Part shown: one piece after another, positions 1-64,000 of the stretch
How the letters are laid out: every line of letters starts with the position of its first letter
How positions within the stretch are numbered: the stretch's first letter is position 1
Origin: Felixounavirus LF82P5
Strand: one strand, 5' to 3'
DNA length: 64,000 nt
Sequence record: OZ035800.1
Position numbers and translations under genes: made by a program
The notes under the pieces: model-generated
Database searches by the model: none
What the model was told of the DNA's origin: nothing
The model's input: only the letters and a program-made list of their open reading frames with translations

Positions 1-29
1 CTGAATAATTCTATTTGCGGAGGCGCTTA

Positions 30-1631
30 ATGGACTTAAATGCTGTTAAGCAGAAGCGAGTGGAAGATGTTAGGAAAGTCCTAGCTGGAGAGTTGGGGCT
101 TTCTGATGAAGTAAAAGAAATTATTAAATCATTCGGTAAAGACCCCTCTAAATTCCTTCCAACTCAAATTCTGACTTTATTAAGATACACACCAGACCAA
201 GTTCGCCTCATCTTTAAATTGATGACTGATAAGAACTATGTAGCCCCTCAACCGGGTTCTCAAGAGGTCTTTTTAAATACTAATGCTGACTTGGTTCTCT
301 ATGGTGGTGCTGCTGGTGCTGGTAAGACTGCTGCATTGTTAATGGACTCTTTAAGATTTATTGAAGACCCTAACTATAATGCTGTGTATTTCCGTCGAAA
401 CACAACACAGTTACAGGGTGGTTTATGGCCTGCTGCAAAGAAACTATTTGGTAAGTTTGGTGGGATTCCTCACGAGCAGAAAATGACTATCACATTCCCT
501 TCTGGGGCGACTATCAAGTTTACCTACCTAGAACTTGAAAAGCACGCTGAAGGTCATCAGGGTATTGAATACTCAGCTATTTACTTTGACGAAGGTACAC
601 ACTTCTCTGCTTCACAGATTTCATACCTACAAACCCGTCTACGTTCTGGTGCTGAAGGCGATTCATACATGAAGATTTCCATGAACCCAGACAGAGACCA
701 TTTTATTTATGATTGGGTAGAACCATTCTTAGATGAAGAAGGTTATCCAGACCCTGAAAAGTGTGGTCGTATTCGTTGGTATGTAATGAACGATGGTGTG
801 ATGGTTTCTGATTGGGAGAGAGACAAGATTCTTGAAATGTTCCCTCTTGAGATTCCTCAAACATACACCTTTATCTCTGGTACGATTGATGATAACCCAA
901 TCCTTGACTTCTTAGAACCAAAGTATCGCGGTAAGTTGGAAAACAACACTCCTGTAAACGTTGCAAGACTTCGTTTCGGTAACTGGAAGGCTCGTGCAGA
1001 AGGTTCAAACTATTGGCAAAGACAATGGTGTGAGATTGTTGATTCACTCCCAGAAGATGTATTCGATGTTAGAGCATGGGACTTAGCAGCAACTTTACCA
1101 TCTGAGGTTAACCCTAATCCAGACTGGACAGCAGGTGTTAAGATGGGTAAATCTAAAAAAGACGGTTGCTATTATATCATTGATGTAGTAAGATTTAGAG
1201 ATAGACCCTCTGGAGTCGAAACACAAATTAATTTGACTGCTGAAAGTGACGGTAAGCGAACTGGTATTTTTATCCCTCAAGACCCAGGCGCTGCTGGTAA
1301 ATCCTACGCAACATCCCTCATCAGGAAACTTGCCGAGAAAGGCTATCGTGCAAGAGCCAAACCAACAAATAAAGATAAAGTTACCCGATTTGCGGGATTT
1401 TCTGCTGCTTCTGAAGCTGGACTTGTAAAAGTCTTGAGAGGTAGTTGGAATGAAGCTTACTTTCAAGAACTTGAAGGTTTTTGTGGTGATGGTAAAACTA
1501 AAGATGACCAAGTGGATGCTACCAGTGATGCTTTCAACAGTCTTAACGAAGTTAAATTATTCAAGCCACCATCAATGGGTGCTCACACAGACTTAGTGAG
1601 AGGAAACCCATATGAGGGGCTTAGACGTTGA
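30..1631 (+). CDS. Terminase large subunit
   Basis: Walker A GGAAGAGKT near N-terminus; ATG at 30 preceded by GGAGG (track start 15 is TTG); sits just upstream of portal. Confidence 0.8.
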   Translation: MDLNAVKQKRVEDVRKVLAGELGLSDEVKEIIKSFGKDPSKFLPTQILTLLRYTPDQVRLIFKLMTDKNYVAPQPGSQEVFLNTNADLVLYGGAAGAGKTAALLMDSLRFIEDPNYNAVYFRRNTTQLQGGLWPAAKKLFGKFGGIPHEQKMTITFPSGATIKFTYLELEKHAEGHQGIEYSAIYFDEGTHFSASQISYLQTRLRSGAEGDSYMKISMNPDRDHFIYDWVEPFLDEEGYPDPEKCGRIRWYVMNDGVMVSDWERDKILEMFPLEIPQTYTFISGTIDDNPILDFLEPKYRGKLENNTPVNVARLRFGNWKARAEGSNYWQRQWCEIVDSLPEDVFDVRAWDLAATLPSEVNPNPDWTAGVKMGKSKKDGCYYIIDVVRFRDRPSGVETQINLTAESDGKRTGIFIPQDPGAAGKSYATSLIRKLAEKGYRARAKPTNKDKVTRFAGFSAASEAGLVKVLRGSWNEAYFQELEGFCGDGKTKDDQVDATSDAFNSLNEVKLFKPPSMGAHTDLVRGNPYEGLRR

Positions 1632-1648
1632 TAGCTAGGTGAAGAAGA

Positions 1649-3115
1649 ATGGCAGATATTACAGAAACACAAGAAAGCTTACCACCATTTAGAATGGGTG
1701 AAGTAGGTTCTTTGGGTCTGAAGGTTAAGAATGGAAGAATCTATGAAGAACCTCGTCAGGCACTAAGGTTCCCTGAAAGTATTAAAACTTTCCAATTAAT
1801 GATGCGTGACCCTGCTGTAGCAGCATCTGTAAATATTATTAAGATGTTTGTCAGAAAAGTCAACTGGAGATTCGTACCTCCAAAGGGAAAAGAGCAAGAC
1901 CCTAAAATGCTTGAAAGAGCAGACTTCTTTAATTCTTTAATGGATGACATGGAGCATGATTGGGCAGATTTTATTAATTCTGTAATGTCATTCTGCACTT
2001 ATGGGTTTTGTGTTAACGAGAAAGTTTATAAGAAGCGACAGGGTAAAAAAGGAAAGTACCAGTCAAAATTTGATGATGGTCTAATTGGGTGGGCTAAATT
2101 ACCAATCAGAAATCAATCAACGCTTGATAAGTGGTATTTTGACGAAGACTTTAGAAAAGTTACTGGTGTAAGACAGAATCTGAGAAATGTTTCACATATT
2201 GCTGGAGCAATTAATCTTGGAGAAAGACCACTAACAAGAAAACTCCCACGAGCTAAGTTCATGCTGTTTAAGTATGACGATGAGTATGGTAACCCAGAAG
2301 GTCGTTCACCATTACTTAATGCTTATGTACCGTGGAAGTATAAAGTACAGATTGAAGAGTATGAAGCTGTTGGTGTTTCAAGAGACTTAGTAGGTATGCC
2401 AAAGATTGGTTTACCACCAGATTATCTGGATGAAAATGCAGAACCTGAAAAGAAAGCTTTCGTACAATACTGCAAAACTGTTGTTAATGATATGATTGCT
2501 AACGACAGAGCAGGTTTAATCTGGCCTAGATATATCGACCCAGATACTAAAGAGGATATTTTCGAGTTCTCATTAGTTTCTAGACAGGGTGCTAAAGCAT
2601 ACGATACAGGTTCTATTATTGACAGATATTCCAAGCAGATTATGATGGCATTTATGTCAGATGTTCTTGCTATGGGTCAGTCAAAATACGGTTCATTCTC
2701 TCTTGCAGATTCTAAGACAAGCTTACTAGCAATGTCGGTAGATATTCTACTGAAGCAAATTAAGAACGTAATTAACCGTGATTTAGTTGCACAGACTTAT
2801 GCTCTTAATATGTGGGACGATGAAGAACATGTACAAATCACATATGATGATATCGAAACTCCAGACCTTGAAGCAATTGGTTCTTATATCCAGAAGACTG
2901 TTGCAGTAGGTGCTTTGGAAGTTGACAAAGAGCTATCTAACAAGCTTAGAGAGCATATTGGTCTTCCTCCTGCTGATGAGTCTCAACCAGTATCTGAAAA
3001 GCTTTCTCCAAATAGTCAAAGCCGTTCAGGAGATGGTTATAAGACCGCTGGAGAAGGTACTGCAAAGACACCTTCAGCGAAAGACCCAAGCACAGCAAAT
3101 AAGGCAAATAAATAA
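1649..3115 (+). CDS. Portal protein (by synteny)
   Basis: 488 aa ORF immediately after terminase, before protease and capsid genes. Confidence 0.55.
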   Translation: MADITETQESLPPFRMGEVGSLGLKVKNGRIYEEPRQALRFPESIKTFQLMMRDPAVAASVNIIKMFVRKVNWRFVPPKGKEQDPKMLERADFFNSLMDDMEHDWADFINSVMSFCTYGFCVNEKVYKKRQGKKGKYQSKFDDGLIGWAKLPIRNQSTLDKWYFDEDFRKVTGVRQNLRNVSHIAGAINLGERPLTRKLPRAKFMLFKYDDEYGNPEGRSPLLNAYVPWKYKVQIEEYEAVGVSRDLVGMPKIGLPPDYLDENAEPEKKAFVQYCKTVVNDMIANDRAGLIWPRYIDPDTKEDIFEFSLVSRQGAKAYDTGSIIDRYSKQIMMAFMSDVLAMGQSKYGSFSLADSKTSLLAMSVDILLKQIKNVINRDLVAQTYALNMWDDEEHVQITYDDIETPDLEAIGSYIQKTVAVGALEVDKELSNKLREHIGLPPADESQPVSEKLSPNSQSRSGDGYKTAGEGTAKTPSAKDPSTANKANK

Positions 3116-3615
3116 TGGCTGAAGTTATCTCTATTTCAAATGCTACACGAGTGCATTCGTATAGAGGTGTTCTTATTATCACTGACAAATTATCTGTAGA
3201 GGCTGGCTCAAGGGTCAGCCTTTCAGGTTATGTAAGTGATGGTGGAACCTCTGACGTTTTCACTATTTGCAGGTTACTTGATGCACCAATGAGTGGAAAA
3301 CCGTTTATTTTAGGAAATTGTAGTGAAATTGTTAAAATTCCATTTGACAGTTCATGCCTTTTGGGTGTAAAGTTATATAACTGCGAGAATAAACGTATCA
3401 ATGTTAATAGCATTGAAGCCGCTTTCATTACCCTCGACACTGCATTTCAATCTCCAATGACAGTTAATAAAGAAACAAACAGACTTGAATACATTTTTTC
3501 ACAAAATGATTACAAAGTACTTGTCAAAGGCAAAGTATATGATATGATTGTAAATGTGGTAGATGAATCTGGTAACCATTCAACAGTCCTTAAACAAAAA
3601 GTAAGGTTTAATTAA
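3115..3615 (+). CDS. Hypothetical head-associated protein
   Basis: 166 aa ORF, start overlaps portal stop (ATGA-type coupling). Confidence 0.4.
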   Translation: MAEVISISNATRVHSYRGVLIITDKLSVEAGSRVSLSGYVSDGGTSDVFTICRLLDAPMSGKPFILGNCSEIVKIPFDSSCLLGVKLYNCENKRINVNSIEAAFITLDTAFQSPMTVNKETNRLEYIFSQNDYKVLVKGKVYDMIVNVVDESGNHSTVLKQKVRFN

Positions 3616-3947
3616 TGGGAACATTAACTATTGATGGTAAGAATAAAATCCTCGCCACGCTAACCCCAACGACTATTATTTTACACAATGTAGACCCAAC
3701 GGCAGACCCTACAGCAAATAAGGTTACTCAGCCAGTGGCTATTTATTTTTCTGAACCGGATAATGGCTTAATTGCCTCAGAAGATACAGTTAATATTACT
3801 GTTCCAGCTTCTGCAACGGTCTCACACTATAGCTTGTGGGATGCTAACGATAAATGCGTGGCAACTGGTGCTCTTAGCAAACCTCAATTCTTCGCTGAAG
3901 AAGGTATCTATGTTATCTCTTCAGTCTCTGTAGATTTAAACAAATAG
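3615..3947 (+). CDS. Hypothetical head-associated protein
   Basis: 110 aa ORF coupled to upstream gene. Confidence 0.4.
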   Translation: MGTLTIDGKNKILATLTPTTIILHNVDPTADPTANKVTQPVAIYFSEPDNGLIASEDTVNITVPASATVSHYSLWDANDKCVATGALSKPQFFAEEGIYVISSVSVDLNK

Positions 3948-3958
3948 GGTGAGTAAAA

Positions 3959-5305
3959 ATGAGTTCGAATATCTTCAGACTTGCTGATAGATTATTCAAC
4001 CAACCTTTACTAGCCACTGAATCATTAGCTCACTCAGCAGCAACTTATGTGAATAACAGATTGCTGGGTGATGTCCAAGCAGCAGTAAACTTTGATAAAC
4101 CCAAAGGTGAAGCAAGAAGTCTTTTAAAAGTGAAAGATGACATTGCTATTATCCCTATTATGGGTGGTTTAACCCATCGTATGACATTCATTGATGCAAT
4201 GTGTACAGGTGGATTAAGCTCTTATGAAGGTTTGCGTAGAGGCTTTGACGAAGCTTTAGCAGATGAGTCAATCAAGACTATTGTTCTGCACATCGATTCT
4301 GGTGGTGGTGAAGCTTCAGGTTGCTTTGAATTAGCACGTCACATTATGGCTTCAAGAGGCCAAAAGAAAATTATTGCTTATGTAGATGAGTTCGCTTGTT
4401 CCGCTGCATACGCTCTTGCATCTTCTGCTGAAGAAATTATTGCATCACCAGATGCAGATGTTGGTTCTATTGGTGTAATCATGGTTCATCAGGAATTAAC
4501 TAAGGCATTTGAAAAGAATGGCGTAACAATTAACGTCATCAAAGCTGGTGAGTTTAAAGGTATGGGTTCACCATTCCAAGCACTTTCAGAAGAAAGCAAA
4601 GAAAGACTTCAAAAGAGAATTAATGATACCTACGCAACCTTTACAGGTTTTGTAGCTGAATCTCGTAATCTCTCTGAAGAAGCTGTAAAGAATACTGAGG
4701 CGAATGTTTATTCTGCTCAGGAAGCTCTTGAACTTGGTTTAATTAACTCAATCATGTCTCAAGATGATTTCTTAAATTACTTACAAGGTTCTGAAGAGGC
4801 TCCTGTAAGTTTAAACGTTAACAATTCAGGTGAAGAAATGACTGAACAAGAAAAGCAAGAACTAGAAGCTTTGCGTCTTCAGGTTGCTCAAATGAAAGCT
4901 AAAGAACAGGAAGCTGCTTTGTCAGATTTGACTAATAAGATTTCTGCTTCTGCTGAAGCTTTTGGGTTTGATGCAAAAGAAGCTGCAACGACTATTTTAG
5001 GTGCTGGTCTTGATAACCCTCTGAGCGTTCTGTTTATGAATGCTATGGAAGGTGCTAACCAGAAACTTAATGAAACTATCGCGTCCCATGCTTCTGCAAT
5101 GGAAGAAAAAGAATCAGAAATTACCAAGCTGAAAGAAACTGCTGGTGCTGTTCTTGAACATTCTAATGCTATGGAAGAAATGGGTAATGACGGCGAAGCT
5201 GATTTGGTTGAAGAAGAAAAAGAACCAGCTAAGAATGCTTCCGAAGACACCGCTGAACAACGCAAACTGGCTCTCCAGAATGCTCTAAAATCTCTTATCA
5301 AATAA
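3959..5305 (+). CDS. Prohead protease (S49/SppA-like) fused to acidic coiled-coil scaffold-like C-terminal domain
   Basis: N-terminal region with IIAYVDEFACSAAYALASSAEEI resembling S49 peptidase core; C-terminal 170 aa E/A/K-rich; position between portal and capsid as in lambda C/Nu3. Confidence 0.6.
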   Translation: MSSNIFRLADRLFNQPLLATESLAHSAATYVNNRLLGDVQAAVNFDKPKGEARSLLKVKDDIAIIPIMGGLTHRMTFIDAMCTGGLSSYEGLRRGFDEALADESIKTIVLHIDSGGGEASGCFELARHIMASRGQKKIIAYVDEFACSAAYALASSAEEIIASPDADVGSIGVIMVHQELTKAFEKNGVTINVIKAGEFKGMGSPFQALSEESKERLQKRINDTYATFTGFVAESRNLSEEAVKNTEANVYSAQEALELGLINSIMSQDDFLNYLQGSEEAPVSLNVNNSGEEMTEQEKQELEALRLQVAQMKAKEQEAALSDLTNKISASAEAFGFDAKEAATTILGAGLDNPLSVLFMNAMEGANQKLNETIASHASAMEEKESEITKLKETAGAVLEHSNAMEEMGNDGEADLVEEEKEPAKNASEDTAEQRKLALQNALKSLIK

Positions 5306-5316
5306 GGAACACAATA

Positions 5317-5694
5317 ATGGCATATGAAGGTTTTACTCACTTAGGTAAAAGAGAACCTCTGAATGATATCATTCTTTGGGAACAGGTTACCCCAACAGGT
5401 CACTCTCGCAAAGAGTACACTCCAGTTGCTTCAACAGAATACCGTGTAGGTGAAGTCCTGAAAGCAGATGGTACTAAAGTTGCAGCAGGGGAAGAAGCTC
5501 AGGCTGATTCTGTATGTATCGTTAACTTTTACGCAGACCTACAACTGTCTTACCACGGTCAGTTGAAAGTTGTTGGCATTTACCGTGACGCAGAACTAAA
5601 AGACCTGCTTACTCTTGAATCAGGTGTTGATGCTGATGCAGTCAAGACAGCTCTGGCTGCTAAAGGTATTGATTTCGTACCAACTGGCCTGTAA
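5317..5694 (+). CDS. Head decoration-like protein (by position)
   Basis: 125 aa ORF between protease-scaffold and major capsid gene. Confidence 0.35.
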   Translation: MAYEGFTHLGKREPLNDIILWEQVTPTGHSRKEYTPVASTEYRVGEVLKADGTKVAAGEEAQADSVCIVNFYADLQLSYHGQLKVVGIYRDAELKDLLTLESGVDADAVKTALAAKGIDFVPTGL

Positions 5695-5727
5695 TAACAA
5701 TAATAAGACATTCTGGAGAATTTTACA

Positions 5728-6831
5728 ATGTTGACTAATTCTGAAAAAAGCAGATTTTTCCTTGCTGACCTGACTGGTGAAGTCCAGTCTATCCCAAATA
5801 CTTATGGGTATATTTCCAACTTAGGTCTATTCCGTTCAGCACCAATCACCCAAACTACTTTCCTTATGGACTTGACTGATTGGGATGTTAGCTTGCTTGA
5901 TGCGGTAGACCGTGATAGCCGTAAAGCAGAGACTAGCGCACCTGAGCGTGTTCGTCAAATCAGCTTCCCAATGATGTACTTCAAAGAAGTTGAAAGCATT
6001 ACTCCTGATGAGATTCAGGGTGTACGTCAGCCAGGCACTGCAAACGAACTGACTACTGAAGCTGTAGTACGTGCCAAGAAGCTGATGAAGATTCGTACCA
6101 AGTTCGATATTACTCGTGAGTTCCTGTTTATGCAAGCTCTGAAGGGTAAAGTTGTTGATGCTCGTGGTACTCTGTACGCTGACCTGTACAAGCAGTTCGA
6201 CGTTGAGAAGAAGACTATTTACTTTGACCTTGACAACCCTAATGCTGACATCGATGCTTCTATTGAAGAACTGCGTATGCACATGGAAGATGAAGCTAAG
6301 ACTGGCACTGTAATCAACGGTGAAGAAATTCACGTAGTTGTTGACCGTGTATTCTTCAGCAAACTGACTAAGCACCCTAAGATTCGTGATGCTTATCTTG
6401 CACAGCAGACTCCGCTGGCTTGGCAACAGATTACTGGTTCTCTGAGAACTGGTGGTGCCGACGGCGTTCAAGCTCACATGAACACTTTCTACTACGGTGG
6501 CGTTAAGTTTGTCCAGTATAACGGTAAGTTTAAAGACAAGCGTGGTAAGGTTCATACTCTGGTTAGCATTGATGGTGCTGGTGCAGACGTTGGTGTAGGG
6601 CACGCTTTCCCTAACGTATCTATGTTGGGTGAAGCTAACAACATCTTTGAAGTTGCATACGGCCCATGTCCTAAGATGGGTTATGCAAATACACTTGGTC
6701 AGGAACTATACGTATTCGAATACGAAAAAGACCGTGACGAAGGTATTGACTTCGAAGCTCACTCTTACATGCTGCCATACTGTACTCGTCCTCAGTTGCT
6801 GGTAGATGTTCGTGCTGACGCTCAAGGCTAA
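5728..6831 (+). CDS. Major capsid protein (by synteny)
   Basis: 367 aa ORF with GGAG RBS, after protease/decoration genes. Confidence 0.6.
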   Translation: MLTNSEKSRFFLADLTGEVQSIPNTYGYISNLGLFRSAPITQTTFLMDLTDWDVSLLDAVDRDSRKAETSAPERVRQISFPMMYFKEVESITPDEIQGVRQPGTANELTTEAVVRAKKLMKIRTKFDITREFLFMQALKGKVVDARGTLYADLYKQFDVEKKTIYFDLDNPNADIDASIEELRMHMEDEAKTGTVINGEEIHVVVDRVFFSKLTKHPKIRDAYLAQQTPLAWQQITGSLRTGGADGVQAHMNTFYYGGVKFVQYNGKFKDKRGKVHTLVSIDGAGADVGVGHAFPNVSMLGEANNIFEVAYGPCPKMGYANTLGQELYVFEYEKDRDEGIDFEAHSYMLPYCTRPQLLVDVRADAQG

Positions 6832-6852
6832 TATTCTTAAGGAGGGTTATGA

Positions 6853-7302
6853 ATGTGCTATACAGGCGACCCAGCCAATAACCCTCTTGATAGAGTAAGA
6901 ATCCTCTGCACAGACACCAATAATGATGAAATTCTTATTGAACAGTCTGTGCTAGAGTGGTTCTATCTAGAATCTGGAAAGGATGAAAAGAAAGCAGCCA
7001 TCAAAGCTCTTAAATATTTACTCTTTCAAGTAGCCAAGATGGGAGATGAGAAGGTTGGTGGTGTTTATTTACGTAACTCTTCCAGATTCAAATCTCTGAA
7101 AGCTGTTTATGACGACCTTGTTAAAAGCTCTGTTTCAGGACTACCCTATGCAGGTGGTATTAATCAGTGTGATATTGACATGCGTCGTCAGAATCCTTGC
7201 TCTGTCAAGAAATACACAGAATATGGTGATGCTGCCAGATACGAAGGCAGAGATTACTGCAACCGTGTTAATGGCGTATTTATTATCGAGCGAGATGAAT
7301 AA
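6853..7302 (+). CDS. Hypothetical head-tail connector/completion protein
   Basis: 149 aa ORF in head-tail joining position. Confidence 0.4.
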   Translation: MCYTGDPANNPLDRVRILCTDTNNDEILIEQSVLEWFYLESGKDEKKAAIKALKYLLFQVAKMGDEKVGGVYLRNSSRFKSLKAVYDDLVKSSVSGLPYAGGINQCDIDMRRQNPCSVKKYTEYGDAARYEGRDYCNRVNGVFIIERDE

Positions 7303-7784
7303 TGGTTAAAAGGGTTATTCACCCCGCGAGAGCAAAATTAGTCGGGGCTATGAAGAACTTGCAAACGGCTAATGCTCAAGTTGGGTATTTTCAAGAACAA
7401 GGTCAACATAGCTCTGGTTTTTCTTATCCTGCTTTAATGTATTTACAAGAAGTTATTGGGGTTCCTTCAGCTTCTGGTAAAGTATATCGTAGGTTGTTTG
7501 AAATCACTATGATGCTAAACAAACAGACCTTGTTAGAGCAGACTAAGAAGAATCTATATAAGCAACTTAGCAGTCTCAATACAGACCCTTCAAATACCTT
7601 AGAAGCATTTGCAAAGAATGCTCAAAAGGCAATTAAAAGGGGTTTTGGTAATTCTGCTATCCTCCCTCCTAACGCACCTTCCACAGTCAAGAAAAAAGGC
7701 TTTAACGCACCTCTTGTTGAGACAGGTGACTTAAGAGATAACCTTGCTTATAAAATTTCTACTAAGAAGGGTATTAAGAAATGA
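7302..7784 (+). CDS. Hypothetical head-tail joining protein
   Basis: 160 aa ORF, ATGA overlap with upstream gene. Confidence 0.4.
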   Translation: MVKRVIHPARAKLVGAMKNLQTANAQVGYFQEQGQHSSGFSYPALMYLQEVIGVPSASGKVYRRLFEITMMLNKQTLLEQTKKNLYKQLSSLNTDPSNTLEAFAKNAQKAIKRGFGNSAILPPNAPSTVKKKGFNAPLVETGDLRDNLAYKISTKKGIKK

Positions 7785-8182
7785 GACTCTTAAACAGACA
7801 CAGCTTTGTAGTAAAGCGTAAAGTCTCTGAAGACGGTTATTATAACGATGATGGTGATTGGGTAGCTTCACAAGATATTGTAGAGGTTAACTGTAAAGGT
7901 AATATCCAGCCATACATCAAAGGTTCTGTAAAGAATGGTACACAGATTGCTTTACCGGAAGGTATTAGGCTTACCGATACGAGAATCCTGTATACCACAT
8001 ATAAACTTAGAACTTCAGATGATGTAGAGTGGAATGAGTCTGATATTGTTATGATTGATGGTCATGAGTATGAAGTATTTATGACTATGGATTGGTCACA
8101 GCAATTAGCCCATACGTCCCATTATGAATATATCATTATTAGAAGGGATAAAATGAATGCAGTTAGAAACAGCAGAACTTGA
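7781..8182 (+). CDS. Hypothetical head-tail joining protein
   Basis: 133 aa ORF, coupled. Confidence 0.4.
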   Translation: MRLLNRHSFVVKRKVSEDGYYNDDGDWVASQDIVEVNCKGNIQPYIKGSVKNGTQIALPEGIRLTDTRILYTTYKLRTSDDVEWNESDIVMIDGHEYEVFMTMDWSQQLAHTSHYEYIIIRRDKMNAVRNSRT

Positions 8183-8756
8183 AAAAGGTCTAGTTAGAAC
8201 CTTAGTGGATGTTATTGGTCACAGACTAGCTCGTGATAAAAATAATAGACCGAATGTAATTAGAGCTTACCCTTCTGATAACTCAAATGACAAAGGTTTA
8301 AAACCTGACCAGCCATTTATTACCGTATATTGTCAAGATGCTGCAACACCTTATGGTTGGGTTCTTGATAAGTTTGTTGAGGATGATGTAGTTTGCTACA
8401 GAATTGCTTTTCAGATTCCAGTATTAATTACGGTGAATGGTAAAGGTGCTCACAGTATTATGCTTGAGCTTAAACAACGATTAGAGATGAGTTCAGTCAG
8501 GGATTTAATTCTTGAAGAGACAGGAGCTACAGTACTAGACACTGGAGCCATCCCAAATGACTACACTTATCTCAATACAGATTTCGAAAATTCTGCGCCT
8601 CTTGTTGTAACTCTTGTAAAAAATTCAGTCCTGAAAGATGAACGTGGAAGTATTATTGAGCGTGTCATTGTTGATGGTGAGTTGGTTTATGAAGAAGGAC
8701 AAGAGCCACCAGAATATACTATCCATCTAGATGTAGACTCCAAAGGGGTAAAATAA
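8157..8756 (+). CDS. Hypothetical tail completion protein
   Basis: 199 aa ORF directly upstream of sheath gene. Confidence 0.4.
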   Translation: MQLETAELEKGLVRTLVDVIGHRLARDKNNRPNVIRAYPSDNSNDKGLKPDQPFITVYCQDAATPYGWVLDKFVEDDVVCYRIAFQIPVLITVNGKGAHSIMLELKQRLEMSSVRDLILEETGATVLDTGAIPNDYTYLNTDFENSAPLVVTLVKNSVLKDERGSIIERVIVDGELVYEEGQEPPEYTIHLDVDSKGVK

Positions 8757-10109
8757 ATGTGGAATCCAATTGTTAATGTAGATATTACATTGAACACCGC
8801 AGGAACTACAAGAGAAGGTTTTGGTTTGCCACTATTCTTAGCTTCAACAGATAACTTTGAAGAAAGAGTCCGTGGTTACACTTCCTTAACTGAAGTTGCT
8901 GAAGATTTCGATGAAAACTCTGCTGCATATAAGGCTGCTAAACAACTTTGGAGTCAGACTCCTAAAGTAACTCAGCTTTATATTGGTAGACGTGCTATGC
9001 AGTACACTGTATCAATTCCTAATGCCGTTGCTGAAAGTACAGACTACTCAATTACTGTAGCTGCTGGCGGTGGAATTTCTCAACCATATCAGTATACAGC
9101 GCAAGCTGAAGACACTGCTGAAAACGTGTTGCAACAGTTTAAAACACAGATTGAAGCTGACCCAACAATCAAAGATAAGGTTTCTGTGAACGTAACTGGT
9201 AGCAATGGCTCTGCCACAATGATTATTACCAAAGCTGGTGATAATGACTTTGTGAAAGTAACAACTACAGCACAGACTGTGTATATTGCAAGTACAACTG
9301 CCGATACAGCATCAACTGCTCTGGCAGCTATCGAAGCTTACTCTACTGACTGGTATTTCATTGCAGCAGAAGACAGAACTCAACAGTTTGTCTTAGCAAT
9401 GGCTTCTGAGATTCAGGCTCGCAAGAAAATCTTCTTTACAGCTAACTCCGATGTAACAGCCCTGCAAGGTACAGAATTAGCCAGTGCAAATGATGTTCCA
9501 GCACAGCTTGCTAAGAGTATGTACACTCGTACAGTTTGCTTGTGGCATCACGCAGCAGCAGAAGACTACCCAGAGATGGCATACATTGCTTATGGTGCTC
9601 CATATGATGCAGGTTCAATTGCTTGGGGTAATGCTCAGCTAACTGGTGTAGCAGCTTCTCTACAACCATCTAATCAGAGACCTCTGACAAGTATTCAGAA
9701 GTCTGCTTTAGATGTACGTCACTGTAACTTTATTGACCTTGATGGTGGTGTTCCAGTGGTTCGTAGAGGGATTACTTCTGGTGGGGAATGGATTGATATC
9801 GTCCGTGGCGTTGACTGGTTAGAATCAGACCTGAAAACTTCTCTGAGAGACTTGCTAATTAACCAGAAGGGTGGTAAGATTACTTATGATGATACTGGTA
9901 TTACCCGTATTCGTCAAGTCATTGAAACCTCTCTACAAAGAGCAGTCAACAGAAACTTCCTGTCATCTTACACAGTTAATGTTCCTAAAGCCTCTCAAGT
10001 TGCTTTGGCAGACAAGAAAGCTCGTATCCTGAAAGATGTTACCTTCGCAGGTATCTTAGCAGGGGCTATCTTGGATGTTGACTTGAAAGGTACAGTGGCT
10101 TACGAATAA
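8757..10109 (+). CDS. Tail sheath protein (by synteny)
   Basis: 450 aa ORF followed by small tube-sized ORF, chaperone pair and tape measure; classic contractile-tail order. Confidence 0.6.
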   Translation: MWNPIVNVDITLNTAGTTREGFGLPLFLASTDNFEERVRGYTSLTEVAEDFDENSAAYKAAKQLWSQTPKVTQLYIGRRAMQYTVSIPNAVAESTDYSITVAAGGGISQPYQYTAQAEDTAENVLQQFKTQIEADPTIKDKVSVNVTGSNGSATMIITKAGDNDFVKVTTTAQTVYIASTTADTASTALAAIEAYSTDWYFIAAEDRTQQFVLAMASEIQARKKIFFTANSDVTALQGTELASANDVPAQLAKSMYTRTVCLWHHAAAEDYPEMAYIAYGAPYDAGSIAWGNAQLTGVAASLQPSNQRPLTSIQKSALDVRHCNFIDLDGGVPVVRRGITSGGEWIDIVRGVDWLESDLKTSLRDLLINQKGGKITYDDTGITRIRQVIETSLQRAVNRNFLSSYTVNVPKASQVALADKKARILKDVTFAGILAGAILDVDLKGTVAYE

Positions 10110-10124
10110 TAGAGGTAAATTGGA

Positions 10125-10571
10125 ATGGCTATGTATCAGCAATATTCCCCTAAAGACGTTGTATGTAGCTGGAATGGTATTGCCATTGAAGGCTTTGCCC
10201 CAGATTCATTCTTGCGTCTACAGAGAACATCACCGCTTGTGACACCAGTTGTTGGTGCAGGTGGTCAAGTTGCTCTGACAAGAAATGCAGACAAGACAGG
10301 TACTATTGAGATTGAGTTAATGCAGACTTCTCTCTCTAACCAGATGCTTTCTGCAATTCAAGCTAAACAAGACAATATGGAACTTGAAGAAGATATCTCT
10401 TCTAACTTCGTAATCTACGACCCATCAGGCTCTGTTCTGGCAACTGGTATTAATGCTTGGTTGCAGGAATTACCACAGATTGAACTTGGTCGTGACCAGA
10501 ACTCTAAAACTTGGATTTTTGGTTGTGAGAAGCTAGACTACACTTCTACAATTCCAGCGTCAAGTGTTTAA
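10125..10571 (+). CDS. Tail tube protein (by synteny)
   Basis: 148 aa ORF after sheath, followed by strong terminator. Confidence 0.6.
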   Translation: MAMYQQYSPKDVVCSWNGIAIEGFAPDSFLRLQRTSPLVTPVVGAGGQVALTRNADKTGTIEIELMQTSLSNQMLSAIQAKQDNMELEEDISSNFVIYDPSGSVLATGINAWLQELPQIELGRDQNSKTWIFGCEKLDYTSTIPASSV

Positions 10572-10582
10572 TAAATCCTATA

Positions 10583-10615
10583 AGGGGGAGACTTTAAAAG
10601 GTCTTCCCCTTTTTT
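10583..10615 (+). terminator. Rho-independent terminator after tail tube gene
   Basis: Stem AGGGGGAGAC/GTCTTCCCCT (one wobble), 8 nt loop, TTTTT run. Confidence 0.75.
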
Positions 10616-10644
10616 GTTTCTTTTAAAAGTATTAAGGAATCACA

Positions 10645-11043
10645 ATGAAAACAGAATCTAGAGTAATTAATGGCAAGAAAGTAAATATCGTTCTGCTTGG
10701 GGCAAGAGATGGTATTAAGATGTCTATGAAGTTGGGTAAGATTGTTGTTCCAACATTTGCACAGATGCTGTCAAGTCTGACTGATAAAGATAAGAAAGAA
10801 GCTCCAATGGTTCCATTTAAAGAACTTGTTGAAGCTTGTTTTGACAGAATTGAAGAAATTAACCTTGAAGAGATGGCTACCTTATTATTTCAAGGGGCAA
10901 CTGTTGACGACTTCCCACTTAATATTGATACGCACTTCCAAGCAAACTACGGTGAGTTTATTGATTACTTAGCATTTGCGCTGGAGGCAAACTTCGGAAG
11001 TTTTTTCGAAGCAAGCATTTTCAAAAGCCTAACTTCTCAGTAA
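10645..11043 (+). CDS. Tail assembly chaperone (G-like)
   Basis: 132 aa ORF immediately upstream of tape measure; contains slippery TTTTTTC near its 3' end. Confidence 0.55.
   Translation: MKTESRVINGKKVNIVLLGARDGIKMSMKLGKIVVPTFAQMLSSLTDKDKKEAPMVPFKELVEACFDRIEEINLEEMATLLFQGATVDDFPLNIDTHFQANYGEFIDYLAFALEANFGSFFEASIFKSLTSQ
11001..11007 (+). other. Slippery heptamer T_TTT_TTC for -1 programmed ribosomal frameshift in tail chaperone gene
   Basis: Zero-frame codons AGT TTT TTC; -1 frame continues open into 11046..11285 ORF. Confidence 0.55.
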
Positions 11044-11045
11044 AC

Positions 11046-11284
11046 ATGGGTAACACTCTACAGACACCACTGACTGATGCTGCTGTAGAGGCAACCTATG
11101 AAGAAGCAGACGAGATGAAATTTGTGCTTGCTATTTATGGTATGGAAGGGTGTAAAGAAACACTTGACCAACTCTTTGCTATGACATTCTCTGATTTATT
11201 ATCATTGAGACAATTTCTTGAAATTCAGAGGTCGTATAAAGAGGAAATTGCTTACAACGAACTTAGAAGAGCAGGAAAAATGTA

Positions 11285-11285
<1 letters not shown>
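11046..11285 (+). CDS. Tail assembly chaperone T-like part, probably expressed as -1 frameshift extension of 10645..11043
   Basis: ORF in -1 frame relative to upstream chaperone; its frame is open from 10965, overlapping the upstream ORF. Confidence 0.5.
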
Positions 11286-19304
<8,019 letters not shown>

Positions 19305-19306
19305 TA

Positions 19307-20494
19307 ATGGCAGTAGGTGAAATTCAAATTAGTGCCTTGCCTCAAGCAGCCTTACCAATTGACCTTAGTGATATCTTCCATCTTAAGCAGGGTATTGAGG
19401 ATAAGAGATGTACTCTTGAGCAATTACTTGCTCCACACTCAAGCCTAAGAAATAACCCACATGGTGTTACTAAAACACAAATTGGTTTAGATAATGTTAT
19501 TAATGCTCTTCAGTTAGTTGCTGCAAATAACTTATCAGATGTTACTAATGTAGCTCAGGCAAGAGCAAATCTACAGATTATGTCTTCAGAAGAGGTTAAT
19601 AATCTTGTCCAACAGCATATTCAGGACAAGAGCAACCCACACAATACAACTAAGGCACAGGTAGGATTGAGTAATGTTCAGAACTGGACAACATCTAACC
19701 TTTATAACGAAGATGCAGATAAGTATGCTACAGCAAGAGCAGTAAATAACTTGTACAAGGCTGTTCAGGCTTCTTATCCAGTAGGTACTATCCATCTTTC
19801 CATGAACTCTGCAAACCCTTCTACGTATTTAATTTGTGGAGGAACTTGGGAGTTAGTTTCAAAAGGTAGAGCATTGGTTGGTTATGACTCTGACACAAGA
19901 CCAGCAGGTTCTGTATTTGGTGCTTCAACTGTCACTTTGTCAGTTAATAACATGCCTCAACACTCTCACTCTGTGTCTCTTAGTGGTGGTGGTCATACTC
20001 ATAATGCAACGGTGTCAATTTCAGCTTTTGACTATGGGACTAAGACTACCAACTCTTTTGACTATGGAACTAAGACCACTAACACAACTGGTAACCACAA
20101 CCATGTTGGTAGTGGGTCAACAAGTTCTGCTGGTGCTCATAACCACAGATTGACCTATGAATCAGGTGGTGGTTTATCGGAAAGACCTGCAATGGTTTGG
20201 TCTTCAAGGAATGACCAATCATGGTACTCAGCAGATGCTGTCTGTGAAGTAGCTGGTGCACACACTCACTCTTTCAGTGTTACCACTAACACAACTGGTA
20301 ACCACAACCATACGGTTGGTATTGGTGCTCATAGCCACACAGTTGGTATTGGTTCGCATACACATAATGGTACTGTAACAGTTTCTTCTTCTGAACATAC
20401 GCATAGCGGGAACACTAATAGTGTTGGTGGAGGACAAGCTTTCAACATTGAGCAGCCATCCTTCGTACTGTATGTATGGCAGAGAACAGCTTAA
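19307..20494 (+). CDS. Tail fibre protein with His-x-His repeat tip
   Basis: C-terminal GNHNH, GAHNH, GAHTHS, GNHNHT, GAHSHT, GSHTHN, EHTHS repeats; internal tandem FDYGTKTTN duplication; shares C-terminal architecture with next gene. Confidence 0.7.
   Translation: MAVGEIQISALPQAALPIDLSDIFHLKQGIEDKRCTLEQLLAPHSSLRNNPHGVTKTQIGLDNVINALQLVAANNLSDVTNVAQARANLQIMSSEEVNNLVQQHIQDKSNPHNTTKAQVGLSNVQNWTTSNLYNEDADKYATARAVNNLYKAVQASYPVGTIHLSMNSANPSTYLICGGTWELVSKGRALVGYDSDTRPAGSVFGASTVTLSVNNMPQHSHSVSLSGGGHTHNATVSISAFDYGTKTTNSFDYGTKTTNTTGNHNHVGSGSTSSAGAHNHRLTYESGGGLSERPAMVWSSRNDQSWYSADAVCEVAGAHTHSFSVTTNTTGNHNHTVGIGAHSHTVGIGSHTHNGTVTVSSSEHTHSGNTNSVGGGQAFNIEQPSFVLYVWQRTA
20027..20086 (+). repeat. In-frame 30-nt tandem duplication inside tail fibre gene (FDYGTKTTNS / FDYGTKTTNT)
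   Basis: Two adjacent 30-nt units with 4 mismatches. Confidence 0.8.
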
Positions 20495-20503
20495 TTTCTT
20501 TAC

Positions 20504-20524
20504 AGGGGCTTGATAGCCCCTTTT
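20504..20524 (+). terminator. Rho-independent terminator between tail fibre genes
   Basis: Stem GGGGCT/AGCCCC, loop TGAT, TTTT. Confidence 0.65.
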
Positions 20525-20540
20525 AAGAGGAAAATTTATA

Positions 20541-22922
20541 ATGGCAGATTACAAGTTGAGTGAATTAAACTCAATCGATACAATCCGTTCAGATGACCTT
20601 CTTCATGTCAGAGTTAAAAAGAGACCTGAAATGCTTGGCGATGAAGACCGTCGAATGACCTATCAAGATTTCTTAGCATCTTTTAAACTTGAGAGATTTG
20701 TTCAGATTGCTGGTAGCACTATGACAGGTGACTTAGGGATTGTTAAGTTACTTTATGGTGGTAAGGTAGTATTTAACCCAACAGGCTCTTCTGAGATTAA
20801 TATTGGGGATGTTTTAAAGACTTTTAAAATCAACGCAAATGGCCTTAAACTGACTATTGCAGACACTTCAAGGTCGGCAACTGTTTATCATACTCTGAAT
20901 AAGCCAAGCCCTAATGAACTTGGGATGAGAACTAATGAAGAGAATGATGCAAGATACTCAAGATTAGCTGCAAATAACATCTTTACCTTCCAACAGGTTA
21001 TTCAAGCAAATGGCGAAGCTATTAGACTAAAAAACTCTTCTGAGAACTCCCCGTTGTATATTAGAGGTCAGGATAGCACTGGTGCTAATAGGTGGTATGT
21101 AGGTAATGGTTCAGGGAATGATGATGTTATTATCCACAACTACAAGACAGGTTGTGAAGTTAATCTGTCTAGTGTTGCTGCTATTAGCAAAACACTAAGA
21201 ATCACTGGTCAAGTTCAACCATCTGACTTCTCTAACTTAGATGCTAGATACTTTACTCAGACAGTAGCTAATCAGAGATTTGCACAGTTAGCTGCGAATA
21301 ACAATTTCACTGGCACTAACACGTTTAGCAGAAACCTACTTATTATCAGTGACAGTGCTGCTTTAAGGTTGAAAAATGCAACAACTAGCTCACTATTCAT
21401 TCAGGGTGTTGACTCTCAGAACACTAACAGGTGGTATGTAGGGAACGGGGATAACACAGCCTCTGTGCTGCTACACAACTATGTACACGGTTCAAATATC
21501 AGACTTGAGAATGGCTATATCTCAGTCAACCAGAACTTCAGAATCACTGGTCAAGTTCAACCTTCGGATTGGACTAATATTGACTCTAGATATATTCCGG
21601 CAGCAACTTTGAGTAACCTACCTAAGCTTAATGTTGCTAACACATTTGTGAATGTGCAAACTATTGTATCAAATAATGAAGGCGTAGTATTAAGAAACTT
21701 AACACAGGGGCAGCCACAATATATCCGTGGTGTTGATACCCAGAATGTATCTAGGTGGTGGGTAGGTGTGGGTGGCACAAATTCTACTGATGTGGCATTA
21801 AACAACAGCTACTCTGGGACTCAAATTACTCTTATGCCTTCAGCGATTAAGGCTAATAAGAACCTAACCATTACTGGTCAAGTTCAACCTTCTGATTGGT
21901 CTAACTTAGATGCTAGATATTTTGTTAAAACTCAGTTATTAAACCAATCCTTAATGACTGTTTCTGTAGATAACCTTGAAAACCCTTCAGGTTTTAATCT
22001 TGGATATTCAGGTTTTGTCAGAAACAATCAGGTTGCTAGTGGACTGAGAGAATTGGCAATTCATGTTGCTCACTCTAATAAGACTGCTGCACATGCAAGA
22101 GGAATCTCTTTTGTGTATGGCTCAAATGGACTGGCAACATTTACCTATGCCTATGACAAAAATGGTGACTATGCCGGAGAGGCACAGCTTTACACAACTG
22201 ATTTTAAACCAACCCCTTCAGATATCGGTGCATACACTAAAGCTGAAACTGACCAGAAGATTGCACAGGCAGTAAGTGACTCTACAGACCTTAATAAAAT
22301 CTACCCAGTTGGTATTGTAACGTGGTTTAACAGTAATGTTGACCCTAATACGGCACTTCCTGGTCTAACTTGGACGTACCTTAACAATGGTGTTGGTAGA
22401 ACTATCAGGATTGCAGCAGCAAACGGTTCAGATGTTGCTACAACAGGTGGTTCAGATTCTGTGACGCTAGCTGTTGGTAACTTACCATCACACACCCATA
22501 GTTTCTCTGCTACCACTTCATCTTTTGATTATGGTACGAAGAGCACTAATAGTACTGGTGGTCATACTCACTCTGTAAGTGGTACAACAAGTGCTGCTGG
22601 TAACCACGCCCACCACTTAGGTCTGCTATTGGTTAATGGTGGTGATGCTCAGTATGGTTACACAACTGTTAGCAATAACAAGACGAGAACTCTTGACTGG
22701 CTTGACAGAACTGATAACAAGTTCCCTAACACTAACACAACTGGTAACCATACACACACATGGTCTGGTACTACAAGTAACACTGGTGCTCACACCCACT
22801 CTGTAGGTATTGGTGCTCACACCCATACAGTTAGTGGTAACACTGGTGGTACAGGTTCTGGTTCAGCATTTAGTGTCACTAACCAGTTCTACAAGTTAAT
22901 GGCTTGGGTGAGAACTGCTTAA
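20541..22922 (+). CDS. Long tail fibre protein with three repeated domains and His-x-His tip
   Basis: 793 aa; three copies of ...RWYVGNG...ITGQVQPSDWSNLDARYF domain; C-terminal SHTHS, GGHTHS, GNHAHH, GNHTHT, GAHTHS repeats. Confidence 0.75.
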   Translation: MADYKLSELNSIDTIRSDDLLHVRVKKRPEMLGDEDRRMTYQDFLASFKLERFVQIAGSTMTGDLGIVKLLYGGKVVFNPTGSSEINIGDVLKTFKINANGLKLTIADTSRSATVYHTLNKPSPNELGMRTNEENDARYSRLAANNIFTFQQVIQANGEAIRLKNSSENSPLYIRGQDSTGANRWYVGNGSGNDDVIIHNYKTGCEVNLSSVAAISKTLRITGQVQPSDFSNLDARYFTQTVANQRFAQLAANNNFTGTNTFSRNLLIISDSAALRLKNATTSSLFIQGVDSQNTNRWYVGNGDNTASVLLHNYVHGSNIRLENGYISVNQNFRITGQVQPSDWTNIDSRYIPAATLSNLPKLNVANTFVNVQTIVSNNEGVVLRNLTQGQPQYIRGVDTQNVSRWWVGVGGTNSTDVALNNSYSGTQITLMPSAIKANKNLTITGQVQPSDWSNLDARYFVKTQLLNQSLMTVSVDNLENPSGFNLGYSGFVRNNQVASGLRELAIHVAHSNKTAAHARGISFVYGSNGLATFTYAYDKNGDYAGEAQLYTTDFKPTPSDIGAYTKAETDQKIAQAVSDSTDLNKIYPVGIVTWFNSNVDPNTALPGLTWTYLNNGVGRTIRIAAANGSDVATTGGSDSVTLAVGNLPSHTHSFSATTSSFDYGTKSTNSTGGHTHSVSGTTSAAGNHAHHLGLLLVNGGDAQYGYTTVSNNKTRTLDWLDRTDNKFPNTNTTGNHTHTWSGTTSNTGAHTHSVGIGAHTHTVSGNTGGTGSGSAFSVTNQFYKLMAWVRTA
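21201..21889 (+). repeat. Three copies of a roughly 110-codon domain repeat in long tail fibre gene
   Basis: ATCACTGGTCAAGTTCAACC at 21201 and 21543, ATTACTGGTCAAGTTCAACC at 21870; protein repeat ITGQVQPSD(F/W)(S/T)N(L/I)D(A/S)RY. Confidence 0.75.
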
Positions 22923-22929
22923 TCCCTTG

Positions 22930-22958
22930 TTGACTGATTATTAAGATGGTGTTAATAT
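22930..22958 (+). promoter_or_regulatory. Sigma70-like promoter TTGACT-17-TAATAT upstream of small membrane-protein genes
   Basis: -35 TTGACT 22930-22935, 17 nt spacer, -10 TAATAT 22953-22958. Confidence 0.5.
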
Positions 22959-22983
22959 TCTTTATGGGTATTCTCACCATCTT
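22943..22983 (+). promoter_or_regulatory. 9-bp perfect inverted repeat AAGATGGTG ... CACCATCTT in leader of small membrane-protein operon
   Basis: Arms at 22943-22951 and 22975-22983, 23 nt apart, overlapping the -10 and start site region. Confidence 0.4.
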
Positions 22984-23001
22984 GGCTGATGAGGTGATTA
23001 A

Positions 23002-23196
23002 ATGCCTACAATCCTAGCAATTCTTCTAAAAAATCTAGGTAGCTTCTTCTGGAAACTCATTTTATCCCTTCTAAGTGAATACATGATTGAGAAAGTGTTC
23101 TTTAAGCTTGCAAGATACCTTGCGAGTAAAACAGACACACCTATTGATGATGAGTTCGTAGATAACTTAGAAAAAGCTTTTAAGGGGGAGAAATAA
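23002..23196 (+). CDS. Small hydrophobic protein (possible lysis/membrane protein)
   Basis: 64 aa, hydrophobic N-terminal segment ILAILLKNLGSFFWKLILSLL; GAGGTG RBS; downstream of TTGACT-17-TAATAT promoter. Confidence 0.4.
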   Translation: MPTILAILLKNLGSFFWKLILSLLSEYMIEKVFFKLARYLASKTDTPIDDEFVDNLEKAFKGEK

Positions 23197-23568
23197 ATGA
23201 AGTGGCTAGAGGAAGCTTTTAAAAATAATATTGGTGCAATTGTAGTTGGTATTTTTAGTGTTATTGGGATGTATACCACTATGCAAGTTTCAAGTGGTAA
23301 GCAAGAAGTGTCTGTCACAACAAAGTTACAGCAGCTAGATAATTATTCCAAAAGTAACTATTCAGCTATTCGTGATTTACAGTCTGACATGAGACTGATT
23401 CAGCTAGGGATGGAGAACCAGAAAGTTCAGTTAGAGAATGTTAAGGGTGAAAACGCAAAACTTACCAAAACTCTTGATAAATTCTCTGACAGTGTGAATA
23501 ATCTGGCTCAATCAGTATCAGCCCTCCAAGCTATTACTGAAAAGAACACAAAGAATACTGAAAAATAA
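23197..23568 (+). CDS. Single-pass membrane protein with coiled-coil domain (holin/antiholin or spanin-like candidate)
   Basis: 123 aa; one TM helix NIGAIVVGIFSVIGMYTTM then Q/L/N-rich coiled coil; last gene before bidirectional terminator. Confidence 0.4.
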   Translation: MKWLEEAFKNNIGAIVVGIFSVIGMYTTMQVSSGKQEVSVTTKLQQLDNYSKSNYSAIRDLQSDMRLIQLGMENQKVQLENVKGENAKLTKTLDKFSDSVNNLAQSVSALQAITEKNTKNTEK

Positions 23569-23575
23569 AGTTTAA

Positions 23576-23601
23576 GGCTCCTTTTTACGGGAGCCTTTTT
23601 T
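23576..23601. terminator. Bidirectional terminator at convergent junction of structural and minus-strand blocks
   Basis: Stem GGCTCC/GGAGCC followed by TTTTTT; T-rich on opposite strand too. Confidence 0.65.
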
Positions 23602-23604
23602 GTT

Positions 23605-24504
23605 TTACTTACCTACTGACAGAGGTGCTTCAATCTTCCCTGCATGTTGGTAGTTGTTAATGCCACCAATAAAATCACTTGCAGTAAGATGTTTTAAGTC
23701 ACTTAAAGTGTTAAGTGGTACACCAATCTCAAAAGTAGGTGCATGGAACTCTTCGTTGTTCATCAGTTCATAAACCTGCTTCATATGATTCTGATAAATC
23801 TGAGTATCCCCAAAGACACCTATCAAGTATCGTGGAGTGTACCCAGTCATCTTACAAAGAACTTCCAGAATAAAACCATAAGACGCAATATTAAACGGAA
23901 GTCCTAAAAAGGTGTCTACAGAACGTTGATACCATTGTAAGTCAACTTCACCTTCGTTAGTGATATAAATCTGAAACAGAACATGACAAGGTGCTAAAGC
24001 CATCGAGTTGGCTGCAATATCTGCTGCATTCCAAGCATTAACAAGCATGTAACGGTCTGTGATATCACCTTTCATCTTCGTTACTAAGGTCTCTAACTGG
24101 TCTACAACACAACCATTATGACCTTCAAAGTTTCTCCACTGAACCCCGTAGATTCTCCCACCTGCATCCTCTAACCAGTCTTGCTCAGAAGAATAGTTAG
24201 AGCTTAACCAGCGTTTAAAGTCATCTGACCAGATAGTCCAGCGTTCTCCATCATTTTCACCCCAAGTGCGATAACGGAGTTCACCAAGTTTATTCTCACC
24301 ATTCAGGAACCATAAAGCTTCCCCAATAACTTGCCGTGTAAACACCTGTTTAGATGTTAAGAGTGGGAAACCAGTACGCATATCAAAACGAAACTGTGGT
24401 GGAGCAAATGCAGAGATAACATCTCCAGTTCGTGTAGTACGCAGTTCACCAACGGATAAAACATGGTTCAGGATATTTTTGTAACTTGAATCTGCTTGTG
24501 ACAT
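23605..24504 (-). CDS. thyA: Thymidylate synthase (ThyA family)
   Basis: RTGDVIS, ALWFLNG, YGVQWR, LAPCHVLFQIY (catalytic Cys), YQRSVDTFLGLPFNIASY, GDTQIYQNH; adjacent to DHFR. Confidence 0.85.
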   Translation of the reverse strand: MSQADSSYKNILNHVLSVGELRTTRTGDVISAFAPPQFRFDMRTGFPLLTSKQVFTRQVIGEALWFLNGENKLGELRYRTWGENDGERWTIWSDDFKRWLSSNYSSEQDWLEDAGGRIYGVQWRNFEGHNGCVVDQLETLVTKMKGDITDRYMLVNAWNAADIAANSMALAPCHVLFQIYITNEGEVDLQWYQRSVDTFLGLPFNIASYGFILEVLCKMTGYTPRYLIGVFGDTQIYQNHMKQVYELMNNEEFHAPTFEIGVPLNTLSDLKHLTASDFIGGINNYQHAGKIEAPLSVGK

Positions 24505-24505
24505 A

Positions 24506-25051
24506 TCAAAAGTGTCCTTTTACTTGTGGAACATAAATTTCAAAAGTTGCTTTACCATCCTCTGATGGTTTTGACTGTACCTTTGTAAATACACGGTTAT
24601 CATACAGCTTCTCAAAGAAGTTTTCAAAAGGTAAATGCACAGTAGCCTCTTCAGTAACTTTATGGAAGACTGTATGGAACACCACACCAGCATACGGTAA
24701 AGCATTGACAAGGACACCTGCACCACCAATTACAAAGACATCTTCATCAATAGAGCTATCAAGATACTTCAAAAATGCTCCAAAGGATTCTTTGCTGGCC
24801 TTAGCATACATTACACCATCTTTGCCAAAATCTATACCTAAGTATGGTACAGAATTTGTTAAGATTAGGTTTGCACGTTCTGGTAGAGGTTTACTACCCA
24901 GAGTCTTAAAAGTCTCATTACCCATGACTACTAAGTTATTTTTAGTGAGTCTCTTAAACTCTTGCATGTCCTGTTTATGTCGAGGCCACGGCATACCAGT
25001 CGGTGTACCAAATTCACCGTTTTCACCACTTGCAAATATTAGTTTAATCAT
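24506..25051 (-). CDS. folA: Dihydrofolate reductase
   Basis: 181 aa; N-terminal MIKLIFASGENGEFGTPTGMPW pattern typical of DHFR; 1 nt gap from thyA. Confidence 0.75.
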   Translation of the reverse strand: MIKLIFASGENGEFGTPTGMPWPRHKQDMQEFKRLTKNNLVVMGNETFKTLGSKPLPERANLILTNSVPYLGIDFGKDGVMYAKASKESFGAFLKYLDSSIDEDVFVIGGAGVLVNALPYAGVVFHTVFHKVTEEATVHLPFENFFEKLYDNRVFTKVQSKPSEDGKATFEIYVPQVKGHF

Positions 25052-25308
25052 TTTGTAAACCCTTTCTTAATGAACCAGTTGATGACACTCTTCACAACTT
25101 TACTACGATGGTAGATAAAATGTGGAGATGGTTGGTATGAACCATAAGCCCAGAAAGCGATAATTTCATTACACCCTGTGCATCGGGTACTTTCTTCAGC
25201 AATATGACCGTTGACTATTTCACTTACCTCACCTTGTAAGTCTGTACACCCGCAATGTGGACAACGGATAGGTGTTCCATCAGACTCATAGCAGTGTTCA
25301 ATTTTCAT
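25048..25308 (-). CDS. Zinc-ribbon protein (hypothetical)
   Basis: 86 aa with CPHCGC ... CTGCNE Cys pairs. Confidence 0.45.
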   Translation of the reverse strand: MKIEHCYESDGTPIRCPHCGCTDLQGEVSEIVNGHIAEESTRCTGCNEIIAFWAYGSYQPSPHFIYHRSKVVKSVINWFIKKGFTK

Positions 25309-25824
25309 CTATTTAACCTCAAAAACTGGTTCAAGAACCAATATAAAGTCTACACAGTCATCTTCTTCATCCAGAATACCATCAAAGTTCTTAGGTACAA
25401 AGTCGAAGAGGCTCATAGAATATCGGTCAGAAGTAACCCTGATAGTGTTCCCTATATTCTCTACAGTTAATATTGTACGGCTTTCTGTTACCTCACTTAG
25501 AAGATTACTCACAAAGTCATCTAAGAAGTGTTTCATCAGTGACTTGAAGCCTTTAGGGTAATCTGTACCAGAGTATGTTTCAATCTGAGGAACAAGCTTA
25601 ACATTTATACTAGTCTTTGTTAAGAACGTTTTAGAGAACATGCTATCAGGTAGCTTACAAACAGTCTTTCCAGTACCTTCATGTTCAATCTCAACAAAAC
25701 CAGCTTCGTCGCCACATGTAACTATTTTAAAAGATGCTTCATTCTCATACTGTGAAGCCATAAACTTTTTAAGCATTTCTTTAAGGAAATCTGCATGAGC
25801 ATCTTGTAAGTAGATATCAATCAT
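25309..25824 (-). CDS. Hypothetical protein
   Basis: 171 aa ORF, coupled to neighbours. Confidence 0.45.
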   Translation of the reverse strand: MIDIYLQDAHADFLKEMLKKFMASQYENEASFKIVTCGDEAGFVEIEHEGTGKTVCKLPDSMFSKTFLTKTSINVKLVPQIETYSGTDYPKGFKSLMKHFLDDFVSNLLSEVTESRTILTVENIGNTIRVTSDRYSMSLFDFVPKNFDGILDEEDDCVDFILVLEPVFEVK

Positions 25825-25837
25825 AGTTAATCACCTA

Positions 25838-26197
25838 TTATGGGAACAAGCACTTAATGTCATCGTTTTTGAAAACAAAACTTGTGTAGTTGTGGCCATC
25901 AACATCCAACCAAACAGCCTGAACATCCACACCATCAAGATTGTGGTAAAGTTCTTTGATGAAGTGGTCTTTCACAATCTGGCTGCTAGTTGTTTCCAGC
26001 TTAATGTTCGAGATTGCTGAACCTACAGCCATATAGCCCATGACCCGTTTCTTCTCAGTATGCTTAATCTTACCATCTTTGTAAGCCATAATGAGATTGG
26101 AAAGAATTTTTACACCATAATACTTTTCAAGGTGAGTAGGTACACCATAAAAGCCTAATGCGAAGTTTTCAGAGTGGATAATGTTTTCACGTTTCAT
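25838..26197 (-). CDS. Hypothetical protein
   Basis: 119 aa ORF. Confidence 0.45.
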   Translation of the reverse strand: MKRENIIHSENFALGFYGVPTHLEKYYGVKILSNLIMAYKDGKIKHTEKKRVMGYMAVGSAISNIKLETTSSQIVKDHFIKELYHNLDGVDVQAVWLDVDGHNYTSFVFKNDDIKCLFP

Positions 26198-26198
26198 A

Positions 26199-26498
26199 TT
26201 AATCTGCCAACCTTAAATTGAAATTAACACCAAATTTTTCACATACTTCCAACATATACTCAAGGGAGACGTTACCAGTGAGATGGATTATGTTGGATAC
26301 ACGAGCCTGAGAGATACCACAAATTTTAGCAACTTGCTCTTGAGAAAGTCCTCTGGATTTAATCTCTCTCTTAAAACGATGTGCAACGAAGTCTCTCATT
26401 TCGTCTACATCCATTGGACAAATATAACTCTCCATTTCAGCCTCTCTGTCAGCCTCCCAATCATCTTGTGGAGCATAAGGGTCAAAAACCTCATTCAT
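26199..26498 (-). CDS. Helix-turn-helix (XRE-like) DNA-binding protein
   Basis: C-terminal LSQEQVAKICGISQARVSNIIH HTH-like segment; acidic N-terminus; start taken at ATG 26498 (track start 26528 overlaps upstream gene). Confidence 0.45.
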   Translation of the reverse strand: MNEVFDPYAPQDDWEADREAEMESYICPMDVDEMRDFVAHRFKREIKSRGLSQEQVAKICGISQARVSNIIHLTGNVSLEYMLEVCEKFGVNFNLRLAD

Positions 26499-26703
26499 CT
26501 TTCTTCTTCCGTTTGCGTGAAGTGTCAATCAATGAATCTATGTTTGTAGCCCTAACCTTTTCACGTTCATCATTGAGATAATCATCAAGAGCCTTCTCAA
26601 TCTGTGAATCATCTTGACAGATGACTGTAAAGACTGTAAAGCCATCTGTATCATCAATTATATTACCATAACCGCTTCTGGGATGTAACTTTTTAAGAGC
26701 CAT
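26491..26703 (-). CDS. Hypothetical small protein
   Basis: 70 aa ORF with basic C-terminal tail RKRKKKDE. Confidence 0.35.
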   Translation of the reverse strand: MALKKLHPRSGYGNIIDDTDGFTVFTVICQDDSQIEKALDDYLNDEREKVRATNIDSLIDTSRKRKKKDE

Positions 26704-26704
26704 A

Positions 26705-27088
26705 TTAGATACCTGTACAGCTTCTGTTTTCTAAGAAATACTCAACACCATACATAGCTTTTTGCATCAAATCTTCTTTAAACTGAATACGATGATTGAG
26801 CATAGTTTGTACATCAATATCGTCATGGTGTTTCTCTTTAATATTTGCAGATTGTAGGAAATACTCTGCAAGAACACGATACTGATAGTCAGTTACCTTA
26901 TCAGTCATCTCTGTCAAAGACTCTTCAGAGATTGGTTTAAGTAGCTCACCATTAGCCAGAGCAACACCTTTTACAATCTGGCAAGTGTCTTCTGGAACAC
27001 CTGATAAGTCTACATTTGGAAGTTCTGTTGCATTGACTGGTAAATTCATTGCCATAACCATTGCAGCGGCTAATAAAATCTTTTTCAT
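26705..27088 (-). CDS. Secreted (signal-peptide) protein of unknown function
   Basis: N-terminal MKKILLAAAMVMAMNLPVNA signal peptide; GAGG RBS; first gene after repeat region A. Confidence 0.55.
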   Translation of the reverse strand: MKKILLAAAMVMAMNLPVNATELPNVDLSGVPEDTCQIVKGVALANGELLKPISEESLTEMTDKVTDYQYRVLAEYFLQSANIKEKHHDDIDVQTMLNHRIQFKEDLMQKAMYGVEYFLENRSCTGI

Positions 27089-27132
27089 AATGACCTCAAA
27101 GTTATATTAAATTTTGTATTACATTGAGTATA

Positions 27133-27161
27133 AAAATAAGCTATAACACCTGACTTGTCAA
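27133..27161 (-). promoter_or_regulatory. Possible sigma70-like promoter for secreted-protein gene (minus strand)
   Basis: Minus-strand TTGACA (27161..27156), 17 nt spacer, TATTTT (27138..27133). Confidence 0.3.
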
Positions 27162-27287
27162 CAGATTTTATAGCTTATTTGGCAGATTTTTTATAAGGCT
27201 ACTGCCATCCTTCCATACTTTACCGAACATCACCCTACTGAACCCGACCCTACCTCACCCGACCCAACCGAACCGTACCGAGCACAG

Positions 27288-27326
27288 CCTTATTAAAAGA
27301 CCCTCTTTAAAGACCTTTTAAAAAGG
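27288..27326. repeat. 39-bp core repeat copy 1 (CCTTATTAAAAGACCCTCTTTAAAGACCTTTTAAAAAGG)
   Basis: Exact copy also at 27426-27464; near-palindromic arms; contains AAAGACC twice. Confidence 0.85.
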
Positions 27327-27425
27327 TAAGTCTCATTTTAATGTAGCTGAGACTAACTACCCATACCTCACCTTACCACGCCGAACAGCACCGGACTATA
27401 CCAGACCATGCCGAACATTGCCGAG

Positions 27426-27464
27426 CCTTATTAAAAGACCCTCTTTAAAGACCTTTTAAAAAGG
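27426..27464. repeat. 39-bp core repeat copy 2
   Basis: Identical to 27288-27326. Confidence 0.85.
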
Positions 27465-27480
27465 AGCCTCCGAAGAGGCT
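27458..27480 (-). terminator. Minus-strand rho-independent terminator after 146-aa gene
   Basis: On minus strand AGCCTC-TTCG-GAGGCT followed by CCTTTTT; same stem sequence as terminator at 44024. Confidence 0.6.
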
Positions 27481-27491
27481 ACCTAGTCAAC

Positions 27492-27932
27492 TTAGAAAGG
27501 TTTTCTACGTTGCTTGTTAATGTTAGCTTTCATAGCAGCTAAATGGTTTTGCTGTTCAATTAGTCGTGAACGTTCTTGATGGCTAAGTACCATAGTGTTC
27601 ACATTCTCAATCGCTTGAGTGGCTTGCTTTAAAGCACGACCAATCTTACCAGACATTTTACGTTTTGCAATAGTTGCTTGATGCTTAGGTTCAACCACAC
27701 GATAACCAACACCCATTGAAGCAACCAGATAAATCTTCTCTTCTTTAAGAAGCTTCTCAATAAACTTCTCAAGTCGATTTAAGCGTGTAAGCGCATAAGC
27801 CTTCATTTCATCTTCGTACTTAACAATGTCACCTTGATAAGTTGGCTTCACAATACCTAAGAAGGTGTCCATCTCAGAATGTGATACAGTGTCACCGTAA
27901 CTAAACTTTGCTGCTAATGCTTTTGTATTCAT
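27492..27932 (-). CDS. Hypothetical protein (repeat-flanked cassette gene 2)
   Basis: 146 aa, basic coiled-coil C-terminus; start 2 nt after upstream stop; followed by minus-strand terminator. Confidence 0.5.
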   Translation of the reverse strand: MNTKALAAKFSYGDTVSHSEMDTFLGIVKPTYQGDIVKYEDEMKAYALTRLNRLEKFIEKLLKEEKIYLVASMGVGYRVVEPKHQATIAKRKMSGKIGRALKQATQAIENVNTMVLSHQERSRLIEQQNHLAAMKANINKQRRKPF

Positions 27933-27934
27933 AA

Positions 27935-28540
<606 letters not shown>

Positions 28541-28616
28541 TTAGTTGATTGTTAAGTTGTTTGTAAAGAACCCTCAACAGAAGACTCTTTAGAAACTTGG
28601 TAGATTTTTAACGTGC

Positions 28617-28861
28617 ATACTACCATCCACCCATACCGTGCCACACCACACCGGACCGTACCATTCCCAACCCTACTACACCAGACCTTATTAAAAGACC
28701 CTCTCCAAAGACCTTTTAAAAAGGTAAGTCTCATTTTAATGTAGCTGAGACTAACTACCCATACATTACCGCACCATATTATACCCTACCCCACCATACT
28801 TCACTGCACCGAGCCACGCATTACATCACTTAAAAACCCTTTTCAAAGACTCTTAAGTGAT
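28617..28861. repeat. Repeat region B: CA-rich tracts + core copy 3 + hairpin + degenerate inverted-repeat copy
   Basis: Core at 28686-28724 (2 mismatches), hairpin 28725-28758 identical to region A copy, 9-bp inverted repeat ATCACTTAA..TTAAGTGAT at 28825-28861, period about 139 bp. Confidence 0.8.
28686..28724. repeat. 39-bp core repeat copy 3 (2 mismatches)
   Basis: CCTTATTAAAAGACCCTCTCCAAAGACCTTTTAAAAAGG. Confidence 0.85.
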
Positions 28862-28926
28862 GCTGGTGAGTACCCGTTGGTTTATGATGCTCAGTATACT
28901 CACCAAATTTCCTATGTCAACAACTT

Positions 28927-29073
28927 TTATAAAAAAGTTCTGATAGCTATATGCGTCACGAAACAAAAGATTGTAAACAAGACACCCATTGCAAAAGATG
29001 TGTCCAAAAGCTTACTTGCAACGTATGACAATACAAAGACAACCAGTATAAATAGAATGACTGTACTGAACAT
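28927..29073 (-). CDS. Possible small two-helix membrane peptide (48 aa), not in ORF track
   Basis: Hand translation MFSTVILFILVVFVLSYVASKLLDTSFAMGVLFTIFCFVTHIAIRTFL; start 3 nt after ligase stop on same strand; competing plus-strand ORF 28877..29086 judged less likely. Confidence 0.3.
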   Translation of the reverse strand: MFSTVILFILVVFVLSYVASKLLDTSFAMGVLFTIFCFVTHIAIRTFL

Positions 29074-29076
29074 AGT

Positions 29077-30180
29077 TTACTCATAATCCCTAATAACTAG
29101 CCCTACAGGAAACTGTAAAGAACCTTTACGAGTCATCTTCTGGAACTGAACAGTTAAAGGTTTCCCGATAAACTCTTCAGGATGTTCAGCAAGATACTGT
29201 TTCTTCTCGTGTGTAGTTTTCCATGAAACATCTACAAAGACGTTAGGAAGAGTCTCTACAACGAACTTACCATGACCACGCTTATCGGTCTTTACACCAG
29301 TCACTTTAAACTCTTCAGTGTGCATCTTCTTGTGCTTAATCAAGAAGTATGAACGGTGACAACACTCATAGAAGGAGTCTTCAGAGATTGAACGGTACAT
29401 TGCACCTTCAAACTTAGCTTCAACCCACTTATCATGAGCTTCATCAAACTCTTCCCAAGAATTTACACGACGAGATTTAACAGGAACAACTTTACAGCCG
29501 TCTCTAAAGTCATTCAATGGTGAAGTCTCAATAATATCTCTACGCTCAGGCCACGTTTTAGTACTGTCACAGATATCATACCAGTAGAACTTAAGTAAGT
29601 GTCTGTCAGGATTGTCTTCATTTTTAATCATAGAGACAATATCTTCTAAGTCCCACCCATGAGCATAAATCTCACCATCAAATTCATCAACATCTTTATG
29701 GAGCCTCAACATTGCCATAATGTCAGGTATTAGCTCAGTAGGAATTTTATAAATAGTGTTCTCACGAGAATATGCTGTAAATACACTGCCAATGCTTAAG
29801 TGTCTTGAAATTCTACAACGTACACCATCAAGCTTCGGTTGGGCATCAGCAGGGAATTTCAAATACTTTGCATGGCTAACCTTTGCAGTATCATGAGCAA
29901 GCTGTACACCTACCTTCTCAGTATTCTGTGCAGACTCTTTTGTGTAAGCATAACCTTTGCGGTCAACTTGCTTTTTATACTTAGCAGCAACTTCAAAGAG
30001 GGCTTGCTGTTCAGCATTACGCTCATTCTTTTTACCGATGTTTTTAGGTTCTGCTGTATACTCTTCAAACATCATCTTGCCATTTTCTTTACCGTAGGTT
30101 GTAATAACTTTGTCACCTACAGCAACACATGACCAGACGTTAAAAGAGCCGTCTTTATTTTGTTTGTACAGAATTGTCAT
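29077..30180 (-). CDS. ATP-dependent DNA ligase
   Basis: 367 aa with adenylation motif PKLDGVR (KxDG). Confidence 0.8.
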   Translation of the reverse strand: MTILYKQNKDGSFNVWSCVAVGDKVITTYGKENGKMMFEEYTAEPKNIGKKNERNAEQQALFEVAAKYKKQVDRKGYAYTKESAQNTEKVGVQLAHDTAKVSHAKYLKFPADAQPKLDGVRCRISRHLSIGSVFTAYSRENTIYKIPTELIPDIMAMLRLHKDVDEFDGEIYAHGWDLEDIVSMIKNEDNPDRHLLKFYWYDICDSTKTWPERRDIIETSPLNDFRDGCKVVPVKSRRVNSWEEFDEAHDKWVEAKFEGAMYRSISEDSFYECCHRSYFLIKHKKMHTEEFKVTGVKTDKRGHGKFVVETLPNVFVDVSWKTTHEKKQYLAEHPEEFIGKPLTVQFQKMTRKGSLQFPVGLVIRDYE

Positions 30181-30383
30181 TTTCTCTTACCACCAATCTC
30201 TACGTCGATAACTTGAACATCGCCAGCAACATCAAACTTATGTATGATGCTTTCCACAGTATAAGTCCAACCATCAATGCGAACCATCTCACCTTCTCGT
30301 GGAACTATTGGATTACGTTGAGCTACAGTTGTAGTGGAGTGAACAACATCATAACGATAGATATAGTTTACTAGGACTTCCAT
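30177..30383 (-). CDS. Hypothetical protein
   Basis: Start set to ATG 30383 with GAGG RBS to avoid overlap with lipoprotein gene; stop overlaps ligase start. Confidence 0.4.
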   Translation of the reverse strand: MEVLVNYIYRYDVVHSTTTVAQRNPIVPREGEMVRIDGWTYTVESIIHKFDVAGDVQVIDVEIGGKRK

Positions 30384-30393
30384 CGTGAAAACC

Positions 30394-30630
30394 TCACTCA
30401 ATAACCGTAGTATGTGATTGTCCATTTTTGCCATAGCTGTAAGATGTTGTTGTTTGAGAGTTTGGACATCTGACAACAACAATATCTCTGCTTATAGCAT
30501 CACCATGTAACTTGTATACTCTGCAATCTTGCATCTCTGGTGGGAGGCTATAAGAAGCATTTTTATCTTCATAAGAAGGGTTGCAGCCAGATAGAAAAAT
30601 AACACCAAGCGCAATTACCACTTTCCACAT
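30394..30630 (-). CDS. Small lipoprotein (candidate superinfection-exclusion protein)
   Basis: MWKVVIALGVIFLSGC signal peptide with lipobox LSGC; AGGAG RBS 7 nt upstream of ATG 30630. Confidence 0.55.
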   Translation of the reverse strand: MWKVVIALGVIFLSGCNPSYEDKNASYSLPPEMQDCRVYKLHGDAISRDIVVVRCPNSQTTTSYSYGKNGQSHTTVIE

Positions 30631-30643
30631 AACACTACTCCTA

Positions 30644-30799
30644 TTACTGTTCACGATGTTCTACTTCTCTGTACGTTCGTCGATAGTATATAATAAGCTG
30701 TGCTAACTCGTTGCTTTTAACATCTGAACGTAGCAGTTGCCAATCAAAACCTTTACCGACTCTTCCATATAAACTAAACAGTTTTACTTTGCGTTTCAT
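30644..30799 (-). CDS. Hypothetical small basic protein
   Basis: Start chosen at internal ATG 30799; weak RBS. Confidence 0.3.
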   Translation of the reverse strand: MKRKVKLFSLYGRVGKGFDWQLLRSDVKSNELAQLIIYYRRTYREVEHREQ

Positions 30800-30815
30800 T
30801 TTGGTATACCAATAC

Positions 30816-31028
30816 TCAGAAGTCAATATTAATACGTTCGCCCTTAAGGACTCCAGTACGGTCTCTTGCAATCTTGCCGTCAACAATAAGGATATGTGCA
30901 GCCCTTAAAGAGTCACTATTAAAAGCTTTTACGAACTTACTAGGCATCACTACAATGGGCATCTCCTGAATCAACTCTGGAGTATAGCAATTGTCGTGAA
31001 GTTGCTGAATAACGTCTGCAAGTGTCAT
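30816..31028 (-). CDS. Hypothetical small protein
   Basis: ATG 31028 with GGAGA RBS (track start 31043 is TTG); ATGA overlap with upstream gene. Confidence 0.4.
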   Translation of the reverse strand: MTLADVIQQLHDNCYTPELIQEMPIVVMPSKFVKAFNSDSLRAAHILIVDGKIARDRTGVLKGERINIDF

Positions 31029-31234
31029 TTTTGATGTCTCCAATACTCAATGTCAATAAGTTCTTGTGCAATGCTTTTAAGGTTACCTTTCAAGAAAACC
31101 TTCTCAGAACCTGAAAGAGATGAATTGTCAATTAACCTGTTCATTCTCTCAAACAACTTCTGCTTACGATTTTTGATAGTCTCCTTTGAAGCACCTTTCA
31201 TCATTGCTGCATGGGTTCTTCCACGATGGCTCAT
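31025..31234 (-). CDS. Hypothetical small basic protein
   Basis: 69 aa, strong GGAGGG RBS. Confidence 0.45.
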   Translation of the reverse strand: MSHRGRTHAAMMKGASKETIKNRKQKLFERMNRLIDNSSLSGSEKVFLKGNLKSIAQELIDIEYWRHQK

Positions 31235-31285
31235 AATCCCTCCTATACAAGATGTAGTATAAGGTACTCTTCCCTGAGCACCTTG

Positions 31286-31798
31286 TCAACTTAGTTTTGC
31301 AAACTCTCCGTGGAGTTTAATAGCAGCTTCACAGTAAGCTTTATGGGCTTCTTCTTCTGTTGTGTATGTTCCTATATGTATGGTCTTGCCATTATGGTTA
31401 ATCTGGGCTATCCACTTACCAGACTTGCTTCTACTTGTGCCTTTTAAGTTTTTTGATGTTCTAGGTTGTCTCCTATTAGACATGTTCTGCTCTTTTGTGG
31501 CCTCTCTTAGATTGTCCCAAGCGTTATTCAAACCATCTCCATCTTTGTGGTCAATGTGTTTATCAGGCCACTTACCTGTCATCCAGAACCAAGCAATTCG
31601 GTGATTGCCTGTCCTGTATCCTAAAATCTGTGTGTGCATATACACACCAGACCTTGTGCGCTTAATTGCTCCGGCTTGGCTTCCAATAACCACCCTACTA
31701 CTATGTGGAGGTCTGCCAATCCATGTTAAGACCCCTGTTTCGGGGTCATAATCTAACCAAGACTTTAACTGTTCATGTGTGAATCCACAATCTCTCAT
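31286..31798 (-). CDS. HNH homing endonuclease with AP2-like DNA-binding domain
   Basis: WLDYDPETGVLTW, HRIAWFW, HIDHKDGDGLNNAWDNLREA (HNH), C-terminal KSGKWIAQINHNGKTIHIGTYTTEEEAHKAY (AP2-like); paralogue of 41391..41891; start overlaps DNA polymerase stop by 1 nt. Confidence 0.7.
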   Translation of the reverse strand: MRDCGFTHEQLKSWLDYDPETGVLTWIGRPPHSSRVVIGSQAGAIKRTRSGVYMHTQILGYRTGNHRIAWFWMTGKWPDKHIDHKDGDGLNNAWDNLREATKEQNMSNRRQPRTSKNLKGTSRSKSGKWIAQINHNGKTIHIGTYTTEEEAHKAYCEAAIKLHGEFAKLS

Positions 31799-34497
31799 CA
31801 ATGCACCTCATACCAGCTCTTACCAACCTTACCTGTGCCAGTTACAAGCGTCTCACTCTTCAAACCTAAATTCTTAGATGCCTGACCATACATCCAGTCA
31901 GTTATGGCTTTAACTTCTTGAGTCATACTTTCTGGGCATTCCCAACTGTTTTCATCGTGGTATGCCAGCAAAAGCCTAGCACCGATTGCTGGTTTTCGTC
32001 CATTTAATTTTGTCAACCCTTCTTCACATGCTCTTCTACAAGCAAGGTTAATTGCCTCATTTTGAATCTGAGCCTCCGAACCCATAAGCAAATAATTCAA
32101 TAACTTATGTGGAGATTTACACCACAACCAAGCTCCAGCAACCTTTACAAAACCCCCTTTAGAGATTGCAGCAGTCTTACCAAACACCTCTTCAAGTGCC
32201 TTTTTAGTTGCTTTGTAGTCAGCTTCCAAGTCATCTAGCAGCTTCTTAATTTTAGGCAAACGAATAAAGTAAGTCTGTTTAGTCAGCGCACCTTCCTGAG
32301 TAGTTGCAGCTTTAATCGTCTTAGCAAACTTCTCATCACCTGCACCGAACAGTAGTGCATAGATACCATTCTTAGCTTTCTTACGACCTTTGCTAATCTC
32401 ATGAAGAAGATTCTCATCCTGAGTAGCTCGACAAGTCAAGATATCCTGCTCATCATTCAAGCTAAAGTAAATACTGTTCAGTGTATGTGCATCAGTCCCT
32501 GAATAGACAACGTACAGGTCATTCTCAGAGTCATAACGAAGGTACTTATCAATCTCTGGGTTGAGGTACTCATCAAAGTGTTTGCAGTAATAGCGTCCAT
32601 CTTCTTGACGAATAAACTCAATCTCTTCTTTACCTTGCGTTACCGCTTTGGTGAACTCTTTATCACCCATAAAGTTACAAAGAAGAACTAGCTGGGCTGA
32701 GTTCATATCTACAGAGACAACGTTAGTACCTTCCTCACAAATCCACACTGCCCTCATTGGTTCCCCATAGACAGCAGCACCAGACGGTACGTTTACAATA
32801 CCATATTGTGTCATACGTCCAGTTGAAGTACCAAATACCATTGCACCAGCACTAAGGCGACCATCTGGACGAATCTGGTTCAGCCAACCTTTCTCGTCAT
32901 CCTTTGAGTTCTCAATAGTTCTGCGTCGGTGCATCAAAGTATAGTACTTAGCAATCTTCTGTCCAAGCTCACCTTCAATCGTATCATAAGATGATTCAGT
33001 AAGTTTTGGTGAAGTACGGATTAAGCAAGGTTCAAGCAAATCTGTGTATTTCTTCACAGACCAGTTATGCTCGATGTACTGTACACCTTCATGTTCAACA
33101 TAACTCAAACCACACCGCTCAACCATTTCCTGCCACTTAGGATGCTTTGTAATCATCTTTTTATTGTCTTTGAAACGACAAACTTTGACAGGGCGACCAT
33201 CTGAGTCTTTCTTGTAGTTCCAGTCATCTGGAATCCAACCAACTGATTTCAAGTAGTCTTTAACAACTGCTACCTGAGTCATACGAGAAACTTCAAACTC
33301 AATTGGTGTATATGGTGCATCAATCAAACCTGTGTAGCGACTTGACTCAAGTTCAAAGTGGTTAACAACATGACTGTTATAGTACTTCACAGTTTTGACT
33401 GTTTTTACTGGCTTCCAGTCTTTGCATTTCTTACCAATCTTTGCGTTCAACTCATTGCAAATTGCACGAGCATCCTTCATTGCTACAAAACCTTCCTTGT
33501 ACTCTTCACCAGTTACAGAGTTGGTTGGTGTATAGCAATTTCTCTTTTCAATGTTAAAAATCTTTGTAGTTGGTTTACCAAATGGCTTGATTTCGTATGT
33601 CTGCATCTCACCGTTACGCACCTGCTGACGGTACTTTGTCTTAGGGTACTTGGTAATTCTCTTCAGTCCATCTGCATGACCAAATGTTTCAACATACTCA
33701 TTCCAAGCTTTTGCAAACTCTTCTCCAGTCACTTTACCTTTGGTCTTAATAGTTGGTGGAAGGTGTGGTTCAACTTCTGAAGCAAGCTCATTAGTCAACT
33801 TGTCAAGCTCCTTTACATGGAACTCCATAAGCTCCTTATCAGCTTTCCAACCATTGATAGCTTGTTGACTCATCCAGAAAGATGTTTCTTTAGCTCGCAT
33901 GTAGGTTTCATAAGTATCTACGCCACACTTCTTCAGCTTGAGATATTCATTATCCAGTGCACGTTTAGTTTTGGCGTTAATACGGATATCTTCTACAACA
34001 CGAGTGAAGATTTCTGCATTCCAAACACCCCAATGCTCAATCTCTGGCTTACGAACACCAACACGAGCACCCCATGCAGCCAAGCCATGAGCACCCTTAT
34101 AACCTTTTGGGGTTGGTCTATCCATCCACTGAACACGAGACTGGATAAGAGAATCCTGAAAGAAATTACTCCACGGTTTACACTTTGGATTATCAAAGTT
34201 CCACAAATCAGGTGCAATGTGATTGAAAACCCACCAGTCATAACCCAGACCATTATGGATGCAAAGTCGTTTTGCCTTTAACGCAAACTCAATACCTTCA
34301 CGTAAACCGCCTTTGATGTACTTGGTGTATTTGTGACCGAGGATAGGCTCATCTGTAAAGACCCATACAGGTGGCTCTTCATCGTCAGATTTATAGTCTG
34401 CGAAAGCCATTACGTGCACTTTAGTGAACTCAAGGAGTAAACCATCAGTTTCTGTATCACCAACTAAATGTAAGTTTTTAAAATCTATGTTTTCCAT
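31798..34497 (-). CDS. DNA polymerase, family A (PolA-like) with 3'-5' exonuclease domain
   Basis: Exo motif DTETDGL near N-terminus; motif B-like GRKKAKNGIYALLFGAG; motif C LAYHDENSWE; ATG 34497 with AGGGAG RBS preferred over 34527. Confidence 0.85.
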   Translation of the reverse strand: MENIDFKNLHLVGDTETDGLLLEFTKVHVMAFADYKSDDEEPPVWVFTDEPILGHKYTKYIKGGLREGIEFALKAKRLCIHNGLGYDWWVFNHIAPDLWNFDNPKCKPWSNFFQDSLIQSRVQWMDRPTPKGYKGAHGLAAWGARVGVRKPEIEHWGVWNAEIFTRVVEDIRINAKTKRALDNEYLKLKKCGVDTYETYMRAKETSFWMSQQAINGWKADKELMEFHVKELDKLTNELASEVEPHLPPTIKTKGKVTGEEFAKAWNEYVETFGHADGLKRITKYPKTKYRQQVRNGEMQTYEIKPFGKPTTKIFNIEKRNCYTPTNSVTGEEYKEGFVAMKDARAICNELNAKIGKKCKDWKPVKTVKTVKYYNSHVVNHFELESSRYTGLIDAPYTPIEFEVSRMTQVAVVKDYLKSVGWIPDDWNYKKDSDGRPVKVCRFKDNKKMITKHPKWQEMVERCGLSYVEHEGVQYIEHNWSVKKYTDLLEPCLIRTSPKLTESSYDTIEGELGQKIAKYYTLMHRRRTIENSKDDEKGWLNQIRPDGRLSAGAMVFGTSTGRMTQYGIVNVPSGAAVYGEPMRAVWICEEGTNVVSVDMNSAQLVLLCNFMGDKEFTKAVTQGKEEIEFIRQEDGRYYCKHFDEYLNPEIDKYLRYDSENDLYVVYSGTDAHTLNSIYFSLNDEQDILTCRATQDENLLHEISKGRKKAKNGIYALLFGAGDEKFAKTIKAATTQEGALTKQTYFIRLPKIKKLLDDLEADYKATKKALEEVFGKTAAISKGGFVKVAGAWLWCKSPHKLLNYLLMGSEAQIQNEAINLACRRACEEGLTKLNGRKPAIGARLLLAYHDENSWECPESMTQEVKAITDWMYGQASKNLGLKSETLVTGTGKVGKSWYEVH

Positions 34498-34542
34498 TTT
34501 TACTCCCTCTAAAATCATTAACCTCATACATTACTGCAAAAA

Positions 34543-34548
34543 ATTATA
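34543..34548 (-). promoter_or_regulatory. Candidate -10 element (TATAAT) for DNA polymerase operon
   Basis: Perfect TATAAT on minus strand about 45 nt upstream of polymerase ATG; no clear -35. Confidence 0.35.
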
Positions 34549-34693
34549 AAAAGCAAGTTGACAATGTACTTGACAAGGTGTTAATCTTTGCGAAGTGGGT
34601 TTTTACTTAAAAGGTTACTTAACAGTTTAACTATACAGATACTTTAAAACTCTTAAAAGATTATTTAATAGCTTTTTAAAAAGCTTTAAAGTA

Positions 34694-34712
34694 TAACGTA
34701 TAGAATACGTTA
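34694..34712 (+). promoter_or_regulatory. Perfect 8-bp inverted repeat TAACGTAT-AGA-ATACGTTA overlapping a TAGAAT -10-like hexamer (operator-like site)
   Basis: Palindrome read directly; TAGAAT at 34701-34706; about 45 nt upstream of first plus-strand gene. Confidence 0.45.
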
Positions 34713-34755
34713 AGATAAAAGATTAAAACTTAATAGTTACTTAAAAGAGGCTTAC

Positions 34756-35178
34756 ATGCAGAAAATGTTTGTTCACCCAGACATAGCTGACTTTGTTAGA
34801 GCTTTGCAGAAGTTGGAAGAACTTGACATTGCTGCTCAACGGGAATATGCTCACCATCACAGGAGAATGGTTGATATACAACATGAAATAGAGTTGTCTG
34901 AAGACTATGAAGATGACTTAAAATGCTCTGTATTTGAGCATATGAAAGATGTTGCTACAGCGAGACGTAAAGCTAAAGACACAGTTGCTTTACTAGATTC
35001 TCTTAAAAAGAGGTTGCAAAGTGGTACAGACCTGTGTAATCTAGCATCACTGATTAACGATGTTGAAACTTCTTGGGATAGGCACTATTATCCACGTTCT
35101 GAAAAGACACTTGACTTTTCTTCATCCGAAAACTTAAAATGTTCTAGAAAGAAACTTAACCAACTGAGAGAGAAATAA
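34756..35178 (+). CDS. Hypothetical early protein
   Basis: 140 aa, first gene of plus-strand block after divergent control region; AAGAGG RBS. Confidence 0.45.
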   Translation: MQKMFVHPDIADFVRALQKLEELDIAAQREYAHHHRRMVDIQHEIELSEDYEDDLKCSVFEHMKDVATARRKAKDTVALLDSLKKRLQSGTDLCNLASLINDVETSWDRHYYPRSEKTLDFSSSENLKCSRKKLNQLREK

Positions 35179-35179
35179 T

Positions 35180-35980
35180 ATGAATATCGATGTAGAAAAG
35201 ATGCTTGAAGAGAAAGGTGTTGATGAAGCATTCTTAATCAATGCCGTAGAAAGCATGGCTATGATTCTTCGTGGTAATAACTACACAGAACAGTTTATGC
35301 CTGCAAGCTATAACTTGCCTGAAGACAAGTCTGATAACGGTGCTTTTGCAGAACAGGTTAATATGATGTTGACAGACACTACACTTGCTCTGGCATCTAT
35401 TGCGGTTGGTGTTGATGCACTTGCTGAGTTCATTTTTTATGAAATGCAAAAGAATGACTATATCAGGATGTCAGACGAAGATAAGGAACTGTTGCTGACT
35501 AAGGACACAGATTTCATTATTGATACGCTTATCTCATCAACGAGTGCTGTTATGGCTGCTCTTGAGAAGCGAATGGAAGAGAAGCTGTCACGATATGAAA
35601 AGCTTGATTGGGGTGTAGAGGAATTAAACCCACGAATCAAAGAGATTATCCAGCAAACCAAAGATTCTTTGGAAGAAGCTGTAAAAAATGATTCTGTAGC
35701 TGACATAGAACCACTTCAGGTGAAAGTTGCATTGATGATTCCAGCCATCTCTACGATGATGAATATCGTTGCACTAATCCAGCTTTCACAGATGATGGGC
35801 ACAAGCATTGAGTTCATTGAGAGTATGACTGGTGGTGTTAGTATGCAAGCAATCAATGATGTTCTGGTGAGCATTGGTGCTTCAATCATTGAAGAGAAGC
35901 TTCGCATTAACTTTGGTGATGATTTTGTGAAGCAAATCTCAGCTATGGCTGAAAAAGAGTCTGCTGAGCAACTGCACTAA
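35180..35980 (+). CDS. Hypothetical protein
   Basis: 266 aa ORF, followed by terminator. Confidence 0.45.
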   Translation: MNIDVEKMLEEKGVDEAFLINAVESMAMILRGNNYTEQFMPASYNLPEDKSDNGAFAEQVNMMLTDTTLALASIAVGVDALAEFIFYEMQKNDYIRMSDEDKELLLTKDTDFIIDTLISSTSAVMAALEKRMEEKLSRYEKLDWGVEELNPRIKEIIQQTKDSLEEAVKNDSVADIEPLQVKVALMIPAISTMMNIVALIQLSQMMGTSIEFIESMTGGVSMQAINDVLVSIGASIIEEKLRINFGDDFVKQISAMAEKESAEQLH

Positions 35981-35998
35981 GTCTTTATAAATCTTACA

Positions 35999-36022
35999 AG
36001 CCTCCTTAGTTGGGGGCTTTTT
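35999..36022 (+). terminator. Rho-independent terminator
   Basis: Stem AGCCTCC/GGGGGCT (one wobble), loop TTAGTT, TTTTT. Confidence 0.55.
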
Positions 36023-36041
36023 AGTAATTAAGGGAGATAAA

Positions 36042-36785
36042 ATGAGTAATATTATCGCATTTACTGGAAAGGCACGCTCTGGAAAAGACACCTCATGTTC
36101 TATTGTGAAGAACATCTTAGAGGATGAGTACGGCTACAATGTTGCTGTAATGGCCTTTGCAGACAACCTTAAACTGTCTGCATCAAAGATATTTGACCTG
36201 ACTTGGAATGACCTGTATGGTGAAACTAAAGAGACTCCACAGGTATTTGACTTATCATATCCTGAACTGATGTTTAAAGTTACGGAAGCTATGGAGTTCA
36301 CCTTCAGAGATGAACGTTACCATATGGACTTCAAGCTTATGTCAGAGTTAACCGGACGATTAATCATGGAGCTTAAGAAGGTTGCTAAACCTACCCTATT
36401 AACACGTCTGGGATTTAGTAAAAAGTATAAATTCTCATCAAGACAAATTCAACAGATTTGGGGTACTGAAGTTGTCCGTAAAGTAATGGGCGACAAGTTC
36501 TGGTCTAAAGACCTTGAAAAAAGAATGGTTAGATTCCATGAAATGTGCTCACTTAGAAATCAATATGGTTTTGTCTTAATCAGTGATTTAAGATTTGACT
36601 CTGAAGCTGAATGGCTGAGTAGATTTGCACACCAAACTATTGAAGTAAAAAGAGACAATGTGGACAAAGTTTCATCACATGTTTCAGAAAATGGGATTTC
36701 TACAAAATATGAGCGTGACATTATTCATAATAATGGTACTCTTGCAGACCTTGAGAACAAGCTAAGAGCCATCATTAAAGTTTAA
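36042..36785 (+). CDS. Deoxynucleoside monophosphate kinase (T4 gp1-like)
   Basis: P-loop FTGKARSGKDT at N-terminus; 247 aa, size and layout as phage dNMP kinase. Confidence 0.65.
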   Translation: MSNIIAFTGKARSGKDTSCSIVKNILEDEYGYNVAVMAFADNLKLSASKIFDLTWNDLYGETKETPQVFDLSYPELMFKVTEAMEFTFRDERYHMDFKLMSELTGRLIMELKKVAKPTLLTRLGFSKKYKFSSRQIQQIWGTEVVRKVMGDKFWSKDLEKRMVRFHEMCSLRNQYGFVLISDLRFDSEAEWLSRFAHQTIEVKRDNVDKVSSHVSENGISTKYERDIIHNNGTLADLENKLRAIIKV

Positions 36786-36793
36786 AAGAGAGA

Positions 36794-36994
36794 ATGAAGA
36801 TGAGAGTAAAAGACAATTTTAAAGTTATTGACCACCGTTTAGTGGAACTCTCATCTCTTTCCAATGAGGTAATGATTGAACGTCTTAAGAGAGTTGAATC
36901 ACGAAGGAAAGAGATTGCAGATGAAATTCATGAACTGGACAAGATTGAAAATGGATTGAAGGCAGAACTACAACGAAGAGGTGCTAATGTCTAA
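36794..36994 (+). CDS. Hypothetical small coiled-coil protein
   Basis: 66 aa ORF. Confidence 0.35.
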   Translation: MKMRVKDNFKVIDHRLVELSSLSNEVMIERLKRVESRRKEIADEIHELDKIENGLKAELQRRGANV

Positions 36995-38972
36995 GGGTCG
37001 TAAATTGAAAGAGGCTGGTCAGTTTGTTGGTCATTGCGCATGTCCACGTTGTGGTTCATCAGATGCTGGTTCAATCTATCATCATGACGATGGTTCTTAT
37101 TCAATGACTTGCTTTAGTTGTAACAAAGGTTTCCCAGAGTGGGATTTTGATAAAGGACAAATCGTGAGCACTTATTCTACTGGTTCAGACAATAAAAACC
37201 GTACTTTCCGTGGAATGGATTTAGACGATGTGAAAGAAAACCTTGAAGCAATGGACTTAAAGGACAGGAAGATTCCTGCAAAAGTTCTTGAGCGTTTGGG
37301 TATCAAGGTTGACATTGACAGTGATGGTGAAATTGACGCGCATTTCTACCCAACTTACAAACGCAATGAAGATGGCAAGCTAGAGCATGTTGGCTACCGT
37401 GTTCGTCACCGTTACCCAGAAGACCATCCAAAAGAGCACCTACGAGGTAAGTTAAAAGACTTTTCTGGTGGTGTTGGAGACATTAAAGGTGAACTGGCAA
37501 TGTTCGGTTCATGGATTGCTCCAGAAGGTGGTAACCGTCTATTCATCTGGGAAGGTGAGATGGAATGTGCGACAGCAATCTATATGACTTCTCTTGCGAT
37601 TAAGGACAAATCTCGTCGTAAGAATTACTGTCACGTATCTGTTCCATCAGGTGCAAACATCAAGTCTATCAAGGATAACTATCAGTACATTACATCATTT
37701 GATGAGATTTACTTGTGCTTTGATAACGATGAAGCAGGTGCTAAAGCCACTAAAGAGGCTGCTGGTATCCTACCTATTGAGAAGGTTCGTTTATTCCAGT
37801 ATCCAGAAGGTGTAAAAGACCTTAACGAGTGGTGGACAAAGTTCTATAAAGAAAAAGATACAGTTCTGGAAGGATTTAAGCAGCGTATCTACAATGCACC
37901 CCGTTACTGCCCTGCTGGTATCAAGAACTTCGCAGATGGTTTTGAGGCAATGAAGAATCGTGGTCAGATTCCATTGATTCCTTTCCCAGAATCTTTCGGA
38001 GATTTGAACAGACTGACTTATGGCGGTTATGGTTTAGGTGAGATTACAACTATTGCAGCACCATCTTCAGTAGGTAAGTCAGCTTACACTCGTGAGATGA
38101 TTTACTCAGCTTGGAAAGAAACTGATTATAATATCGGTGTAATTCCTGTAGAAGATACCTATGAAGAGTTGATGGAGATGCTCTGTGCAATCCACCTGAG
38201 CAAGCAGATTTCTGAGATTCCTTATGACGAACGTGATTGGGATGAATTGAAGAAGGCACACGCAGAACTGTCTAAAGGTCGTCGTATCCACATCGTTGAC
38301 CATCAAGGGGCAATTGACCAAGATAACTTGCTGGAGTTTGTTGACTATCTTGTTAACAGCTTAGACTGTAAGATTATTATTCTTGACCCTATCACGTTAG
38401 CCCTGTCACGTTCTGATACGGATGAAGAAGAAGTTTTGTCTGAGCTATTGCGTCGTTGCAAACGCTACCAGTATGCGCAGGTAAACGTATGTCACGTTCG
38501 TAAGAGTGCAGGCGGTCAGAAAGCTAACTCTGAAGGTGGAGATATCTCTGAAGAGGATATCAAAGGTTCTGGTGCGTATTTTCAGATTTCTATGAACAAC
38601 ATTCTGTTAATGCGTAACAAGGTTGACCCAGACCCTGTTAAGAAAAACTTGACAAAAATCAAGTTAACTAAGTGTCGTCGTCATGGTAAGTCAACAGGTA
38701 TTGCTGGTCATACTTGGTACAATCCAGATACAGGCCGTCTTATCAAAGCTTCTGGATGTGGTGTTGATATTGATGGTGCAGCAGAAAATATTCGCCAGCA
38801 GTTTGGTATTGGTGAAGCTGAAGACCATTACGATGACTCTTTGCCACATTATGAGGACGAAGTGTTTGACCGTGAGACTGGTGAAGTCTATACTGAAGAG
38901 CAGCGTCAAAGCTCAACGATTCCACCTGTATTAAGTGAGGATGCAGATGACTGCCCGTTCGAAACTGAGTGA
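36987..38972 (+). CDS. Primase-helicase (T7 gp4-like)
   Basis: N-terminal zinc ribbon CPRCGSSD...CFSCNK, TOPRIM-like FIWEGEMECATAIYM, helicase Walker A APSSVGKSAYT; ATG 36987 with GAGG RBS (track start 36981 is GTG). Confidence 0.85.
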   Translation: MSKGRKLKEAGQFVGHCACPRCGSSDAGSIYHHDDGSYSMTCFSCNKGFPEWDFDKGQIVSTYSTGSDNKNRTFRGMDLDDVKENLEAMDLKDRKIPAKVLERLGIKVDIDSDGEIDAHFYPTYKRNEDGKLEHVGYRVRHRYPEDHPKEHLRGKLKDFSGGVGDIKGELAMFGSWIAPEGGNRLFIWEGEMECATAIYMTSLAIKDKSRRKNYCHVSVPSGANIKSIKDNYQYITSFDEIYLCFDNDEAGAKATKEAAGILPIEKVRLFQYPEGVKDLNEWWTKFYKEKDTVLEGFKQRIYNAPRYCPAGIKNFADGFEAMKNRGQIPLIPFPESFGDLNRLTYGGYGLGEITTIAAPSSVGKSAYTREMIYSAWKETDYNIGVIPVEDTYEELMEMLCAIHLSKQISEIPYDERDWDELKKAHAELSKGRRIHIVDHQGAIDQDNLLEFVDYLVNSLDCKIIILDPITLALSRSDTDEEEVLSELLRRCKRYQYAQVNVCHVRKSAGGQKANSEGGDISEEDIKGSGAYFQISMNNILLMRNKVDPDPVKKNLTKIKLTKCRRHGKSTGIAGHTWYNPDTGRLIKASGCGVDIDGAAENIRQQFGIGEAEDHYDDSLPHYEDEVFDRETGEVYTEEQRQSSTIPPVLSEDADDCPFETE

Positions 38973-39228
38973 TAGCTATAAAAGAGAGGGGTTCACACCC
39001 TTCTTTGAAGAAAAAAGTTTAAATAAATTTCATGAAGAGTGTTTGACAAAGATTGATAGGTTCTATAGAATGCTCCACATGAAATGCGATGGAGAAGTTG
39101 AAATAGAACAACAGTTCCATCAAAGTATGATTACAGTCATCATTACACTGCCTCAGCATAATATTGGTTGGCTGTTTATAATGAAAGAAAATGTGTTTGA
39201 ATATCAAGTATATCGGAGAATATCATGA
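38935..39228 (+). CDS. Hypothetical protein (uncertain)
   Basis: 97 aa ORF overlapping 3' end of primase-helicase gene by 38 nt. Confidence 0.25.
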   Translation: MRMQMTARSKLSDSYKREGFTPFFEEKSLNKFHEECLTKIDRFYRMLHMKCDGEVEIEQQFHQSMITVIITLPQHNIGWLFIMKENVFEYQVYRRIS

Positions 39229-39374
39229 AACACTCTAAAGCATTTGAAAAAGTTTTTGGGGATTCCTTAAAAGCCACTGCTGGAAAACCAGCAAAATACT
39301 ATGAAGAAAAACGTGTAAGAACTGGAAAAACTGCACGTAAAGCAGCTTCTAAAGATAAGCACAACTTCCAGTAA
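39225..39374 (+). CDS. Small basic protein (49 aa), not in ORF track
   Basis: ATG 39225 with GGAGA RBS; translation MKHSKAFEKVFGDSLKATAGKPAKYYEEKRVRTGKTARKAASKDKHNFQ. Confidence 0.3.
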   Translation: MKHSKAFEKVFGDSLKATAGKPAKYYEEKRVRTGKTARKAASKDKHNFQ

Positions 39375-39381
39375 TTAGTAT

Positions 39382-39410
39382 TTGACAATAGAGTATCAAC
39401 AAATTAGAAT
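39382..39410 (+). promoter_or_regulatory. Sigma70-like promoter TTGACA-17-TAGAAT upstream of SSB-like gene
   Basis: -35 TTGACA 39382-39387, 17 nt spacer, -10 TAGAAT 39405-39410. Confidence 0.6.
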
Positions 39411-39446
39411 TGGTACTCTTCATAAATTGAGATAGAGGTTTAAATA

Positions 39447-40304
39447 ATGTCTAAAGTTGTTAAAATGAAAGCTCCGGTAGAGAAGTACAACGGTACTGAA
39501 CGTCAAACTCTGCGTTACCTGCTGAAAGATGTCTGGTTTTATTACCTGAACACTTCACCACGTCCGGGTAAAGGTAAATCTATTGACAAGAAATTCCCAG
39601 GAAAAGATTGTAACTACAGCGTATCAATTCTGGCAGAAGACGGTAACAAACTCTTTAAAGAGTTTACTAAGTCTAAGAAGAACCCAGAAGGTTGGGATAA
39701 AGTTACTACTGAAGCAGTTGATGCAGATGACTTCGAAGAGAAGTTTGGTTGCAAACCACCTTTTGAAGCAGACACTTACTACATCTTGAAAGTAAGTCGT
39801 GCAGCAGCTTATAAAGATGGTGCTGTATGGACAGCTAAACAGTCATTCCCTGTAATGCTGATTGAAGAAGTAAACGGTAAACGTGTAGCTGTTAAACAGC
39901 CGATGAAGAAAATCAAAGCTCAAGCATCTGATAAGCATGAAGATGATAAGAACTATGATGTAATTCATCCAGATATTGCAGTTGGTAACGGTTCTTTTGG
40001 TAGTGTGATTCTTTCTACTCACTTCTACACTTTTGAGAACAATGTTCTGACTAAACCTATTCAGGAACAGTTTATCATTGATACTCTTGTACCTTACACT
40101 GGTGGTAACGGTGCTAATGGTGAACCTGAACTGGATGAAGATGAACTGGCTATGCTTGGTCTTGATGGTGTCGAAGATAACGGTGAAATCACTGAAGAAG
40201 ACGCAACAGACCATAAATCTTCGAATGATTCTGATGATGGTGATGATGAAGATTTGCCAGACCCAGATGACGAAGAGGATGAAGACTTCGATACAGAAGA
40301 CTAA
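39447..40304 (+). CDS. Single-stranded DNA-binding protein (candidate) with acidic C-terminal tail
   Basis: 285 aa; C-terminus DDGDDEDLPDPDDEEDEDFDTED; own TTGACA-17-TAGAAT promoter; between primase-helicase and exonuclease. Confidence 0.5.
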   Translation: MSKVVKMKAPVEKYNGTERQTLRYLLKDVWFYYLNTSPRPGKGKSIDKKFPGKDCNYSVSILAEDGNKLFKEFTKSKKNPEGWDKVTTEAVDADDFEEKFGCKPPFEADTYYILKVSRAAAYKDGAVWTAKQSFPVMLIEEVNGKRVAVKQPMKKIKAQASDKHEDDKNYDVIHPDIAVGNGSFGSVILSTHFYTFENNVLTKPIQEQFIIDTLVPYTGGNGANGEPELDEDELAMLGLDGVEDNGEITEEDATDHKSSNDSDDGDDEDLPDPDDEEDEDFDTED

Positions 40305-40321
40305 TCTCTAAAAGTTACTTT

Positions 40322-40350
40322 AAAGCCCTGTACTTAGTATGGGGCTTTTT
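40322..40350 (+). terminator. Rho-independent terminator after SSB-like gene (weak stem)
   Basis: AGCCC/GGGCT stem with 13 nt loop, TTTTT. Confidence 0.4.
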
Positions 40351-40366
40351 CATATGGAGAGCCATA

Positions 40367-41413
40367 ATGGAGAAGTACACATTAACAAAACTTCCCGATT
40401 CAGTTACACATGTTTTTATTGACTCTGACAGCATTGCTTATAAAGGTGCTTGTGTAGTTGAGAAAGCAAAATATAAATACGTCAATAAACTCACAGCAGA
40501 AGAATCTGAACCATTTGACAATGCGAAAGATGCTGCAAGATGGTTAGCAGACCAGAGAATCCTTGTGGAAGAACTTGGCCTGACATTTGATGAAGATGAA
40601 TGGGAAAGACAGACTTGGAAAGAAGCTAAGAGTGAAAAAGAAGCTATCATGGCTACTCAACAGGTGCTTCAGGAATGGCTTAAGATTGTTGGTAAAGAAA
40701 GAACTTGGGTAGGTTATTTAACAGAGAAAGGTGTGCATAAACATAAAGACATTAAAGGTCTTGAGCACCAATATCAAGGTAACCGTAAAGATGCTGTCAC
40801 ACCAACACACTTAGTCGCTTGTCGTGAATACCTTCTGTCAAGACCAGAGTTCAAACTAATTCTTGATGGATTTGAAGCCGATTCTATCGTTATTGCTAAA
40901 GCTGAAAAGATGGGTAAAAAGGCTGCCTTGATGAGTATTGATAAAGACCTTCGCCAAGCTGAAGGGACTTACTGCATTGATATGACCTATGAAAAGTCGC
41001 CTTTGATTTTCATTGCTGACAACAACGTAGGTGAAATTTGGGATTGCCCAATAAAATCAACACCAAAAGCTAAGAAGACAGTTGGTGTAGGTTTTAAATT
41101 CCTTTGTTATCAAGCTGTGGCTGGTGACAATGCTGATAATTATTTTGGTTTAAAGGGTGTTGGTAAGGCTACTGTAATGAAAGCCCTTGAAGGTAAAAAT
41201 ACTTATAAAGAGTGTCTTGATGCTATCTATGAACTTTATGCTAAGAAAGAGTCATACACTTATGTATCATGGGATGGTCAAACAATTACCAGAACACCTT
41301 TAGAGTTAATGCAGCAACACTTTTTCTTAGCTTATCAGGAAAGAAACAAGAAAGACGATTTCACTTTTGATAAGTATGGGTGGACACCAAATGTTAACTC
41401 AACAAACTCTTAA
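40367..41413 (+). CDS. 5'-3' exonuclease / flap endonuclease-like protein (candidate)
   Basis: 348 aa, acidic clusters FIDSDSIAYKG and GLKGVGKATV (H3TH-like); replication-module position. Confidence 0.4.
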   Translation: MEKYTLTKLPDSVTHVFIDSDSIAYKGACVVEKAKYKYVNKLTAEESEPFDNAKDAARWLADQRILVEELGLTFDEDEWERQTWKEAKSEKEAIMATQQVLQEWLKIVGKERTWVGYLTEKGVHKHKDIKGLEHQYQGNRKDAVTPTHLVACREYLLSRPEFKLILDGFEADSIVIAKAEKMGKKAALMSIDKDLRQAEGTYCIDMTYEKSPLIFIADNNVGEIWDCPIKSTPKAKKTVGVGFKFLCYQAVAGDNADNYFGLKGVGKATVMKALEGKNTYKECLDAIYELYAKKESYTYVSWDGQTITRTPLELMQQHFFLAYQERNKKDDFTFDKYGWTPNVNSTNS

Positions 41414-41891
41414 AGAATACCTGCACTATGACCCCGAAACAGGGGTCTTTACTTGGTTAGTTGGTAGAAGAGGTAAGGCCAAAGCTGGCTCAGTAGCAGG
41501 TCTTAAACACCATAGTGGTTATATCTATATAAAACTCTTCGGAAAAAGATATGCAGCACACAGACTGGCATTCTTGTATATGAAAGGCTACCTCCCAAAA
41601 TTTGTTGACCACAAGAATGGTATCAGGCACGACAACTGGTTCGACAATTTGAGAGAGTGTAGCAGGTCAGACAACAACTGCAATGCAGTCAAAAGAAAAG
41701 ATAATAAGTCTGGTGTGAAGGGTGTATATTACCACAAGCAAAGAGGTAGATGGGCTGCACAAGTCAAGCATAATAAAGTATGCTACCATCTAGGTTTATT
41801 TGACTCTATCACTGAGGCTGAATCAGTTGTCAAAAAGAAAAGAGAAGAACTACATAAAGAGTTTTCAAATCACGGAGAAGCTTATGAATGA
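41391..41891 (+). CDS. HNH homing endonuclease with AP2-like domain
   Basis: LHYDPETGVFTW, HRLAFLY, FVDHKNGIRHDNWFDNLRE, KSGVKGVYYHKQRGRWAAQVKHNKVCYHLGLFDSITEAE; paralogue of 31286..31798; start at ATG 41391 (track start 41367 is TTG). Confidence 0.7.
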   Translation: MLTQQTLKEYLHYDPETGVFTWLVGRRGKAKAGSVAGLKHHSGYIYIKLFGKRYAAHRLAFLYMKGYLPKFVDHKNGIRHDNWFDNLRECSRSDNNCNAVKRKDNKSGVKGVYYHKQRGRWAAQVKHNKVCYHLGLFDSITEAESVVKKKREELHKEFSNHGEAYE

Positions 41892-42385
41892 AGATTAAAG
41901 GATTTGGCAATTGCCCTACCTATGGTCATTGGGTGTCTTTATGTGGGGAAGTTGACCCCACTAAACATTTTGGCTTTGTCTATTTAGTGCACTGTAAGAA
42001 GACTGGACAATATTATATCGGAAAGAAACAGCTTAACAGTGTGACCAAAAGAAAAGTTGCTGGGAAGACTCGGAAGAAGGTAGTCACTAAGGAAAGTGAT
42101 TGGATGACTTATGAGACTTCTTCCGAGTATATTAAAAAAGATATTGAGAGCTTTGGAAAAGAATTTTTTGACTTTTACATTATTCAGACCTACTACACAA
42201 AAGGTGGCCTAGTCTATGGTGAAGCAAACCTTCAACATAAATTCGATGTAATGACAAAAAGGATTGACTCGAAGCTCAGACTCTTCTACAATGCCAATAT
42301 TGCAGCAATTAAGTTTATCACTAAAGAAACTTATGAAGATGCTGAAAAAAGAATCCATAAGGTAATGAAAGCAAATTGTGCTTGA
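41888..42385 (+). CDS. GIY-YIG nuclease domain protein
   Basis: FGFVYLVHCKKTGQYYIGKK matches GIY...YIG spacing; ATGA overlap with upstream HNH gene. Confidence 0.55.
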   Translation: MKIKGFGNCPTYGHWVSLCGEVDPTKHFGFVYLVHCKKTGQYYIGKKQLNSVTKRKVAGKTRKKVVTKESDWMTYETSSEYIKKDIESFGKEFFDFYIIQTYYTKGGLVYGEANLQHKFDVMTKRIDSKLRLFYNANIAAIKFITKETYEDAEKRIHKVMKANCA

Positions 42386-42391
42386 TAACTA

Positions 42392-42637
42392 TTGAGAGAG
42401 AATAAAATGTTTAACAAAAGCAAAGCTGTGAGTCATGTAGCAAAAGTTGACAGCAAGATTGAAGAACTTGAGCGCATCCTTGCAAATGCTAGAGAGTCAA
42501 TAATCAAAGAAGTTGAAGCTGTTGAATCTCAAATGCAGCACCTAATGCTTAAACGTCAAGAGCTACGTGAGCATCTAGAATATATTGAAACACGAGAGCT
42601 AAAAGTTAACAGATTTTTAAGGAGTCCAAATGTTTAA
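42392..42637 (+). CDS. Hypothetical coiled-coil protein
   Basis: 81 aa ORF. Confidence 0.4.
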   Translation: MRENKMFNKSKAVSHVAKVDSKIEELERILANARESIIKEVEAVESQMQHLMLKRQELREHLEYIETRELKVNRFLRSPNV

Positions 42638-43385
42638 CTCAAGAGAAGCAGTAAAAAACTGGAATCTTCGTTGTGGAAACACTCAAAAGCAACCTTACAG
42701 TTATGAGTATTGGGAATCTTTAAAATCCCAGTCTCTGTGTATGCTGGAAGAAGCAAAAGAGCTTGTAAAAGCAATTGAAGAGAAAGACCCCATTGAGACA
42801 CTGGATGCTCAGGCAGATTTGCAATATGTTCTTGATGGTCTGATTTATCTGTCACAACATGACCATAACGGTGCTATGAAAGCTGTTTGCCATAATAATG
42901 ACCTGAAGTACACAGATGACTATGAAGAAGCTTTAAAACGTCTTGCAGACATTGAAAAGCGTACTGGTCAAGAGTGTGTTATCAGAATGTCAGTAGTTGA
43001 TGGTAAAGAGTGGTATGCGATTGTCCGTGCAGCCGATGGGAAGATTATGAAGCAATCAAATCTCCCTAAAGTACAGCTTGGTGAATACATTGTAGAACTT
43101 GAAAGCCAAGAACTTTTTGTGGTAGTATCTGAGACATGCGTTATCTGCAAAGGTATTGTAGGTAGCTTAAAGGATTTGGGTGTAGATGGTTTTGTAGAAG
43201 TTAATCCAATTACCTCTAAAGCAGATAAAGATTTCTGTAAAGAGAATGGACTATGGATTGCAGATATTATCTACTATGATGGTGAGCAGTTCCATGTAAC
43301 CTCATACCCGAAACTGAATTATGATGCTAATAACCTGAAGTGTTGGTTAAAAGGGGTTGGTTATAATGGATTCACAGAACATTAA
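42630..43385 (+). CDS. Hypothetical protein
   Basis: 251 aa; N-terminal acidic helical region, C-terminal Cys-containing region. Confidence 0.45.
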   Translation: MFNSREAVKNWNLRCGNTQKQPYSYEYWESLKSQSLCMLEEAKELVKAIEEKDPIETLDAQADLQYVLDGLIYLSQHDHNGAMKAVCHNNDLKYTDDYEEALKRLADIEKRTGQECVIRMSVVDGKEWYAIVRAADGKIMKQSNLPKVQLGEYIVELESQELFVVVSETCVICKGIVGSLKDLGVDGFVEVNPITSKADKDFCKENGLWIADIIYYDGEQFHVTSYPKLNYDANNLKCWLKGVGYNGFTEH

Positions 43386-43689
43386 TAAAGAGGGTGTGGC
43401 TCAGAAGAGCCACTTCTCAAACTACAATATTTCTATGACGGTGTTTATGAATGACCCGTTACTAGAAAAATATGGTGAGACTCCAGATACACTTCTGGAC
43501 AATGAACAAGTTTTAAAAGCAGTCCTGTACAAATATGGGATTGATATTGAGAAAGAGTATTCTTTTGAAATCTGCCAACACAGAAATACTTTTGGGAAAG
43601 TTGTAATGGCTCCACTCTTCATGGGTGTAGAAAGGACTGACTATGGTTGGTTATATCTAAAAAGAAACTTGGAGAAATACCGTGTCTAA
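43357..43689 (+). CDS. Hypothetical protein (start uncertain)
   Basis: 110 aa ORF overlapping upstream gene by 29 nt; internal ATG at 43435 possible. Confidence 0.35.
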   Translation: MVIMDSQNINKEGVAQKSHFSNYNISMTVFMNDPLLEKYGETPDTLLDNEQVLKAVLYKYGIDIEKEYSFEICQHRNTFGKVVMAPLFMGVERTDYGWLYLKRNLEKYRV

Positions 43690-44017
43690 AACAAAAAAGC
43701 TATCTTATGATGACATTATCTCAGGTGCTAAGTTAGGTGTTGACAGTATCGGACAAGATATCAAGCACGGAGACACAGTCATGTACTGTGATGACCGAAG
43801 AGGAAGAAGTGCAATCTTGTTTGGAAGGATTGTTTGCAAGATGCGAGGTAATTACGTTGTTGCAGACATGGATGTGAACGTTACACAAAAACTTGAAACA
43901 ATTATGGATGATAATACATCATCATGGCTCCTGAATTGTATGCACACTTCTTCAGTCACAAAAGTAAGTGATAAGTTTTACGATATGTGGCAGAATGAGC
44001 AAATTTTCAAGATTTAA
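43682..44017 (+). CDS. Hypothetical protein
   Basis: 111 aa ORF followed by strong terminator. Confidence 0.4.
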   Translation: MSKTKKLSYDDIISGAKLGVDSIGQDIKHGDTVMYCDDRRGRSAILFGRIVCKMRGNYVVADMDVNVTQKLETIMDDNTSSWLLNCMHTSSVTKVSDKFYDMWQNEQIFKI

Positions 44018-44023
44018 ACTAGG

Positions 44024-44045
44024 GAGCCTCTTCGGAGGCTCTTTT
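44024..44045 (+). terminator. Rho-independent terminator upstream of nrdA
   Basis: Stem GAGCCTC/GAGGCTC, TTCG tetraloop, TTTT. Confidence 0.75.
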
Positions 44046-44063
44046 CATCTGTAGGATTCGAAA

Positions 44064-46298
44064 ATGATTAAGACAATTAAAAAATCAAATGGTACAGTAG
44101 TAAGCTTTGACCCAGAAAGACTGAATAAGTGGGCATCATGGGCAGATAAACGTGGAATTATCTGGTCAGAAGTCACTATGGAAGCTATGAAACGTGTCTA
44201 TGAAGGTTGCACTACAAAAGAGATGCACCAAGCCATGATTGATGTTTGTGTTGATAAACAAACTCAAGAGTACTCAGATATGGCTGGACGACTGCTTTTG
44301 GGTATTATCTACAAAGAAGCCTTTGGAGGCTTTACTAAGGTTCCTACGCTGATTACCTTCGTTAAAAATATGGAGAGAGCAGGACTTTGGGAGAAGATGG
44401 ATTATTCACAGGAAGAGCTTGAATACCTGCAAGGTTACATCGTGCACTCAAAAGATATCTCTTACGGTTATGCAGTCTTGAAACAGTTCAGAGACAAGTA
44501 CGGCATCCGTGATATTAAAACGGGAAGACTGTTTGAGTCACCACAATTTATGTTTATGGGTATGGCTATGAAAGCCTTTGAGAAGCAACCAAAGCACCGT
44601 AGACTGCAAGATGTTATCAAGCTGTACACTTACCTATCTGACCTGAAGATTAACGCTCCTACGCCTTATTTAAACGGTTTAAGAGCCACCAAGTCAGGCT
44701 ATGCGTCATGCTGTTTGATTAAGGCAAATGATACTGCTGAATCACTTGGTATTGCTGCAAAGGTTGCTTATGATATGACTACAAAGCAAGCTGGTATTGG
44801 TATGCTGATGGAGACTCGCACTATTGGTGATGGTATCCGTCAAAATACTATTGAGCACATGGGTAAACTACCTTATTACAAGCTTGTACGTTCATCTGTA
44901 GAGGCAAACAAACAGAAGAGTCGTGGTGGTTCAGCTAATAACTTCTACACTGCTCTAGACCCGCAGATTGAAGATTTACTGCGTTTGAAGCACCCTACAA
45001 CGGTTCCTTCTAAACGTATTAATGAGATGGACTACTCATTCGGCACAAACGATTATTTCTGGCAGTGTGTTCAGTATGATACAGATTGGTTGCTATTCTC
45101 TTACAAAGATGCACCAAAACTCTATGACATGTTCTACACAGCATCTGCTGATGAGTTTGCTATGGCAGTTGGTCATGCAGTACATTCAGGTGTTAAGCAC
45201 AGACGGGTAAAGGCTCGTGAAATTGCTAAGCTGTTTATTCAACAGCGTTATGCTACAGGTCGTGTGTATCCATTCTTCACTAACAATGCAAACACACATA
45301 CACCATTTAAAGAACCATTGAAGATGTCAAATCTTTGTATGGAAATTGTATTGCCAGTGTATGGTTTTGAGAAAGAGACAGACCTTTACAGATATGATGC
45401 TGTGAAAGAGGATGGTGAGGTGGCTCTTTGCTTCCTAGCTAGTTTGGTTGCAGGGAGAATTTCAGAAGATGAATACGCTGACGTTGCTTATTATGCTCTT
45501 GCAATGGTTGACTCCGTTATTGACCTTATGGATTATCCGTATCCGTCGATGCGTAACCACGTTCAGAAGCGTCGTTCTGTTGGGATTGGCCTTACAAATG
45601 TGGCTCATTACCTTGCGAAGAACTACGTGAACTACTCTTCACGAGCAGGTAAAACGAAACTTCATGAACTGGCAGAGATGCACTCTTACTATCTGCATGA
45701 AGCCTCTCTGAGACTTGCTAAAGAGCGTGGCGTTCCAGAATACATGAAGTTCACTAAGTATCCTGAAGGCTGGGTTCCTCCAAAGACAGCTAACAAGAAG
45801 ATTGATGAAAAGCATGATGCAAAACTACGATATGATTGGGATGACTTAGCACAACGTATCAAAGAAAATGGTGGAATCCGAAACTCTGTATTAGAAGCTT
45901 ACATGCCTAATGAGAGTTCTTCACTGGCAACCAATACGACAAATGGCTTGTATCCAATTCGTGACTTTATTTTAACTAAAAAGTCTGCAACTGGTAACGT
46001 ACTGTTTATTGTTCCAGATTATGAAGAGTTGAAGTATGTATATGAAATTGCTTGGGGTATTGACACCTTTGATATGATTGATTGTTATGCAATTGTTCAA
46101 AAGTTCACTGGTCAAGCTATCTCTTCAGACTTCTATGTTGACTATGCAAAGTCTAAGAAGGTATCATTGGCTCAAGCTCTGAAGTACATGATTTATGCCA
46201 ACTCGGTAGGTATGAAAACCATGTACTATCTGAACAGCCGTATCGGTGTAGGTAAATCTGCACTGCAAGATGCTTATTGCGAGGGTTGTGGTGTTTAG
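44064..46298 (+). CDS. nrdA: Ribonucleoside-diphosphate reductase large subunit (class Ia)
   Basis: N-terminal ATP-cone-like IKKSNGTVVSFDPERL; active-site NLCMEIVLP; 744 aa. Confidence 0.9.
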   Translation: MIKTIKKSNGTVVSFDPERLNKWASWADKRGIIWSEVTMEAMKRVYEGCTTKEMHQAMIDVCVDKQTQEYSDMAGRLLLGIIYKEAFGGFTKVPTLITFVKNMERAGLWEKMDYSQEELEYLQGYIVHSKDISYGYAVLKQFRDKYGIRDIKTGRLFESPQFMFMGMAMKAFEKQPKHRRLQDVIKLYTYLSDLKINAPTPYLNGLRATKSGYASCCLIKANDTAESLGIAAKVAYDMTTKQAGIGMLMETRTIGDGIRQNTIEHMGKLPYYKLVRSSVEANKQKSRGGSANNFYTALDPQIEDLLRLKHPTTVPSKRINEMDYSFGTNDYFWQCVQYDTDWLLFSYKDAPKLYDMFYTASADEFAMAVGHAVHSGVKHRRVKAREIAKLFIQQRYATGRVYPFFTNNANTHTPFKEPLKMSNLCMEIVLPVYGFEKETDLYRYDAVKEDGEVALCFLASLVAGRISEDEYADVAYYALAMVDSVIDLMDYPYPSMRNHVQKRRSVGIGLTNVAHYLAKNYVNYSSRAGKTKLHELAEMHSYYLHEASLRLAKERGVPEYMKFTKYPEGWVPPKTANKKIDEKHDAKLRYDWDDLAQRIKENGGIRNSVLEAYMPNESSSLATNTTNGLYPIRDFILTKKSATGNVLFIVPDYEELKYVYEIAWGIDTFDMIDCYAIVQKFTGQAISSDFYVDYAKSKKVSLAQALKYMIYANSVGMKTMYYLNSRIGVGKSALQDAYCEGCGV

Positions 46299-46353
46299 TT
46301 TTAACAACTATGAGGGTCGTAAAAGACCCTCTAAAAATAACTTTGGAGAGAGT

Positions 46354-46611
46354 ATGAAGGACTTAATAGCAAATCATGAGTGGCCAATTTATCTGCTCTA
46401 CAAACCTCGGAAAACGTTGTACTATGTAAGTAGTACAGATATGATGATAAAACAAAATGATGACTCATGGGTCGATGGTGTGTCATACATCTCTACAGCA
46501 GATGGTAAAATCTATGCAAGACCATATGAGATGTTCAATGAAGAAAATTGGGAAGTTCTAGACCGAAAACAAGCCTTAGAAATGATAAAGAAAGGAGAAA
46601 TCACACTATGA
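46354..46611 (+). CDS. Hypothetical small protein between nrdA and nrdB
   Basis: ATG 46354 with GGAGAG RBS; stop overlaps nrdB start (ATGA). Confidence 0.4.
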   Translation: MKDLIANHEWPIYLLYKPRKTLYYVSSTDMMIKQNDDSWVDGVSYISTADGKIYARPYEMFNEENWEVLDRKQALEMIKKGEITL

Positions 46612-47681
46612 TTAACCAACACCCAATCTTTTTAGGTGGTGAGAGAAAGACATTTGACTCACTTAATAAACACTACCCAAAAATCTTTGAGCTTTATAAA
46701 CAACAAAAAGCACAAGATTGGTCAGAAGATGAGTTCCCTTTTGAACAATCACGTCTTGATTTTGAGAGTGTCCCAGCATCAATGTCAGGTGTAATGCTTG
46801 AGATTCTTAAGTGGCAGTGGGAAGCAGATACCCAAGTTGCTAAGAGCTTGGCATTCGCCTTTGCACCATTCATCTCTGATGACATCTATGCAACTGCAAT
46901 TATGAAGCAGTCTGAGATTGAAAACCTACATGCTCTTACTTACTCAGAGATTGTAAGGCAATGTATTAAAAACCCTGAAACAATCTTAGATGAGATTAAC
47001 CAGAATGTTGCTGTGCAAGACCGATTAAAAACTGTGAATCGTGTTCTTGAAGAATTACTGGATGAAGGCATAAACTATCGTCTCAGTTATGTGCGTGACT
47101 CACTTCTGGACAAAGACCCATTACACTTCCATAAAGTGATTCTAAAAGGTCTATTTGCAGTGACTGCACTTGAAGGTATTTCCTTCATGGCATCCTTTGC
47201 ATGTACCTTTGCACTTGATGCTCAGGATAAATTTCAGGGTATTGCTCAAGCTGTCCAGAAAATTATGCTTGATGAAATCCTTCACACTAAAATTGATATT
47301 GAAGTTTTAAAAGAAACTTTAAGAGATGATGAGTGGCAGAAAGCTTTTCAACAAATTCTTCCAGAGATTAAAGTAATCTTAGATGAAGTAGTTGAAAGTG
47401 AAGAGAAATGGTCGTATTATATCTTCTCCGAAGGACGTGCTGTAGTTGGCTTAAATACAAAGCTTCTTCATGAGTGGGTTTACTATAATGCTGCCCCACT
47501 GTATGATATGTTTGGAATTCCCAGAGATTTTGTAGCTCCTAAAGAACCACCTTTGAAGTACATGATTAAGAAGATGGAAATTGATAAAGAGCAGAATGCT
47601 AATCAGGAGCAACAGAACGGTGCGTACCTGTTGAATACTGTTGTAGATGATTTGAATAGTGGATTTTTAGAGGTTCCTTAA
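46608..47681 (+). CDS. nrdB: Ribonucleoside-diphosphate reductase small subunit
   Basis: 357 aa from ATG 46608 (AGGAGA RBS); follows nrdA; helical ferritin-like length and layout. Confidence 0.75.
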   Translation: MINQHPIFLGGERKTFDSLNKHYPKIFELYKQQKAQDWSEDEFPFEQSRLDFESVPASMSGVMLEILKWQWEADTQVAKSLAFAFAPFISDDIYATAIMKQSEIENLHALTYSEIVRQCIKNPETILDEINQNVAVQDRLKTVNRVLEELLDEGINYRLSYVRDSLLDKDPLHFHKVILKGLFAVTALEGISFMASFACTFALDAQDKFQGIAQAVQKIMLDEILHTKIDIEVLKETLRDDEWQKAFQQILPEIKVILDEVVESEEKWSYYIFSEGRAVVGLNTKLLHEWVYYNAAPLYDMFGIPRDFVAPKEPPLKYMIKKMEIDKEQNANQEQQNGAYLLNTVVDDLNSGFLEVP

Positions 47682-47923
47682 TGACTTATGTAATTTACTC
47701 CAAAACTGGATGCCCTCAGTGTGAGACTGCAAAGAATTTTGCAAAAGCTCGTGGTATTGACCATGTTGTGAGAATGTTAGGGCAGGACTATGAACTATCA
47801 GACCTGATGGATATTGCACAGATGCCAGTGCGTCAGATGCCATTCATCATGAAAACTGATGGGCAAAACCTAAAGCCTGTTGGAACGCTACAGAATTTTA
47901 TGGCAGAGGTGAATAATGCTTAA
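47681..47923 (+). CDS. nrdH: Glutaredoxin-like protein (NrdH-type)
   Basis: 80 aa with CPQC redox motif near N-terminus; coupled to nrdB. Confidence 0.7.
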   Translation: MTYVIYSKTGCPQCETAKNFAKARGIDHVVRMLGQDYELSDLMDIAQMPVRQMPFIMKTDGQNLKPVGTLQNFMAEVNNA

Positions 47924-48122
47924 ACGCCTTTGGGAAGGTTTGGTTGTTGATGCACCAGCTATTGTGATTGGTATGCTTATTGTTAACCTATTTACTGACT
48001 TTGAACAAGGTTCATTGTTTGGAGCTATGTTACTATGGGTTATCTTCGAAATATTAGAGATACAGTTAGGTATCACTGAAAAACTAAGAGAACTCTTTTC
48101 GAAGTTTTCTAAAAAGATTTAA
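47916..48122 (+). CDS. Small two-helix membrane protein
   Basis: 68 aa, two hydrophobic segments. Confidence 0.4.
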   Translation: MLKRLWEGLVVDAPAIVIGMLIVNLFTDFEQGSLFGAMLLWVIFEILEIQLGITEKLRELFSKFSKKI

Positions 48123-48129
48123 AATGAAA

Positions 48130-48151
48130 GGGTCTCTTCGGAGACCTTTTT
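48130..48151 (+). terminator. Rho-independent terminator upstream of nrdD
   Basis: Stem GGTCTC/GAGACC, TTCG tetraloop, TTTTT. Confidence 0.75.
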
Positions 48152-48170
48152 AGCATGTAAAGGGGCAATA

Positions 48171-50315
48171 ATGAACAAAGTACAGATTATTAAAAAGAAC
48201 GGCTCACTTGAAGAACCTGATATCAAAAAAGTTTTAGCAGCAGTCACAAAGTCAGCTAACAGAGTTGGTTATAAAGAGCTTCCACCAGATGTTACTCAAG
48301 CTCTTGAGTCAGCATTTATGAGGATTCTGGTAAAGTCCACTAAGCAGAATAATTTGCTAATTTCTGTAAATGATATTCACAGTATTGTTGAGGGTGCTTT
48401 GGCAGAAGTCAATCACGAGATTTATGAGTCTTACTCAACATATAGAAATTACCGTAAAGAAGTTGCTCAAAATTGGGATGAGCTTTACCAGAAGACCAAA
48501 GATACACTCTTCTTAGGTGACCGAGAAAACGCTAATTTTGACAGCAGTTTAATTTCTACAAAAGGTTCAATTATTCGTGGTTATCTGACTAAAGAAATCT
48601 TTAAACAGTACCACTTAACACCAGAGGAACTTGAAGCCATTGAAAAAGGGTTTATCTATATCCATGATTTAAGAGACCTAATTTTTGGTGGTATCAACTG
48701 TTGCCTGTTTGACATTGGTAAAGTCCTGAAAGGTGGCTTTGAAATGTCTGGCATCGAATATTGTGAACCGAAGTCTGTACTGTCAGCCTTACAGGTTATT
48801 GGTGATGTAGTTCTTTCAGCAACTGCACAGCAATTTGGTGGCTTTACTTTAGCAGAGATTGATAAGGTACTCATACCGTATGCTAAGAAGTCTCTACGCT
48901 ATCATGCTGAGAAAGCAGCATCTTATGGTATTCCTAAAGAACATTACCACAATTATGTCATGGAGCAGCTACAGATTGAACTGACTCAAGGTTTCCAGTC
49001 ACTTGAAATGAAACTAAACACTGTACCTTGTAGTCGTGGGGATTTTGCATTTACAACTTTGACATTTGGTTTACTTGATTCAGATATGTCCAATGAAGAT
49101 AACCGACTGCAATATATGATTGCAAGTACTCTCCTAGATGTTCGTATTAATGGACAAGGTAAGAGCAAGAAACCTGTTGTATTCCCTAAACTGGTTTATA
49201 TTTATGACCAGAAGAGACATAATGAGAATATCTGTCAAGGCCACCTGTACAGTAAAGCTATTGAGTGTTGCTCTAAAGCAATGTACCCAGATTTCTTAAG
49301 TGTGTCTGGTCATGGTGCTGTAGCAGGGGCTTTTGAGCGTTCTGGCAAGGTAATTTCACCGATGGGTTGCAGAGCTTTCTTATCCCCATATCTTAACGAG
49401 AATGGAGAAGAGTTCTACGTTGGTCGTGCTAATATTGGTGCTGTATCTTTGAACTTACCAATGATTTACCAGTATTCTAAAGAGAATGGTTTAGATTTCT
49501 GGAAAGAGCTTGATAAGTACCTAGAGATGATTCGTAGTTTCCACAAGAAACGTTACGAAATGATTGCTAATATGCCAGCAAGTTCTAACCCTCTTGCATT
49601 TACACAAGGTGGTCTGTACAAAGGAACTAAGAAGCCTACTGACAAGGTTGGTTGGGATATTGTGAAGTCCTTCACAGCTTCTTTTGGTGTTACTGCGCTT
49701 GATGAGCTATCTGTTCTTGCTGAAGGTAAACGACTTCATGAAGTTGGAAGCTGTAGTTTTGCATACGATGTTCTGGCATACATCAACATGAAAACTGAAG
49801 AGTTTAAAAATGAAGATGGCTTCTTATATGCCGTCTATGGTACTCCAGCAGAATCACTTTGCGGAACTCAGTTAAAACAGTTCAGAGATATGTTTGGCGT
49901 TATCAAAGGTGTTTCTGATAAGGAATACTTTACAAACAGTTTCCATATGAATGTTGCAGCAGACATCTCACCATTTAAGAAGCAGGACTTAGAAGAGCCA
50001 TTCTTCCATATCTGTAGAGGTGGCAGAATCCAGTATGTCAGGGTAGCTAACCCAGAAAACTTACCAGCACTTAAAAGCTGTATTACCAGAGGGATGTTGA
50101 AAGGTTTCTATCAGGGACTTAACTTTGACTTAGCAATCTGTGAACATTGTGGTAACAGACCAAAATCAGATGTTGAAGAGTGTGAAGTTTGTCACTCACA
50201 TGATATCTCTGTGATTAACAGGGTGTGTGGTTATCTTGGATGGACTAAGATTAAAGGTGAATCACGAATGAATGATGCAAAAATCGCTGAGATTCGTGAC
50301 AGAGTTTCTATGTAA
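48171..50315 (+). CDS. nrdD: Anaerobic ribonucleoside-triphosphate reductase
   Basis: N-terminal ATP cone; C-terminal Cys cluster CEHCGN...CEVCHSH and glycyl-radical motif RVCGYLG. Confidence 0.9.
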   Translation: MNKVQIIKKNGSLEEPDIKKVLAAVTKSANRVGYKELPPDVTQALESAFMRILVKSTKQNNLLISVNDIHSIVEGALAEVNHEIYESYSTYRNYRKEVAQNWDELYQKTKDTLFLGDRENANFDSSLISTKGSIIRGYLTKEIFKQYHLTPEELEAIEKGFIYIHDLRDLIFGGINCCLFDIGKVLKGGFEMSGIEYCEPKSVLSALQVIGDVVLSATAQQFGGFTLAEIDKVLIPYAKKSLRYHAEKAASYGIPKEHYHNYVMEQLQIELTQGFQSLEMKLNTVPCSRGDFAFTTLTFGLLDSDMSNEDNRLQYMIASTLLDVRINGQGKSKKPVVFPKLVYIYDQKRHNENICQGHLYSKAIECCSKAMYPDFLSVSGHGAVAGAFERSGKVISPMGCRAFLSPYLNENGEEFYVGRANIGAVSLNLPMIYQYSKENGLDFWKELDKYLEMIRSFHKKRYEMIANMPASSNPLAFTQGGLYKGTKKPTDKVGWDIVKSFTASFGVTALDELSVLAEGKRLHEVGSCSFAYDVLAYINMKTEEFKNEDGFLYAVYGTPAESLCGTQLKQFRDMFGVIKGVSDKEYFTNSFHMNVAADISPFKKQDLEEPFFHICRGGRIQYVRVANPENLPALKSCITRGMLKGFYQGLNFDLAICEHCGNRPKSDVEECEVCHSHDISVINRVCGYLGWTKIKGESRMNDAKIAEIRDRVSM

Positions 50316-50469
50316 AACTTGACATGGTGGTGTGAGTCTTGATAGGCTTACATCACCTTTTTTATTGGATGTTAGATATGGCAGAGAGTATTATTGGGTT
50401 GTTCATAGGTTCTGTCTTACTAGGGTTCTTTTTAGGACTCTCTTATTGTGAATTAAGAGGCAAGTTAAA

Positions 50470-50670
50470 ATGTTTAAAATATCAAAAGCGTTGATATACA
50501 TTCTCCACATTCTAATCTTCTTATTTGGGGTTAGTGTTATGGTATGGGGTTTTTCAGACCCACAATGGAGTTTCGCATATCAGGGTCAGATGGATTTATG
50601 GTCATGCTTCAAACCATTTTTAGGGTTAGTCATAGCATTCAGTGCATTGCCAACTAAGGTGAAATTATGA
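50470..50670 (+). CDS. Small two-helix membrane protein
   Basis: 66 aa, AGAGG RBS, two hydrophobic helices. Confidence 0.4.
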   Translation: MFKISKALIYILHILIFLFGVSVMVWGFSDPQWSFAYQGQMDLWSCFKPFLGLVIAFSALPTKVKL

Positions 50671-51062
50671 TTAAGTTGAACAAAAAACAGTTAGAGTGGA
50701 TTAAAGATTATGCCTCAGAGTGTGGCTCTTGCGAAAAGAATCACGTAAGATATTCAACATTCCATACGACCTTCACATTGTACCTCAGCGACAACGTTCT
50801 AAGTGATTCCGTAGAAGATGGTGTAGCGTTACCTAATGAATTGCTTGACAAATTAGCTGTAGTCTCTGGAACTTGGTCTGAAGAAGACGGTCATGAATTA
50901 TCTAACGATGTTGTCTTCTACACTCTTGAAAACATTATGAATCCAGAGTACATTATACTAATGACTTGTGCACAAGATTGTGTGCCATTACAAAACTTCA
51001 TTAAAGAACACTGCGAAGAATTTATTACTAAACAGGTTCCTTGTCAGGTGGTGTTTGAATGA
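50667..51062 (+). CDS. Hypothetical Cys-rich protein
   Basis: 131 aa ORF with ECGSCEKNH motif. Confidence 0.4.
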   Translation: MIKLNKKQLEWIKDYASECGSCEKNHVRYSTFHTTFTLYLSDNVLSDSVEDGVALPNELLDKLAVVSGTWSEEDGHELSNDVVFYTLENIMNPEYIILMTCAQDCVPLQNFIKEHCEEFITKQVPCQVVFE

Positions 51063-51358
51063 GTAAAACAATTCGAAGAAAAGGTTTAAAGAACGTTCAT
51101 GGACTCTATGAGTGGAGAAATGAGGTACGTAACAGAGAAAATGCTTCAGATGTCTACTTCCATTCTGATATGATGTCCAGAAAAGGTGGCTCTTACGACT
51201 TCACAAGCCAGCCTTGTAGAGAGATTAAGAAGGCCACTAAACGTCTTACAAGAACACAAATAAGGCAGCTTTCTAAGACATCCTTCTTAGATGAAGATTT
51301 TGATATTGATAGCAAGTCTCCAAAGAAAGCCGCTAAGAACACTTATATGTATTGGTGA
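51059..51358 (+). CDS. Hypothetical basic protein
   Basis: 99 aa ORF. Confidence 0.4.
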   Translation: MSKTIRRKGLKNVHGLYEWRNEVRNRENASDVYFHSDMMSRKGGSYDFTSQPCREIKKATKRLTRTQIRQLSKTSFLDEDFDIDSKSPKKAAKNTYMYW

Positions 51359-51367
51359 GGTAACTAG

Positions 51368-51853
51368 ATGAATTACATGGAGATTCGACCATTTGACACA
51401 GCTAATGGTGAAGGGGTTCGTGTAAGCCTCTTCGTAGCTGGTTGTAAGCATCACTGTGAAGGTTGCTTTAATAAGGAATCTTGGAAGTTTAATGCTGGTA
51501 AAGAGTTCACTTATGCAAACCTTTATGGCATCATTAAGTTAATGGATGATAATGCCATCAGTGGGCTGTCAATACTTGGTGGAGAACCTCTGGATGATAG
51601 AAACATTCAAGAGGTTACCAACATATGCAAACGTATTAAAACCGTTTACCCAGAAAAATCTATCTGGCTCTGGACAGGTTTTCAGTTACATGAAAAAATT
51701 CACCTTGATGTGATGAAATATGTTGACGTGGTGATTGATGGTAAGTATGATTCATCTAAACCAACAGTTAAACCGTATCGTGGTTCAGATAACCAAAACC
51801 TCTGGAGAAAAGAGTACGGATGGCAAGGTGATTGTCAGTGGAGAGCAGAGTGA
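51368..51853 (+). CDS. nrdG: Anaerobic ribonucleotide reductase activating protein (radical SAM)
   Basis: CKHHCEGC (CxxxCxxC) radical SAM cluster motif near N-terminus; 161 aa. Confidence 0.85.
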   Translation: MNYMEIRPFDTANGEGVRVSLFVAGCKHHCEGCFNKESWKFNAGKEFTYANLYGIIKLMDDNAISGLSILGGEPLDDRNIQEVTNICKRIKTVYPEKSIWLWTGFQLHEKIHLDVMKYVDVVIDGKYDSSKPTVKPYRGSDNQNLWRKEYGWQGDCQWRAE

Positions 51854-51949
51854 TTATTCTGGCAAATGGACTAAGGTATAACTCCAATTGGTATCACTGA
51901 AGAAGAACTTCATAAGTTCTGTATTAAACTTTAATGAGAGAGACTAAAA

Positions 51950-52216
51950 ATGGGAATTTTAGGTAATATGAAAGCTGGATTCTTGAAGGCACTGGAAAAA
52001 GCAGCAGCAATTGTTTCTATGACTGGAAAGCAGGTCGGTGTAGATGCTTCAGCGGTTGCACAGGTTCTTGCAAGCCAAATTGAACAGCAGCCTTACATCT
52101 ACGTAGGACGTGGTAAAGGTGGTAAGAAACAAGCCCACCGCCAATCTGGTGCAGCAGCTATTAAACGAGCAGCTAAGAAAGCTCGTAACCGTAAACGTAA
52201 CAAGAAGGTTAAATAA
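51950..52216 (+). CDS. Hypothetical protein with highly basic C-terminus
   Basis: 88 aa ending KRAAKKARNRKRNKKVK. Confidence 0.4.
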   Translation: MGILGNMKAGFLKALEKAAAIVSMTGKQVGVDASAVAQVLASQIEQQPYIYVGRGKGGKKQAHRQSGAAAIKRAAKKARNRKRNKKVK

Positions 52217-52218
52217 CC

Positions 52219-52539
52219 ATGAGCAAAGTTTATAACACTCGTAAATTACAGATTTTCGTACTGTGCCAGTTTATGGCTAAAGAATACAACTTCTACTATT
52301 GTGGTACAGGTTTTATTAGCGATGATGATGGCTCATACCTCCCATTCAAAGAAGCTGTAAAACTCTTTAATGAAGAGAAAAGCTCTAAGAAAGATATTGA
52401 AAAGGTTAAGCTAACCTACAGCAAGAAAGATAAGAAGATTATCTGCCTAGATAACTTTGTGAAAGTTACTAGAGAAGCAAAAGAGTTTATGGATGAGAGT
52501 GATATTTCATTCACAAGCATCTTGAAAGTAGCTCAGTAA
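52219..52539 (+). CDS. Hypothetical protein
   Basis: 106 aa ORF. Confidence 0.4.
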   Translation: MSKVYNTRKLQIFVLCQFMAKEYNFYYCGTGFISDDDGSYLPFKEAVKLFNEEKSSKKDIEKVKLTYSKKDKKIICLDNFVKVTREAKEFMDESDISFTSILKVAQ

Positions 52540-52550
52540 ACAGATACTAT

Positions 52551-52576
52551 AAGGGGACTGTAAAGGTTCCCTTTTT
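52551..52576 (+). terminator. Possible rho-independent terminator (weak)
   Basis: AAGGGGA/TTCCCTT stem with wobble, T-run. Confidence 0.35.
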
Positions 52577-52590
52577 ATTTTGGAGGTAAA

Positions 52591-53106
52591 ATGTATCTGT
52601 CAAACCTGAAACGTTCGGTTGCAATGTCAGTTCTAAGACTCAGCTTTGATGAGCGTCAAGAGTTTATAGACTCCCACAAATATGACCCTTCAAATTCTAA
52701 TCACATGGTTCTTTGGAATCGTGATAACTTCCGTGAAAGAGCACTTGTCCGTTATTACCCACACTACACAATAGATAACCTGTATGAATGGTGTGTTGTG
52801 AAGAACACCATTGCAACACTGAACAATCTTTGCAGGTATACGGGTAAGCAAACATTTACATTAGGTCATCACAAACCTGTTACAAAAGGTGGTGAACATC
52901 ACTGTGCAAACTGGTTTATCCAAACTAAAACTGATAACCAGAAGCAAGGAGATAGCCTCCTAAGTATCCCTAAGATGACCTATGAAGAGCAAGAGAAATA
53001 TATCAAAAATAATATGCCAGATGTGCTTGACAACAACTATACAGATTTGGCAATATCTCTCCTGTTGAAGTTCGAGACAGTTTATAGGGCAACTTATAAT
53101 GGCTAA
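52591..53106 (+). CDS. HNH-type endonuclease (candidate)
   Basis: CRYTGKQTFTLGHHKPVTKGGEHHCANWFIQTKTDNQK resembles HNH His-Me finger; GGAGGT RBS. Confidence 0.45.
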   Translation: MYLSNLKRSVAMSVLRLSFDERQEFIDSHKYDPSNSNHMVLWNRDNFRERALVRYYPHYTIDNLYEWCVVKNTIATLNNLCRYTGKQTFTLGHHKPVTKGGEHHCANWFIQTKTDNQKQGDSLLSIPKMTYEEQEKYIKNNMPDVLDNNYTDLAISLLLKFETVYRATYNG

Positions 53107-53377
53107 AGAAAAGTGGGAGATTTTACCATTAGTCAGTGAAGGAGGTAATGGTTGTGAAATGTACATGATACGTGGTCATGTTCCAGAGCCAATTGCACTT
53201 GAGATGGTAAACAACTTTACAGATGGTTCTTACAAAGACTTAGGCGAACCAACTGTCAAGCAACAATGGGTTAAACCTGTACCAGACAGCACAGGTAACT
53301 GTAGTGTACTTTATCACGTTGTAGACCCTGCAAAATGCAAATCTGCAATGGCAGTAACAAACGTAACTTTTGATTGA
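53099..53377 (+). CDS. Hypothetical small protein
   Basis: 92 aa ORF immediately upstream of Prs-like gene. Confidence 0.35.
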   Translation: MAKEKWEILPLVSEGGNGCEMYMIRGHVPEPIALEMVNNFTDGSYKDLGEPTVKQQWVKPVPDSTGNCSVLYHVVDPAKCKSAMAVTNVTFD

Positions 53378-53388
53378 GAGAGAAAACT

Positions 53389-54270
53389 ATGAAAACATCT
53401 ATCCGTGTTACAGTTCATTCACCAACTAAAGGAACTCATGAAGAAGAGTTTAACATCATCCAATTTCCTTCTGGTGAGATTGGTGGACACTTTTCTCCAG
53501 AGTTTGTTGATTTCACTGCTTATGCAGCATCATCCATCAACAATGTGATTATGATTGTAAAAGGTTATGATAAGGATACATTGTTTGCTGTGGCACTTGC
53601 TAAAGAAGCAATTGATGATTTAATTCCTCATGATTATGCTTTAAAGACTGTCATCTTTTACTACTTACCAAATGCACGTTATGACCGTCACATGTTTAAA
53701 GGCGACGCAGCAGCTTTAAAGGTTTTTGCTAAACAGGTAAATGCAATGGGATTTGGTGCAGTCTGTGCAGTTGACCCTCACAGTTACGTTCCAGATAACC
53801 TGTTTAACTGCTTCCAGAGTATTCCTCAAAAGGAGATTGCAGTTCACTACGCAAATGACCCACTGATTGATTACTTAGTAGCCCCAGATGCAGGTGCTGC
53901 TAAGAAGATTGCAGAGACTGCTAAAGAGGTGGATAAACCATACATCACAATGTCTAAGGTGCGTAACCTTAAGACTGGTGAAATTACTGGTATGCGAATC
54001 CTTGACGATGTTGATTTGACAGATAAAACTGTCATGATTCTGGATGATATTTGTGATGGAGGTCGAACCTTCATAGAAGCAGCCAAACATCTTCGTGAAG
54101 CAGGTGCAAAACGTGTGGAACTCTATGTAACTCATGGTATTTTCTCTAAAGATGTTGAAAACTTGCTTGACAATGGTATTGACCATATCTACACTACAAA
54201 CTCTTTAGGGGAAGCTAAAGACCGTGGCTTAACACATTATAGCCAAGTTACTGTAGCAAACCTTGATTAA
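53389..54270 (+). CDS. Ribose-phosphate pyrophosphokinase (Prs)-like protein; candidate ADPR pyrophosphokinase (Adps) of NARP1
   Basis: FPSGEIGGHF, VAPDAGAAKKIAE, MILDDICDGGRT match Prs family motifs; ATG 53389 with GAGAGAG RBS (track start 53374 is TTG); adjacent to NAMPT-like gene. Confidence 0.75.
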   Translation: MKTSIRVTVHSPTKGTHEEEFNIIQFPSGEIGGHFSPEFVDFTAYAASSINNVIMIVKGYDKDTLFAVALAKEAIDDLIPHDYALKTVIFYYLPNARYDRHMFKGDAAALKVFAKQVNAMGFGAVCAVDPHSYVPDNLFNCFQSIPQKEIAVHYANDPLIDYLVAPDAGAAKKIAETAKEVDKPYITMSKVRNLKTGEITGMRILDDVDLTDKTVMILDDICDGGRTFIEAAKHLREAGAKRVELYVTHGIFSKDVENLLDNGIDHIYTTNSLGEAKDRGLTHYSQVTVANLD

Positions 54271-54279
54271 AACTTTATA

Positions 54280-54300
54280 GGGGCTTCCAAGCCCCATTTT
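54280..54300 (+). terminator. Rho-independent terminator between Prs-like and NAMPT-like genes
   Basis: Stem GGGGCT/AGCCCC, loop TCCA, then ATTTT. Confidence 0.55.
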
Positions 54301-54315
54301 GAGAGAGATTAAAAG

Positions 54316-56097
54316 ATGACTAAATCACTTTATGCAGTACCAGCAGGTTTAAATGCAGATGCTTACAAATCTGGTCATGTTTACCAGTATCCTAGCGCAA
54401 CAGAGTACTTGATGTTCAATCTGACACCACGTAGCGACAAATGGTTTAACAGCCCCTTAGCAATTGACGGTGTAGTGGCTTTTGGTATTCAACGTTTTGT
54501 TAAAGATTACTTGATAGACCACTGGAATGCCACTTTCTTTGAACGTGATAAAAAAGAAGCAATTGACGAAATCTTAGAAGTCATGAATGGTGTTCTGGGC
54601 AAAGATGCTATCGGTCGAGAGCATTGGGAAGCACTCCACGATTTAGGTTATCTACCAGTTGAAGTATATGCTGTAGAAGAAGGTACAGTTGTCCCGATGC
54701 GTGTCCCAATGATTGTCTTCCAGAACACTGTTTCAGGCTTCCATTGGGTAGCAGGTTATCTGGAAGATGCTTTCTCTGCTGAGATTTGGAAGGCTTGCAC
54801 CATTGCGACTATTGCATTGCACTACAAACGTATATGTAAGAAGTGGGCTGACCTTACTTGTGACAATGACCTACATTTACCTTATCAGTGTCACGACTTT
54901 GCTATGCGTGGTATGTCCGGCTTTACTGATGACGCATTTAACGCTGTAGGTCACTTAACCAGCTTTAAAGGAACCGATAGCTTCCCTGCTGTATACACGG
55001 CTAAACGCATCTATGGACAGTCTTACCCAATCTCTGATATTGGTAGTTCTGTACCAGCCACTGAACACTCTGTAATGTGTGCAAACATTGCTTGGGAAGG
55101 TGGTAATGAGTTGATTGAAGAAGAAAGACGCTTTAAAGGTGAGTTACAAACCTTCCGTCGTTTCTTAACAGAAACTTACCCAACAGGTATTGCAAGCATT
55201 GTTTCAGATACTTATAACTTCTGGAGAACTGTGTCAGAAATCTTACCAGCACTTCGTAAAGAAATTATGGAACGTGATGGCAAACTGGTAATTCGCCCTG
55301 ACTCTGGAGACCCTGTACATATTGTCACAGGTTATAAAGCAATCCACTTAGAATGTGCTAAGAAGGCTTATTACGAGCACCTAAGCAAGCTGGAAGCCAG
55401 TGACACAATGTTGAATGCTGTTCTGAACATGAAGCTTGAGAACATCAACTATGGTATTGCTGGATGGCTACTGTCAGAAGGCTACGAGATGGTTGTTGAC
55501 AGAGAAGACTTTGAAGTTGCTGATACAGTGATGTTGAAAAATGCTTATATGGTTGGTTCTGCAAACGTTGTAACACGTCCTGTAGCTGAGATTGATGGAG
55601 CTATTAAGACACTGTACAACATCTTTGGGGGAACTATTAACTCTAAAGGCTTTAAAGTACTGGATGAGCATATTGGACTTATTTATGGCGACTCTATCAC
55701 GTTGGAACGTGCAAATGAAATACTGAAGCGTTTGTATGAAATGGGTTTTGCAAGCTCTAACGTAGTGTTTGGTGTAGGTTCTTACACTTACCAGTACATG
55801 ACTCGTGACACCTTTGCATTTGCTGTCAAAGCAACCCTTGCAAGCATTGGTGGTAAAGAGATTATGCTTGCAAAAGACCCTAAAACAGATAGTGGTGTTA
55901 AGAAGTCTGCTTTTGGTGGTGTAGCACCTATGTGGGATGGTGAAAATCTGAAAGCTGTAGATGGCTATGGGTTCCAGAGCTTTGCAGATGCACTTGAACA
56001 TCCAGCTTGTGCTTTACGTCTAGTCTTTAGTGACTCTGAGCAGTTCGGCTACACAACTCTTGGTGATATTCGAAATAATATTGACAAGCAGCTTTAA
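54316..56097 (+). CDS. Nicotinamide phosphoribosyltransferase (NAMPT/NadV)-like protein; candidate Namat of NARP1
   Basis: LPVEVYAVEEGTVVPMRVP, HDFAMRGMS, FKGTDS, SVPATEHS, VSDTYN, IRPDSGDP, FGVGSYTYQYMTRDT all align with NAMPT family as recalled. Confidence 0.85.
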   Translation: MTKSLYAVPAGLNADAYKSGHVYQYPSATEYLMFNLTPRSDKWFNSPLAIDGVVAFGIQRFVKDYLIDHWNATFFERDKKEAIDEILEVMNGVLGKDAIGREHWEALHDLGYLPVEVYAVEEGTVVPMRVPMIVFQNTVSGFHWVAGYLEDAFSAEIWKACTIATIALHYKRICKKWADLTCDNDLHLPYQCHDFAMRGMSGFTDDAFNAVGHLTSFKGTDSFPAVYTAKRIYGQSYPISDIGSSVPATEHSVMCANIAWEGGNELIEEERRFKGELQTFRRFLTETYPTGIASIVSDTYNFWRTVSEILPALRKEIMERDGKLVIRPDSGDPVHIVTGYKAIHLECAKKAYYEHLSKLEASDTMLNAVLNMKLENINYGIAGWLLSEGYEMVVDREDFEVADTVMLKNAYMVGSANVVTRPVAEIDGAIKTLYNIFGGTINSKGFKVLDEHIGLIYGDSITLERANEILKRLYEMGFASSNVVFGVGSYTYQYMTRDTFAFAVKATLASIGGKEIMLAKDPKTDSGVKKSAFGGVAPMWDGENLKAVDGYGFQSFADALEHPACALRLVFSDSEQFGYTTLGDIRNNIDKQL

Positions 56098-56111
56098 AAG
56101 TATATGATAAG

Positions 56112-56133
56112 AGGCTCCTACGGGAGCCTTTTT
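56112..56133 (+). terminator. Rho-independent terminator after NAMPT-like gene
   Basis: Stem GGCTCC/GGAGCC, loop TACG, TTTTT. Confidence 0.75.
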
Positions 56134-56150
56134 AATTTCTGGAGAAAACT

Positions 56151-56486
56151 ATGAAAATCAAAGAGATGAACATCAACATTGTCTTAGAAGAACGTTGGGA
56201 GAACATCAAGAAGCCTGAAGATGGCCATAAGTTTCTTAACAAAATTTTAGTAGCAGCTAAAGAAGAACTGACTGGCAAGGTCGCAGCAGCAATTACAATA
56301 AAGGTCTGTGTAAAAGGTCTTCCAGATAATCACCAATTTGCACTTGACGAGTTTAAAGAAAGCTTCTACAATCCAAACAAACAGATGCTTGAAAGTAACT
56401 TTGCAGTATCTACAAGTATCGTCCATGACAGAAGCTTTATCCTTTACAAGAATATGAGAGGTGAGTCATGCAAGCATATTGGATAG
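56151..56486 (+). CDS. Hypothetical protein
   Basis: 111 aa ORF. Confidence 0.4.
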   Translation: MKIKEMNINIVLEERWENIKKPEDGHKFLNKILVAAKEELTGKVAAAITIKVCVKGLPDNHQFALDEFKESFYNPNKQMLESNFAVSTSIVHDRSFILYKNMRGESCKHIG

Positions 56487-56644
56487 AAATTTTACTGTCA
56501 CTTGGTGGCGTAGCAGTGTTTGTTTACCTTCTTTGTAAGTACTATGCAGAGCACAAAAAATGTGACTACTGTAATGGGGAAGGTTATACAAGAGCAGGTT
56601 GTTGCCCTATGTGTGGTGGTTCTGGTAAAATGTTTAACAAGTAA
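56468..56644 (+). CDS. Small membrane-anchored DnaJ-type zinc-finger protein (58 aa), not in ORF track
   Basis: ATG 56468 with AGAGGTGA RBS; one TM helix ILLSLGGVAVFVYLL then CDYCNGEG and CPMCGGSG (two CxxCxGxG). Confidence 0.45.
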   Translation: MQAYWIEILLSLGGVAVFVYLLCKYYAEHKKCDYCNGEGYTRAGCCPMCGGSGKMFNK

Positions 56645-56672
56645 TTTAACAGTAAACTAAGAGGAAAGTATT

Positions 56673-59039
56673 ATGCGCATGGTAAACGACCACGCAGAAG
56701 TGATTAAGAGTTCAACTTCTTTAGAGACGTCTCAAGCACAGATTACAATGACACCTGAAATGTTCAGCCTTTTGAGTTCTGGTGTATATACCTTTAAAGA
56801 AAGGGCAGTGATTCGTGAACTGTCATGTAACGCAGTAGATGCTCAGAAAGAGGCTGGAAAAGAGAACATCCCGTTCCATGTGCATTTGCCTACTCGTTTT
56901 GAGCCTTACTTTGAAGTTCGTGATTTTGGAACTGGATTAACTCATGACAAAGTTATGAGCTTGTACCTAAACTACGGGGCTTCTACAAAGAATGACTCCA
57001 ATGACTACATTGGTGCAATGGGTATCGGCTCAAAGTCACCATTTGCAATTGCTCAGTCATTCACAGTATCTAGCTATGTTGATGGTGTTGTTAATAAGTA
57101 CTCTGTTTACCTTGAGAATGGTATCCCTCAAGTAACTAAGCTGACAACTAACCCAACAAAAGAACCTAATGGTTTAGCTGTACGTGTGGCAGTTGCTGAC
57201 CACCGTATCTCAAAGTTCTTTGAAGAGGCTGGTCACGTATACTCATACTTTGCTGTAAAACCAGAGAGTAATGTGGAGTATAATGATATATTAGCAGATA
57301 TGGATGTGATTGCTCGTGAAGAAGGTGTCTATGATGCCATGACTCATAAGCATAGCTGGCGTTCAAGCAGCAATAGAACAGAGTTTAACGTGGTTATGGG
57401 TAATATTGCCTACCCAGTTAATATGGAGGCATTACTTGGTGATGATTTCTTCAAAGTATTACCAGAATTTTTCCGCAGGAGCATAGACCTTGTAAACATC
57501 TACATGCCTATTGGTTCAGTTGCTATTGCAGCTTCTCGTGAAGCATTGCAGATGAATGACACGACAAAAAATGTTATCATCGAGGCTACTAAAAAGATAA
57601 CTGAAGCAATTACAAAGGATGTTATCAAGAAAGTTAATAGTCAACCTACACTCATGGATGCTGCACAGGCTTATGCTGAGTTACGCTTAAACTCACGAGA
57701 GATGTTTAATGTTGTGTGTCCAAAGCTAGAGTGGGGAGGTGTTAAGCTTGATTCTCTGGAAGAAGAATTACTAAACATTCGTCGTGGAATTATCTACGCA
57801 GAAGACGGCTCAGTCATTTATGAACGTGACGGCAAAGGCAATATTAAGGTTGATAGGAACGGGAACAATATTCCTAAAGTAGATTATCTTTATGACCCAG
57901 TTGCTTATGTCAAATTCAACTCTTTAGAGAGTAAGATTCGTGCAACATCGCTTTCCTACACTCAAGAGGCAAGCATGTTCAATATCTTTGGCGCAATGCG
58001 TAAAAGCCAAATTGAACAGTTTTTGTTTGTTATAAATGACCGTCGCAATAAAAACGGTACTGAGAAGACTGTAGGACGCAATCAAATCTTGCGTGGTGCA
58101 TGTCGAGACTATGCCAGTGAGTCTAGTCTGTTTCACAGATACAATGGTATTGTATTTGTATTCTCGACTGAAAAAGAGCTAGATGACTTAGTCAATCTAC
58201 ACAAACTTGATAAAAGCTTGTTAAAGATTGTGAAGATGTCTGAGAAGGAACACCATTATCAGCGTAAAGAAGCTGTAAGAGGTGTTGTAAAACTCTGGAA
58301 AGCTGTTCCAGCAGAAGGTGTAGCTTCCTATAAAGAGGTTTCAGAGGACTTTGATACAATTGAAGAGCCTCAGCTTTACATTAAGGCAGTTGGTGATACA
58401 GTTGATGGTAGATGTTTTTGCTCATCTCCAGAAGATGTAGCTAAGTCAGTTGCTAATGTTACAGGTAAGACAGTCTATGTTTTCCGAAAAGCAAATTGGA
58501 AAAAGATACCAGAAGATTGGATTGAAGTAGATGAGAAACTCTTGAACGACAGCTTAACTGATGTTCACTGGATTAACCATAACAGATATATGACGCGTAT
58601 CTATATGAATGGTGTCCTTGACCTTACAAGCAGTTGGATTATTGCCAGAAACTTTACGTTTAATAACAGGAAGATTTCTCGCGGGTATTGTTATTCAAGG
58701 GATACTATTAAGACAATCTTCTTAGAAGGGAATGAAGATGCTGTTGAGGCAATGTTTGGTAAGATTCAGTATGTGGCTGCACCGTTTGCATACACTTACA
58801 CTATCAGTGTTCTTCAGGATTTGAAGTCATGCCTTGATAATGACACAAAACTGTACAAAAAGATTAAGAAAGCAGGTGACCGCATGGTTATCAAGCTGAC
58901 AAACTATCTTTCAAAAAGAAAACAAGAAAACTTCTTGCTTTCACACTTAGATTGGAATAAAGTATCACCTATCGAAGTGAGTAAGTTTTTAGGCTTTGAT
59001 GTGAAGTGTGTTCCAGAAGGGACTACAATTTACGATTAA
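56673..59039 (+). CDS. rIIA: rIIA-like protein with N-terminal GHKL (histidine kinase-like) ATPase fold
   Basis: N box ELSCNAVDA, G1 box VRDFGTGL, G2 box GAMGIGSKS; 788 aa; followed by rIIB-like gene. Confidence 0.75.
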   Translation: MRMVNDHAEVIKSSTSLETSQAQITMTPEMFSLLSSGVYTFKERAVIRELSCNAVDAQKEAGKENIPFHVHLPTRFEPYFEVRDFGTGLTHDKVMSLYLNYGASTKNDSNDYIGAMGIGSKSPFAIAQSFTVSSYVDGVVNKYSVYLENGIPQVTKLTTNPTKEPNGLAVRVAVADHRISKFFEEAGHVYSYFAVKPESNVEYNDILADMDVIAREEGVYDAMTHKHSWRSSSNRTEFNVVMGNIAYPVNMEALLGDDFFKVLPEFFRRSIDLVNIYMPIGSVAIAASREALQMNDTTKNVIIEATKKITEAITKDVIKKVNSQPTLMDAAQAYAELRLNSREMFNVVCPKLEWGGVKLDSLEEELLNIRRGIIYAEDGSVIYERDGKGNIKVDRNGNNIPKVDYLYDPVAYVKFNSLESKIRATSLSYTQEASMFNIFGAMRKSQIEQFLFVINDRRNKNGTEKTVGRNQILRGACRDYASESSLFHRYNGIVFVFSTEKELDDLVNLHKLDKSLLKIVKMSEKEHHYQRKEAVRGVVKLWKAVPAEGVASYKEVSEDFDTIEEPQLYIKAVGDTVDGRCFCSSPEDVAKSVANVTGKTVYVFRKANWKKIPEDWIEVDEKLLNDSLTDVHWINHNRYMTRIYMNGVLDLTSSWIIARNFTFNNRKISRGYCYSRDTIKTIFLEGNEDAVEAMFGKIQYVAAPFAYTYTISVLQDLKSCLDNDTKLYKKIKKAGDRMVIKLTNYLSKRKQENFLLSHLDWNKVSPIEVSKFLGFDVKCVPEGTTIYD

Positions 59040-59044
59040 AGTGT

Positions 59045-59074
59045 TTGACAAGGGGCTTCAAAGCCCCTTAGAAT
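59045..59074 (+). promoter_or_regulatory. Sigma70-like promoter TTGACA-18-TAGAAT with hairpin in spacer, upstream of rIIB
   Basis: -35 TTGACA 59045-59050; spacer is perfect hairpin AGGGGCT-TCAA-AGCCCCT; -10 TAGAAT 59069-59074. Confidence 0.5.
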
Positions 59075-59118
59075 AGCCTCACAAATTGATTGATTAACTA
59101 ACAAGAGAGAGTAATAAG

Positions 59119-60228
59119 ATGACTACTAAAACTAAAGCACAGATTGACGCAGAAATTTACAAACTGGTTAAAGAAGGTAAGCTGACCAAAACAGCTATTG
59201 CACAGAAATTTAACACTTCAACCCGTTCAGTTGGTCGTGCTGTAGAGCGTCATGAAGCAACCTTAAAAGGGAAGAAGAAGGTGACTTCTACACCAGCTAC
59301 GAAGACTTTGAAGCAAGTTGCTAAGACTTTTAAAAAGAAAGCTGGCAAACCAGTTGAAAAGGTCGTTAAAGACGCTGTACAGAAAGCTCCAGTAAATAAA
59401 CTGCACGAAGCTATGCAGAAAGATGACAAGATTGAGTACATGATTACTGGTGATTCTGTAATTATGACTTATGGTTCAGAATCTGAAATTGTTGAGTCTA
59501 CTCATCCGAACTATCAAGAGATTGTAGTTCATGTTGTGAAAGGTGAGTTCAAGAAAGCATTTGAACTGATGAACATTCGTAAGTCTATCGAAAACTTCAC
59601 TCAGGGTGCTATCACAATCAAAGGCGACAAGCTATTCTACGGTGCTGTTGAGATGCGTTCTACTCTGGTTGACCGTATTCTTCACATGATGAAAACTGGC
59701 GATAAAGGTTTTGAACGACTTGTAATGTTCTTCGAAAAACTGATGGAAAACCCATCTAAAGATTCTGTAGAACAACTTTGGGGATTTGTATCTCACCTTG
59801 ATGTTGAAATTGATGAAGAAGGCTACATCATTGGTTGGAAGAAAGTCTCTACTCGTGAAGGCAAGCTGGTTGACTCTCACACCTACAAAGTGCCTAATGA
59901 TTTGGGTAACATTGTAGAAATGCCACGTTGGATGGTTGATAATAACCGTAACGTAACTTGCTCTCAAGGTCTTCATGTTGGTGCTTGGGATTATGTTCGT
60001 TGCTTCTCAGGTGATACAATCCTGAAGGTTCGCGTACATCCACGAGATGTTGTATCTGTTCCAACTGATTACAACGATATGAAGATGCGTTCCTCTCGTT
60101 ATGAAGTTGCAGCAATCGTTGATAATCAACGTAAAGTGCTGGAAGCATGGGACGGTAAGACTGAAGCTTTGCATGTCATCGTTGGCACTGCTGGTGAACT
60201 CATCTCTCAACGTAAACGTGAAATCTAA
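59119..60228 (+). CDS. rIIB: rIIB-like protein
   Basis: Segments LVDRIL, ENPSKDSV, CSQGLHVGAW, KVRVHPRDVVSVPTDYNDMKMR match T4 rIIB as recalled; downstream of rIIA. Confidence 0.65.
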   Translation: MTTKTKAQIDAEIYKLVKEGKLTKTAIAQKFNTSTRSVGRAVERHEATLKGKKKVTSTPATKTLKQVAKTFKKKAGKPVEKVVKDAVQKAPVNKLHEAMQKDDKIEYMITGDSVIMTYGSESEIVESTHPNYQEIVVHVVKGEFKKAFELMNIRKSIENFTQGAITIKGDKLFYGAVEMRSTLVDRILHMMKTGDKGFERLVMFFEKLMENPSKDSVEQLWGFVSHLDVEIDEEGYIIGWKKVSTREGKLVDSHTYKVPNDLGNIVEMPRWMVDNNRNVTCSQGLHVGAWDYVRCFSGDTILKVRVHPRDVVSVPTDYNDMKMRSSRYEVAAIVDNQRKVLEAWDGKTEALHVIVGTAGELISQRKREI

Positions 60229-60244
60229 TAAGTAATTTCTTAAA

Positions 60245-60267
60245 AGGCTGCTTCGGCGGCCTTTTTT
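60245..60267 (+). terminator. Rho-independent terminator after rIIB
   Basis: Stem AGGCTGC/GCGGCCT (one wobble), TTCG loop, TTTTTT. Confidence 0.7.
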
Positions 60268-60269
60268 AT

Positions 60270-60297
60270 TTGTATTTTGTGCAGAGTGCTGTATAAT
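60270..60297 (+). promoter_or_regulatory. Candidate promoter for lytic transglycosylase gene
   Basis: -10 TATAAT 60292-60297; weak -35 TTGTAT 60270-60275 (16 nt spacer). Confidence 0.4.
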
Positions 60298-60328
60298 TGT
60301 TGTCACGATAAACTAAACAGGAGAACCA

Positions 60329-60877
60329 ATGAAGAAATTGATTCTAGGTTTGTGCTTAATGTTTACAGCACACTTATCTTATGCAGTTGACTGCCCAGAG
60401 CTATCAATTAGCCAAAAAGTGAACATGTTAAAAGCTTACCAGTATGGTGAGAATAACATGGGTAAAGGTTGGGGTATCACTCTAGCAGCTATAGCCTTAC
60501 AAGAGTCAGAGTTAGGTCTGAAGGTAGAAAATAAAAAGACCCATGACTATGGTATCTTCCAGAATCACTTGAAGACTGTTGTAAAGCGTAACAAAATTAG
60601 TCCTAATGTTGCTAAAAAGAAACTCTTAAAAGACTTTGACTATGCTGCGAAGGAAACTCACAAAGAGCTTGAGTTTTGGACAAAGGTGCATGGTCAGCCA
60701 AAGTCAAAGAAGACTTTACAAAAAGTTTTAGCATCATATAATGCTGGGTATTCGTACAGAATCCCTAAAGCTAAGAAATATTCTCAAGATGTCTATAACA
60801 ACATGAAAGTTATTGCTCAATGTGAATTTGCAACAAACATTTCTAAGGTAAACCATGAAAAAATTAAAAAAGTCTGA
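60329..60877 (+). CDS. Secreted lytic transglycosylase (SLT domain) - candidate endolysin
   Basis: Signal peptide MKKLILGLCLMFTAHLSYA; SLT motifs ALQESELG (catalytic Glu-Ser), YGIFQ, ASYNAGYSY. Confidence 0.6.
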   Translation: MKKLILGLCLMFTAHLSYAVDCPELSISQKVNMLKAYQYGENNMGKGWGITLAAIALQESELGLKVENKKTHDYGIFQNHLKTVVKRNKISPNVAKKKLLKDFDYAAKETHKELEFWTKVHGQPKSKKTLQKVLASYNAGYSYRIPKAKKYSQDVYNNMKVIAQCEFATNISKVNHEKIKKV

Positions 60878-61550
60878 TGAAGTACTGTGTCATGCTTACG
60901 ACTTACATCCTCATGAGTTAGGTCTTGATTCCTGTGTATGGACTCCAGAACAGTGTAGGGATTTTGAAGACACTGCAAGAGAAGTTGTATGTTCACTCGA
61001 AGAGTTCCACACATCAGAACCAATTGTGAATGTTGTAGATAAAGAGACTGGACAAACTATAGGTGTAAGTCGTGATAGCTTAGTCATAGTCAATAAAGAC
61101 CTTGTAGAAAAAGGGAATCTCATCTTAGCAGATATTGATGGTGTTCTTACAAATTTTAATCACGAAGATTGTTCAACGGAATTGACTGACGGTTCATTCT
61201 CGCAGTACACTAATCTTCTTGACTCTGTAAGAGCAAAACCAACGTATGTTTTCAATATCATTGATGCAATTGCTAATCATGCTGCTGTTGGACTCTTGAC
61301 AGCGAGAGGTGAATCTCAGAGAATACCTACTGAGATGTTTTTAAGGCATAACACAGAGCATGACTACATGCTTTTTATGCGTGGTTTTGGGACTAACTCT
61401 ATAAGCGCAGAAAGTTTGAAAGTGAGGATGATTCAGTCTTGCATTCTGCCTTACTTTAATATAGTATGTTTTATAGAAGACACAGAGAAGAATGTGCAGA
61501 AGGTGAACAGAATCCTTCCACACATTAAAACCATGTTAGTTAAACATTGA
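60855..61550 (+). CDS. HAD-superfamily hydrolase-like protein (possible nucleotidase/phosphatase)
   Basis: Motif I LILADIDGVLTNF (DxDG), later GLLTARG and FIEDTEKN; overlaps SLT gene end by 23 nt. Confidence 0.4.
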   Translation: MKKLKKSDEVLCHAYDLHPHELGLDSCVWTPEQCRDFEDTAREVVCSLEEFHTSEPIVNVVDKETGQTIGVSRDSLVIVNKDLVEKGNLILADIDGVLTNFNHEDCSTELTDGSFSQYTNLLDSVRAKPTYVFNIIDAIANHAAVGLLTARGESQRIPTEMFLRHNTEHDYMLFMRGFGTNSISAESLKVRMIQSCILPYFNIVCFIEDTEKNVQKVNRILPHIKTMLVKH

Positions 61551-61560
61551 GAGAAAACTT

Positions 61561-62025
61561 ATGAACAATATCATTACGGTAGCACTGGACGATACGGTAA
61601 ACAAATCTGCAATAGTTCGTAAAATGATTCAAGGTAACTTTGAAGGTAAAATTTTTCGTGCTGTTAATGTAAAAGCTGATGGCAGCATTCGTGAATATCG
61701 TGCATTATTGAATGTTAAAAAACACGTAAAAGGTGCTGGTTCAACTACTGCACACAAAGAAAACCTGATGACTATCTATGATATGGGCAAGGCTTCAGAG
61801 TTAGGTGCTGAAGGTATCGTTAAAGAAGGTGCTCCGTATCGCTCTTTCAATCTGGAAACTACTCTTATGCTTTCCTTTACAAGTGGTTCTAAAACAATCA
61901 CTTATCTCTTTACTGATGCTGCAACGGTATCTGCTATTAAGGATAGCACTGTCAAAGCTGGCGTAGTTGCTGCTGCAAAAGCTTCTTCGATGGCTGCGAA
62001 TATCCTTGCTAAAGTCCTCGGTTAA
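61561..62025 (+). CDS. Hypothetical protein
   Basis: 154 aa, Ala-rich C-terminus, followed by terminator. Confidence 0.4.
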   Translation: MNNIITVALDDTVNKSAIVRKMIQGNFEGKIFRAVNVKADGSIREYRALLNVKKHVKGAGSTTAHKENLMTIYDMGKASELGAEGIVKEGAPYRSFNLETTLMLSFTSGSKTITYLFTDAATVSAIKDSTVKAGVVAAAKASSMAANILAKVLG

Positions 62026-62036
62026 GGTTAAGATAC

Positions 62037-62058
62037 AGGCTCCTTCGGGAGCCTTTTT
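62037..62058 (+). terminator. Rho-independent terminator upstream of spanin genes
   Basis: Stem GGCTCC/GGAGCC, TTCG loop, TTTTT. Confidence 0.75.
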
Positions 62059-62077
62059 CATTTTAGGAGATTGTTAA

Positions 62078-62425
62078 ATGACATTTAAAGAGTTCTGTCA
62101 AGCTACTTTCATAATTGTTTTCTTAGTTGGTGCAGGTGTCTGGGGAGGATACTCTTACAGAGACTATCAAGTTGCTGAAACTGAGCTAAATAATGAGAAA
62201 CTAATAAGTGTTGCTAAAGATGCTTATCAGGAAGGTTTAGCCACACTCAGCACCAATTACAAAAATGATTTGAAAGATGTGCTTGCTAAGAATAAGCATA
62301 CAAAAGAGGTACTAACATATGAAAAAACTAAGCCAGAGTTTTATAATGTTTGTGTTACTGATAACTATGTCAGGGTGTTCAACGAACAAAGTGAGCAGTA
62401 CATTCAAAAACTCCCAAGTAAGTGA
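62078..62425 (+). CDS. i-spanin (inner-membrane spanin subunit) candidate
   Basis: N-terminal TM FCQATFIIVFLVGAGVWGG then charged helical periplasmic domain; o-spanin gene starts inside it in another frame. Confidence 0.55.
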   Translation: MTFKEFCQATFIIVFLVGAGVWGGYSYRDYQVAETELNNEKLISVAKDAYQEGLATLSTNYKNDLKDVLAKNKHTKEVLTYEKTKPEFYNVCVTDNYVRVFNEQSEQYIQKLPSK

Positions 62426-62588
62426 GGGTGATAAGTACACCCAAGAAGAATCACGGTATATCATCAAAGGCAACACAGGCAGCGATGTAGCAGCAGCCCT
62501 TGAGTTCTATCGTGACGGCTTTTACCAGTGCACAATCAAAGCTAACAACCTTATTGACATGATTTTATTAGGGAATAAGCAGCAATGA
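62319..62588 (+). CDS. o-spanin (outer-membrane lipoprotein spanin subunit) candidate
   Basis: Lipoprotein signal MKKLSQSFIMFVLLITMSGC with lipobox; GAGG RBS; overlaps i-spanin 3' end. Confidence 0.55.
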   Translation: MKKLSQSFIMFVLLITMSGCSTNKVSSTFKNSQVSEGDKYTQEESRYIIKGNTGSDVAAALEFYRDGFYQCTIKANNLIDMILLGNKQQ

Positions 62589-62854
62589 CAGAGAATCAAG
62601 ATACTTTTTACGTAGAAGGGTACTTACTGTTACCACGACCAAAAGAGACTTATATGCGAATTGATTTCTCACCAACCATTATGGATAATGTGATGTGCCA
62701 TATCTTTATGCAAGGTGTCACAGCACAGCTTAAACATGTTGGTAAAGAGTGCAAAATAAAGGTTGACACTCATCCAGAAATCAAAGAGAATCACTACACA
62801 TGGTTCTTACCAGATTCTAAAGAAATCTTAGCAGTTCTTAAAACGAGGAAGTAA
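62585..62854 (+). CDS. Hypothetical protein
   Basis: 89 aa ORF. Confidence 0.4.
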   Translation: MTENQDTFYVEGYLLLPRPKETYMRIDFSPTIMDNVMCHIFMQGVTAQLKHVGKECKIKVDTHPEIKENHYTWFLPDSKEILAVLKTRK

Positions 62855-62856
62855 CT

Positions 62857-63183
62857 ATGCAGATTAATGGAAGAGACTTTGTAGCCGTTTACTATGAGAA
62901 AGGTAAAGAAGTTGGCGTAGCACAAGTATCTTACGGCAATGGTAAGTGGCTATATGGAACAATCGCAGTAGTAGGAACAAGAAGTGATACAAAAACCTTT
63001 AAAGATTGTGTTGACCTTCTTGAAGAATCCATCCAGAATCATTGGTGTCTGATATGGATGACTGATAACGAAGTGATGGAGCGTTTCAAAAAGATTGATA
63101 TCAACATTGACAGTATTGAGCATGTTGATTTATATGAACTAACTGAGAAGGTAAACTATGAAAGTAATACTAGCCAGAGATAA
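62857..63183 (+). CDS. Hypothetical protein
   Basis: 108 aa ORF. Confidence 0.4.
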   Translation: MQINGRDFVAVYYEKGKEVGVAQVSYGNGKWLYGTIAVVGTRSDTKTFKDCVDLLEESIQNHWCLIWMTDNEVMERFKKIDINIDSIEHVDLYELTEKVNYESNTSQR

Positions 63184-63385
63184 AAAGACACGAAAACTTA
63201 TAAGGTCAGCAGTATTCATTGGACGAAATGAGGTCATCCCATTTACAGCAAATGATGTGATAGCTTACAGGAAGAACTTAGTATTCACTGACTGCTTACG
63301 TGGCTTCATCTCTGAACCATTGGAAGACTTTAAAAGTCGTTGTGGTAAAGGTATCATCATTCAAGAGGCAATTATTCATGGCTGA
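63158..63385 (+). CDS. Hypothetical protein
   Basis: 75 aa ORF overlapping neighbours. Confidence 0.3.
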   Translation: MKVILARDKKTRKLIRSAVFIGRNEVIPFTANDVIAYRKNLVFTDCLRGFISEPLEDFKSRCGKGIIIQEAIIHG

Positions 63386-63578
63386 CTTCTGTAAAGACTG
63401 TTCTATCGAAATGTTCGGACGTGATACAGGTGACTTAAAAGGTCTTATCACTGAAGATGATTTTAAAGCTGGTTATGCAATGCCAGTAATCTGTGAAGGT
63501 TGTGGGTGCATCTGGGTAGACCATGAGGGGCAACGTGTAAAACCTTCAGAAGATAAAGAATCTTGGGAGAGATGCTAA
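63378..63578 (+). CDS. Small zinc-ribbon protein
   Basis: ATG 63378 with AGAGG RBS; CKDC ... CEGCGC Cys pairs. Confidence 0.4.
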   Translation: MADFCKDCSIEMFGRDTGDLKGLITEDDFKAGYAMPVICEGCGCIWVDHEGQRVKPSEDKESWERC

Positions 63579-64000
63579 ATGGGTATTGTAAAAATCATCA
63601 ATGGTGATATCTTTGCTGCATTTGATAAAGGTAAGTTTGACATCATTGGTCATGGTTGTAACTGCATGAACCTAATGGGCGCAGGTATCGCTGACAAGAT
63701 TTCTAAACTTTACCCAAAAGCATATGAGACCGATACAGAAGTTTATCTCTATGCAGGTGGTATAGGTCACAAACCCTGTGAGAATTTACTAGGTAATTTC
63801 TCTGTAGCACGCTTAAAACAAGGTCGTATAGCTAACCTTTACACTCAGCTTAAGACTGGTAAAGATGCCCGATACAGTGCTTTAGAGTCATCTTTGAAAC
63901 AGCTTAACAGATACTGTGAAGTTAATCAGTTGAAGAAAGTTGGTTTACCTATGATTGGTGCAGGTATCGGTGGACTTGACCCTCAAGCCATCACAGTTAT
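63579..64000 (+). CDS. Macro-domain protein (ADP-ribose binding/processing), 3'-truncated by window end
   Basis: Hand translation MGIVKIINGDIFAAFDKGKFDIIGHGCNCMNLMGAGIADKI ... KVGLPMIGAGIGGLDP; matches macro-domain Gly-rich motifs; GGGAGAG RBS; no stop before 64000. Confidence 0.6.
   Translation, partial: MGIVKIINGDIFAAFDKGKFDIIGHGCNCMNLMGAGIADKISKLYPKAYETDTEVYLYAGGIGHKPCENLLGNFSVARLKQGRIANLYTQLKTGKDARYSALESSLKQLNRYCEVNQLKKVGLPMIGAGIGGLDPQAITV

What the first reader, a model, noticed from the sequence alone, without database searches (positions are those of the whole stretch)
10645..11285. Programmed -1 ribosomal frameshift joining the two tail assembly chaperone ORFs
The slippery heptamer T_TTT_TTC (11001-11007) lies in the zero frame of the 132-aa chaperone ORF. 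The -1 frame is open from 10965 and runs through the downstream 79-aa ORF to 11285. A frameshift would produce a fusion of about 213 aa alongside the short product, the conserved G/GT arrangement upstream of tape measure genes. The annotated ATG at 11046 may therefore not be an independent start.
Basis: partly seen in the sequence, partly recalled or inferred. Interest (0 to 1): 0.5.

Follow-up and report, generated by a model that had tools for sequence, protein, structure and literature searches.

The report
Tail chaperone frameshift site, already known
The window is a Felix O1-type phage, and the two small genes before its tape measure gene are almost certainly joined by a programmed -1 ribosomal slip at T_TTT_TTC; this is the ordinary, already annotated arrangement for such phages.

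Summary
T_TTT_TTC (11001-11007) is phased X_XXY_YYZ in the 132-aa ORF (10645-11043). The -1 frame is open from 10965 to the stop at 11283-11285. A shift gives a 213-aa fusion.

The window is 100% identical to Felixounavirus LF82P5. ORF1 is a Pfam Phage_TAC_15 tail assembly chaperone. It lies between the tube and tape measure genes.

Comparative evidence supports the interpretation:
- All 25 protein clusters (60% identity or more) of relatives keep T_TTT_TTY in phase, including rV5-like phages at 26-29% identity and clusters at 60-66% GC.
- The -1 frame stays open 77-117 codons in every one. Most have no start codon near the 5' end of the downstream ORF.
- Nucleotide diversity across the two genes is lowest at 10975-11019.
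- It is the only in-frame TTTTTTC in 18,351 codons of the window.

No conserved downstream RNA structure exists. An SD-like GGAGG/GAGG 13 nt upstream is kept in 21 of 25 clusters and is a candidate stimulator.

The frameshift is not new. GenBank records of Salmonella phage Mushroom (same genus) and Citrobacter phage Mordin carry the joined CDS, and the Michonne, Moogle and Mijalis papers state it. I found no experimental proof for this clade. Most records, including the RefSeq records checked (VpaE1, Sf14), still list two separate genes.

The parts
10634..10638 (+). Shine-Dalgarno-like AAGGA, 6 nt before the ORF1 start
   Evidence: Read from the sequence. The homologous position is annotated as a ribosome binding site in phage Mushroom.
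10645..11043 (+). Zero-frame tail assembly chaperone gene ('G', 132 aa, 14.8 kDa), stop TAA at 11041-11043
   Evidence: ORF list. Pfam PF21822 Phage_TAC_15, E 4e-20, 73 bits against a cutoff of 22. phrog_1613 tail assembly chaperone, E 1e-48.
10983..10987 (+). Internal SD-like GGAGG, 13 nt upstream of the heptamer; candidate 5' frameshift stimulator (inferred)
   Evidence: GGAGG or GAGG sits at exactly this spacing in 21 of 25 clusters of relatives. It depends on using GAG for the conserved Glu, whereas GAG is only 35% of Glu codons in the window. The spacing is within the 6-17 nt range used for proven stimulators in PMC4066793.
11001..11007 (+). Slippery heptamer T_TTT_TTC (X_XXY_YYZ) in the zero frame
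   Evidence: GTTTTTTC is the only invariant block in a 10-genus alignment. 25 of 25 clusters have T_TTT_TTY. It is the only in-frame occurrence in the window.
10975..11019 (+). Minimum of nucleotide diversity over the whole two-gene region
   Evidence: Mean pairwise difference is 0.074-0.079 here, against about 0.25 elsewhere, in 44 distinct sequences. Megablast aligns Erwinia phages to the window only over 10990-11030, at 92.7% identity.
10645..11285 (+). Predicted frameshift fusion 'GT': 10645-11007 read in frame 0, then 11007-11285 read in frame -1 (base 11007 read twice); 213 aa, 24.3 kDa
   Evidence: Translations. The same span is annotated as a two-piece joined CDS 'tape measure chaperone' in Salmonella phage Mushroom and Citrobacter phage Mordin.
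11046..11285 (+). Downstream ORF as usually annotated (79 aa, 'T' segment). Its ATG is probably not the main route of expression.
   Evidence: phrog_4963 tail assembly chaperone, E 3e-55. No SD in the 18 nt upstream. The ATG is not conserved in position and is absent in Kolesnikvirus and Wc4-1.
11285..13513 (+). Tape measure protein gene (742 aa). Its ATG overlaps the GT stop codon (TAATG, 11283-11287), with AGGA at 11273-11276.
   Evidence: Pfam TMP_3 and phrog_4036; sequence.
10125..10571 (+). Tail tube gene (148 aa), upstream context
   Evidence: phrog_280 and Pfam KPP10_Orf10. The sheath gene lies at 8757-10109 (phrog_205).

Best explanation
This is the tail assembly chaperone pair of a Felix O1-type myophage, expressed by a programmed -1 ribosomal frameshift.

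Most ribosomes translate 10645-11043 and release the 132-aa chaperone. The shift occurs when tRNA-Phe occupies both UUU (11002-11004, P site) and UUC (11005-11007, A site). A minority of ribosomes then slip back one base. Both tRNAs re-pair with UUU-UUU, the next codon read is CGA at 11007, and translation continues to 11285. The product is a 213-aa fusion sharing its first 121 residues with the short protein.

By analogy with lambda G/GT, the common part would hold the tape measure protein and the added part would recruit tube subunits. The low slip rate would set the ratio of the two proteins.

Shown here: the signal, its phase, its exceptional conservation and the dependence of the downstream ORF on it in relatives.

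Inferred: that slippage actually occurs, its rate (probably a few percent), the division of labour of the two parts, and a stimulating role for the GGAGG 13 nt upstream.
For: - Coordinates and frames.
- Identity of the phage.
- Chaperone family and the tube-chaperone-tape measure gene order.
- The heptamer is in phase in Felixounavirus, Mooglevirus, Suspvirus, Kolesnikvirus and Wc4-1, and in the rV5-like phages CR8 and Av-05.
- 48 of 48 distinct metagenomic relatives, and 25 of 25 clusters, have T_TTT_TTY. The Ser/Cys codon before it always ends in T and the first Phe codon is always TTT, even at 60-66% GC.
- The -1 frame is open 77-117 codons past the site in all relatives, and in most the first start codon lies 20-70 codons downstream.
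- Diversity is lowest at the site.
- It is the only in-frame TTTTTTC in the window.
- U_UU.U_UU.C falls in the efficient H_HH.U_UU.Y class in E. coli, is under-represented in E. coli genes, and is used by IS elements (PMC4066793).
- Independent curators annotated the join. Papers state it for Michonne (-1 frame), Moogle and Mijalis.
Against: - No protein-level or reporter evidence for any member of this clade was found.
- There is no stable or conserved RNA structure 5-9 nt downstream. Fold z-scores are +1.0 and -0.3, and the alignment fold energy is -0.7 kcal/mol.
- In this genus an ATG lies 2 nt after the ORF1 stop, so re-initiation could also give a free 79-aa product.
- Most database records, including the RefSeq records checked (VpaE1, Sf14), list two separate genes.
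- The metagenomic relatives were found through the peptide motif ending in FF. This fixes the amino acids, though not the codons.
Confidence: 0.88

Rival explanations
1. There are two independent proteins. ORF2 is translated from ATG 11046 by termination-reinitiation after the ORF1 stop (TAA-AC-ATG), and the heptamer is an accident of the Ser-Phe-Phe coding.
For: The ATG lies 2 nt after the stop. Felixounavirus, Suspvirus and Mooglevirus all have an ATG 2-8 nt after the ORF1 stop. Most records annotate two CDS.
Against: There is no SD upstream. The ATG is not positionally conserved and is absent in Kolesnikvirus, Wc4-1 and most distant relatives, although the downstream peptide is conserved there. 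This reading cannot explain the synonymous choice of NNT-TTT-TTY in 25 of 25 clusters, including GC-rich ones, or the diversity minimum at the site. It could still occur in addition to the frameshift.
Confidence: 0.05
2. The fusion arises from transcriptional slippage. RNA polymerase adds one U in the T6 run, and normal translation of that mRNA gives the same 213-aa protein.
For: The protein product would be identical (S-F-F-R). 8 of 48 distinct relatives have T7-T8 runs. A weak hairpin precedes the T run.
Against: Productive slippage in bacteria is described for runs of about 9 A or T (PMC5009743), and T6 is short. The run is always phased as X_XXY_YYZ with the 0 frame, which matters for ribosomes and not for polymerase. 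The SD-like element at a fixed distance fits a ribosomal mechanism.
Confidence: 0.05
3. It is a sequencing artefact. The true gene is a single ORF with T7, as in phage CL1, and T6 is a homopolymer error.
For: Record OK040806 (CL1) has T7 and one fused 213-aa ORF.
Against: All 40 loci in the window's protein cluster (Felixounavirus with Mooglevirus and Suspvirus), and every other genus examined, have the two-frame arrangement. They come from many laboratories and sequencing platforms. CL1 is the single exception.
Confidence: 0.01

Closest known systems
Annotated frameshift in Felix O1-like phages: Salmonella phage Mushroom KP143762 (Felixounavirus), Citrobacter phages Mordin, Michonne, Moogle and Mijalis (Mooglevirus)
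   Same: These are homologous genes, 97% (Mushroom) and about 80% (Mordin) identical in DNA to the window. They have the same heptamer and the same span. The joined CDS 'tape measure chaperone' sits alongside the short product. The Michonne paper states a -1 shift.
   Different: There is no biological difference. Those annotations are also predictions without experiment. Most other records of the genus do not carry the join.
Phage lambda G/GT and the conserved tail chaperone frameshift of Xu, Hendrix and Duda 2004
   Same: Two overlapping ORFs lie between the major tail (tube) gene and the tape measure gene. A -1 slip near the end of the first ORF gives a short product and a fusion product (role described in PMC5009743).
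   Different: From memory, lambda uses G_GGA_AAG; here it is T_TTT_TTC. There is no detectable sequence similarity to lambda G: the Pfam family here is Phage_TAC_15. The host tail is contractile. A conserved upstream SD-like element is present here.
Phage P2 E / E+E' (myophage tail chaperone frameshift; from memory: Christie et al. 2002, T-rich heptamer)
   Same: It is a contractile-tail phage with a -1 slip on a T-run heptamer just before the tape measure gene.
   Different: It is a different protein family and a temperate phage. This was not compared here with tools.
E. coli dnaX and IS911/IS3 -1 frameshift signals
   Same: A heptamer plus an internal Shine-Dalgarno-like sequence upstream at a defined distance (PMC5009743; PMC4066793).
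   Different: Those signals also have a downstream hairpin or pseudoknot, and none is conserved here. The stimulatory role of GGAGG here is untested.

Membership tests
G/GT-type tail assembly chaperone pair with programmed frameshift (Xu et al. 2004) | Two small ORFs lie between the tube (major tail) gene and the tape measure gene | tested here: met
   Sheath 8757-10109, tube 10125-10571, ORF1 10645-11043, ORF2 11046-11285, tape measure gene 11285-13513.
G/GT-type tail assembly chaperone pair with programmed frameshift (Xu et al. 2004) | The second ORF is in another frame, overlaps the 3' end of the first, and has a slippery sequence in the overlap | tested here: met
   The -1 frame is open from 10965. 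T_TTT_TTC at 11001-11007 is in X_XXY_YYZ phase.
G/GT-type tail assembly chaperone pair with programmed frameshift (Xu et al. 2004) | The slippery site and the two-frame layout are conserved in divergent relatives | tested here: met
   25 of 25 clusters have the site, down to 24-29% identity, including Vequintavirinae.
G/GT-type tail assembly chaperone pair with programmed frameshift (Xu et al. 2004) | The downstream ORF lacks its own translation start signals | tested here: inconclusive
   In the window, an ATG is present at 11046 but has no SD. In relatives there is no start codon for 20-70 codons in Kolesnikvirus, Wc4-1 and most metagenomic loci.
G/GT-type tail assembly chaperone pair with programmed frameshift (Xu et al. 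2004) | Both the short product and the fusion product are made, and both are needed for tail assembly | not testable with these tools
   No published experiment for this clade was found.
Pfam PF21822 Phage_TAC_15 | Score above the curated gathering threshold | tested here: met
   73 bits against a cutoff of 22, E 4e-20, covering residues 9-124.
Known solved chaperone folds | Structural similarity of ORF1 to a solved tail assembly chaperone | tested here: inconclusive
   [not shown]
Canonical bacterial -1 frameshift signal | X_XXY_YYZ heptamer of a class that is shift-prone in E. coli | tested here: met
   U_UUU_UUC belongs to the H_HH.U_UU.Y efficient class (PMC4066793).
Canonical bacterial -1 frameshift signal | Upstream SD-like stimulator 6-17 nt before the motif | tested here: met
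   GGAGG at 10983-10987. It is conserved at the same spacing in 21 of 25 clusters. This shows sequence presence only; function was not tested.
Canonical bacterial -1 frameshift signal | Downstream hairpin or pseudoknot 5-9 nt after the motif | tested here: not met
   Fold z-scores are +1.0 (53 nt) and -0.3 (83 nt). The alignment fold gives -0.7 kcal/mol. Only GC-rich distant relatives have a 9-bp hairpin 7 nt downstream.
Transcriptional slippage site | Homopolymer run of about 9 or more A or T | tested here: not met
   The run is T6. The length criterion comes from PMC5009743.

The most novel reading that the evidence does not exclude
The frameshift may be driven not by a downstream RNA structure but by an internal Shine-Dalgarno-like GAGG/GGAGG held exactly 13 nt upstream of the heptamer. 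This element is kept across a very wide family of myophage chaperones (Ounavirinae, rV5-like phages and many uncultured relatives) through synonymous choice of GAG for an invariant glutamate. In Felixounavirus there may also be a third product: free 79-aa T made by re-initiation at ATG 11046.
Probability: 0.35. Interest if true: 0.35.

Novelty: already known. Interest (0 to 1): 0.15.

Why it matters
The value is mainly in annotation. Most public Felixounavirus records checked, including the RefSeq records (VpaE1, Sf14), list two separate 'tail assembly chaperone' genes. Erwinia phage records omit the second ORF altogether. The evidence says the second ORF is expressed as a 213-aa fusion.

The survey also gives a clean example of a slippery site held by synonymous-codon selection from 37% to 66% GC. 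It yields a testable candidate 5' stimulator. It changes nothing about how tail assembly chaperones are understood.

Tried and rejected
- Downstream stimulatory structure: single-sequence folds of 53-136 nt and an alignment fold over nine Ounavirinae sequences gave nothing conserved. A 123-nt long-range fold has z -2.8 in the window but is not supported by the alignment.
- A hairpin CUUCGGAA/UUCGAAG that encloses the heptamer is reduced to 4 bp in Kolesnikvirus (sequence). I treated it as a by-product of coding.
- A terminator-like match at 10981-10997 plus the T run is weak, with two G-U pairs, and the matching Kolesnikvirus sequence differs.
- The large protein search returned only 132-aa chaperones and no fused entries, so it did not help count annotated fusions.
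- Phage-encoded tRNA-Phe: there are no tRNA genes in the window.
- Experimental evidence: nothing in the Felix O1 genome and proteome paper, the VpaE1 paper, the Felixounavirus comparative paper or the PhageMaP preprint. Xu et al. 2004 is not held.

Full report
**What is there**

The window is 100% identical over the tested 1.5 kb to Felixounavirus LF82P5, and 95-99% identical to about 200 Felix O1-like phages of Escherichia, Salmonella and Shigella.

The local gene order is:

| Gene | Coordinates | Evidence |
|---|---|---|
| Tail sheath | 8757-10109 | phrog_205 |
| Tube | 10125-10571 | phrog_280 |
| ORF1 | 10645-11043, 132 aa | Pfam Phage_TAC_15, E 4e-20, above the curated cutoff; phrog_1613 |
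| ORF2 | 11046-11285, 79 aa | phrog_4963 'tail assembly chaperone' |
| Tape measure | 11285-13513 | Pfam TMP_3, phrog_4036 |

**Check of the observation**

The sequence reads ...GGA AGT TTT TTC GAA... in the ORF1 frame. T_TTT_TTC therefore occupies 11001-11007 in X_XXY_YYZ phase.

The -1 frame is open from 10965 and runs through ORF2 to TAA at 11283-11285. A -1 shift gives 121 + 92 = 213 aa (24.3 kDa), beside the 132-aa (14.8 kDa) product.

In-frame X_XXY_YYZ heptamers occur at 0.0037 per codon in the window's 64 long ORFs, so about 0.1 is expected in the 26-codon overlap. However, TTTTTTC occurs in frame only once in 18,351 codons, here. Only 1 of 19 Phe-Phe dipeptides is encoded T|TTT|TTC.

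**Comparative evidence**

Relatives found by overall protein similarity were read directly. The heptamer is in phase at the homologous position (...NFGSFF / ...NYGCFF), with a long -1 ORF ending at the tape measure gene, in all of these:
- Felixounavirus
- Mooglevirus (Mordin, Sf14)
- Suspvirus
- Kolesnikvirus (43% identity)
- Pectobacterium phage Wc4-1 (40%)
- the rV5-like phages CR8 and Av-05 (26-29%)

In a 10-genus DNA alignment, GTTTTTTC is the only invariant block.

A scan of IMG/VR gave 80 loci. That scan used the peptide motif E[AVK]N[FY][GS][SC]FF, so the amino acids are fixed by ascertainment but the codons are not.
- All 48 distinct sequences have a Ser codon ending in T (AGT or TCT) and TTT for the first Phe. 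The site reads T_TTT_TTC in 40 and T_TTT_TTT in 8.
- The -1 frame stays open 77-117 codons past the site.
- In most, the first possible start codon in that frame lies 20-70 codons downstream.

Clustered at 60% protein identity, 25 of 25 clusters carry the site. This includes clusters at 60-66% GC, where AGT, TCT and TTT are disfavoured codons.

Within 44 distinct sequences alignable over the whole two-gene region, nucleotide diversity is lowest at 10975-11019: 0.074-0.079, against about 0.25 elsewhere. Megablast aligns Erwinia phages to the window only across 10990-11030.

**Is ATG 11046 a real start?**

Three points argue against it as the main route:
- The 18 nt upstream hold no Shine-Dalgarno sequence. 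ORF1 and the tape measure gene both have one (AAGGA at 10634-10638 and AGGA at 11273-11276).
- The ATG is not positionally conserved. In Mooglevirus the ATG aligns with CTA in the window.
- Kolesnikvirus and Wc4-1 have no start codon before the conserved part of the peptide, and annotators there left the region empty.

The ATG does lie 2 nt after the ORF1 stop, so some re-initiation in this genus cannot be excluded.

**Mechanism**

U_UUU_UUC lets tRNA-Phe in both the P and A sites re-pair with UUU-UUU after a one-base backward slip. The motif belongs to the efficient H_HH.U_UU.Y class measured in E. coli. It is under-represented in E. coli genes and is used by IS elements (PMC4066793).

No stable or conserved structure follows the site. 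Fold z-scores are +1.0 and -0.3, and the alignment fold energy is -0.7 kcal/mol. Only GC-rich distant relatives have a 9-bp hairpin 7 nt downstream.

Upstream, GGAGG (10983-10987) lies 13 nt before the heptamer. GGAGG or GAGG is found at exactly this spacing in 21 of 25 clusters, and in 12 of the 14 clusters with 47% GC or less. The window uses GAG for only 35% of its Glu codons. The distance is inside the 6-17 nt range for experimentally proven SD stimulators (PMC4066793; see also dnaX and IS elements in PMC5009743). I regard this as a plausible but untested stimulator. It is missing in Kolesnikvirus, CR8, L044 and L068.

The functional division (common part binds the tape measure protein, extension recruits tube protein) is taken from lambda G/GT (PMC5009743). 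It is inference here.

**Rivals**

- Independent initiation cannot explain the codon-level conservation, or the relatives that lack a start codon.
- Transcriptional slippage would give the same protein. But T6 is short compared with the runs of about 9 known to slip, and the strict phasing with the reading frame points to the ribosome.
- A sequencing artefact is excluded by the many independent records. The only exception is phage CL1, which has T7 and a fused ORF.

**Comparison with what is known, and novelty**

This is the conserved tail chaperone frameshift of Xu, Hendrix and Duda (2004). It has already been recognised in this clade:
- The GenBank record of Salmonella phage Mushroom (same genus, 97% identical here) carries a two-piece joined CDS over exactly the homologous span, plus the short product.
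- Citrobacter phage Mordin carries the same annotation.

I found no experimental demonstration for any Felix O1-like or rV5-like phage. Most records, including the RefSeq records checked (VpaE1, Sf14), still show two separate genes.

**Verdict**

The feature is ordinary and already known. Its small added value is the breadth of conservation and the candidate upstream stimulator.

Noticed in passing
window 10582-10611 (T tract to about 10617): A strong terminator-like hairpin (13 pairs, then TTTTTGTTT) lies between the tube gene and the chaperone gene. The homologous site is annotated as a terminator in phage Mordin. It may lower expression of the chaperone and tape measure genes relative to the sheath and tube genes.
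   Followed up: partly
L003 952-1000 (Escherichia phage CL1, OK040806): This record has T7 instead of T6 at the slip site, so the two ORFs are fused into one 213-aa 'tape measure chaperone' gene. It is either a homopolymer sequencing error or a real mutant that makes only the fusion.
   Followed up: partly
L009 601-1001 (Citrobacter phage BSwM KMM4, OP902293): ORF1 is broken by an extra frame change after 89 codons and continues in another frame. This is probably a sequencing error in that record.
   Followed up: no
window 11572-11578 and 11467-11473: The tape measure gene holds an in-frame A_AAA_AAG, the most shift-prone heptamer in E. coli, and an in-frame A_AAA_AAT. The -1 frame closes after 5 and 9 codons, so a slip there would only truncate the protein.
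   Followed up: partly
window 11283-11287: The stop codon of the -1 frame ORF overlaps the tape measure start (TAATG). Ribosomes finishing the fusion could couple into the tape measure gene, which also has its own AGGA at 11273-11276.
   Followed up: no
L063, L070, L072, L079, L084, L088, L092 (heptamer +7 nt): GC-rich uncultured relatives have a 9-bp hairpin (CCGCGAGCG...CGCTCGCGG) starting 7 nt after the heptamer, with fold z-scores down to -5. The same chaperone family therefore seems to use different stimulators in different lineages.
   Followed up: partly
[not shown]
   Followed up: no
L005, L006, L011, L012 (about 1011-1248 in the first three): In Erwinia, Hafnia and Pectobacterium phage records, the roughly 240-nt stretch between the chaperone gene and the tape measure gene is left unannotated. 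It encodes the conserved -1 frame extension.
   Followed up: yes
window 1-64000: ARAGORN found no tRNA genes in the window, although Felix O1 is reported to carry 22. They must lie in the roughly 20 kb of the genome outside the window.
   Followed up: no

Follow-up and report, generated by a model that had tools for sequence, protein, structure and literature searches.

Two consecutive plus-strand genes of Felixounavirus LF82P5, ORF1 (19307..20494, 395 aa) and ORF2 (20541..22922, 793 aa), very probably encode both side fibres of this Felix-O1-like coliphage, a myovirus, with T4 gp37-type tips and a diversity generated by recombination, a reading to which we give a probability of roughly 90%. 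Judged by homology, ORF1 is the short tail fibre (STF) of the genus and ORF2 the long one (LTF), with counterparts in gp26 and gp27 of Bas63, gp52 and gp53 of Sf14, and gp74 and gp75 of VpaE1, respectively. The window, i.e., the whole stretch of 64,000 nucleotides analysed here (OZ035800.1), has a fibre region 100% identical to GenBank OZ035761.1 (Felixounavirus LF82P5), with equal coordinates. The ORF1 protein is 100% identical to the ‘tail fiber protein’ of KhF3, PHROGs places both ORFs in tail-fibre families, and the Pfam families found across the two proteins are Gp10_C, gp37_trimer (three times), and a Phage_fiber repeat. Upstream lie homologues of wedge 2 (489 aa, 16673-18142) and wedge 1 (285 aa, 18145-19002), which agree in length and order with bas63_0023 and bas63_0024, followed by the gene of a 100-aa long-fibre platform protein (19002..19304, +) that matches phrog_4141 and shows 98% identity to Bas63 gp25, the LTF platform by cryo-EM (PMC12609058). 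In bas63_0023 to bas63_0027, wedge 2, wedge 1, platform, STF, and LTF follow one another in the same way and with the same lengths. For the two ORFs 3′ of ORF2 (23002-23196 and 23197-23568), the only PHROGs matches were families without an assigned function.

That Felix-O1-type phages have two fibres with T4-like HxH tips, and that tip and shaft vary, is already known from publications of 2015 and 2025. T4 gp37 C-terminal homology in both Felix-O1-type fibres was first reported for VpaE1 gp74/gp75, with conserved N-termini and variable middle and C-terminal parts (Viruses 2015; PMC4690856). VpaE1 is specific for the truncated LPS of E. coli B; its short fibre is 86.6% identical to ORF1, while its long-fibre tip is different and more T4-like. 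For Bas63 (Escherichia phage JohannRWettstein), a member of the same genus, cryo-EM of gp26 (STF) and gp27 (LTF) revealed a collar, an HxH needle, a head, and a chain doubling back in both fibres (Sci Adv 2025; PMC12609058). LF82P5 differs very little from Bas63 in the N-termini, collars, and proximal needles, and the Bas63 LTF likewise carries six HxH motifs plus an extra His. However, gp26 diverges from ORF1 at aa 261-332, with an unrelated head, seven HxH motifs, and three FDYGTK units, as opposed to nine motifs and two units in ORF1, so that the distal ORF1 needle lacks an experimental model; in ORF2, the cores of the shaft repeats R1, R2, and R3, the middle domain, and the head differ, the latter comprising 45 aa compared with 34 aa in Bas63. 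Shigella phage Sf14, of the genus Mooglevirus, carries two fibres of matching length on one virion, gp52 (391 aa) and gp53 (792 aa), and the virion table of that study records the detection of the two proteins (Commun Biol 2025; PMC11821841). They are described as single-protein fibres in which gp10_C-like, T7 gp17-like, and gp37-like domains occur, and the study found no counterpart of the Mu chaperones gp50/gp51 (PMC11821841). The Sf14 sequences would be more distant from those of LF82P5, as the short-fibre matches listed for Shigella and Citrobacter phages are about 60-70% identical to ORF1. The long fibre of T4 is assembled from four proteins, whereas those of LF82P5 are single proteins of 395 and 793 aa.

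Phage Mu expresses its fibre sets one at a time, and a similar arrangement, in which one LF82P5 fibre gene is silent, as a remnant or as a spare cassette, would fit the homology of the ORF1 and ORF2 tips (35% identity over 233 aa) and the hairpin with a short U run that separates the genes. This G+C-rich hairpin, followed by UUUU (20504..20521, +; MFE -16.5 kcal/mol, z-score -2.2), is conserved, with an identical stem in KhF3, LTH02, ev78, and Bas63; it does not satisfy the T-run rule of the terminator scan. Such an explanation is almost certainly wrong, since both ORFs are intact and lie on the same strand, each with a Shine-Dalgarno-like sequence 5′ of it, both genes are conserved in hundreds of Ounavirinae genomes, and an invertible segment is absent. 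Moreover, cryo-EM placed both fibres on one virion in Bas63 (PMC12609058) and Sf14 (PMC11821841), and gp74 and gp75, as putative fibres, are both listed among the virion structural proteins of VpaE1 (Figure 5 in PMC4690856). Neither gene is a remnant.

ORF1 begins with a baseplate-binding region that is 93-100% conserved across homologues, as is its equivalent in ORF2, and its aa 1-78 are identical in Bas63. A collar of the T4 gp10_C/gp37 type follows at about aa 146-215 (19742..19951, +), scoring 68.6 bits against PF21939 (Gp10_C; gathering threshold 27 bits) and matching 2XGF as well as T4 gp10 structures in phmmer. The ascending needle strand (aa 216-280; 19952..20146, +) has HxH motifs at aa 219, 230, 264, and 278 and leads to the head (aa 281-318; 20147..20260, +), a hypervariable module that aligns to the T4 gp37 head and is predicted to form the receptor-contacting tip at the hairpin turn. 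The descending strand (aa 319-368; 20261..20410, +) bears motifs at aa 319, 333, 342, 351, and 364, and the C-terminal segment (aa 369-395; 20411..20491, +; identity 0.77-0.9), which resembles the end of ORF2, probably returns to the collar, as its homology with T4 gp37 and the published chain topology (PMC12609058) suggest. An AF2 monomer model was of low quality (pLDDT 64.8, pTM 0.25) and gave no significant structural match; its most confident part was the ORF1 collar.

In ORF2, the conserved N-terminal region (aa 1-137; 20541..20951, +) includes the baseplate-binding domain and shows 93-100% identity in 118 homologues, with aa 1-75 identical to the N-terminus of Bas63 gp27. The collar (about aa 581-648; 22281..22484, +) is 96-100% conserved and can be aligned to that of ORF1, although its score against PF21939 (21.1 bits) is under the 27-bit cut-off. 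Beyond it are an ascending needle strand (aa 649-693; 22485..22619, +) with one FDYGTK unit and HxH at aa 651, 675, and 689 (HAHH), a head that is the predicted receptor-contacting tip (aa 694-735; 22620..22745, +), and a descending strand with HxH at aa 737, 751, and 760, together with the C-terminal return segment (22746..22919, +).

The nine HxH motifs of ORF1 (aa 219-366, seven fitting G-x-H-x-H) and the six of ORF2 (aa 651-762, five fitting) far exceed the shuffled expectation: means of 1.39 and 0.53 were obtained, at least nine motifs arose in 1 of 100,000 residue shuffles of ORF1, and at least six in none of 100,000 for ORF2. The C-terminal ends are also similar (ORF1 ...GQAFNIEQPSFVLYVWQRTA, ORF2 ...GSAFSVTNQFYKLMAWVRTA), which bears out an earlier sequence-only reading in which both fibres ended in His-repeat clusters and similar final segments. 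The link to the T4 long tail fibre needle made there holds as well, both C-termini being homologous to the gp37 tip 2XGF through collar, needle, and head: in phmmer searches of the PDB, ORF1 aa 146-367 matched chain residues 18-228 (E 2.3e-26) and ORF2 aa 646-772 matched residues 94-218 (E 6.7e-20). Ascending and descending HxH series, FDYGTK-type units, a VGIGAHxHTV motif, and the C-terminal strands are similar in T4; identity, however, is only 36-39%, T4 has seven motifs as against nine plus six, and the LF82P5 heads are unrelated to that of T4. The motifs flank the head as two sets (4 + 5 around aa 281-318 in ORF1, 3 + 3 around aa 694-735 in ORF2) that align motif by motif to T4. The same reading had taken the protein end for the tip, but this fold doubles back, so that the distal tip should be the head between the two sets, while the C-terminus lies again at the collar.

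From the homology with Bas63, each fibre would be a homotrimer, the conserved N-terminus of ORF1 attaching to a wedge protein on the baseplate and ORF2 to a small platform trimer made by the 19002-19304 gene. In each tip, the chain would run from the collar along the outward strand of a six-stranded needle to the distal head and back to the collar. In T4 gp37, iron is bound at seven sites, and those histidines that were tested proved essential (PMC6957217). As the density of the Bas63 fibres is too weak for side chains (PMC12609058), we infer the Felixounavirus metal sites from T4. By this analogy, every HxH layer, to which each chain of the trimer adds its motif, is predicted to bind a single metal ion on the threefold axis (Fe2+ in T4), giving nine predicted sites in ORF1 and six in ORF2, compared with seven in T4.

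The 30-nt tandem unit of the ORF1 needle (20027..20086, +; TRF: 20025-20083, 2.0 copies) encodes FDYGTKTTNS and FDYGTKTTNT, a conserved 10-residue needle repeat. Small gp37 duplications reportedly expanded the T4 host range in the work of Tetart et al. in 1996, and a recent duplication with a longer needle and an altered host range as its outcome, as in these gp37-tip mutants, would agree with the 2.0 copies and with units 9/10 identical to each other in the LF82P5 lineage. It is nevertheless highly improbable, as only 25 of the 30 bases match between the copies and three of the five changes are synonymous. In addition, at least two copies of FDYGTKTTN(S/T) are present by strict motif match in 33 of the 48 closest ORF1 homologues, while at least seven further homologues have FDYGTK-type copies that depart from the strict pattern only by single substitutions (e.g., FDYGNK). 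Altogether, at least 40 of 49 short-fibre sequences, from Escherichia, Salmonella, Shigella, and Citrobacter phages, contain two or more units, some of them three or four. ORF2 has a single copy, and T4 gp37 carries TDLGTKTTSS+FDYGTKGTNS at the equivalent place. With two copies across these phages and in T4 gp37, the duplication is older than the genus. The repeat initially described as a fresh duplication therefore exists where it was placed but is not fresh, and the duplication taken to be ongoing is instead ancient and conserved, both for this unit and for the repeats of ORF2. Diversity in these fibres very probably stems from recombination at conserved motifs rather than from recent duplication.

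Module swapping in the receptor-binding region, in turn, is well borne out. The ORF1 head has a mean identity of 0.31-0.43 to 48 homologues, compared with 0.8-0.99 elsewhere in the protein, and short-fibre heads fall into 25 unrelated classes with flanks 95-100% identical. Identity is 1.0 at aa 260, has fallen to 0.15 by aa 281, and is restored beyond aa 319, the heads being swapped between the distal His motifs. In some other Felixounavirus short fibres (P0016, P0017), the head is T4-like. For ORF2, most close relatives share one head class, in which aa 708-716 form a small variable patch, and other heads have been swapped in rarely.

That the ends of the head swaps adjoin distal HxH motifs recalls an idea reportedly advanced by Tetart et al. 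in 1998 for T-even fibres, in which such ‘His boxes’ serve as recombination points. The clusters might then be mainly sites for head exchange, with metal binding secondary or absent. We regard this as unlikely, since, in 59 diverse short fibres, H230, H232, H319, H351, and H353 do not vary and H219, H221, H278, H280, and H321 hardly do, a constraint at the protein level, and the tested T4 histidines coordinate iron and are essential (PMC6957217). A recombination-point role and a metal role of the motifs are compatible.

The receptor, lipopolysaccharide for the genus and presumably so for LF82P5, would be touched by the heads, i.e., by aa 281-318 of ORF1 and aa 694-735 of ORF2. As these two heads show no sequence relation to each other, the fibres probably bind different LPS features, which makes the two receptor specificities first suggested for this locus plausible. 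A proposal that the two fibres bind different receptors has also been made for Sf14 (PMC11821841).

A further source of diversity resides in the ORF2 shaft, where the three copies of a roughly 110-residue domain noted previously were recovered as R1 (aa 138-237; 20952..21251, +), R2 (aa 255-351; 21303..21593, +), and R3 (aa 362-460; 21624..21920, +). PF20744 (gp37_trimer) matched three stretches with 237.6 bits (gathering threshold 21.7 bits) and gave no match in ORF1, and an HMM built from the ORF2 repeats detected exactly three copies. R2 also matches T7 gp17 in the region of its pyramid domain (PDB 4A0T; E 6e-7). In contrast to PF20744 and T7 gp17, ORF2 has three such domains in tandem, whose cores are hypervariable and whose junctions are conserved. 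Mutual identity of the repeats is only about 35-40% at the protein level, and their DNA likeness is limited to a junction of 53-65 nt (79-87% identity), so the duplications must be old.

A comparison across related phages located sharp recombination blocks in the long fibre at the DNA level. KhF3 departs from LF82P5 at 129 of about 246 nt of the R1 core, the cassette at 20954-21199, whereas the rest is 98% identical, with no mismatch in the 150 nt before the core and one in the following 1,000 nt. LTH02 differs from LF82P5 in a divergent block at 21347-21526, within R2, whose variable core spans about aa 261-340. The R1 alleles form 10 clusters and the R2 alleles 11, combined in 28 different ways, and the R1 allele class of LF82P5 is found at R3 in LF110P1 (88.8% aa identity), CECAV_041 (76%), and P0174 (98.5%). 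The exchange of long-fibre repeat cores as cassettes, also between repeat positions, is real; mechanistically, all three cores would be swapped between conserved ITGQVQPSDxxNxDxRY junctions. Simple drift in mutation-tolerant beta-helix domains, which the Bas63 paper raises first among three options (PMC12609058), would suit the constant repeat number and length among homologues and would leave no part for cassette exchange or functional diversification. Yet the divergent R1 core between nearly identical flanks, the allele combinations, and the change of position are not producible by local drift, which is accordingly a very improbable account. More tentatively, the R1-R3 cores may form a second, cassette-based diversity system with a function of its own, such as lateral surface-glycan binding or escape from a shaft-sensing host defence, a suggestion that we consider rather doubtful. 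Such functions are listed as possibilities in the Bas63 paper, in which the LTF shaft variability was noticed (PMC12609058). A description of the cassette pattern and of the position-hopping of shaft cores was not found in the literature consulted on Felix-O1-type fibres.

In practical terms, anyone engineering the host range of LF82P5-type phages gains a precise map of the modules, with head coordinates in place of the C-terminus, the His-motif boundaries of natural swaps, and three shaft cassettes. A natural experiment is also at hand, in which host ranges could reveal the effect of a shaft core on infection: across the fibre locus, the R1 cassette is nearly all that separates LF82P5 from KhF3 and from LF82P3.

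Both tail fibre genes proposed for 19307-22922 by the sequence-only reading are intact and lie consecutively on the plus strand, each with a Shine-Dalgarno-like sequence upstream: ORF1, the short fibre (19307-20494, 395 aa), and ORF2, the long fibre (20541-22922, 793 aa). Pfam searches placed Gp10_C in ORF1 and three gp37_trimer domains plus a 14-residue Phage_fiber repeat in ORF2. The 3.6-kb fibre region is 100% identical, at equal coordinates, to that of OZ035761.1 (also Felixounavirus LF82P5), and shares 88-98% identity with that of many Felix-O1-like coliphages, KhF1-3, XTG1, VpaE1, and LF82P3 among them; KhF3 encodes a protein 100% identical to ORF1, annotated there as 'tail fiber protein'. 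Matches to the ORF1 protein were found in 310 phage records (tblastn, E ≤ 1e-10), nearly all Ounavirinae, with hosts including Escherichia, Salmonella, Shigella, Citrobacter, and Erwinia; in the few T4-like phages among them the match is confined to the tip. A literature search found no paper naming LF82_P5.

The closest structural reference is Bas63, a Felixounavirus whose genome (MZ501086) was located by tblastn and whose fibres have been described from cryo-EM as a 430-Å short fibre (gp26) and a 630-Å long fibre (gp27), both ending in a T4-gp37-like tip of collar, HxH needle, and small head, at which the chain turns back (PMC12609058). ORF1 aligns end to end with gp26 and ORF2 with gp27, with near-identity in the N-terminal regions, collars, and proximal needles. 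The genes upstream of the fibres parallel those for Bas63 wedge 2 (489 aa), wedge 1 (285 aa), and platform (100 aa) in length and order, the 100-aa long-fibre platform being 98% identical to its counterpart. Homology of both fibre C-termini to T4 gp37 has been on record since 2015 for VpaE1 (PMC4690856), and fibres of 391 and 792 aa, for which different receptors were proposed, have been described on one virion of Sf14 (PMC11821841).

Clusters of H-x-H repeats near the C-terminus of both fibres, as first read from the DNA, are far above chance. ORF1 carries nine motifs (aa 219, 230, 264, 278, 319, 333, 342, 351, and 364) and ORF2 six (aa 651, 675, 689, 737, 751, and 760), against means of 1.39 and 0.53 in residue shuffles, which attained the observed counts in 1/100,000 and 0/100,000 cases, respectively. 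The suggested resemblance to the T4 long-fibre needle is borne out by phmmer searches of all PDB sequences, where the T4 gp37 receptor-binding tip (2XGF) is the best match of ORF1 (E 2.3e-26, aa 146-367) and of ORF2 (E 6.7e-20, aa 646-772); the ORF1 collar also matches T4 gp10. The needle reading is correct, and the architecture is well known and published and the sequence already deposited.

Homology and motif layout were observed directly, and alignment of both tips with T4 gp37 divides the motifs into an ascending set (four in ORF1, three in ORF2) and a descending set (five and three), with the head segment between them at aa 281-318 of ORF1 and aa 694-735 of ORF2. After the descending set, a conserved C-terminal strand returns to the collar. 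The final segments of the two fibres are indeed similar, the last ~20 residues being alike; however, they do not form the tip, as had been supposed, since the head sits between the motif sets. Seven iron ions are bound along the needle of T4, and those of its histidines that were tested proved essential (PMC6957217). The nine motifs of ORF1, the commonest number in Felixounavirus short fibres, differ modestly from the seven in T4 and in Bas63 gp26 (the Bas63 long fibre has six; PMC12609058), and a needle two layers longer is therefore predicted. An AF2 monomer model of ORF1 (59-sequence alignment) reached a pLDDT of 64.8 and a pTM of 0.25 with the head below 50, and a Foldseek search of it against the PDB returned no significant match (best E 0.25, T4-type gp10); as a monomer model it is neutral with respect to the needle fold, which calls for prediction as a trimer.

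By analogy with Bas63, Sf14, and T4, from which we infer that the fibres trimerise and bind metal, as well as their attachment points and receptors, the two proteins would form homotrimeric fibres anchored by their conserved N-termini, the short one to the wedge and the long one to the platform trimer. Each would carry a needle stapled by metal ions and, at its far end, a head that binds LPS, the receptor class on record for the genus (PMC8594841, PMC11821841, PMC4690856). The two heads are unrelated in sequence, so that they likely bind two ligands. Drawing on T4, the Bas63 authors suggest an initial sampling of the surface by the long fibre, with the short fibre coming second (PMC12609058).

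Module swapping in the receptor-binding region, also anticipated from the sequence, is evident in the short-fibre head and, as sharp DNA blocks, in the long fibre. Against 48 homologues, ORF1 shows an identity of 0.8-0.99 over most of its length, with a drop to 0.31-0.43 within aa 281-320, and the 49 short-fibre sequences comprise 25 unrelated head classes. The homologue P0014, for example, is 97-100% identical to ORF1 in the N-terminus, collar, and proximal needle, with a head of only 15% identity. The head of P0016/P0017 is near that of T4 gp37 (YIEAWNGTGVGGN... versus YIEAWNGTGVGGNK... in T4), which indicates exchange of tip modules between long fibres of Tequatrovirus and short fibres of Felixounavirus. 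In these two metagenomic Felixounavirus proteins, the head (YIEAWNGTGVGGN...YRAGG) includes residues reported to be essential in T4 (PMC6957217). Short fibres of the Bas63 type (382 aa, seven HxH motifs) occur almost only in phages from rough laboratory strains (K-12 MG1655, DH5alpha, C), and those of the 395-aa LF82P5 type in phages from O-antigen-bearing O121, O145, and LF82 hosts; this fits a host-range role, although it is a correlation only.

Internal duplications had been reported in both genes, and both accounts hold only in part. The 30-nt tandem repeat of ORF1 is present (20027-20086, plus strand) but is not fresh: its two copies differ at five of 30 bases, three of the differences being synonymous, and two or more copies of the encoded FDYG(T/S)Kxxxx unit are present in no fewer than 40 of the 49 short fibres compared; strict motif matching gives 33 of the 48 closest homologues. 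Some short fibres have three or four units and ORF2 has one, and the repeat is found in T4 gp37 as TDLGTKTTSS+FDYGTKGTNS. Similarly, ORF2 does contain three shaft repeats of ~110 aa, termed R1, R2, and R3 (aa 138-237, 255-351, and 362-460; Pfam PF20744 ×3 and a repeat-built HMM), but a recent duplication is contradicted by their mutual identity of ~35-40% and by DNA likeness restricted to a 53-65 nt junction encoding ITGQVQPSD.... The repeat-built HMM detected exactly three copies in ORF2 and none beyond these, whereas five beta-helix domains were counted in the structure of the Bas63 long fibre.

Only the cassette behaviour of these shaft repeats may exceed the published accounts consulted. 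Across 118 close homologues of ORF2, conservation is 93-100% in the N-terminus, the collar, and the needle, and one head class dominates. The variable cores, by contrast, form 10 allele clusters in R1 (aa 141-220) and 11 in R2 (aa 261-340), which occur in 28 combinations with identity to LF82P5 down to 35%. Comparison with KhF3 shows how sharp the blocks are: 129 of ~246 nt differ within 20954-21199, the 150 nt ahead of this block are free of mismatches, and the 1,000 nt beyond it include one. LF82P3, too, has an R1 cassette unlike that of LF82P5. VpaE1_ev78 diverges across 20954-21199 and additionally in the head (22547-22786), and LTH02 in the R2 block (21347-21526). Alleles also change position: the R1 class of LF82P5 was found at R3 in the metagenomic protein P0174 (98.5% aa identity), in LF110P1 (88.8%), and in Salmonella phage CECAV_041 (76%). 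An alignment artefact behind this R1-to-R3 match was ruled out by BLAST on two complete phage genomes, which left the placement unchanged. Faced with unexpected variability of the beta-helix repeats, the Bas63 authors considered mutation tolerance, host recognition, and a defence target (PMC12609058). The recombination pattern observed here, with sharp blocks, free reassortment, and changes of position, argues for cassette exchange over simple mutation tolerance.

The GenBank records of KhF1-3 and XTG1 annotate a 10-nt 'cos site' within the long-fibre gene; its location (3171-3180 of the KhF3 sequence, approximately 22177-22186 of the window) lies inside ORF2, and the annotation looks doubtful. 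Between the two fibre genes lies a G+C-rich hairpin with a GGGGCU/AGCCCC core followed by UUUU (20504-20521; MFE -16.5 kcal/mol, z -2.2). KhF3, LTH02, VpaE1_ev78, and Bas63 share its stem unchanged, a single loop base being variable, and it may act as a weak terminator or serve to stabilise the mRNA. A promoter and terminator scan of 18900-23700, in which counts were not above shuffles, passed over this hairpin on account of the short T run. Just past the ORF2 stop, a promoter-like TTGACT-17 nt-TAATAT with an upstream TG (22930-22958) is a consensus match only, the regional number of such sites equalling the shuffle expectation. It precedes two small plus-strand ORFs with hydrophobic N-termini (23002-23196, 64 aa; 23197-23568, 123 aa), which match only function-unknown PHROG families (phrog_402, phrog_4038) and also follow the long-fibre gene, conserved, in Bas63, LTH02, and ev78; in Sf14, a gene near this position (gp55) bears the annotation 'holin or lysozyme'. 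A bidirectional terminator-like hairpin (23574-23597) separates these late genes from the converging minus-strand genes for thymidylate synthase (23605-24504) and a dihydrofolate reductase-like protein (24506-25051).

Follow-up and report, generated by a model that had tools for sequence, protein, structure and literature searches.

Divergent early promoters were proposed between genes 96 and 97 of Salmonella phage Felix O1 because replication genes flank this gap. They were assumed rather than identified in that work, in which nothing obviously sigma-70-like was found in the gap and the temporal regulation was given as unknown (Whichard et al. 2010, PMC3185647). The same locus is analysed here in Felixounavirus LF82P5, using a 64,000-nucleotide stretch of sequence record OZ035800.1 (the window). 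Whereas no recognisable promoters, repeats or palindrome were described for Felix O1 (PMC3185647), a rightward promoter (P_R), a leftward promoter (P_L), a repeat array and a clade-specific candidate operator are proposed for LF82P5. In the literature searched, neither transcript 5' ends nor footprinting or protein-binding results were found for any Ounavirinae phage, including Felix O1, SUSP1 and Bas63.

Several better-described elements bear on this locus. The primary origin of phage T7 consists of promoters 1.1A and 1.1B together with an A+T-rich region, and oriF and oriG of phage T4 combine a middle promoter with a downstream unwinding element. The Cro/CI regions of lambdoid phages offer an analogy, since the LF82P5 locus also has a dyad over a -10-like hexamer in a divergent region and a gene for an XRE-type HTH protein in one of the operons that would be controlled. 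However, the LF82P5 site is single rather than tandem, lies ~110 nt downstream of the main rightward promoter and is a candidate site only, and the phage is virulent. Finally, the ArcA boxes are TGTTA repeats at 11 or 22 bp, which form multi-repeat operators of the OmpR/PhoB type (PMC4173790).

Results

Flanking genes and boundaries of the gap

Positions 34000-35300 of the window are 100% identical to LF82P5 and ~98% identical to Felix O1 (megablast, 242 phage records matched). Judged by these matches, the window is a Felixounavirus sequence and the region is the gene 96/97 intergenic gap of a Felix O1-type (Ounavirinae) phage. According to annotated relatives, the gap is bordered on the left by the minus-strand DNA polymerase gene, gp96 of Felix O1. 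The right flank carries, on the plus strand, gp97 (140 aa, hypothetical), a 266-aa gene, a dNMP kinase gene and a T7-type primase/helicase gene. The polymerase-side and rightward transcription units part at this gap only.

The probable true start of the DNA polymerase gene lies on the minus strand at 34495..34509, where an ATG (34497..34495) is preceded by the Shine-Dalgarno sequence GAGGGAG (34509..34503). The equivalent ATG is the annotated polymerase start in Suspvirus and Mooglevirus records. In contrast, the upstream in-frame ATG at 34527, with which the long open reading frame begins, is not conserved in the alignment, for example in SUSP1. The polymerase thus more likely starts at 34497 than at 34527, and a start at 34497 makes the gap 34498-34755, that is, 258 bp, with 74% A+T. 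An initial reading of the letters alone (the sequence-only reading) had described a gap of 228 bp at 34528-34755 that separates the polymerase and replication units. The separation was confirmed, but the left edge rested on the ATG at 34527 and has to be moved.

The gap was compared in 28 distinct sequences of Felixounavirus, Suspvirus and Mooglevirus. A more distant set, too diverged to be aligned at the DNA level, consisted of Yersinia phage P778, Pectobacterium phages Wc4-1 and Arno162, and Erwinia/Kolesnikvirus phages. Chance expectations were obtained from 5000 dinucleotide-preserving shuffles of the 258-bp gap.

A proposed rightward promoter conserved across the subfamily

A weight-matrix scan across lineages points to a conserved sigma-70-type promoter, P_R, on the plus strand at 34558..34587. 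It comprises a -35 TTGACA (34558-63), an 18-nt spacer and an extended -10 TGtTAATCT (34579-87), and its transcription start would lie at about 34593-95. With a score of 12.1, P_R fits the sigma-70 form of a TTGACA-like -35, a spacer of 16-19 nt, a TAnnnT -10 and a TGn extension. The weight-matrix scan placed the best sigma-70-like site at the same position in 7/7 lineages tested, at least five of them genus-level, with scores of 12-14.5. In these seven lineages the -35 TTGACA is found 180-198 nt before the gp97 ATG and is followed 17-18 nt further on by TAnnnT, usually with TGn. When the sigma-70-like sites within the window are ordered by score, P_R comes only about 30th, so that its support comes from conservation and not from its match to the consensus.

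The promoter-core block, 34552-34605, is the most conserved part of the locus, with 85-94% identity between genera as compared with 83-85% for the polymerase N-terminal coding sequence and 68-77% for gp97. The sequence-only reading had taken the gap for a regulated early divergent promoter region, and this general view is borne out: the gap is the sole point of divergence, its core is better conserved than the flanking coding sequence (68-85%), and such a region had been assumed for Felix O1 (Whichard et al. 2010).

A second TTGACA (34570-75) sits within the P_R spacer. Only 0.06% of shuffles place TTGACA twice on the same strand, and the second copy is confined to Felixounavirus, Suspvirus and Mooglevirus, the same clade that carries the HTH gene described below. 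Both copies had been noticed before and taken as lacking a -10 element. For the first copy this does not hold, because the extended -10 TGtTAATCT lies 18 nt downstream of it. A tandem TTGACA-like run elsewhere in the window, at 54155-54184, was also considered and was attributed to chance; it lies inside a coding region, and a terminator precedes the next gene. The record of phage ASO1B carries a computational annotation of P_R by another group, in which a different -10 was chosen; the promoter annotations of such later records are pattern-matched only.

A candidate leftward promoter back-to-back with P_R

On the minus strand, conservation identifies a candidate sigma-70 promoter, P_L, at 34528..34556, with a -35 TTGCTT (34556..51), a 17-nt spacer and a -10 TAATGT (34533..28), from which transcription would start near 34521. 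The -35 is invariant across genera (plus-strand AAGCAA, minus-strand TTGCTT). The -10 occurs as TAATGT, TAAGGT, TAGTGT or TAGGGT, with T1, A2 and T6 constant, and the spacer varies in sequence while its length is fixed at 17. The scores of P_L are modest to low, 6.0-7.4. P_L and P_R stand back-to-back, with their -35 hexamers one base apart. In the Yersinia, Pectobacterium and Erwinia relatives, analogous minus-strand sites likewise abut the rightward -35, for example TTGACC-17-CATACT in Pectobacterium. P_L, in this back-to-back arrangement, is proposed as the preferred polymerase-side promoter despite its modest score.

The polymerase side had previously been assigned to a perfect TATAAT on the minus strand (34548..34543), which falls within the P_L spacer. 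The hexamer is indeed there, but a promoter role for it could not be upheld. A -35 element is missing at 16-18 nt, as is a TG extension, TATAAT on either strand is found in 38% of shuffles and is hence at chance level, and in Suspvirus and Mooglevirus the same position reads TGAAAC or a GAAGAT-type sequence, which restricts this TATAAT to Felixounavirus.

A selected CTTWANAG repeat array

Downstream of P_R, a motif scan revealed an array of the plus-strand word CTTWANAG (34606..34747), with copies starting at 34606, 34618, 34631, 34652, 34664, 34676, 34684, 34729 and 34740 and degenerate copies at 34642 and 34714. The array thus contains 8-10 same-strand copies, neighbours mostly lying 11-13 nt apart. 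It begins at roughly +13 relative to P_R and extends as far as the gp97 ribosome-binding site, where the last copy overlaps the Shine-Dalgarno sequence (GAGG, 34747-50). The words present in the gap are CTTAAAAG, which is the most frequent, CTTAACAG, CTATACAG, TTTAATAG, CTTTAAAG and CTTAATAG. Spacings cluster at 11-13 nt, and a periodicity test singled out no helical period. The array is the sole cluster of its kind within the 64-kb window.

The repeats exceed chance expectation. Five copies of CTTAANAG were reached in 0/5000 shuffles (shuffle mean 0.10), and three copies of TTAAAAG, as found at 34607, 34653 and 34741, in 0.4%. When eight array copies were followed across six lineages of the three genera, core positions 1, 2, 3, 5, 7 and 8 were invariant at 45/48 sites (94%) compared with 34/59 (58%) for the spacers (Fisher p = 1.6e-5), positions 4 and 6 being invariant at 10/16. 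Since the core is far more invariant than the spacers, the repeat word itself, and not merely A+T content, is under selection. The Yersinia, Pectobacterium and Erwinia relatives, which can no longer be aligned here, show the same order of elements: promoter, ~20 nt of higher G+C, CTTAACAG-type repeats, and TAGAAT or TATAAT. The sequence-only reading had mentioned TTAAAAG-type repeats only in passing; they prove to be the strongest non-random and selected feature of the gap.

The array occupies unusual DNA. Positions 34599-34748 are the most A+T-rich 150 bp of the 86-kb genome (20% G+C), and 34639-34738 form its least stable 100-bp duplex (-105 kcal/mol; mean -128.2, sd 5.1). A perfect 16-bp palindrome, AGCTTTTTAAAAAGCT, can also be read at 34671..34686. 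It is specific to LF82P5 and is not conserved, because the other Felixounavirus sequences compared have one T fewer, which breaks the symmetry. An association of CTTWANAG with terminators was considered and dismissed: the word stands just upstream of only 3/22 predicted terminators, a proximity explained by the A-rich left arms of bidirectional terminators.

The spacing of the array also recalls ArcA boxes (PMC4173790), which are likewise direct repeats about one helical turn apart just after the transcription start, and the reverse complement of CTTAACAG contains TGTTA. However, an opposite-strand TGTTA is present in only 1/8 gap copies (34618), the copy at 34631 has TGTAT, and the G important for ArcA is mostly T or A. 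The gap array was therefore rejected as an ArcA multi-repeat site: the spacing fits, but the core does not. The resemblance is better for the terminal-region arrays described below.

Searches with gp97 and gp98 identified no candidate array-binding protein. The rightward unit opens with the gp97 homologue (34756..35178, plus strand, 140 aa), which falls into PHROG 4039, a family without an assigned function. It was found in 299 phage records and is kept in all Ounavirinae genera searched, including Erwinia, Pectobacterium, Yersinia and Hafnia phages. No informative match for gp97 came from Pfam, PHROGs or NCBIfam, its AlphaFold model is a generic helical hairpin (pLDDT 73), and Foldseek against the PDB returned nothing below E = 0.05. 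The 'minor tail protein' label of gp98 derives from PHROG 4251 and has no Pfam match behind it; this protein is fast-evolving (43% identity to SUSP1, 17% to Pectobacterium) and yielded close homologues only.

Related words in the terminal non-coding region

Words related to those of the gap occur in the other 22 kb of the LF82P5 genome, in a 1.57-kb non-coding region that is flanked on both sides by terminators and contains CTTAACAG nine times, CTAACAAG eight times and TCTTAACA seven times. This region includes the direct terminal repeat as annotated in phage UAB_69; in a close relative, UAB_Phi87, the terminal repeat was mapped experimentally. It is also the next least stable DNA of the genome after 34639-34738. 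The corresponding region of Erwinia phage phiEa104 has 12 copies of TCTTAACA. The gap words (mostly CTTAAAAG) and the terminal words (TCTTAACA) overlap in CTTAACA and differ in their fixed positions, so that one common factor for both is possible but not assured.

A clade-specific palindrome over TAGAAT

The inverted repeat TAACGTAT-AGA-ATACGTTA (34694..34712), with 8-bp arms centred on TAGAAT (34701-06), is a candidate operator. It had been singled out in the sequence-only reading, and its presence is confirmed. Chance alone could have produced it: 21% of shuffles contain a perfect inverted repeat with arms of 8 bp or more and a loop no longer than 10, and 24% contain TAGAAT, so that each is unremarkable by itself. 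The comparison between phages speaks more in its favour. Its six sequence variants in the three genera keep 7-8 pairs, and two changes are double-sided, from C:G to T:A in the Mordin group and from A:T to T:A when Felixounavirus is set against the other variants. In addition, the central triplet shifts from AGA to AAC. The pairing was matched by 14/500 column shuffles and by no slid register. As a hairpin the palindrome is weak (-3.5 to -5.8 kcal/mol) and lies outside the minimum-energy fold of the leader, and it is present as a single copy in the whole genome. A metagenome scan with the promoter core brought up no new variants of it, but four unrelated chance matches.

A conserved -10-like hexamer stands 55-81 nt before the gp97 ATG: TAGAAT in Felix, SUSP1, Yersinia and Pectobacterium phages, TATAAT in Erwinia and TAACAT in Mordin. 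In the Yersinia, Pectobacterium and Erwinia relatives, the TAGAAT or TATAAT is not embedded in an inverted repeat. The palindrome-centred TAGAAT, ~50 nt before the gp97 ATG, has weak -35 partners only, and might be a weak or activator-dependent second promoter beneath the candidate operator. Elsewhere in the window, the best consensus promoters likewise have TAGAAT as their -10. The arrangement AAAAGCTTTA-N12-TAGAAT was considered as a T4 MotA-dependent middle promoter and set aside, as it is not conserved in distant genera; no MotA or AsiA is known in the Felix O1 group (Whichard et al. 2010, PMC3185647).

The leftward operon encodes an XRE-type (Cro/C1) HTH protein (26199..26498, minus strand; Pfam HTH_3, E = 4.9e-10; PHROG 1373, transcriptional regulator). 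It was found in 260 phage records of Felixounavirus, Suspvirus and Mooglevirus type, apart from two weak Zymomonas matches among them, and the gp97-bearing Erwinia, Pectobacterium, Yersinia and Hafnia relatives lack it. The palindrome is found in the same three genera as the HTH gene, and because it is confined to HTH-encoding genera it is plausible as an operator. The HTH protein is considered a candidate for recognising either the palindrome or the tandem TTGACAA repeat. Its recognition helix, ISQ(A/S)RVSNI, is unchanged where the Mordin half-site goes from ACGTAT to ATGTAT. In comparison with an operator of the Cro/CI type, a dyad over a promoter element and a co-occurring HTH gene were both found, and repeated copies or a statistically unusual site were not. 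The operator reading of the earlier claim gains some support from the two compensatory changes and the co-occurrence with the HTH gene, but stays unproven, because the palindrome is single-copy, forms only a weak hairpin and is missing in the more distant genera.

Discussion

The gap is of an ordinary kind, namely a phage early divergent control region such as was already assumed for this locus, in which the repeat array is undescribed. The best explanation, with a probability of roughly 0.55, is an early divergent promoter region with back-to-back P_R and P_L, a repeat array bound by protein on DNA, and a clade-specific operator. The sequence analysis shows that the elements are present and conserved, that the array is non-random with a core under selection, that palindrome and HTH gene co-occur, and that the duplex is weak; where transcription starts, what binds and which way regulation runs are inferred in the scheme proposed here. 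After injection, host sigma-70 RNA polymerase would start at P_R and P_L, a step suggested by their conservation. From P_R it would read right into gp97, gp98, dNMP kinase and primase/helicase, and from P_L left into the DNA polymerase gene that probably begins at 34497. The CTTWANAG words would be bound by one protein that coats the DNA and sets how much early transcription reaches gp97 and beyond, or how much translation takes place. Felixounavirus, Suspvirus and Mooglevirus appear to have gained the inverted repeat of 7-8 bp over TAGAAT, most likely as the operator of the HTH protein from the leftward operon. This protein could then feed back on the rightward unit in one of two ways: it might repress a weak second promoter, or it might stop polymerase that arrives from P_R. 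Replication may also start in the A+T-rich stretch of the array.

The last of these suggestions, also raised in the sequence-only reading, can be developed into a transcription-activated origin, in which P_R fires into easily melted DNA, the transcript or the open duplex lets primase/helicase and polymerase start, and the CTTWANAG words act as iteron-like or phasing elements. It is compatible with the promoter reading, and is regarded as rather unlikely. The most A+T-rich and the least stable segments of the genome coincide in the gap, the weakest duplex follows directly on a promoter conserved across the subfamily, the gap is placed between the polymerase and primase/helicase genes, and related repeat words recur in the segments that rank next in low stability, those of the terminal repeat region. 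The primary origin of T7 and oriF/oriG of T4 are similar, by analogy, in that a promoter fires into a short, easily melted A+T-rich segment, and the replisome of LF82P5 is T7-like. They differ in that the gap promoter is of the host sigma-70 type, not dependent on a phage polymerase or on MotA, and in that the A+T-rich segment holds a selected 8-mer array. The cumulative GC skew reaches its minimum at the gap, but the coding strand switches at the same point and wholly explains the turn, so that the skew is uninformative on an origin. A+T-rich leaders are, moreover, frequent beside phage early promoters, and the literature searched contained no origin mapping for the Ounavirinae subfamily. With the iteron arrays of plasmid and phage origins the gap shares several same-orientation repeats beside an A+T-rich segment and replication genes. 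Its unit, however, is an 8-nt core with a period of 11-13 nt rather than 17-22 bp, and no Rep- or O-type initiator was recognised, gp97 and gp98 having no initiator homologue in Pfam, PHROGs and NCBIfam searches. An iteron origin in the strict sense was rejected on the grounds of repeat length and of the lack of an initiator family match for these two proteins.

The repeats could instead act in RNA. The functional unit would then be the ~160-nt A+U-rich 5' UTR from P_R, with CUUWANAG bound on the mRNA as a translational operator or in boxA-like antitermination and with the inverted repeat as a hairpin. Every array copy is in the sense orientation and follows the proposed P_R start, and the last overlaps the Shine-Dalgarno sequence; in this respect an RNA role fits equally well. 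The 184-nt leader folds no more stably than shuffles (z = -0.79), as would be expected of an operator bound in single-stranded form, and the compensatory changes in the palindrome are those expected of an RNA stem. CTCTTAAAAGATTA at 34650-63 may resemble the lambda nutL boxA plus spacer, and CTTTAACA the rrn boxA. An antitermination role would also bear on the read-through of many terminators, which is unexplained (Whichard et al. 2010, PMC3185647). Against this, the candidate hairpin, an AU-rich stem with a 3-nt loop, is weak and does not appear in the minimum-energy fold, an Rfam scan of 34300-34950 with E up to 10 gave noise only, with no family match and nothing near a gathering score, and no N-like or RegA-like protein was identified. 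An RNA site would need no regular 11-13 nt spacing, and the related arrays of the terminal region are separated from transcription units by terminators. Action of the array on DNA is favoured because of these words beyond the terminators and because its spacing is near one helical turn, and the RNA leader is judged unlikely. The version implied by the sequence-only reading, in which the TATAAT at 34548..43 serves as the polymerase -10, neither TTGACA has a matching -10 and the switch consists of the palindrome alone, is very unlikely. The hexamer matches the consensus exactly and would leave a 39-nt leader to the ATG at 34497. Yet it lacks both a -35 and a TG extension, is expected by chance and is lost in Suspvirus and Mooglevirus though the rest of the region is kept, and the first TTGACA is paired with an extended -10.

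An early divergent control region with a DNA-bound array remains the preferred explanation, and one extension of it would link the gap to the genome ends. The CTTWANAG and TCTTAACA words may be sites of one Ounavirinae-wide factor, of phage or host, that marks the control and terminal regions and that, at the control region, links early transcription from P_R with the melting of the weakest duplex and so lets the T7-type replisome start. This extension is regarded as doubtful; if true, it would represent a promoter-plus-iteron origin of a kind undescribed for Ounavirinae.

Felix O1-type phages are widely used in Salmonella and E. coli typing, in biocontrol and in therapy. For these phages, coordinates are now proposed for both early promoters, for a candidate operator with a named HTH protein, and for a selected array that marks the control region and the genome ends. 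Should the array prove to be a regulator-binding or origin element, it would explain early shut-down or the start of replication across the subfamily, and would provide an engineering handle for Felix O1-type phages.

Sigma-70 consensus matches and palindromic elements

The best matches to the sigma-70 consensus in the window are two copies of TTGACA-N17-TAGAAT (39043-39071 and 39382-39410) and one copy of TTGACA-N18-TAGAAT (59045). Because all three are plus-strand sites inside the rightward transcription unit, they are read as predicted promoters within it, likely internal early or middle promoters, and this phage seems to favour TAGAAT as its -10 hexamer.

In the control region, the gap between the divergent DNA polymerase gene and gp97, a perfect 16-bp palindrome, AGCTTTTTAAAAAGCT, occupies 34671-34686. 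Its perfect symmetry depends on one extra T in a T-run of this genome; in all the other Felixounavirus sequences compared, the run is shorter by one T. A repeated palindromic element, ttattaaaagaccctCTTTAAAGaccttttaaaaagg, was also observed in the leftward operon, as two near-identical copies (27305-27312 and 27443-27450) about 138 bp apart, at a spot (27071) that ranks among the more A+T-rich in the genome.

Repeat words of the terminal non-coding region

Outside the window, LF82P5 harbors a 1.57-kb non-coding region (OZ035761.1, approximately 66.7-68.3 kb; L048, 4700-6268), which is flanked by convergent transcription units ending in terminators and within which the direct terminal repeat, as annotated in relatives, falls. 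Three repeat words are dense there, CTTAACAG (nine copies), CTAACAAG (eight copies) and TCTTAACA (seven copies), with spacings of 10-11, 20-22 and 31-34 bp. The corresponding gap of Erwinia phage phiEa104 (L070, 16472-17900) contains 12 copies of TCTTAACA. The words of the terminal region, which read TGTTAAG on the opposite strand, are similar to the ArcA direct repeats (TGTTA, 11 bp centre-to-centre).

Genes and database records around the control region

Two gene arrangements suggest a traffic of mobile endonucleases around the polymerase and control-region locus: in Salmonella phage PMBT20 (L002, 2994-6519), the DNA polymerase is annotated as two pieces with an endonuclease VII gene between them, and in Erwinia-type phages (Kolesnikvirus; L011-L013 and L045) an HNH homing endonuclease separates the control region from the polymerase gene. 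Under the names 'Campylobacter phage A132/A126' and 'Staphylococcus phage SA1', the phage database records MG065664.1, MG065668.1 and GU169904.1 also contain the locus, at 96–99% identity to Felixounavirus. The presence of a Felixounavirus locus under such names points to contamination or chimeric assemblies.

Directly after gp97, a gene encoding 266 aa (35180-35980) is labeled 'minor tail protein' in many records, a label derived from PHROG 4251. This label looks unreliable because the gene is positioned in the replication module, its product has no match in Pfam, and the protein is fast-evolving (43% identity to SUSP1). A further record annotation, 'predicted T4 endoribonuclease RegB', is assigned to 4761-5273 of Erwinia phage phiEa104 (L070). 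Should that assignment be correct, processing of early mRNAs at GGAG sites could be relevant to leaders such as that of gp97.

Follow-up and report, generated by a model that had tools for sequence, protein, structure and literature searches.

Here we report that two adjoining genes of Felixounavirus LF82P5, one resembling ribose-phosphate pyrophosphokinase (Prs) and the other nicotinamide phosphoribosyltransferase (NAMPT), very probably form the NARP1 operon of this phage, encoding an ADP-ribose pyrophosphokinase (Adps) and a nicotinamide ADP-ribose transferase (Namat). They lie in a stretch of 64,000 nucleotides (OZ035800.1), hereafter the window, out of a genome of about 85–89 kb, the rest of which we examined by way of the phage Bas63 genome alone. 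The window matches 257 phage records, the best at 98.8%, which identifies it as Felixounavirus DNA, and it shares 96–99% identity with many sequenced phages. Our reading of the pair is based on orthology, gene order, diagnostic residues and the absence of an NMN adenylyltransferase (NMNAT). A syntenic orthologue (bas63_0079/0080), the Adps and Namat signatures and the lack of any NMNAT in our scans point to NARP1 over classical salvage or NARP2, as the first-pass annotation of this DNA had proposed. NARP1 in Felixounavirus is already characterised, having been published in this, its original genus, and the pair brings no new biology.

NARP1 was discovered in the Felixounavirus phage Bas63 as genes 79–80, and deleting these genes lowered plaque numbers on SIR2-HerA about 20-fold (Osterman et al., bioRxiv 10.1101/2024.02.11.579819). 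In the same work, ADPR-pyrophosphate (ADPR-PP) was seen only in wild-type Bas63 infection of defended cells, and the anti-defence effect was independent of host pncC and nadR (bioRxiv 10.1101/2024.02.11.579819). Deletions in Bas63 and FADO, as well as co-expression of the operon, have demonstrated the counter-defence effect, and the two-gene operon alone suffices in heterologous hosts. The conversion of ADPR and ATP to ADPR-PP, and of ADPR-PP and nicotinamide to NAD+, has been shown for the SPbetaL1, ICP1, DyoEdafos and P. foliorum homologues; identity to those tested in vitro (SPbetaL1, ICP1) is only 27–42%. By analogy with Bas63 in vivo, and with SPbetaL1, ICP1 and other homologues in vitro, the pair in the window would have the same chemistry and anti-defence phenotype. 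During infection, a host defence, for example SIR2-HerA, DSR1/2, type I Thoeris or SEFIR, would split NAD+ into ADP-ribose and nicotinamide. Adps would move the beta-gamma pyrophosphate of ATP to the terminal ribose of ADP-ribose, forming ADPR-PP, and Namat would then swap the pyrophosphate of ADPR-PP for nicotinamide, yielding NAD+ directly, without an NMN adenylyltransferase. The defence systems that had been listed as countered agree with the published list.

The adps gene occupies 53389–54270 on the + strand. The open reading frame list gives it as 53374–54270, with a TTG start and 298 aa, while the internal ATG at 53389, which is preceded by a Shine-Dalgarno-like GAGAGAGA also found 5′ of namat, yields 293 aa. 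All of the motifs that had marked the 293-aa protein as a Prs homologue (FPSGEIGGHF, VAPDAGAAKKIAE and MILDDICDGGRT) are found in the translation, and Pfam assigns it Pribosyltran and Pribosyl_synth domains. It is 100% identical to the KhF2 Adps, 78% identical to bas63_0079 at equal length and without gaps, 32–37% identical to ICP1 Adps and 23% identical to E. coli Prs. In sequence, the protein appears to belong to the phage Adps clade and not to bona fide Prs. It falls below every NCBIfam Prs equivalog cutoff, scoring 91–104 bits against cutoffs of 296–297; with the same models E. coli Prs reaches 533 bits, and ICP1 Adps, whose activity is proven, stays about as low as the window protein. With the subfamily model TIGR01251 the window protein does score above the cutoff (123.5 against 113 bits), the match being confined to aa 87–292.

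For the residues of Adps, we used the ICP1 sequence and its published residue list, the PDB comparison being limited to Prs structures. R97, H131, D167, K190, D219, D220 and D223 correspond to R87, H121, D161, K185, D212, D213 and D216 of ICP1, all conserved, with Lys190 as the catalytic lysine. This lysine, the acidic triad and the DDICD loop are shared with both ICP1 Adps (PMC13586617) and SPbetaL1. C222 of the remodelled PP loop (C215–S220 in ICP1) is present as well. The window and ICP1 proteins have DDICDG where E. coli Prs has DDMIDTG, so that over its full length the R5P/PP loop reads DDICDGGRT in the window and DDMIDTGGT in bacterial Prs. The C-terminal regulatory/filament module of bacterial Prs is absent, and with it the alpha11–alpha12 segment (about 20 aa in E. 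coli Prs). There are minor differences: the adenine-stacking F92 of ICP1 is aligned to Met102, adjoining Phe103, and F223 of ICP1 to Glu230. The MAFFT pairing of ICP1 F18 with T16 was rejected; the motifs TFSD in ICP1, RFSDGE in Prs and QFPSGE in the window suggest F26 as the equivalent instead.

Between the window Adps and the tested Bas63 allele there are 63 differences in 293 residues, 54 of them within the first 180. Identity is about 70% over those 180 residues (about 60% over the first ~270 nt of the gene) and about 95% over the C-terminal third (107/113 residues). The 5′ third of adps is a recombinant allele, identical to that of KhF2, and the divergent N-terminal half is under purifying selection (dN/dS about 0.12).

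The namat gene, at 54316–56097 on the + strand, encodes a protein of 593 aa with Pfam NAPRTase and NAMPT_N domains. The translation contains HDFAMRGMS, FKGTDS, SVPATEHS, VSDTYN and IRPDSGDP, which confirms the NAMPT homologue that had been recognised from them. It is equal in length to bas63_0080 and identical at 585 of 593 positions (99%). Between NAMPT and Namat, similarity favours the latter, with E = 5e-128 to the solved SPbetaL1 Namat and about 1e-40 to human NAMPT. The adenine-clamp motif of the selectivity-clamp helix (SCH), G488-S-Y-T-Y-Q-Y-M-T-R-D498, fits the pattern GSX-Phi-X-Phi-X-Phi-TRD with aromatic X, its third Phi being Met and not the usual Asn or Val. At this position SPbetaL1 Namat has GSFTYQYNTRD and the Xanthomonas (Xcc) Nampt GGALLQKVDRD, and Nampt lacks the aromatic clamp residues. 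The catalytic core (F195, R198, D221, H251, R327 and D329) matches that of SPbetaL1 Namat (F189, R192, D215, the catalytic His, R306 and D308).

Compared with the SPbetaL1 system (Adps/Namat, PDB 9w5w/9w5x; PMC12774641), whose catalytic core and SCH clamp motif it shares, the window Namat is longer at two places, by about 77–85 aa (roughly aa 340–427) and by about 15 aa (roughly aa 258–272). Its selectivity-clamp loop (SCL) is also 4 aa longer, with K42-W43 in place of R40. This segment, S40-D41-K42-W43, is identical in Bas63 Namat, the published example of an SCL with Lys/Tyr at the third position, in which the next residue does the stacking. The insertion at about aa 340–427 varies in length, and when scanned alone against Pfam with E up to 1 it gave nothing credible.

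The closest described locus is that of Bas63 (JohannRWettstein, MZ501086.1), which belongs to the same genus and agrees with the window in strand, gene lengths, flanking genes and the hairpin-bearing 45-nt spacer; it differs in bas63_0081, just downstream of namat, which is absent from the window. NARP1-AP (Adps, Adpp and Namat, in Vibrio phage Gary and relatives, Pontus among them; bioRxiv 10.64898/2026.01.28.702374) has the Adps and Namat core in common with the window, but its Macro phosphatase, the Poa1p-like Adpp, is encoded inside the operon, while the Macro gene of the window lies outside it and carries an extra C-terminal ~100 aa. NARP2 (Nampt and Nmnat/NatV, Vibrio phage KVP40) shares the NAMPT fold and the goal of restoring NAD+. 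NARP3 (PnuC-like and NadR-like, Bas30; PMC13464706) shares that goal. The Pfam scans found neither PnuC nor NadR domains in the window. In substrate logic, the window pair would recycle ADP-ribose, whereas NARP2 and NARP3 use PRPP or nicotinamide riboside. Bacterial Prs and NadV/NAMPT share their folds and their catalytic Lys, His and Asp with the window pair.

The pair belongs to a block of four genes on the + strand: a 171-aa open reading frame (52591–53106; phrog_3500, with weak HNH-like similarity), a 92-aa open reading frame directly 5′ of adps (53099–53377; phrog_4726), adps and, after a spacer of 45 nt, namat. Two canonical intrinsic terminators, both found by the terminator scan, bracket the block. 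The first (52551–52573, + strand) has a 9-bp stem followed by UUUUUAUUUU, folds at −14.1 kcal/mol as RNA, and is annotated at the equivalent site of phage AYO145A as a rho-independent terminator; it ends the upstream transcription unit and marks the upstream limit of the block. The second (56109–56132, + strand) has a 10-bp stem followed by UUUUUAAUUU and folds at −16.6 kcal/mol (z = −3.3, with none of 200 shuffles as stable). The annotation of phage Barry lists it as a terminator; placed directly 3′ of namat, it marks the downstream limit. Within the block, adps and namat are most likely co-transcribed.

Between the two genes, on the + strand at 54280–54295, is a hairpin with a 6-bp G+C stem, GGGGCT-TCCA-AGCCCC. 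An intrinsic terminator had been suggested at 54280–54300; the hairpin is real and conserved, but its U-tract is poor and unconserved, and the two terminators of canonical form flank the pair from outside. The RNA folds at −12.6 kcal/mol (z = −2.8; 2 of 200 shuffles fold as well), and the stem is invariant across Felixounavirus and Mooglevirus while the loop varies. The tail, AUUUUGAG, contains four U, with AUUUUG after the stem, against a criterion of at least 5 U in 8. An efficient terminator at this place, making adps and namat separate units with a set expression ratio and namat the owner of its own promoter, seems unlikely to us. The stability of the hairpin and the conservation of its stem favour it, as do an annotated WebGeSTer terminator at this hairpin in AYO145A and a 10/12 promoter-like site (TTGACA-17-TACACT, 54167–54195) inside adps that is a candidate promoter for namat. 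The U-tract argues the other way: its four U come after an A, the consensus scan did not call the hairpin, and in Mooglevirus the stem is kept while the tract has decayed to ACUUUG or ACUAUUG. Furthermore, the Kolesnikvirus spacer is 13 nt long without a hairpin, that of Justusliebigvirus alia has a different hairpin without a U-tract, promoter-like sites turn up here, in AT-rich DNA, only about twice as often as expected from shuffles, and the pair has been described as a single operon (bioRxiv 10.1101/2024.02.11.579819). Because its U-tract is poor, the hairpin would be at most a leaky terminator; it could be that, an attenuator or an mRNA-stabilising hairpin, and would at most attenuate read-through from adps into namat.

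The small open reading frames beside the pair exist as first described, but the suggestion that they belong to an accessory island finds no support, since their arrangement is the Ounavirinae gene order and is absent beside NARP1 in other genera. It is improbable that the four terminator-bounded genes form an extended module in which the 171-aa and 92-aa proteins are new NARP1 accessories, and we rejected both as such. It is true that the two canonical terminators enclose these four genes and no others, that Kolesnikvirus, with about 42% Adps identity, has the same gene order, and that both small frames are under purifying selection (for the 171-aa frame, dN/dS is 0.12 against Bas63). The conserved order is nevertheless of little information because the whole region from NrdAB to rIIA is syntenic across Ounavirinae. 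(NrdA, NrdB and NrdD are identified from the Bas63 annotation instead of by Pfam scan.) The 171-aa frame precedes adps in Felixounavirus, Mooglevirus, Suspvirus and Kolesnikvirus but is no obligate partner of NARP1: it is missing from the surroundings of NARP1 in Justusliebigvirus alia, ICP1 and Pontus, although it does have homologues in Justusliebigvirus, away from its NARP1. The 92-aa frame, which had no match in the Pfam scan, occurs in 230 records, all of close relatives (Felixounavirus, Mooglevirus and Suspvirus only). The NARP1 loci of ICP1, Pontus and alia do without either, Pfam finds no Macro (Adpp) or RyR (RyDEP) domain in the frames flanking the pair, and, as noted above, two genes are enough in heterologous hosts.

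Classical nicotinamide salvage, with a true PRPP synthetase, an NMN-forming NadV/NAMPT and completion of NAD+ by host NadR or PncC, is very improbable, even though the names given by Pfam, PHROG, NCBIfam and nearly all GenBank annotations say Prs and NAMPT/NAPRT. Namat even scores above the NCBIfam equivalog cutoff for nicotinate phosphoribosyltransferase (469 against 405 bits), and Namat enzymes retain PRPP-dependent NMN synthesis in vitro, by which some classical salvage flux may conceivably occur. Given both substrates, however, Namat produced only NAD+, and deleting both pncC and nadR from the host did not stop Bas63 from overcoming SIR2-HerA; ADPR-PP accumulated in infected cells. In the window itself, the adenine clamp of Namat, absent from NAMPTs, and an Adps below all Prs equivalog cutoffs and without the Prs C-terminal module likewise speak against it. 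That a PRPP-using Nampt works with a phage NMNAT encoded elsewhere, as in NARP2, has next to no probability: a NAMPT-family enzyme is present, but its clamp motif is of the Namat type, Namat pairs with Adps as NARP2-type Nampt does with Nmnat (Osterman et al., bioRxiv 10.1101/2024.02.11.579819), and the Pfam scans detected NMNAT or cytidylyltransferase-like domains neither on the predicted window frames of at least 70 aa, which upholds the first-pass statement for the window, nor on 10 larger Bas63 frames outside the window-equivalent region. NadR and PnuC were likewise found in neither set.

The window also holds an Adpp-like Macro-domain gene, which starts at 63579, about 7.5 kb and 14 genes downstream of the NARP1 pair. 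It is the sole Macro gene in the window and the orthologue of bas63_0095, a "putative phosphatase". NARP1-AP is defined by a Macro gene within about two genes of NARP1, and none lies that close to the pair. The protein is 27% identical to the operon-embedded Macro protein of Pontus (E = 3e-13), with a GxGxxGGD-type motif in common, and both have TARG1/DarG-class macrodomains as their best match. The Macro proteins of T4-like phages are nearer, at 34%, and related genes occur across many T4-like phage records. Its C-terminal extension of ~100 aa, scanned alone against Pfam with E up to 1, gave nothing credible. We consider it doubtful that this protein acts in trans as an Adpp-like ADPR-1″-phosphate phosphatase or ADP-ribose-derivative salvage enzyme feeding Adps, which would amount to an unlinked NARP1-AP. 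If so, it would give Felixounaviruses resistance to RES-type (aRES) NAD+ phosphorolysis. Such an unlinked gene would be missed by the published NARP1-AP survey, because this covered two genes on either side of NARP1 (bioRxiv 10.64898/2026.01.28.702374).

The main value of assigning the pair to NARP1 is in annotation, since about 250 Felixounavirus-type records are labelled as ribose-phosphate pyrophosphokinase and nicotinamide/nicotinate phosphoribosyltransferase, and NCBIfam would still give both genes the old Prs- and NAMPT-type names. As a quick rule, such pairs can be re-annotated by the GSX-Phi-X-Phi-X-Phi-TRD clamp together with the DDICDG loop, scores below the Prs equivalog cutoffs and the absence of NMNAT. 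The recombinant N-terminal allele of Adps, the variable insertion of Namat and the unlinked Macro gene are modest leads. As a probable anti-defence module, the pair should help in forecasting which strains with SIR2-HerA, DSR, Thoeris or SEFIR systems fall within the host range, which is relevant because Felix-O1-like phages serve in typing and therapy.

Two adjacent plus-strand genes were read in the first-pass annotation as the NAD+ reconstitution pathway NARP1, in which Adps converts ADP-ribose into ADPR-pyrophosphate and Namat joins this product to nicotinamide to rebuild NAD+. Both frames are present in the ORF listing, adps within 53374..54270 (ATG at 53389, giving a 293-aa protein) and namat at 54316..56097 (593 aa), and every peptide motif that had been quoted for the two proteins was found. 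Because the same Shine-Dalgarno-like motif, GAGAGAGA, precedes the start codons of adps and namat alike, we favour the ATG at 53389 over an upstream TTG. Pfam places Pribosyltran and Pribosyl_synth in the C-terminal half of the adps product, and NAPRTase and NAMPT_N on that of namat. Dozens of Felixounavirus genomes, e.g. LF82P5 (98.8%), KhF2, wV8 and HY02, match the region 53000-56500 at 96-99% identity, and nearly all of the 257 matching records label the pair "ribose-phosphate pyrophosphokinase" and "nicotinamide phosphoribosyltransferase". The neighbours across the window are typical of the genus: terminase, portal, capsid, tail, ThyA, DHFR, NrdAB, NrdDG, rIIA and rIIB. A further nucleotide-metabolism gene may lie in the early region, where a 251-aa plus-strand ORF (42630-43385) has a weak PRA-PH / MazG-like nucleotide pyrophosphohydrolase match (PF01503, E = 3.8e-5).

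NARP1 was first found in a Felixounavirus, the BASEL phage Bas63 (JohannRWettstein), when its genes 79-80 were deleted (Osterman et al., bioRxiv 10.1101/2024.02.11.579819). On SIR2-HerA hosts the deletion mutant formed about 20-fold fewer plaques, ADPR-pyrophosphate was seen only when wild-type Bas63 infected defended cells, the effect was independent of host pncC or nadR, and both reactions were demonstrated with the SPbetaL1 homologues (bioRxiv 10.1101/2024.02.11.579819). Compared with the Bas63 sequence (MZ501086), the window pair matches bas63_0079 and bas63_0080 in length (293 and 593 aa), in its 45-nt spacer and in its neighbours; 585 of the 593 Namat residues are identical, as are 230 of 293 in Adps, gap-free, and from 38155 to the window end the two genomes are colinear at 91-96% nucleotide identity. 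By sequence and gene order the pair is thus orthologous to the operon in which NARP1 was defined, and for this allele we infer from sequence that it is very probably NARP1. Orthology with Bas63, the residue signatures of both proteins and the absence of an NMN adenylyltransferase from the scanned ORFs agree, at this level, with the original reading.

In Namat, substrate choice is attributed to a two-part selectivity clamp: a helix with the motif GSX-Phi-X-Phi-X-Phi-TRD, X being aromatic, and a loop that supplies either Arg, or Lys/Tyr followed by a stacking residue, for which Bas63 is the cited Lys/Tyr example (PMC12774641). The window protein carries the helix as G488-SYTYQYMTRD-498 (SPbetaL1 Namat, GSFTYQYNTRD), whereas Xanthomonas Nampt has GGALLQKVDRD at that position and another solved enzyme, 9ke8, GAQTYQRNTRD; the loop of the window protein is K42-W43, identical to Bas63. 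The catalytic core is complete (F195, R198, D221, H251, R327 and D329), and among PDB entries the E value is 5e-128 for SPbetaL1 Namat and about 1e-40 for human NAMPT. NCBIfam, which holds no dedicated Adps or Namat model, would call the protein "nicotinate phosphoribosyltransferase" (469 vs a cutoff of 405). Relative to the solved SPbetaL1 enzyme it has two insertions, the smaller at ~55087-55131 (aa ~258-272) and the larger at ~55333-55596 (aa ~340-427), flanked by the RPDSGDP strand and the FGGT helix, which both adjoin substrate-contacting residues. The larger one varies in length, from about 95 aa in Erwinia phage M7 and about 85 in the window to 55-60 in Pontus and alia (a Justusliebigvirus) and about 10 in SPbetaL1 and ICP1. 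No Pfam family matches it, and it goes unmentioned in the Namat structure paper (PMC12774641).

ICP1 Adps has R87, H121, D161, K185, D212, D213 and D216, with a PP loop remodelled from C215, and is without the C-terminal alpha11-alpha12 module of Prs (PMC13586617). The equivalent residues in the window protein are R97, H131, D167, K190, D219, D220, D223 and C222; it shares DDICDG with ICP1 Adps, whereas E. coli Prs has DDMIDTG and a C-terminus about 20 aa longer. The profile comparison with bona fide Prs that had been proposed separates the two in the same way: on the NCBIfam Prs models the window protein scores 91-104 bits, below the cutoffs of 296-297, and on a broad Prs subfamily model it is barely above the cutoff (123.5 vs 113, over aa 87-292 only). 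With these models E. coli Prs reaches 533 and 423, and ICP1 Adps, whose activity is biochemically proven, has 98 on the subfamily one.

The 5' part of adps (53389-53930) is a recombination mosaic, in which identity to Bas63 is about 60% in the initial ~270 nt and rises to about 80% in the following 270 nt, while the genes on either side are at about 96% nucleotide identity. Against Bas63 the synonymous sites of adps are saturated (pS 0.83), with a dN/dS of about 0.12 for codons 1-180; the divergent part looks like an old allele that was swapped by recombination with its function retained. Felixounavirus and its relatives have two groups of Adps alleles: the larger is the KhF2 type, to which the window allele belongs (100% identity with that of KhF2), and the other includes the experimentally tested Bas63 allele.

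Other routes to NAD+ fare poorly. Pfam scans of the predicted ORFs of at least 70 aa in the window found no NMN adenylyltransferase, as had been noted from the sequence, and neither NadR nor PnuC; for NrdA, NrdB and NrdD the identification comes from the Bas63 annotation instead. The same three domains were not found on 10 larger Bas63 ORFs outside the part that the window covers. Since none of them occurs in the scanned ORFs, we reject for this phage both NARP2, which pairs Nampt with Nmnat, and NARP3, which pairs PnuC-like with NadR-like proteins. Classical salvage is contradicted, for Bas63, by the pncC nadR double-deletion experiment (bioRxiv 10.1101/2024.02.11.579819).

The last ORF, cut by the window end (63579-64000, plus strand), encodes the first 140 aa of a Macro-domain protein (PF01661) that is 99% identical to bas63_0095, a 261-aa "putative phosphatase". 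The gene starts about 7.5 kb beyond namat, and its product is a distant relative (27% identity, E = 3e-13) of the Macro protein of the Vibrio phage Pontus, whose gene sits between Adps and Namat in the NARP1-AP layout. Best matches of both proteins are TARG1/DarG-class macrodomains, and closer homologues (34%) are spread across many T4-like phage records. The aRES preprint sought Macro domains no further than two genes from NARP1 in each direction, so the gene seen here would not have been counted. We think it unlikely that this unlinked gene plays an Adpp-like role in trans and record it as a lead; the protein could just as well be a DarG-like de-ADP-ribosylase, acting against DarT, or something else.

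Between adps and namat, the first-pass annotation had placed an intrinsic terminator. A stable hairpin is indeed there, GGGGCT-TCCA-AGCCCC at 54280-54295 (RNA MFE -12.6 kcal/mol, z = -2.8), and WebGeSTer labels it a terminator in phage AYO145A. It is followed by four U only (AUUUUG), and fell below the criteria of our terminator scan, which did not call it. The stem is invariant in Felixounavirus and Mooglevirus while the loop varies (TCCA, TGAA, TCAA, TAAA, GAAA), and because the stem is unchanged it offers no covariation evidence. The U-tract is not conserved, being degraded in Mooglevirus (ACUUUG, ACUAUUG); in Kolesnikvirus the spacer is 13 nt and the hairpin absent, and Justusliebigvirus has an unrelated hairpin without a U-tract. 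The element may be a leaky attenuator at most, or an mRNA-structure element.

The spacer itself (54271-54315), uninterrupted in the window, is a recurrent landing site, because several relatives carry HNH homing-endonuclease genes there, e.g. phage SUSP1 (3391-3882 of its locus, L017). Elsewhere in the window are two homing-endonuclease-type HNH_3+AP2 genes on the plus strand (41367-41891 and 41888-42385) and a GIY-YIG SegE-like one on the minus strand (31286-31801). The first coincides with about 515 bp (41368-41883) missing in Bas63, whereas Bas63 nrdD is split by an endonuclease that is absent from the window, where nrdD (48171-50315) is intact. Bas63 also has a 114-aa gene, bas63_0081, just 3' of namat (18408-18752 of the Bas63 locus, L007), which the window lacks at the corresponding place (56098-56150).

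Known NARP1 accessories are Adpp, a Macro-domain protein, and RyDEP, with a RyR domain. Pfam found neither domain on the flanking ORFs, which belong to PHROGs without assigned function and are all missing from the ICP1, Pontus and alia NARP1 loci, and the suggestion that they form an accessory island with the pair finds no support. The 92-aa ORF (53099-53377) is confined to records of Felixounavirus, Mooglevirus and Suspvirus. The 171-aa ORF (52591-53106) extends to Kolesnikvirus with the four-gene order retained, which says little because the entire NrdAB-to-rIIA region is syntenic there; Justusliebigvirus has a homologue away from NARP1. Canonical intrinsic terminators at 52551-52573 and 56109-56132 enclose exactly four genes, these two ORFs, adps and namat, and the second is immediately preceded by a promoter-like site close to the consensus (TTGACA-16-TATGAT, 56081-56108). 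The arrangement suggests that the NARP1 genes are co-transcribed with two conserved uncharacterised proteins. The system itself is already known, published from the very genus in which we find it here.

Follow-up and report, generated by a model that had tools for sequence, protein, structure and literature searches.

Next to its rII genes, Felixounavirus LF82P5 encodes a small protein that we read as an accessory lytic transglycosylase, predicted to be exported to the periplasm and to remodel the host cell wall there, rather than as the enzyme that lyses the cell. Its export, activity and timing are what we infer, and for this reading as a whole we put the probability at roughly 0.62. The protein is encoded by the open reading frame (ORF) at positions 60329 to 60877 of the window, that is, of the 64,000-nt stretch of phage DNA analyzed here (sequence record OZ035800.1), to which all coordinates refer unless stated otherwise. 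The window is Felixounavirus DNA: positions 1-3000 and 59000-63000, the two stretches compared, are each 100% identical to LF82P5 (OZ035761.1), and they match numerous further Felix O1-like phages infecting Escherichia, Salmonella and Shigella at 97 to 98% identity.

The first-pass annotation of this DNA had proposed the product as the likely endolysin, one reaching its substrate without a canonical holin and hence implying unusual control of lysis. If the sole lysin of a Gram-negative phage were Sec-exported, the holin-endolysin-spanin scheme would be challenged. LF82P5 is not such a case, because it carries ordinary lysis components, scattered over its genome. What remains is the more modest question of which role a conserved, probably exported and apparently active transglycosylase plays in T4-like, Felix O1-like, Vi1-like and other large myoviruses.

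Vs.1 family membership and transglycosylase motifs

Sequence comparison places the ORF product in the Vs.1 family. Its residues 1 to 170 align with positions 1 to 176 of the 178-position profile of PHROG_600 (E 1e-57), the group to which T4 vs.1 has been assigned (PMC11879866, supplement), and BLASTP pairs it with Vs.1 of phage RB51 at 32% identity across almost its entire length (E 2e-16). Relatives were found by tblastn in 1,898 phage records from several myovirus lineages, including the vs.1 genes of RB49 and RB51, and all genera named in the top-ten host-genus tally of these relatives are Gram-negative. When 1.8 billion cluster representatives were searched with a profile, 1,265 clusters passed E<=1e-3, and the ones listed mostly measure 160 to 200 aa. 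Closer to home, over 200 records hold a protein with at least 95% identity, and the one deposited for Salmonella phage FSL SP-010 is 100% identical. Felix O1 gp3 was given as a 'Vs.1 CHP' homologue in 2010 (PMC3185647), and the marginal SLT similarity of Vs.1 was pointed out in 2006 (PMC1524935). Given the identical deposited protein and these two earlier reports, the feature was already known.

Vs.1 has nonetheless gone through 20 years of annotation without an assigned function; recent genome-wide screens in T4 give it a weak fitness signal, and our literature search for the timing and function of T4 vs.1 found no paper with a tested Vs.1 function. Database records label members of the family 'putative lysin', 'RegB endonuclease' or 'endoribonuclease'. 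Such labels are unreliable, which makes them unsuitable for choosing enzybiotic candidates.

The product is very probably a lytic transglycosylase of the SLT type, made with a cleavable Sec signal peptide, its activity being predicted from motifs, profile and fold. The SLT-family motifs picked out in the first-pass annotation are borne out by conservation: E59, Y137, G140 and Y151 are present in all 255 aligned relatives, S60 in 249, N138 in 241, G75 in 239 and S136 in 228. Other positions vary within limits, position 78 being Q in 131 of the 255 and H in another 103, and D73 occurring in 85, with Ser at the same place in 150. The segments ALQ-ES-ELG, YGIFQ and ASYNAG match motifs I to IV of family-1 lytic transglycosylases, with those numbered II to IV (G-x-x-Q, (A/S)-Y-N-A-G and the downstream Tyr) all present. 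E59 and S60 had been described as an 'E-S catalytic pair'. As a conserved pair this stands, while the wording was loose, since in family-1 enzymes the Glu alone is the catalytic residue.

Profile scores place the protein at the edge of its superfamily. Against Pfam SLT (PF01464) it scores 19.2 bits (E 9e-4), below the gathering threshold of 21.3; RB51 Vs.1 scores 25.1 bits, above it, and E-values under 0.01 were obtained for 67 of 74 relatives, the best being 3e-14. On this evidence the product belongs to a divergent SLT subfamily and is not a non-member. An NCBIfam search with the protein gave no meaningful match.

An AlphaFold2 model built from a 74-sequence alignment (pLDDT 88.3, pTM 0.82) predicts the alpha-helical fold of lysozyme-like proteins, in which a small beta-sheet follows the catalytic Glu; E59 and S60 are the last residues of helix 48-60. 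Confidence is low just in the last 15 residues and in the signal peptide, where a pLDDT of 55 to 57 is what one expects of signal peptides. When the family profile was compared with solved structures, the best match was EtgA, a transglycosylase of type III secretion (E 2.4e-5); in the alignment, the E-S of EtgA faces E59-S60, and the Asp of its 'YDIGIMQ' faces D73 of 'HDYGIFQ'. EtgA was reached by the family profile only, a phmmer search of PDB sequences with the single protein giving no match, and Foldseek matches to PDB structures were weak (E-values of 8e-3 or worse).

A further pattern concerns two cysteines, Cys22 (60392-60394) and Cys165 (60821-60823). Both are present in 120 relatives, neither in 112 and a single one in 23, a co-variation with a Fisher p of about 6e-45 that is not corrected for phylogeny. 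This co-occurrence suggests a disulfide, and with it an oxidizing, periplasmic location; Cys22 and Cys165 are likely to be such a pair.

Signal peptide, expression signals and gene neighborhood

The N-terminus has the layout of the classic signal peptide that had been claimed for it: an n-region MKK and a 13-residue h-region LILGLCLMFTAHL (best 10-aa Kyte-Doolittle mean 2.58) are followed by S-Y-A/V-D (the slash marking predicted cleavage), which satisfies the -3/-1 rule. The call is rule-based, and it extends to 227 of 249 full-length relatives with a signal-peptide-like N-terminus. Among Felixounavirus and Mooglevirus orthologues the residues drift and the A-x-A site stays (AVA/SD, ATA/SD, AIA/DD). 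SAR domains span 22 to 23 aa, 55 to 65% of them Gly, Ala, Ser or Thr. The uncharged N-terminal stretch here is 17 aa long with 29% of these residues, which fits a cleavable signal peptide and does not fit a SAR helix. A SAR domain, for which the first-pass annotation had suggested a check, was ruled out by this length and composition together with the A-x-A-type site, and a lipoprotein by the absence of a lipobox from the N-terminus. Taken together, these features support Sec export of the product, with predicted cleavage of a type I signal peptide.

Translation of the 20.8-kDa precursor (pI 9.7) is predicted to begin at the first ATG following the in-frame stop; alternative start codons were discarded, there being no upstream in-frame start and the AGGAG favoring this ATG. 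The gene does have its own -10 TATAAT, as had been stated, preceded by a weak -35 that falls under the -35 threshold of our promoter scan. This predicted promoter directly follows the rIIB terminator. The ASO1A record has a promoter annotated at the homologous site, with 3 mismatches, and both TGTATAAT and the terminator are retained in Mooglevirus Sf18 despite diverged flanks, the Sf18 -35 being the better TTGAAA. Compared with phage ekra, 9 codons of the ORF differ synonymously and 2 non-synonymously, and purifying selection on the encoded sequence is evident. In Felix O1, gp3 is transcribed, with an RT-PCR maximum at 25 min, in the same bin as the lysin gene gp35 (PMC3185647). That series is coarse, however, and classes the major capsid gene as 'early' (PMC3185647); with gp3 and gp35 in one bin, early accessory expression and lysis-time expression are not separated.

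Table 1. Features of the rIIA-to-spanin region of the window
Feature	Position	Strand	Remarks
rIIA	56673-59039		Upstream of rIIB
rIIB	59119-60228		Directly before ORF 60329-60877
Intrinsic terminator closing the rIIA/rIIB unit	60242-60265	+	Stem AAAAGGCTGC/GCGGCCTTTT, then T-run; terminator scan
Sigma-70-type promoter, predicted	60270-60297	+	-35 TTGTAT 60270-60275; 16-nt spacer; -10 TATAAT 60292-60297
Shine-Dalgarno AGGAG	60319-60323	+	5 nt 5' of ATG; read from sequence
CDS, Vs.1-family (predicted) exported lytic transglycosylase	60329-60877	+	182 aa; equals Felix O1 gp3
Signal peptide, aa 1-19	60329-60385	+	Predicted SPase I cleavage SYA/VD; rule-based plus family-wide conservation
Mature GH23/SLT lysozyme-like domain	60386-60874	+	163 aa, 18.7 kDa
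E59-S60 codons (motif I; predicted catalytic Glu and conserved Ser)	60503-60508	+	Conservation; alignment with EtgA E-S
PseT-like polynucleotide kinase/phosphatase-family gene	60855-61550	+	PHROG_3970, E 1e-134; 23-nt overlap with ORF 60329-60877
Third gene of the unit, function unassigned	61561-62025	+	154-aa protein; PHROG_2267
Intrinsic terminator at end of three-gene unit	62037-62054	+	Terminator scan; annotated in wV8 and ASO1A
i-spanin	62078-62425	+	115 aa, N-terminal transmembrane segment; PHROG_1152 'Rz-like spanin', E 8e-42
o-spanin	62319-62588	+	Other frame, overlaps i-spanin gene; ORF list; weak PHROG_456 spanin match

The surrounding genes are listed in Table 1. The terminator closing the rIIA/rIIB unit is annotated likewise in wV8 and ASO1A and is kept in Sf18, where one T.G pair has become T-A. 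A HAD-like gene rather than a holin had been reported to come next, and this is correct: the PseT-type phosphatase encoded there has DIDGV, a HAD motif, at aa 93-97. No holin gene adjoins the ORF, whose neighbors are rIIA, rIIB, the PseT-like phosphatase gene and the spanins. The spanin pair at 62078-62588, overlooked in the first-pass annotation, lies 1.2 kb downstream of the ORF, beyond the terminator at the end of the unit. Both spanins are annotated as such in ekra and Sf18. The o-spanin has a lipobox-like ..ITMSGC and could start at 62319, 62367 or 62391. The 1.2-kb distance to the spanins is compatible with some lysis-linked role.

Lysis genes and the proposed role of the enzyme

LF82P5 has a separate GH24 endolysin gene, at L004:15477-15941(-), about 11 kb past the end of the window and about 13 kb downstream of the ORF, beside a tail gene. 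The 154-aa GH24 protein begins MQLSRKGLEAIKFFEG, has no signal peptide, and matches Pfam Phage_lysozyme (PF00959) at E 6.6e-41 and PHROG_7 'endolysin' at E 4e-58. Phage LinBro has an annotated 'endolysin' about 15 kb downstream of its orthologue of the ORF, and LF82P5 carries an identical one. By tblastn the GH24 gene is not in the 64-kb window, which is how the SLT protein came to be mistaken for the lysin. In the Felix O1-like annotations examined, a Vs.1 homologue is listed alongside a separate endolysin. The same holds for T4, where e, t and the spanins pseT.3/pseT.2 are needed for lysis and Vs.1 co-exists with the separate endolysin.

The literature on these phages is consistent with this assignment. 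The gp35 lysozyme is named as the lysin of Felix O1, with no holin beside it (PMC3185647), and in genome announcements from the Center for Phage Technology Felix O1-like phages are described as having a 'soluble lysozyme' endolysin, an i-/o-spanin pair and at most a putative holin, the genes being scattered (PMC4319497, PMC6486253). We also considered the GH24 protein as a tail lysozyme and rejected this: it is not in the Felix O1 virion proteome, and it is the lysin or endolysin according to all three papers (PMC3185647, PMC4319497, PMC6486253). In T4, HIDEN-SEQ transposon mapping found insertions at 46 of 52 sites of vs.1, which is non-essential (bioRxiv 10.1101/2025.11.20.689424, supplement), while CRISPRi-ART scored it as 'Semi-Fit' (0.81, p 0.099; PMC11879866, supplement). 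Given the GH24 endolysin in the same genome, the papers that name it as the lysin, and a T4 vs.1 that is dispensable or 'Semi-Fit', it is highly probable that the ORF product is not the endolysin. The idea of lysis control without a canonical holin is likewise not supported, a signal-less GH24 endolysin and spanins both being encoded in this genome.

In the model that we favor, a host-type promoter behind the rIIB terminator would drive the ORF as the head of a three-gene unit (60329-62025). The precursor would be exported by Sec and cut by signal peptidase I after Ala19, and the mature, basic 18.7-kDa protein (pI 9.7) would fold in the periplasm, a Cys22-Cys165 disulfide tying its N-terminus to the last helix. 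With Glu59 as general acid, it would cleave MurNAc-GlcNAc bonds of the sacculus non-hydrolytically, leaving 1,6-anhydro-MurNAc ends, and it would act before the holin and independently of it. Murein loosened or conditioned in this manner would allow later lysis by endolysin and spanins to run efficiently, the enzyme by itself being neither necessary nor sufficient. Lysis proper would fall to the signal-less GH24 endolysin, a holin and the i-/o-spanin pair.

The specific role in murein conditioning is our own suggestion and a tentative one, to which we would give at most somewhat less than even odds. An enzyme at work ahead of the holin would have to be restrained, and the model offers no mechanism that keeps its periplasmic activity from lysing the cell too early. 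More speculatively still, Vs.1 proteins might be the phage counterpart of the 'specialized' periplasmic transglycosylases, exported before the holin acts and providing a holin-independent input into the wall, for the sake of lysis timing, spanin efficiency, or protection against superinfection or defense. This broader idea, which we would back only at long odds, would explain both the retention of the gene in about 1,900 myoviruses of unrelated lineages and the mild cost of knocking down T4 vs.1.

Predicted export would equally suit a periplasmic role apart from progeny release, be it against superinfecting or competing phages, in counter-defense, or in muropeptide turnover and signaling. The host-promoter unit adjoins rIIA and rIIB and not late genes; in T4-like phages vs.1 sits in the regB-vs-tk-rI block, which is an early region; and the gene has been kept across several myovirus lineages. 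The CRISPRi-ART authors, in addition, list T4 vs.1 under genes of 'purely unknown function' that may hold new biology, defense inhibition being conceivable (PMC11879866). However, neither a partner gene nor an immunity gene is apparent, and full conservation of the catalytic motifs makes the wall itself the likely target. We regard a role of this kind as unlikely, at perhaps the level of an outside chance.

It is quite improbable that the protein is catalytically dead, or so weak that it merely binds murein with the SLT fold as a scaffold. The Pfam SLT score of this member does lie below the threshold, and specialized transglycosylases such as EtgA are reported to be weak without a partner, but the catalytic Glu and all family-1 motifs are invariant or nearly so in the 255 relatives, a pattern that selection on catalysis produces.

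Very improbable, too, is the original proposal that the Sec-exported transglycosylase is the phage endolysin, with holin-free access to the wall and unusual lysis timing as for Lys44 of fOg44 or the SAR endolysins. The proposal has a real signal peptide and a real muralytic fold behind it, Felix O1-like phages have no firmly identified holin, the spanins are close by, and some database records carry the 'putative lysin' label. Yet the same genome holds a canonical GH24 endolysin, the one that genome papers name; family members in T4 and in annotated Felix O1-like phages co-exist with a separate endolysin, and the T4 orthologue can be lost; the N-terminus is not SAR-like; and small membrane proteins encoded at 23002-23568 offer holin-like candidates.

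Least probable of all is a virion-associated enzyme that degrades the wall for DNA injection, like T7 gp16, PRD1 P7 or the phiKZ gp181 domain. Virion entry proteins do often contain SLT domains (tape-measure and internal-core proteins have the same fold), but a cleavable Sec signal peptide would take the protein out of the cytoplasm, the site of virion assembly, the gene lies outside the morphogenesis module, and the orthologue gp3 is missing from the 16 structural proteins that mass spectrometry of whole Felix O1 phage revealed (PMC3185647).

Comparison with other murein enzymes and with T4 Vs.1

As a predicted accessory transglycosylase, the ORF product shares its phage with a GH24 enzyme of the Felix O1 gp35 type, both being predicted to cleave glycosidic bonds in murein. 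The GH24 protein differs in having a fold of the T4/lambda-lysozyme type and no signal peptide, and its gene lies elsewhere. Lys44 of fOg44, Lyz of P1 and R of phage 21 are likewise muralytic and cross the membrane via Sec without a holin, but each is the sole endolysin of its phage, whereas a separate GH24 endolysin is present here. The N-terminus of the ORF product is short, strongly hydrophobic and terminated by A-x-A, in contrast with the Gly/Ala-rich helix of SAR endolysins. The product is thus neither a SAR endolysin nor a signal-peptide endolysin of the fOg44 type.

With the GH23 catalytic domains of the housekeeping enzymes Slt70, MltC, MltE and MltF, the product shares 13 to 18% identity. 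It differs from such family-1 enzymes in being phage-encoded and in having neither accessory domains nor a lipid anchor. The resemblance to EtgA of enteropathogenic Escherichia coli (EPEC) in sequence and fold is real, with about 19% identity in the structural alignment, and by analogy the product is best seen as working like these small, Sec-exported specialized transglycosylases. Further specialized transglycosylases of secretion systems are IpgF, IagB and VirB1. Enzymes of the EtgA type are encoded in secretion or pilus clusters, whereas the ORF is not in one and has no known partner; lacking a link to an envelope-spanning machine, its product stands outside the EtgA/VirB1 functional group.

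The closest known system is the Vs.1 protein of T4 and RB51, which is of like size (181 versus 182 aa) and shares the N-terminal signal peptide and the SLT motifs. T4-type Vs.1 differs in having no Cys22/Cys165 pair and in a 12-residue insertion before the catalytic helix. The genomic setting differs as well: in T4-like phages vs.1 neighbors regB and vs, whereas here the neighbors are rIIB, the pseT-like gene and the spanins. Besides the T4-like phages, orthologues of Vs.1 are found in Felix O1-like, Vi1-like and KVP40-like phages.

Candidate holin genes and extra sequence in the window

Two consecutive small ORFs, each encoding an N-terminal hydrophobic segment (Table), close the tail-fibre (late) operon of the window and are directly followed by a convergent thymidylate synthase gene. 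Neither of the families that they match, PHROG_402 and PHROG_4038, has an assigned function. Their positional counterpart in Felix O1 is gp79, which is among the five holin candidates named for that phage (PMC3185647). We regard the two ORFs as plausible holin/antiholin candidates.

Coordinates of the features discussed in this part
Feature	Location	Strand	Remarks
Small ORF, 64 aa	window 23002-23196	+	N-terminal hydrophobic segment
Small ORF, 123 aa	window 23197-23568	+	N-terminal hydrophobic segment
Asp73 codon of the transglycosylase	window 60545-60547		in THDYGIFQN
i-spanin/o-spanin pair	window 62078-62588	+	overlapped architecture; 1.2 kb downstream of the transglycosylase gene, past a terminator
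Vs.1-like SLT gene, Vibrio chagasii	CALSIQ010000044.1 8001-8525		bacterial; region 3096-8525
Vs.1-like SLT gene, Salmonella phage Maynard	2902-3519		labelled as RegB or endoribonuclease

While positions 1 to 3000 coincide in the window and the LF82P5 record OZ035761.1, window position 59000 corresponds to 57602 of the record; the window therefore has ~1.4 kb of extra sequence somewhere between 3000 and 59000. It could represent a homing-endonuclease or intron insertion; the window may also derive from an isolate other than that of OZ035761.1.

Variation and labelling in the Vs.1 family

Asp73 of the exported lytic transglycosylase lies in a segment closely similar to TDYGILQIN of hen egg-white lysozyme, which carries Asp52 of that enzyme, and is aligned with the Asp in YDIGIMQ of EtgA, the type III secretion lytic transglycosylase of EPEC. 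In the alignment of Vs.1-family relatives, only 85 of 255 have Asp at this position and 150 have Ser; judging from this split, hydrolase-like versus transglycosylase-like chemistry might differ between subgroups. Lipobox-like sites (FSAC, LSAC) replace the A-x-A site in some members (P0022, P0025), and the family may therefore include lipoprotein variants.

In several Ackermannviridae and T4-like records, Vs.1-like SLT genes are labelled "RegB site-specific RNA endonuclease" or "endoribonuclease", as in phage Maynard and three further tblastn matches. The probable source of these labels is regB, the adjoining gene in T4. Maynard has a gene annotated as "holin" ~1 kb upstream.

Neighbouring genes and the T4 arrangement

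A phage-type integrase is found near the Vs.1-like gene of Vibrio chagasii, and 1.3 kb from it lies a gene for a 125-aa Gly_radical protein reminiscent of T4 vs.6. Here, two members of the T4 "vs" gene block may be moving together in a chromosomal island.

In the block at 60329-62588 of the window, the transglycosylase gene is followed by a pseT-like phosphatase gene, a small ORF and the i-/o-spanin pair; records disagree on the o-spanin start codon, annotated at the equivalents of 62319, 62367 and 62391. This order resembles that of T4, which is pseT, pseT.1 and pseT.2/pseT.3, the last two being the spanins. With rIIA/rIIB next to it, the block has the look of a mosaic assembled from early-region genes of T4 type.
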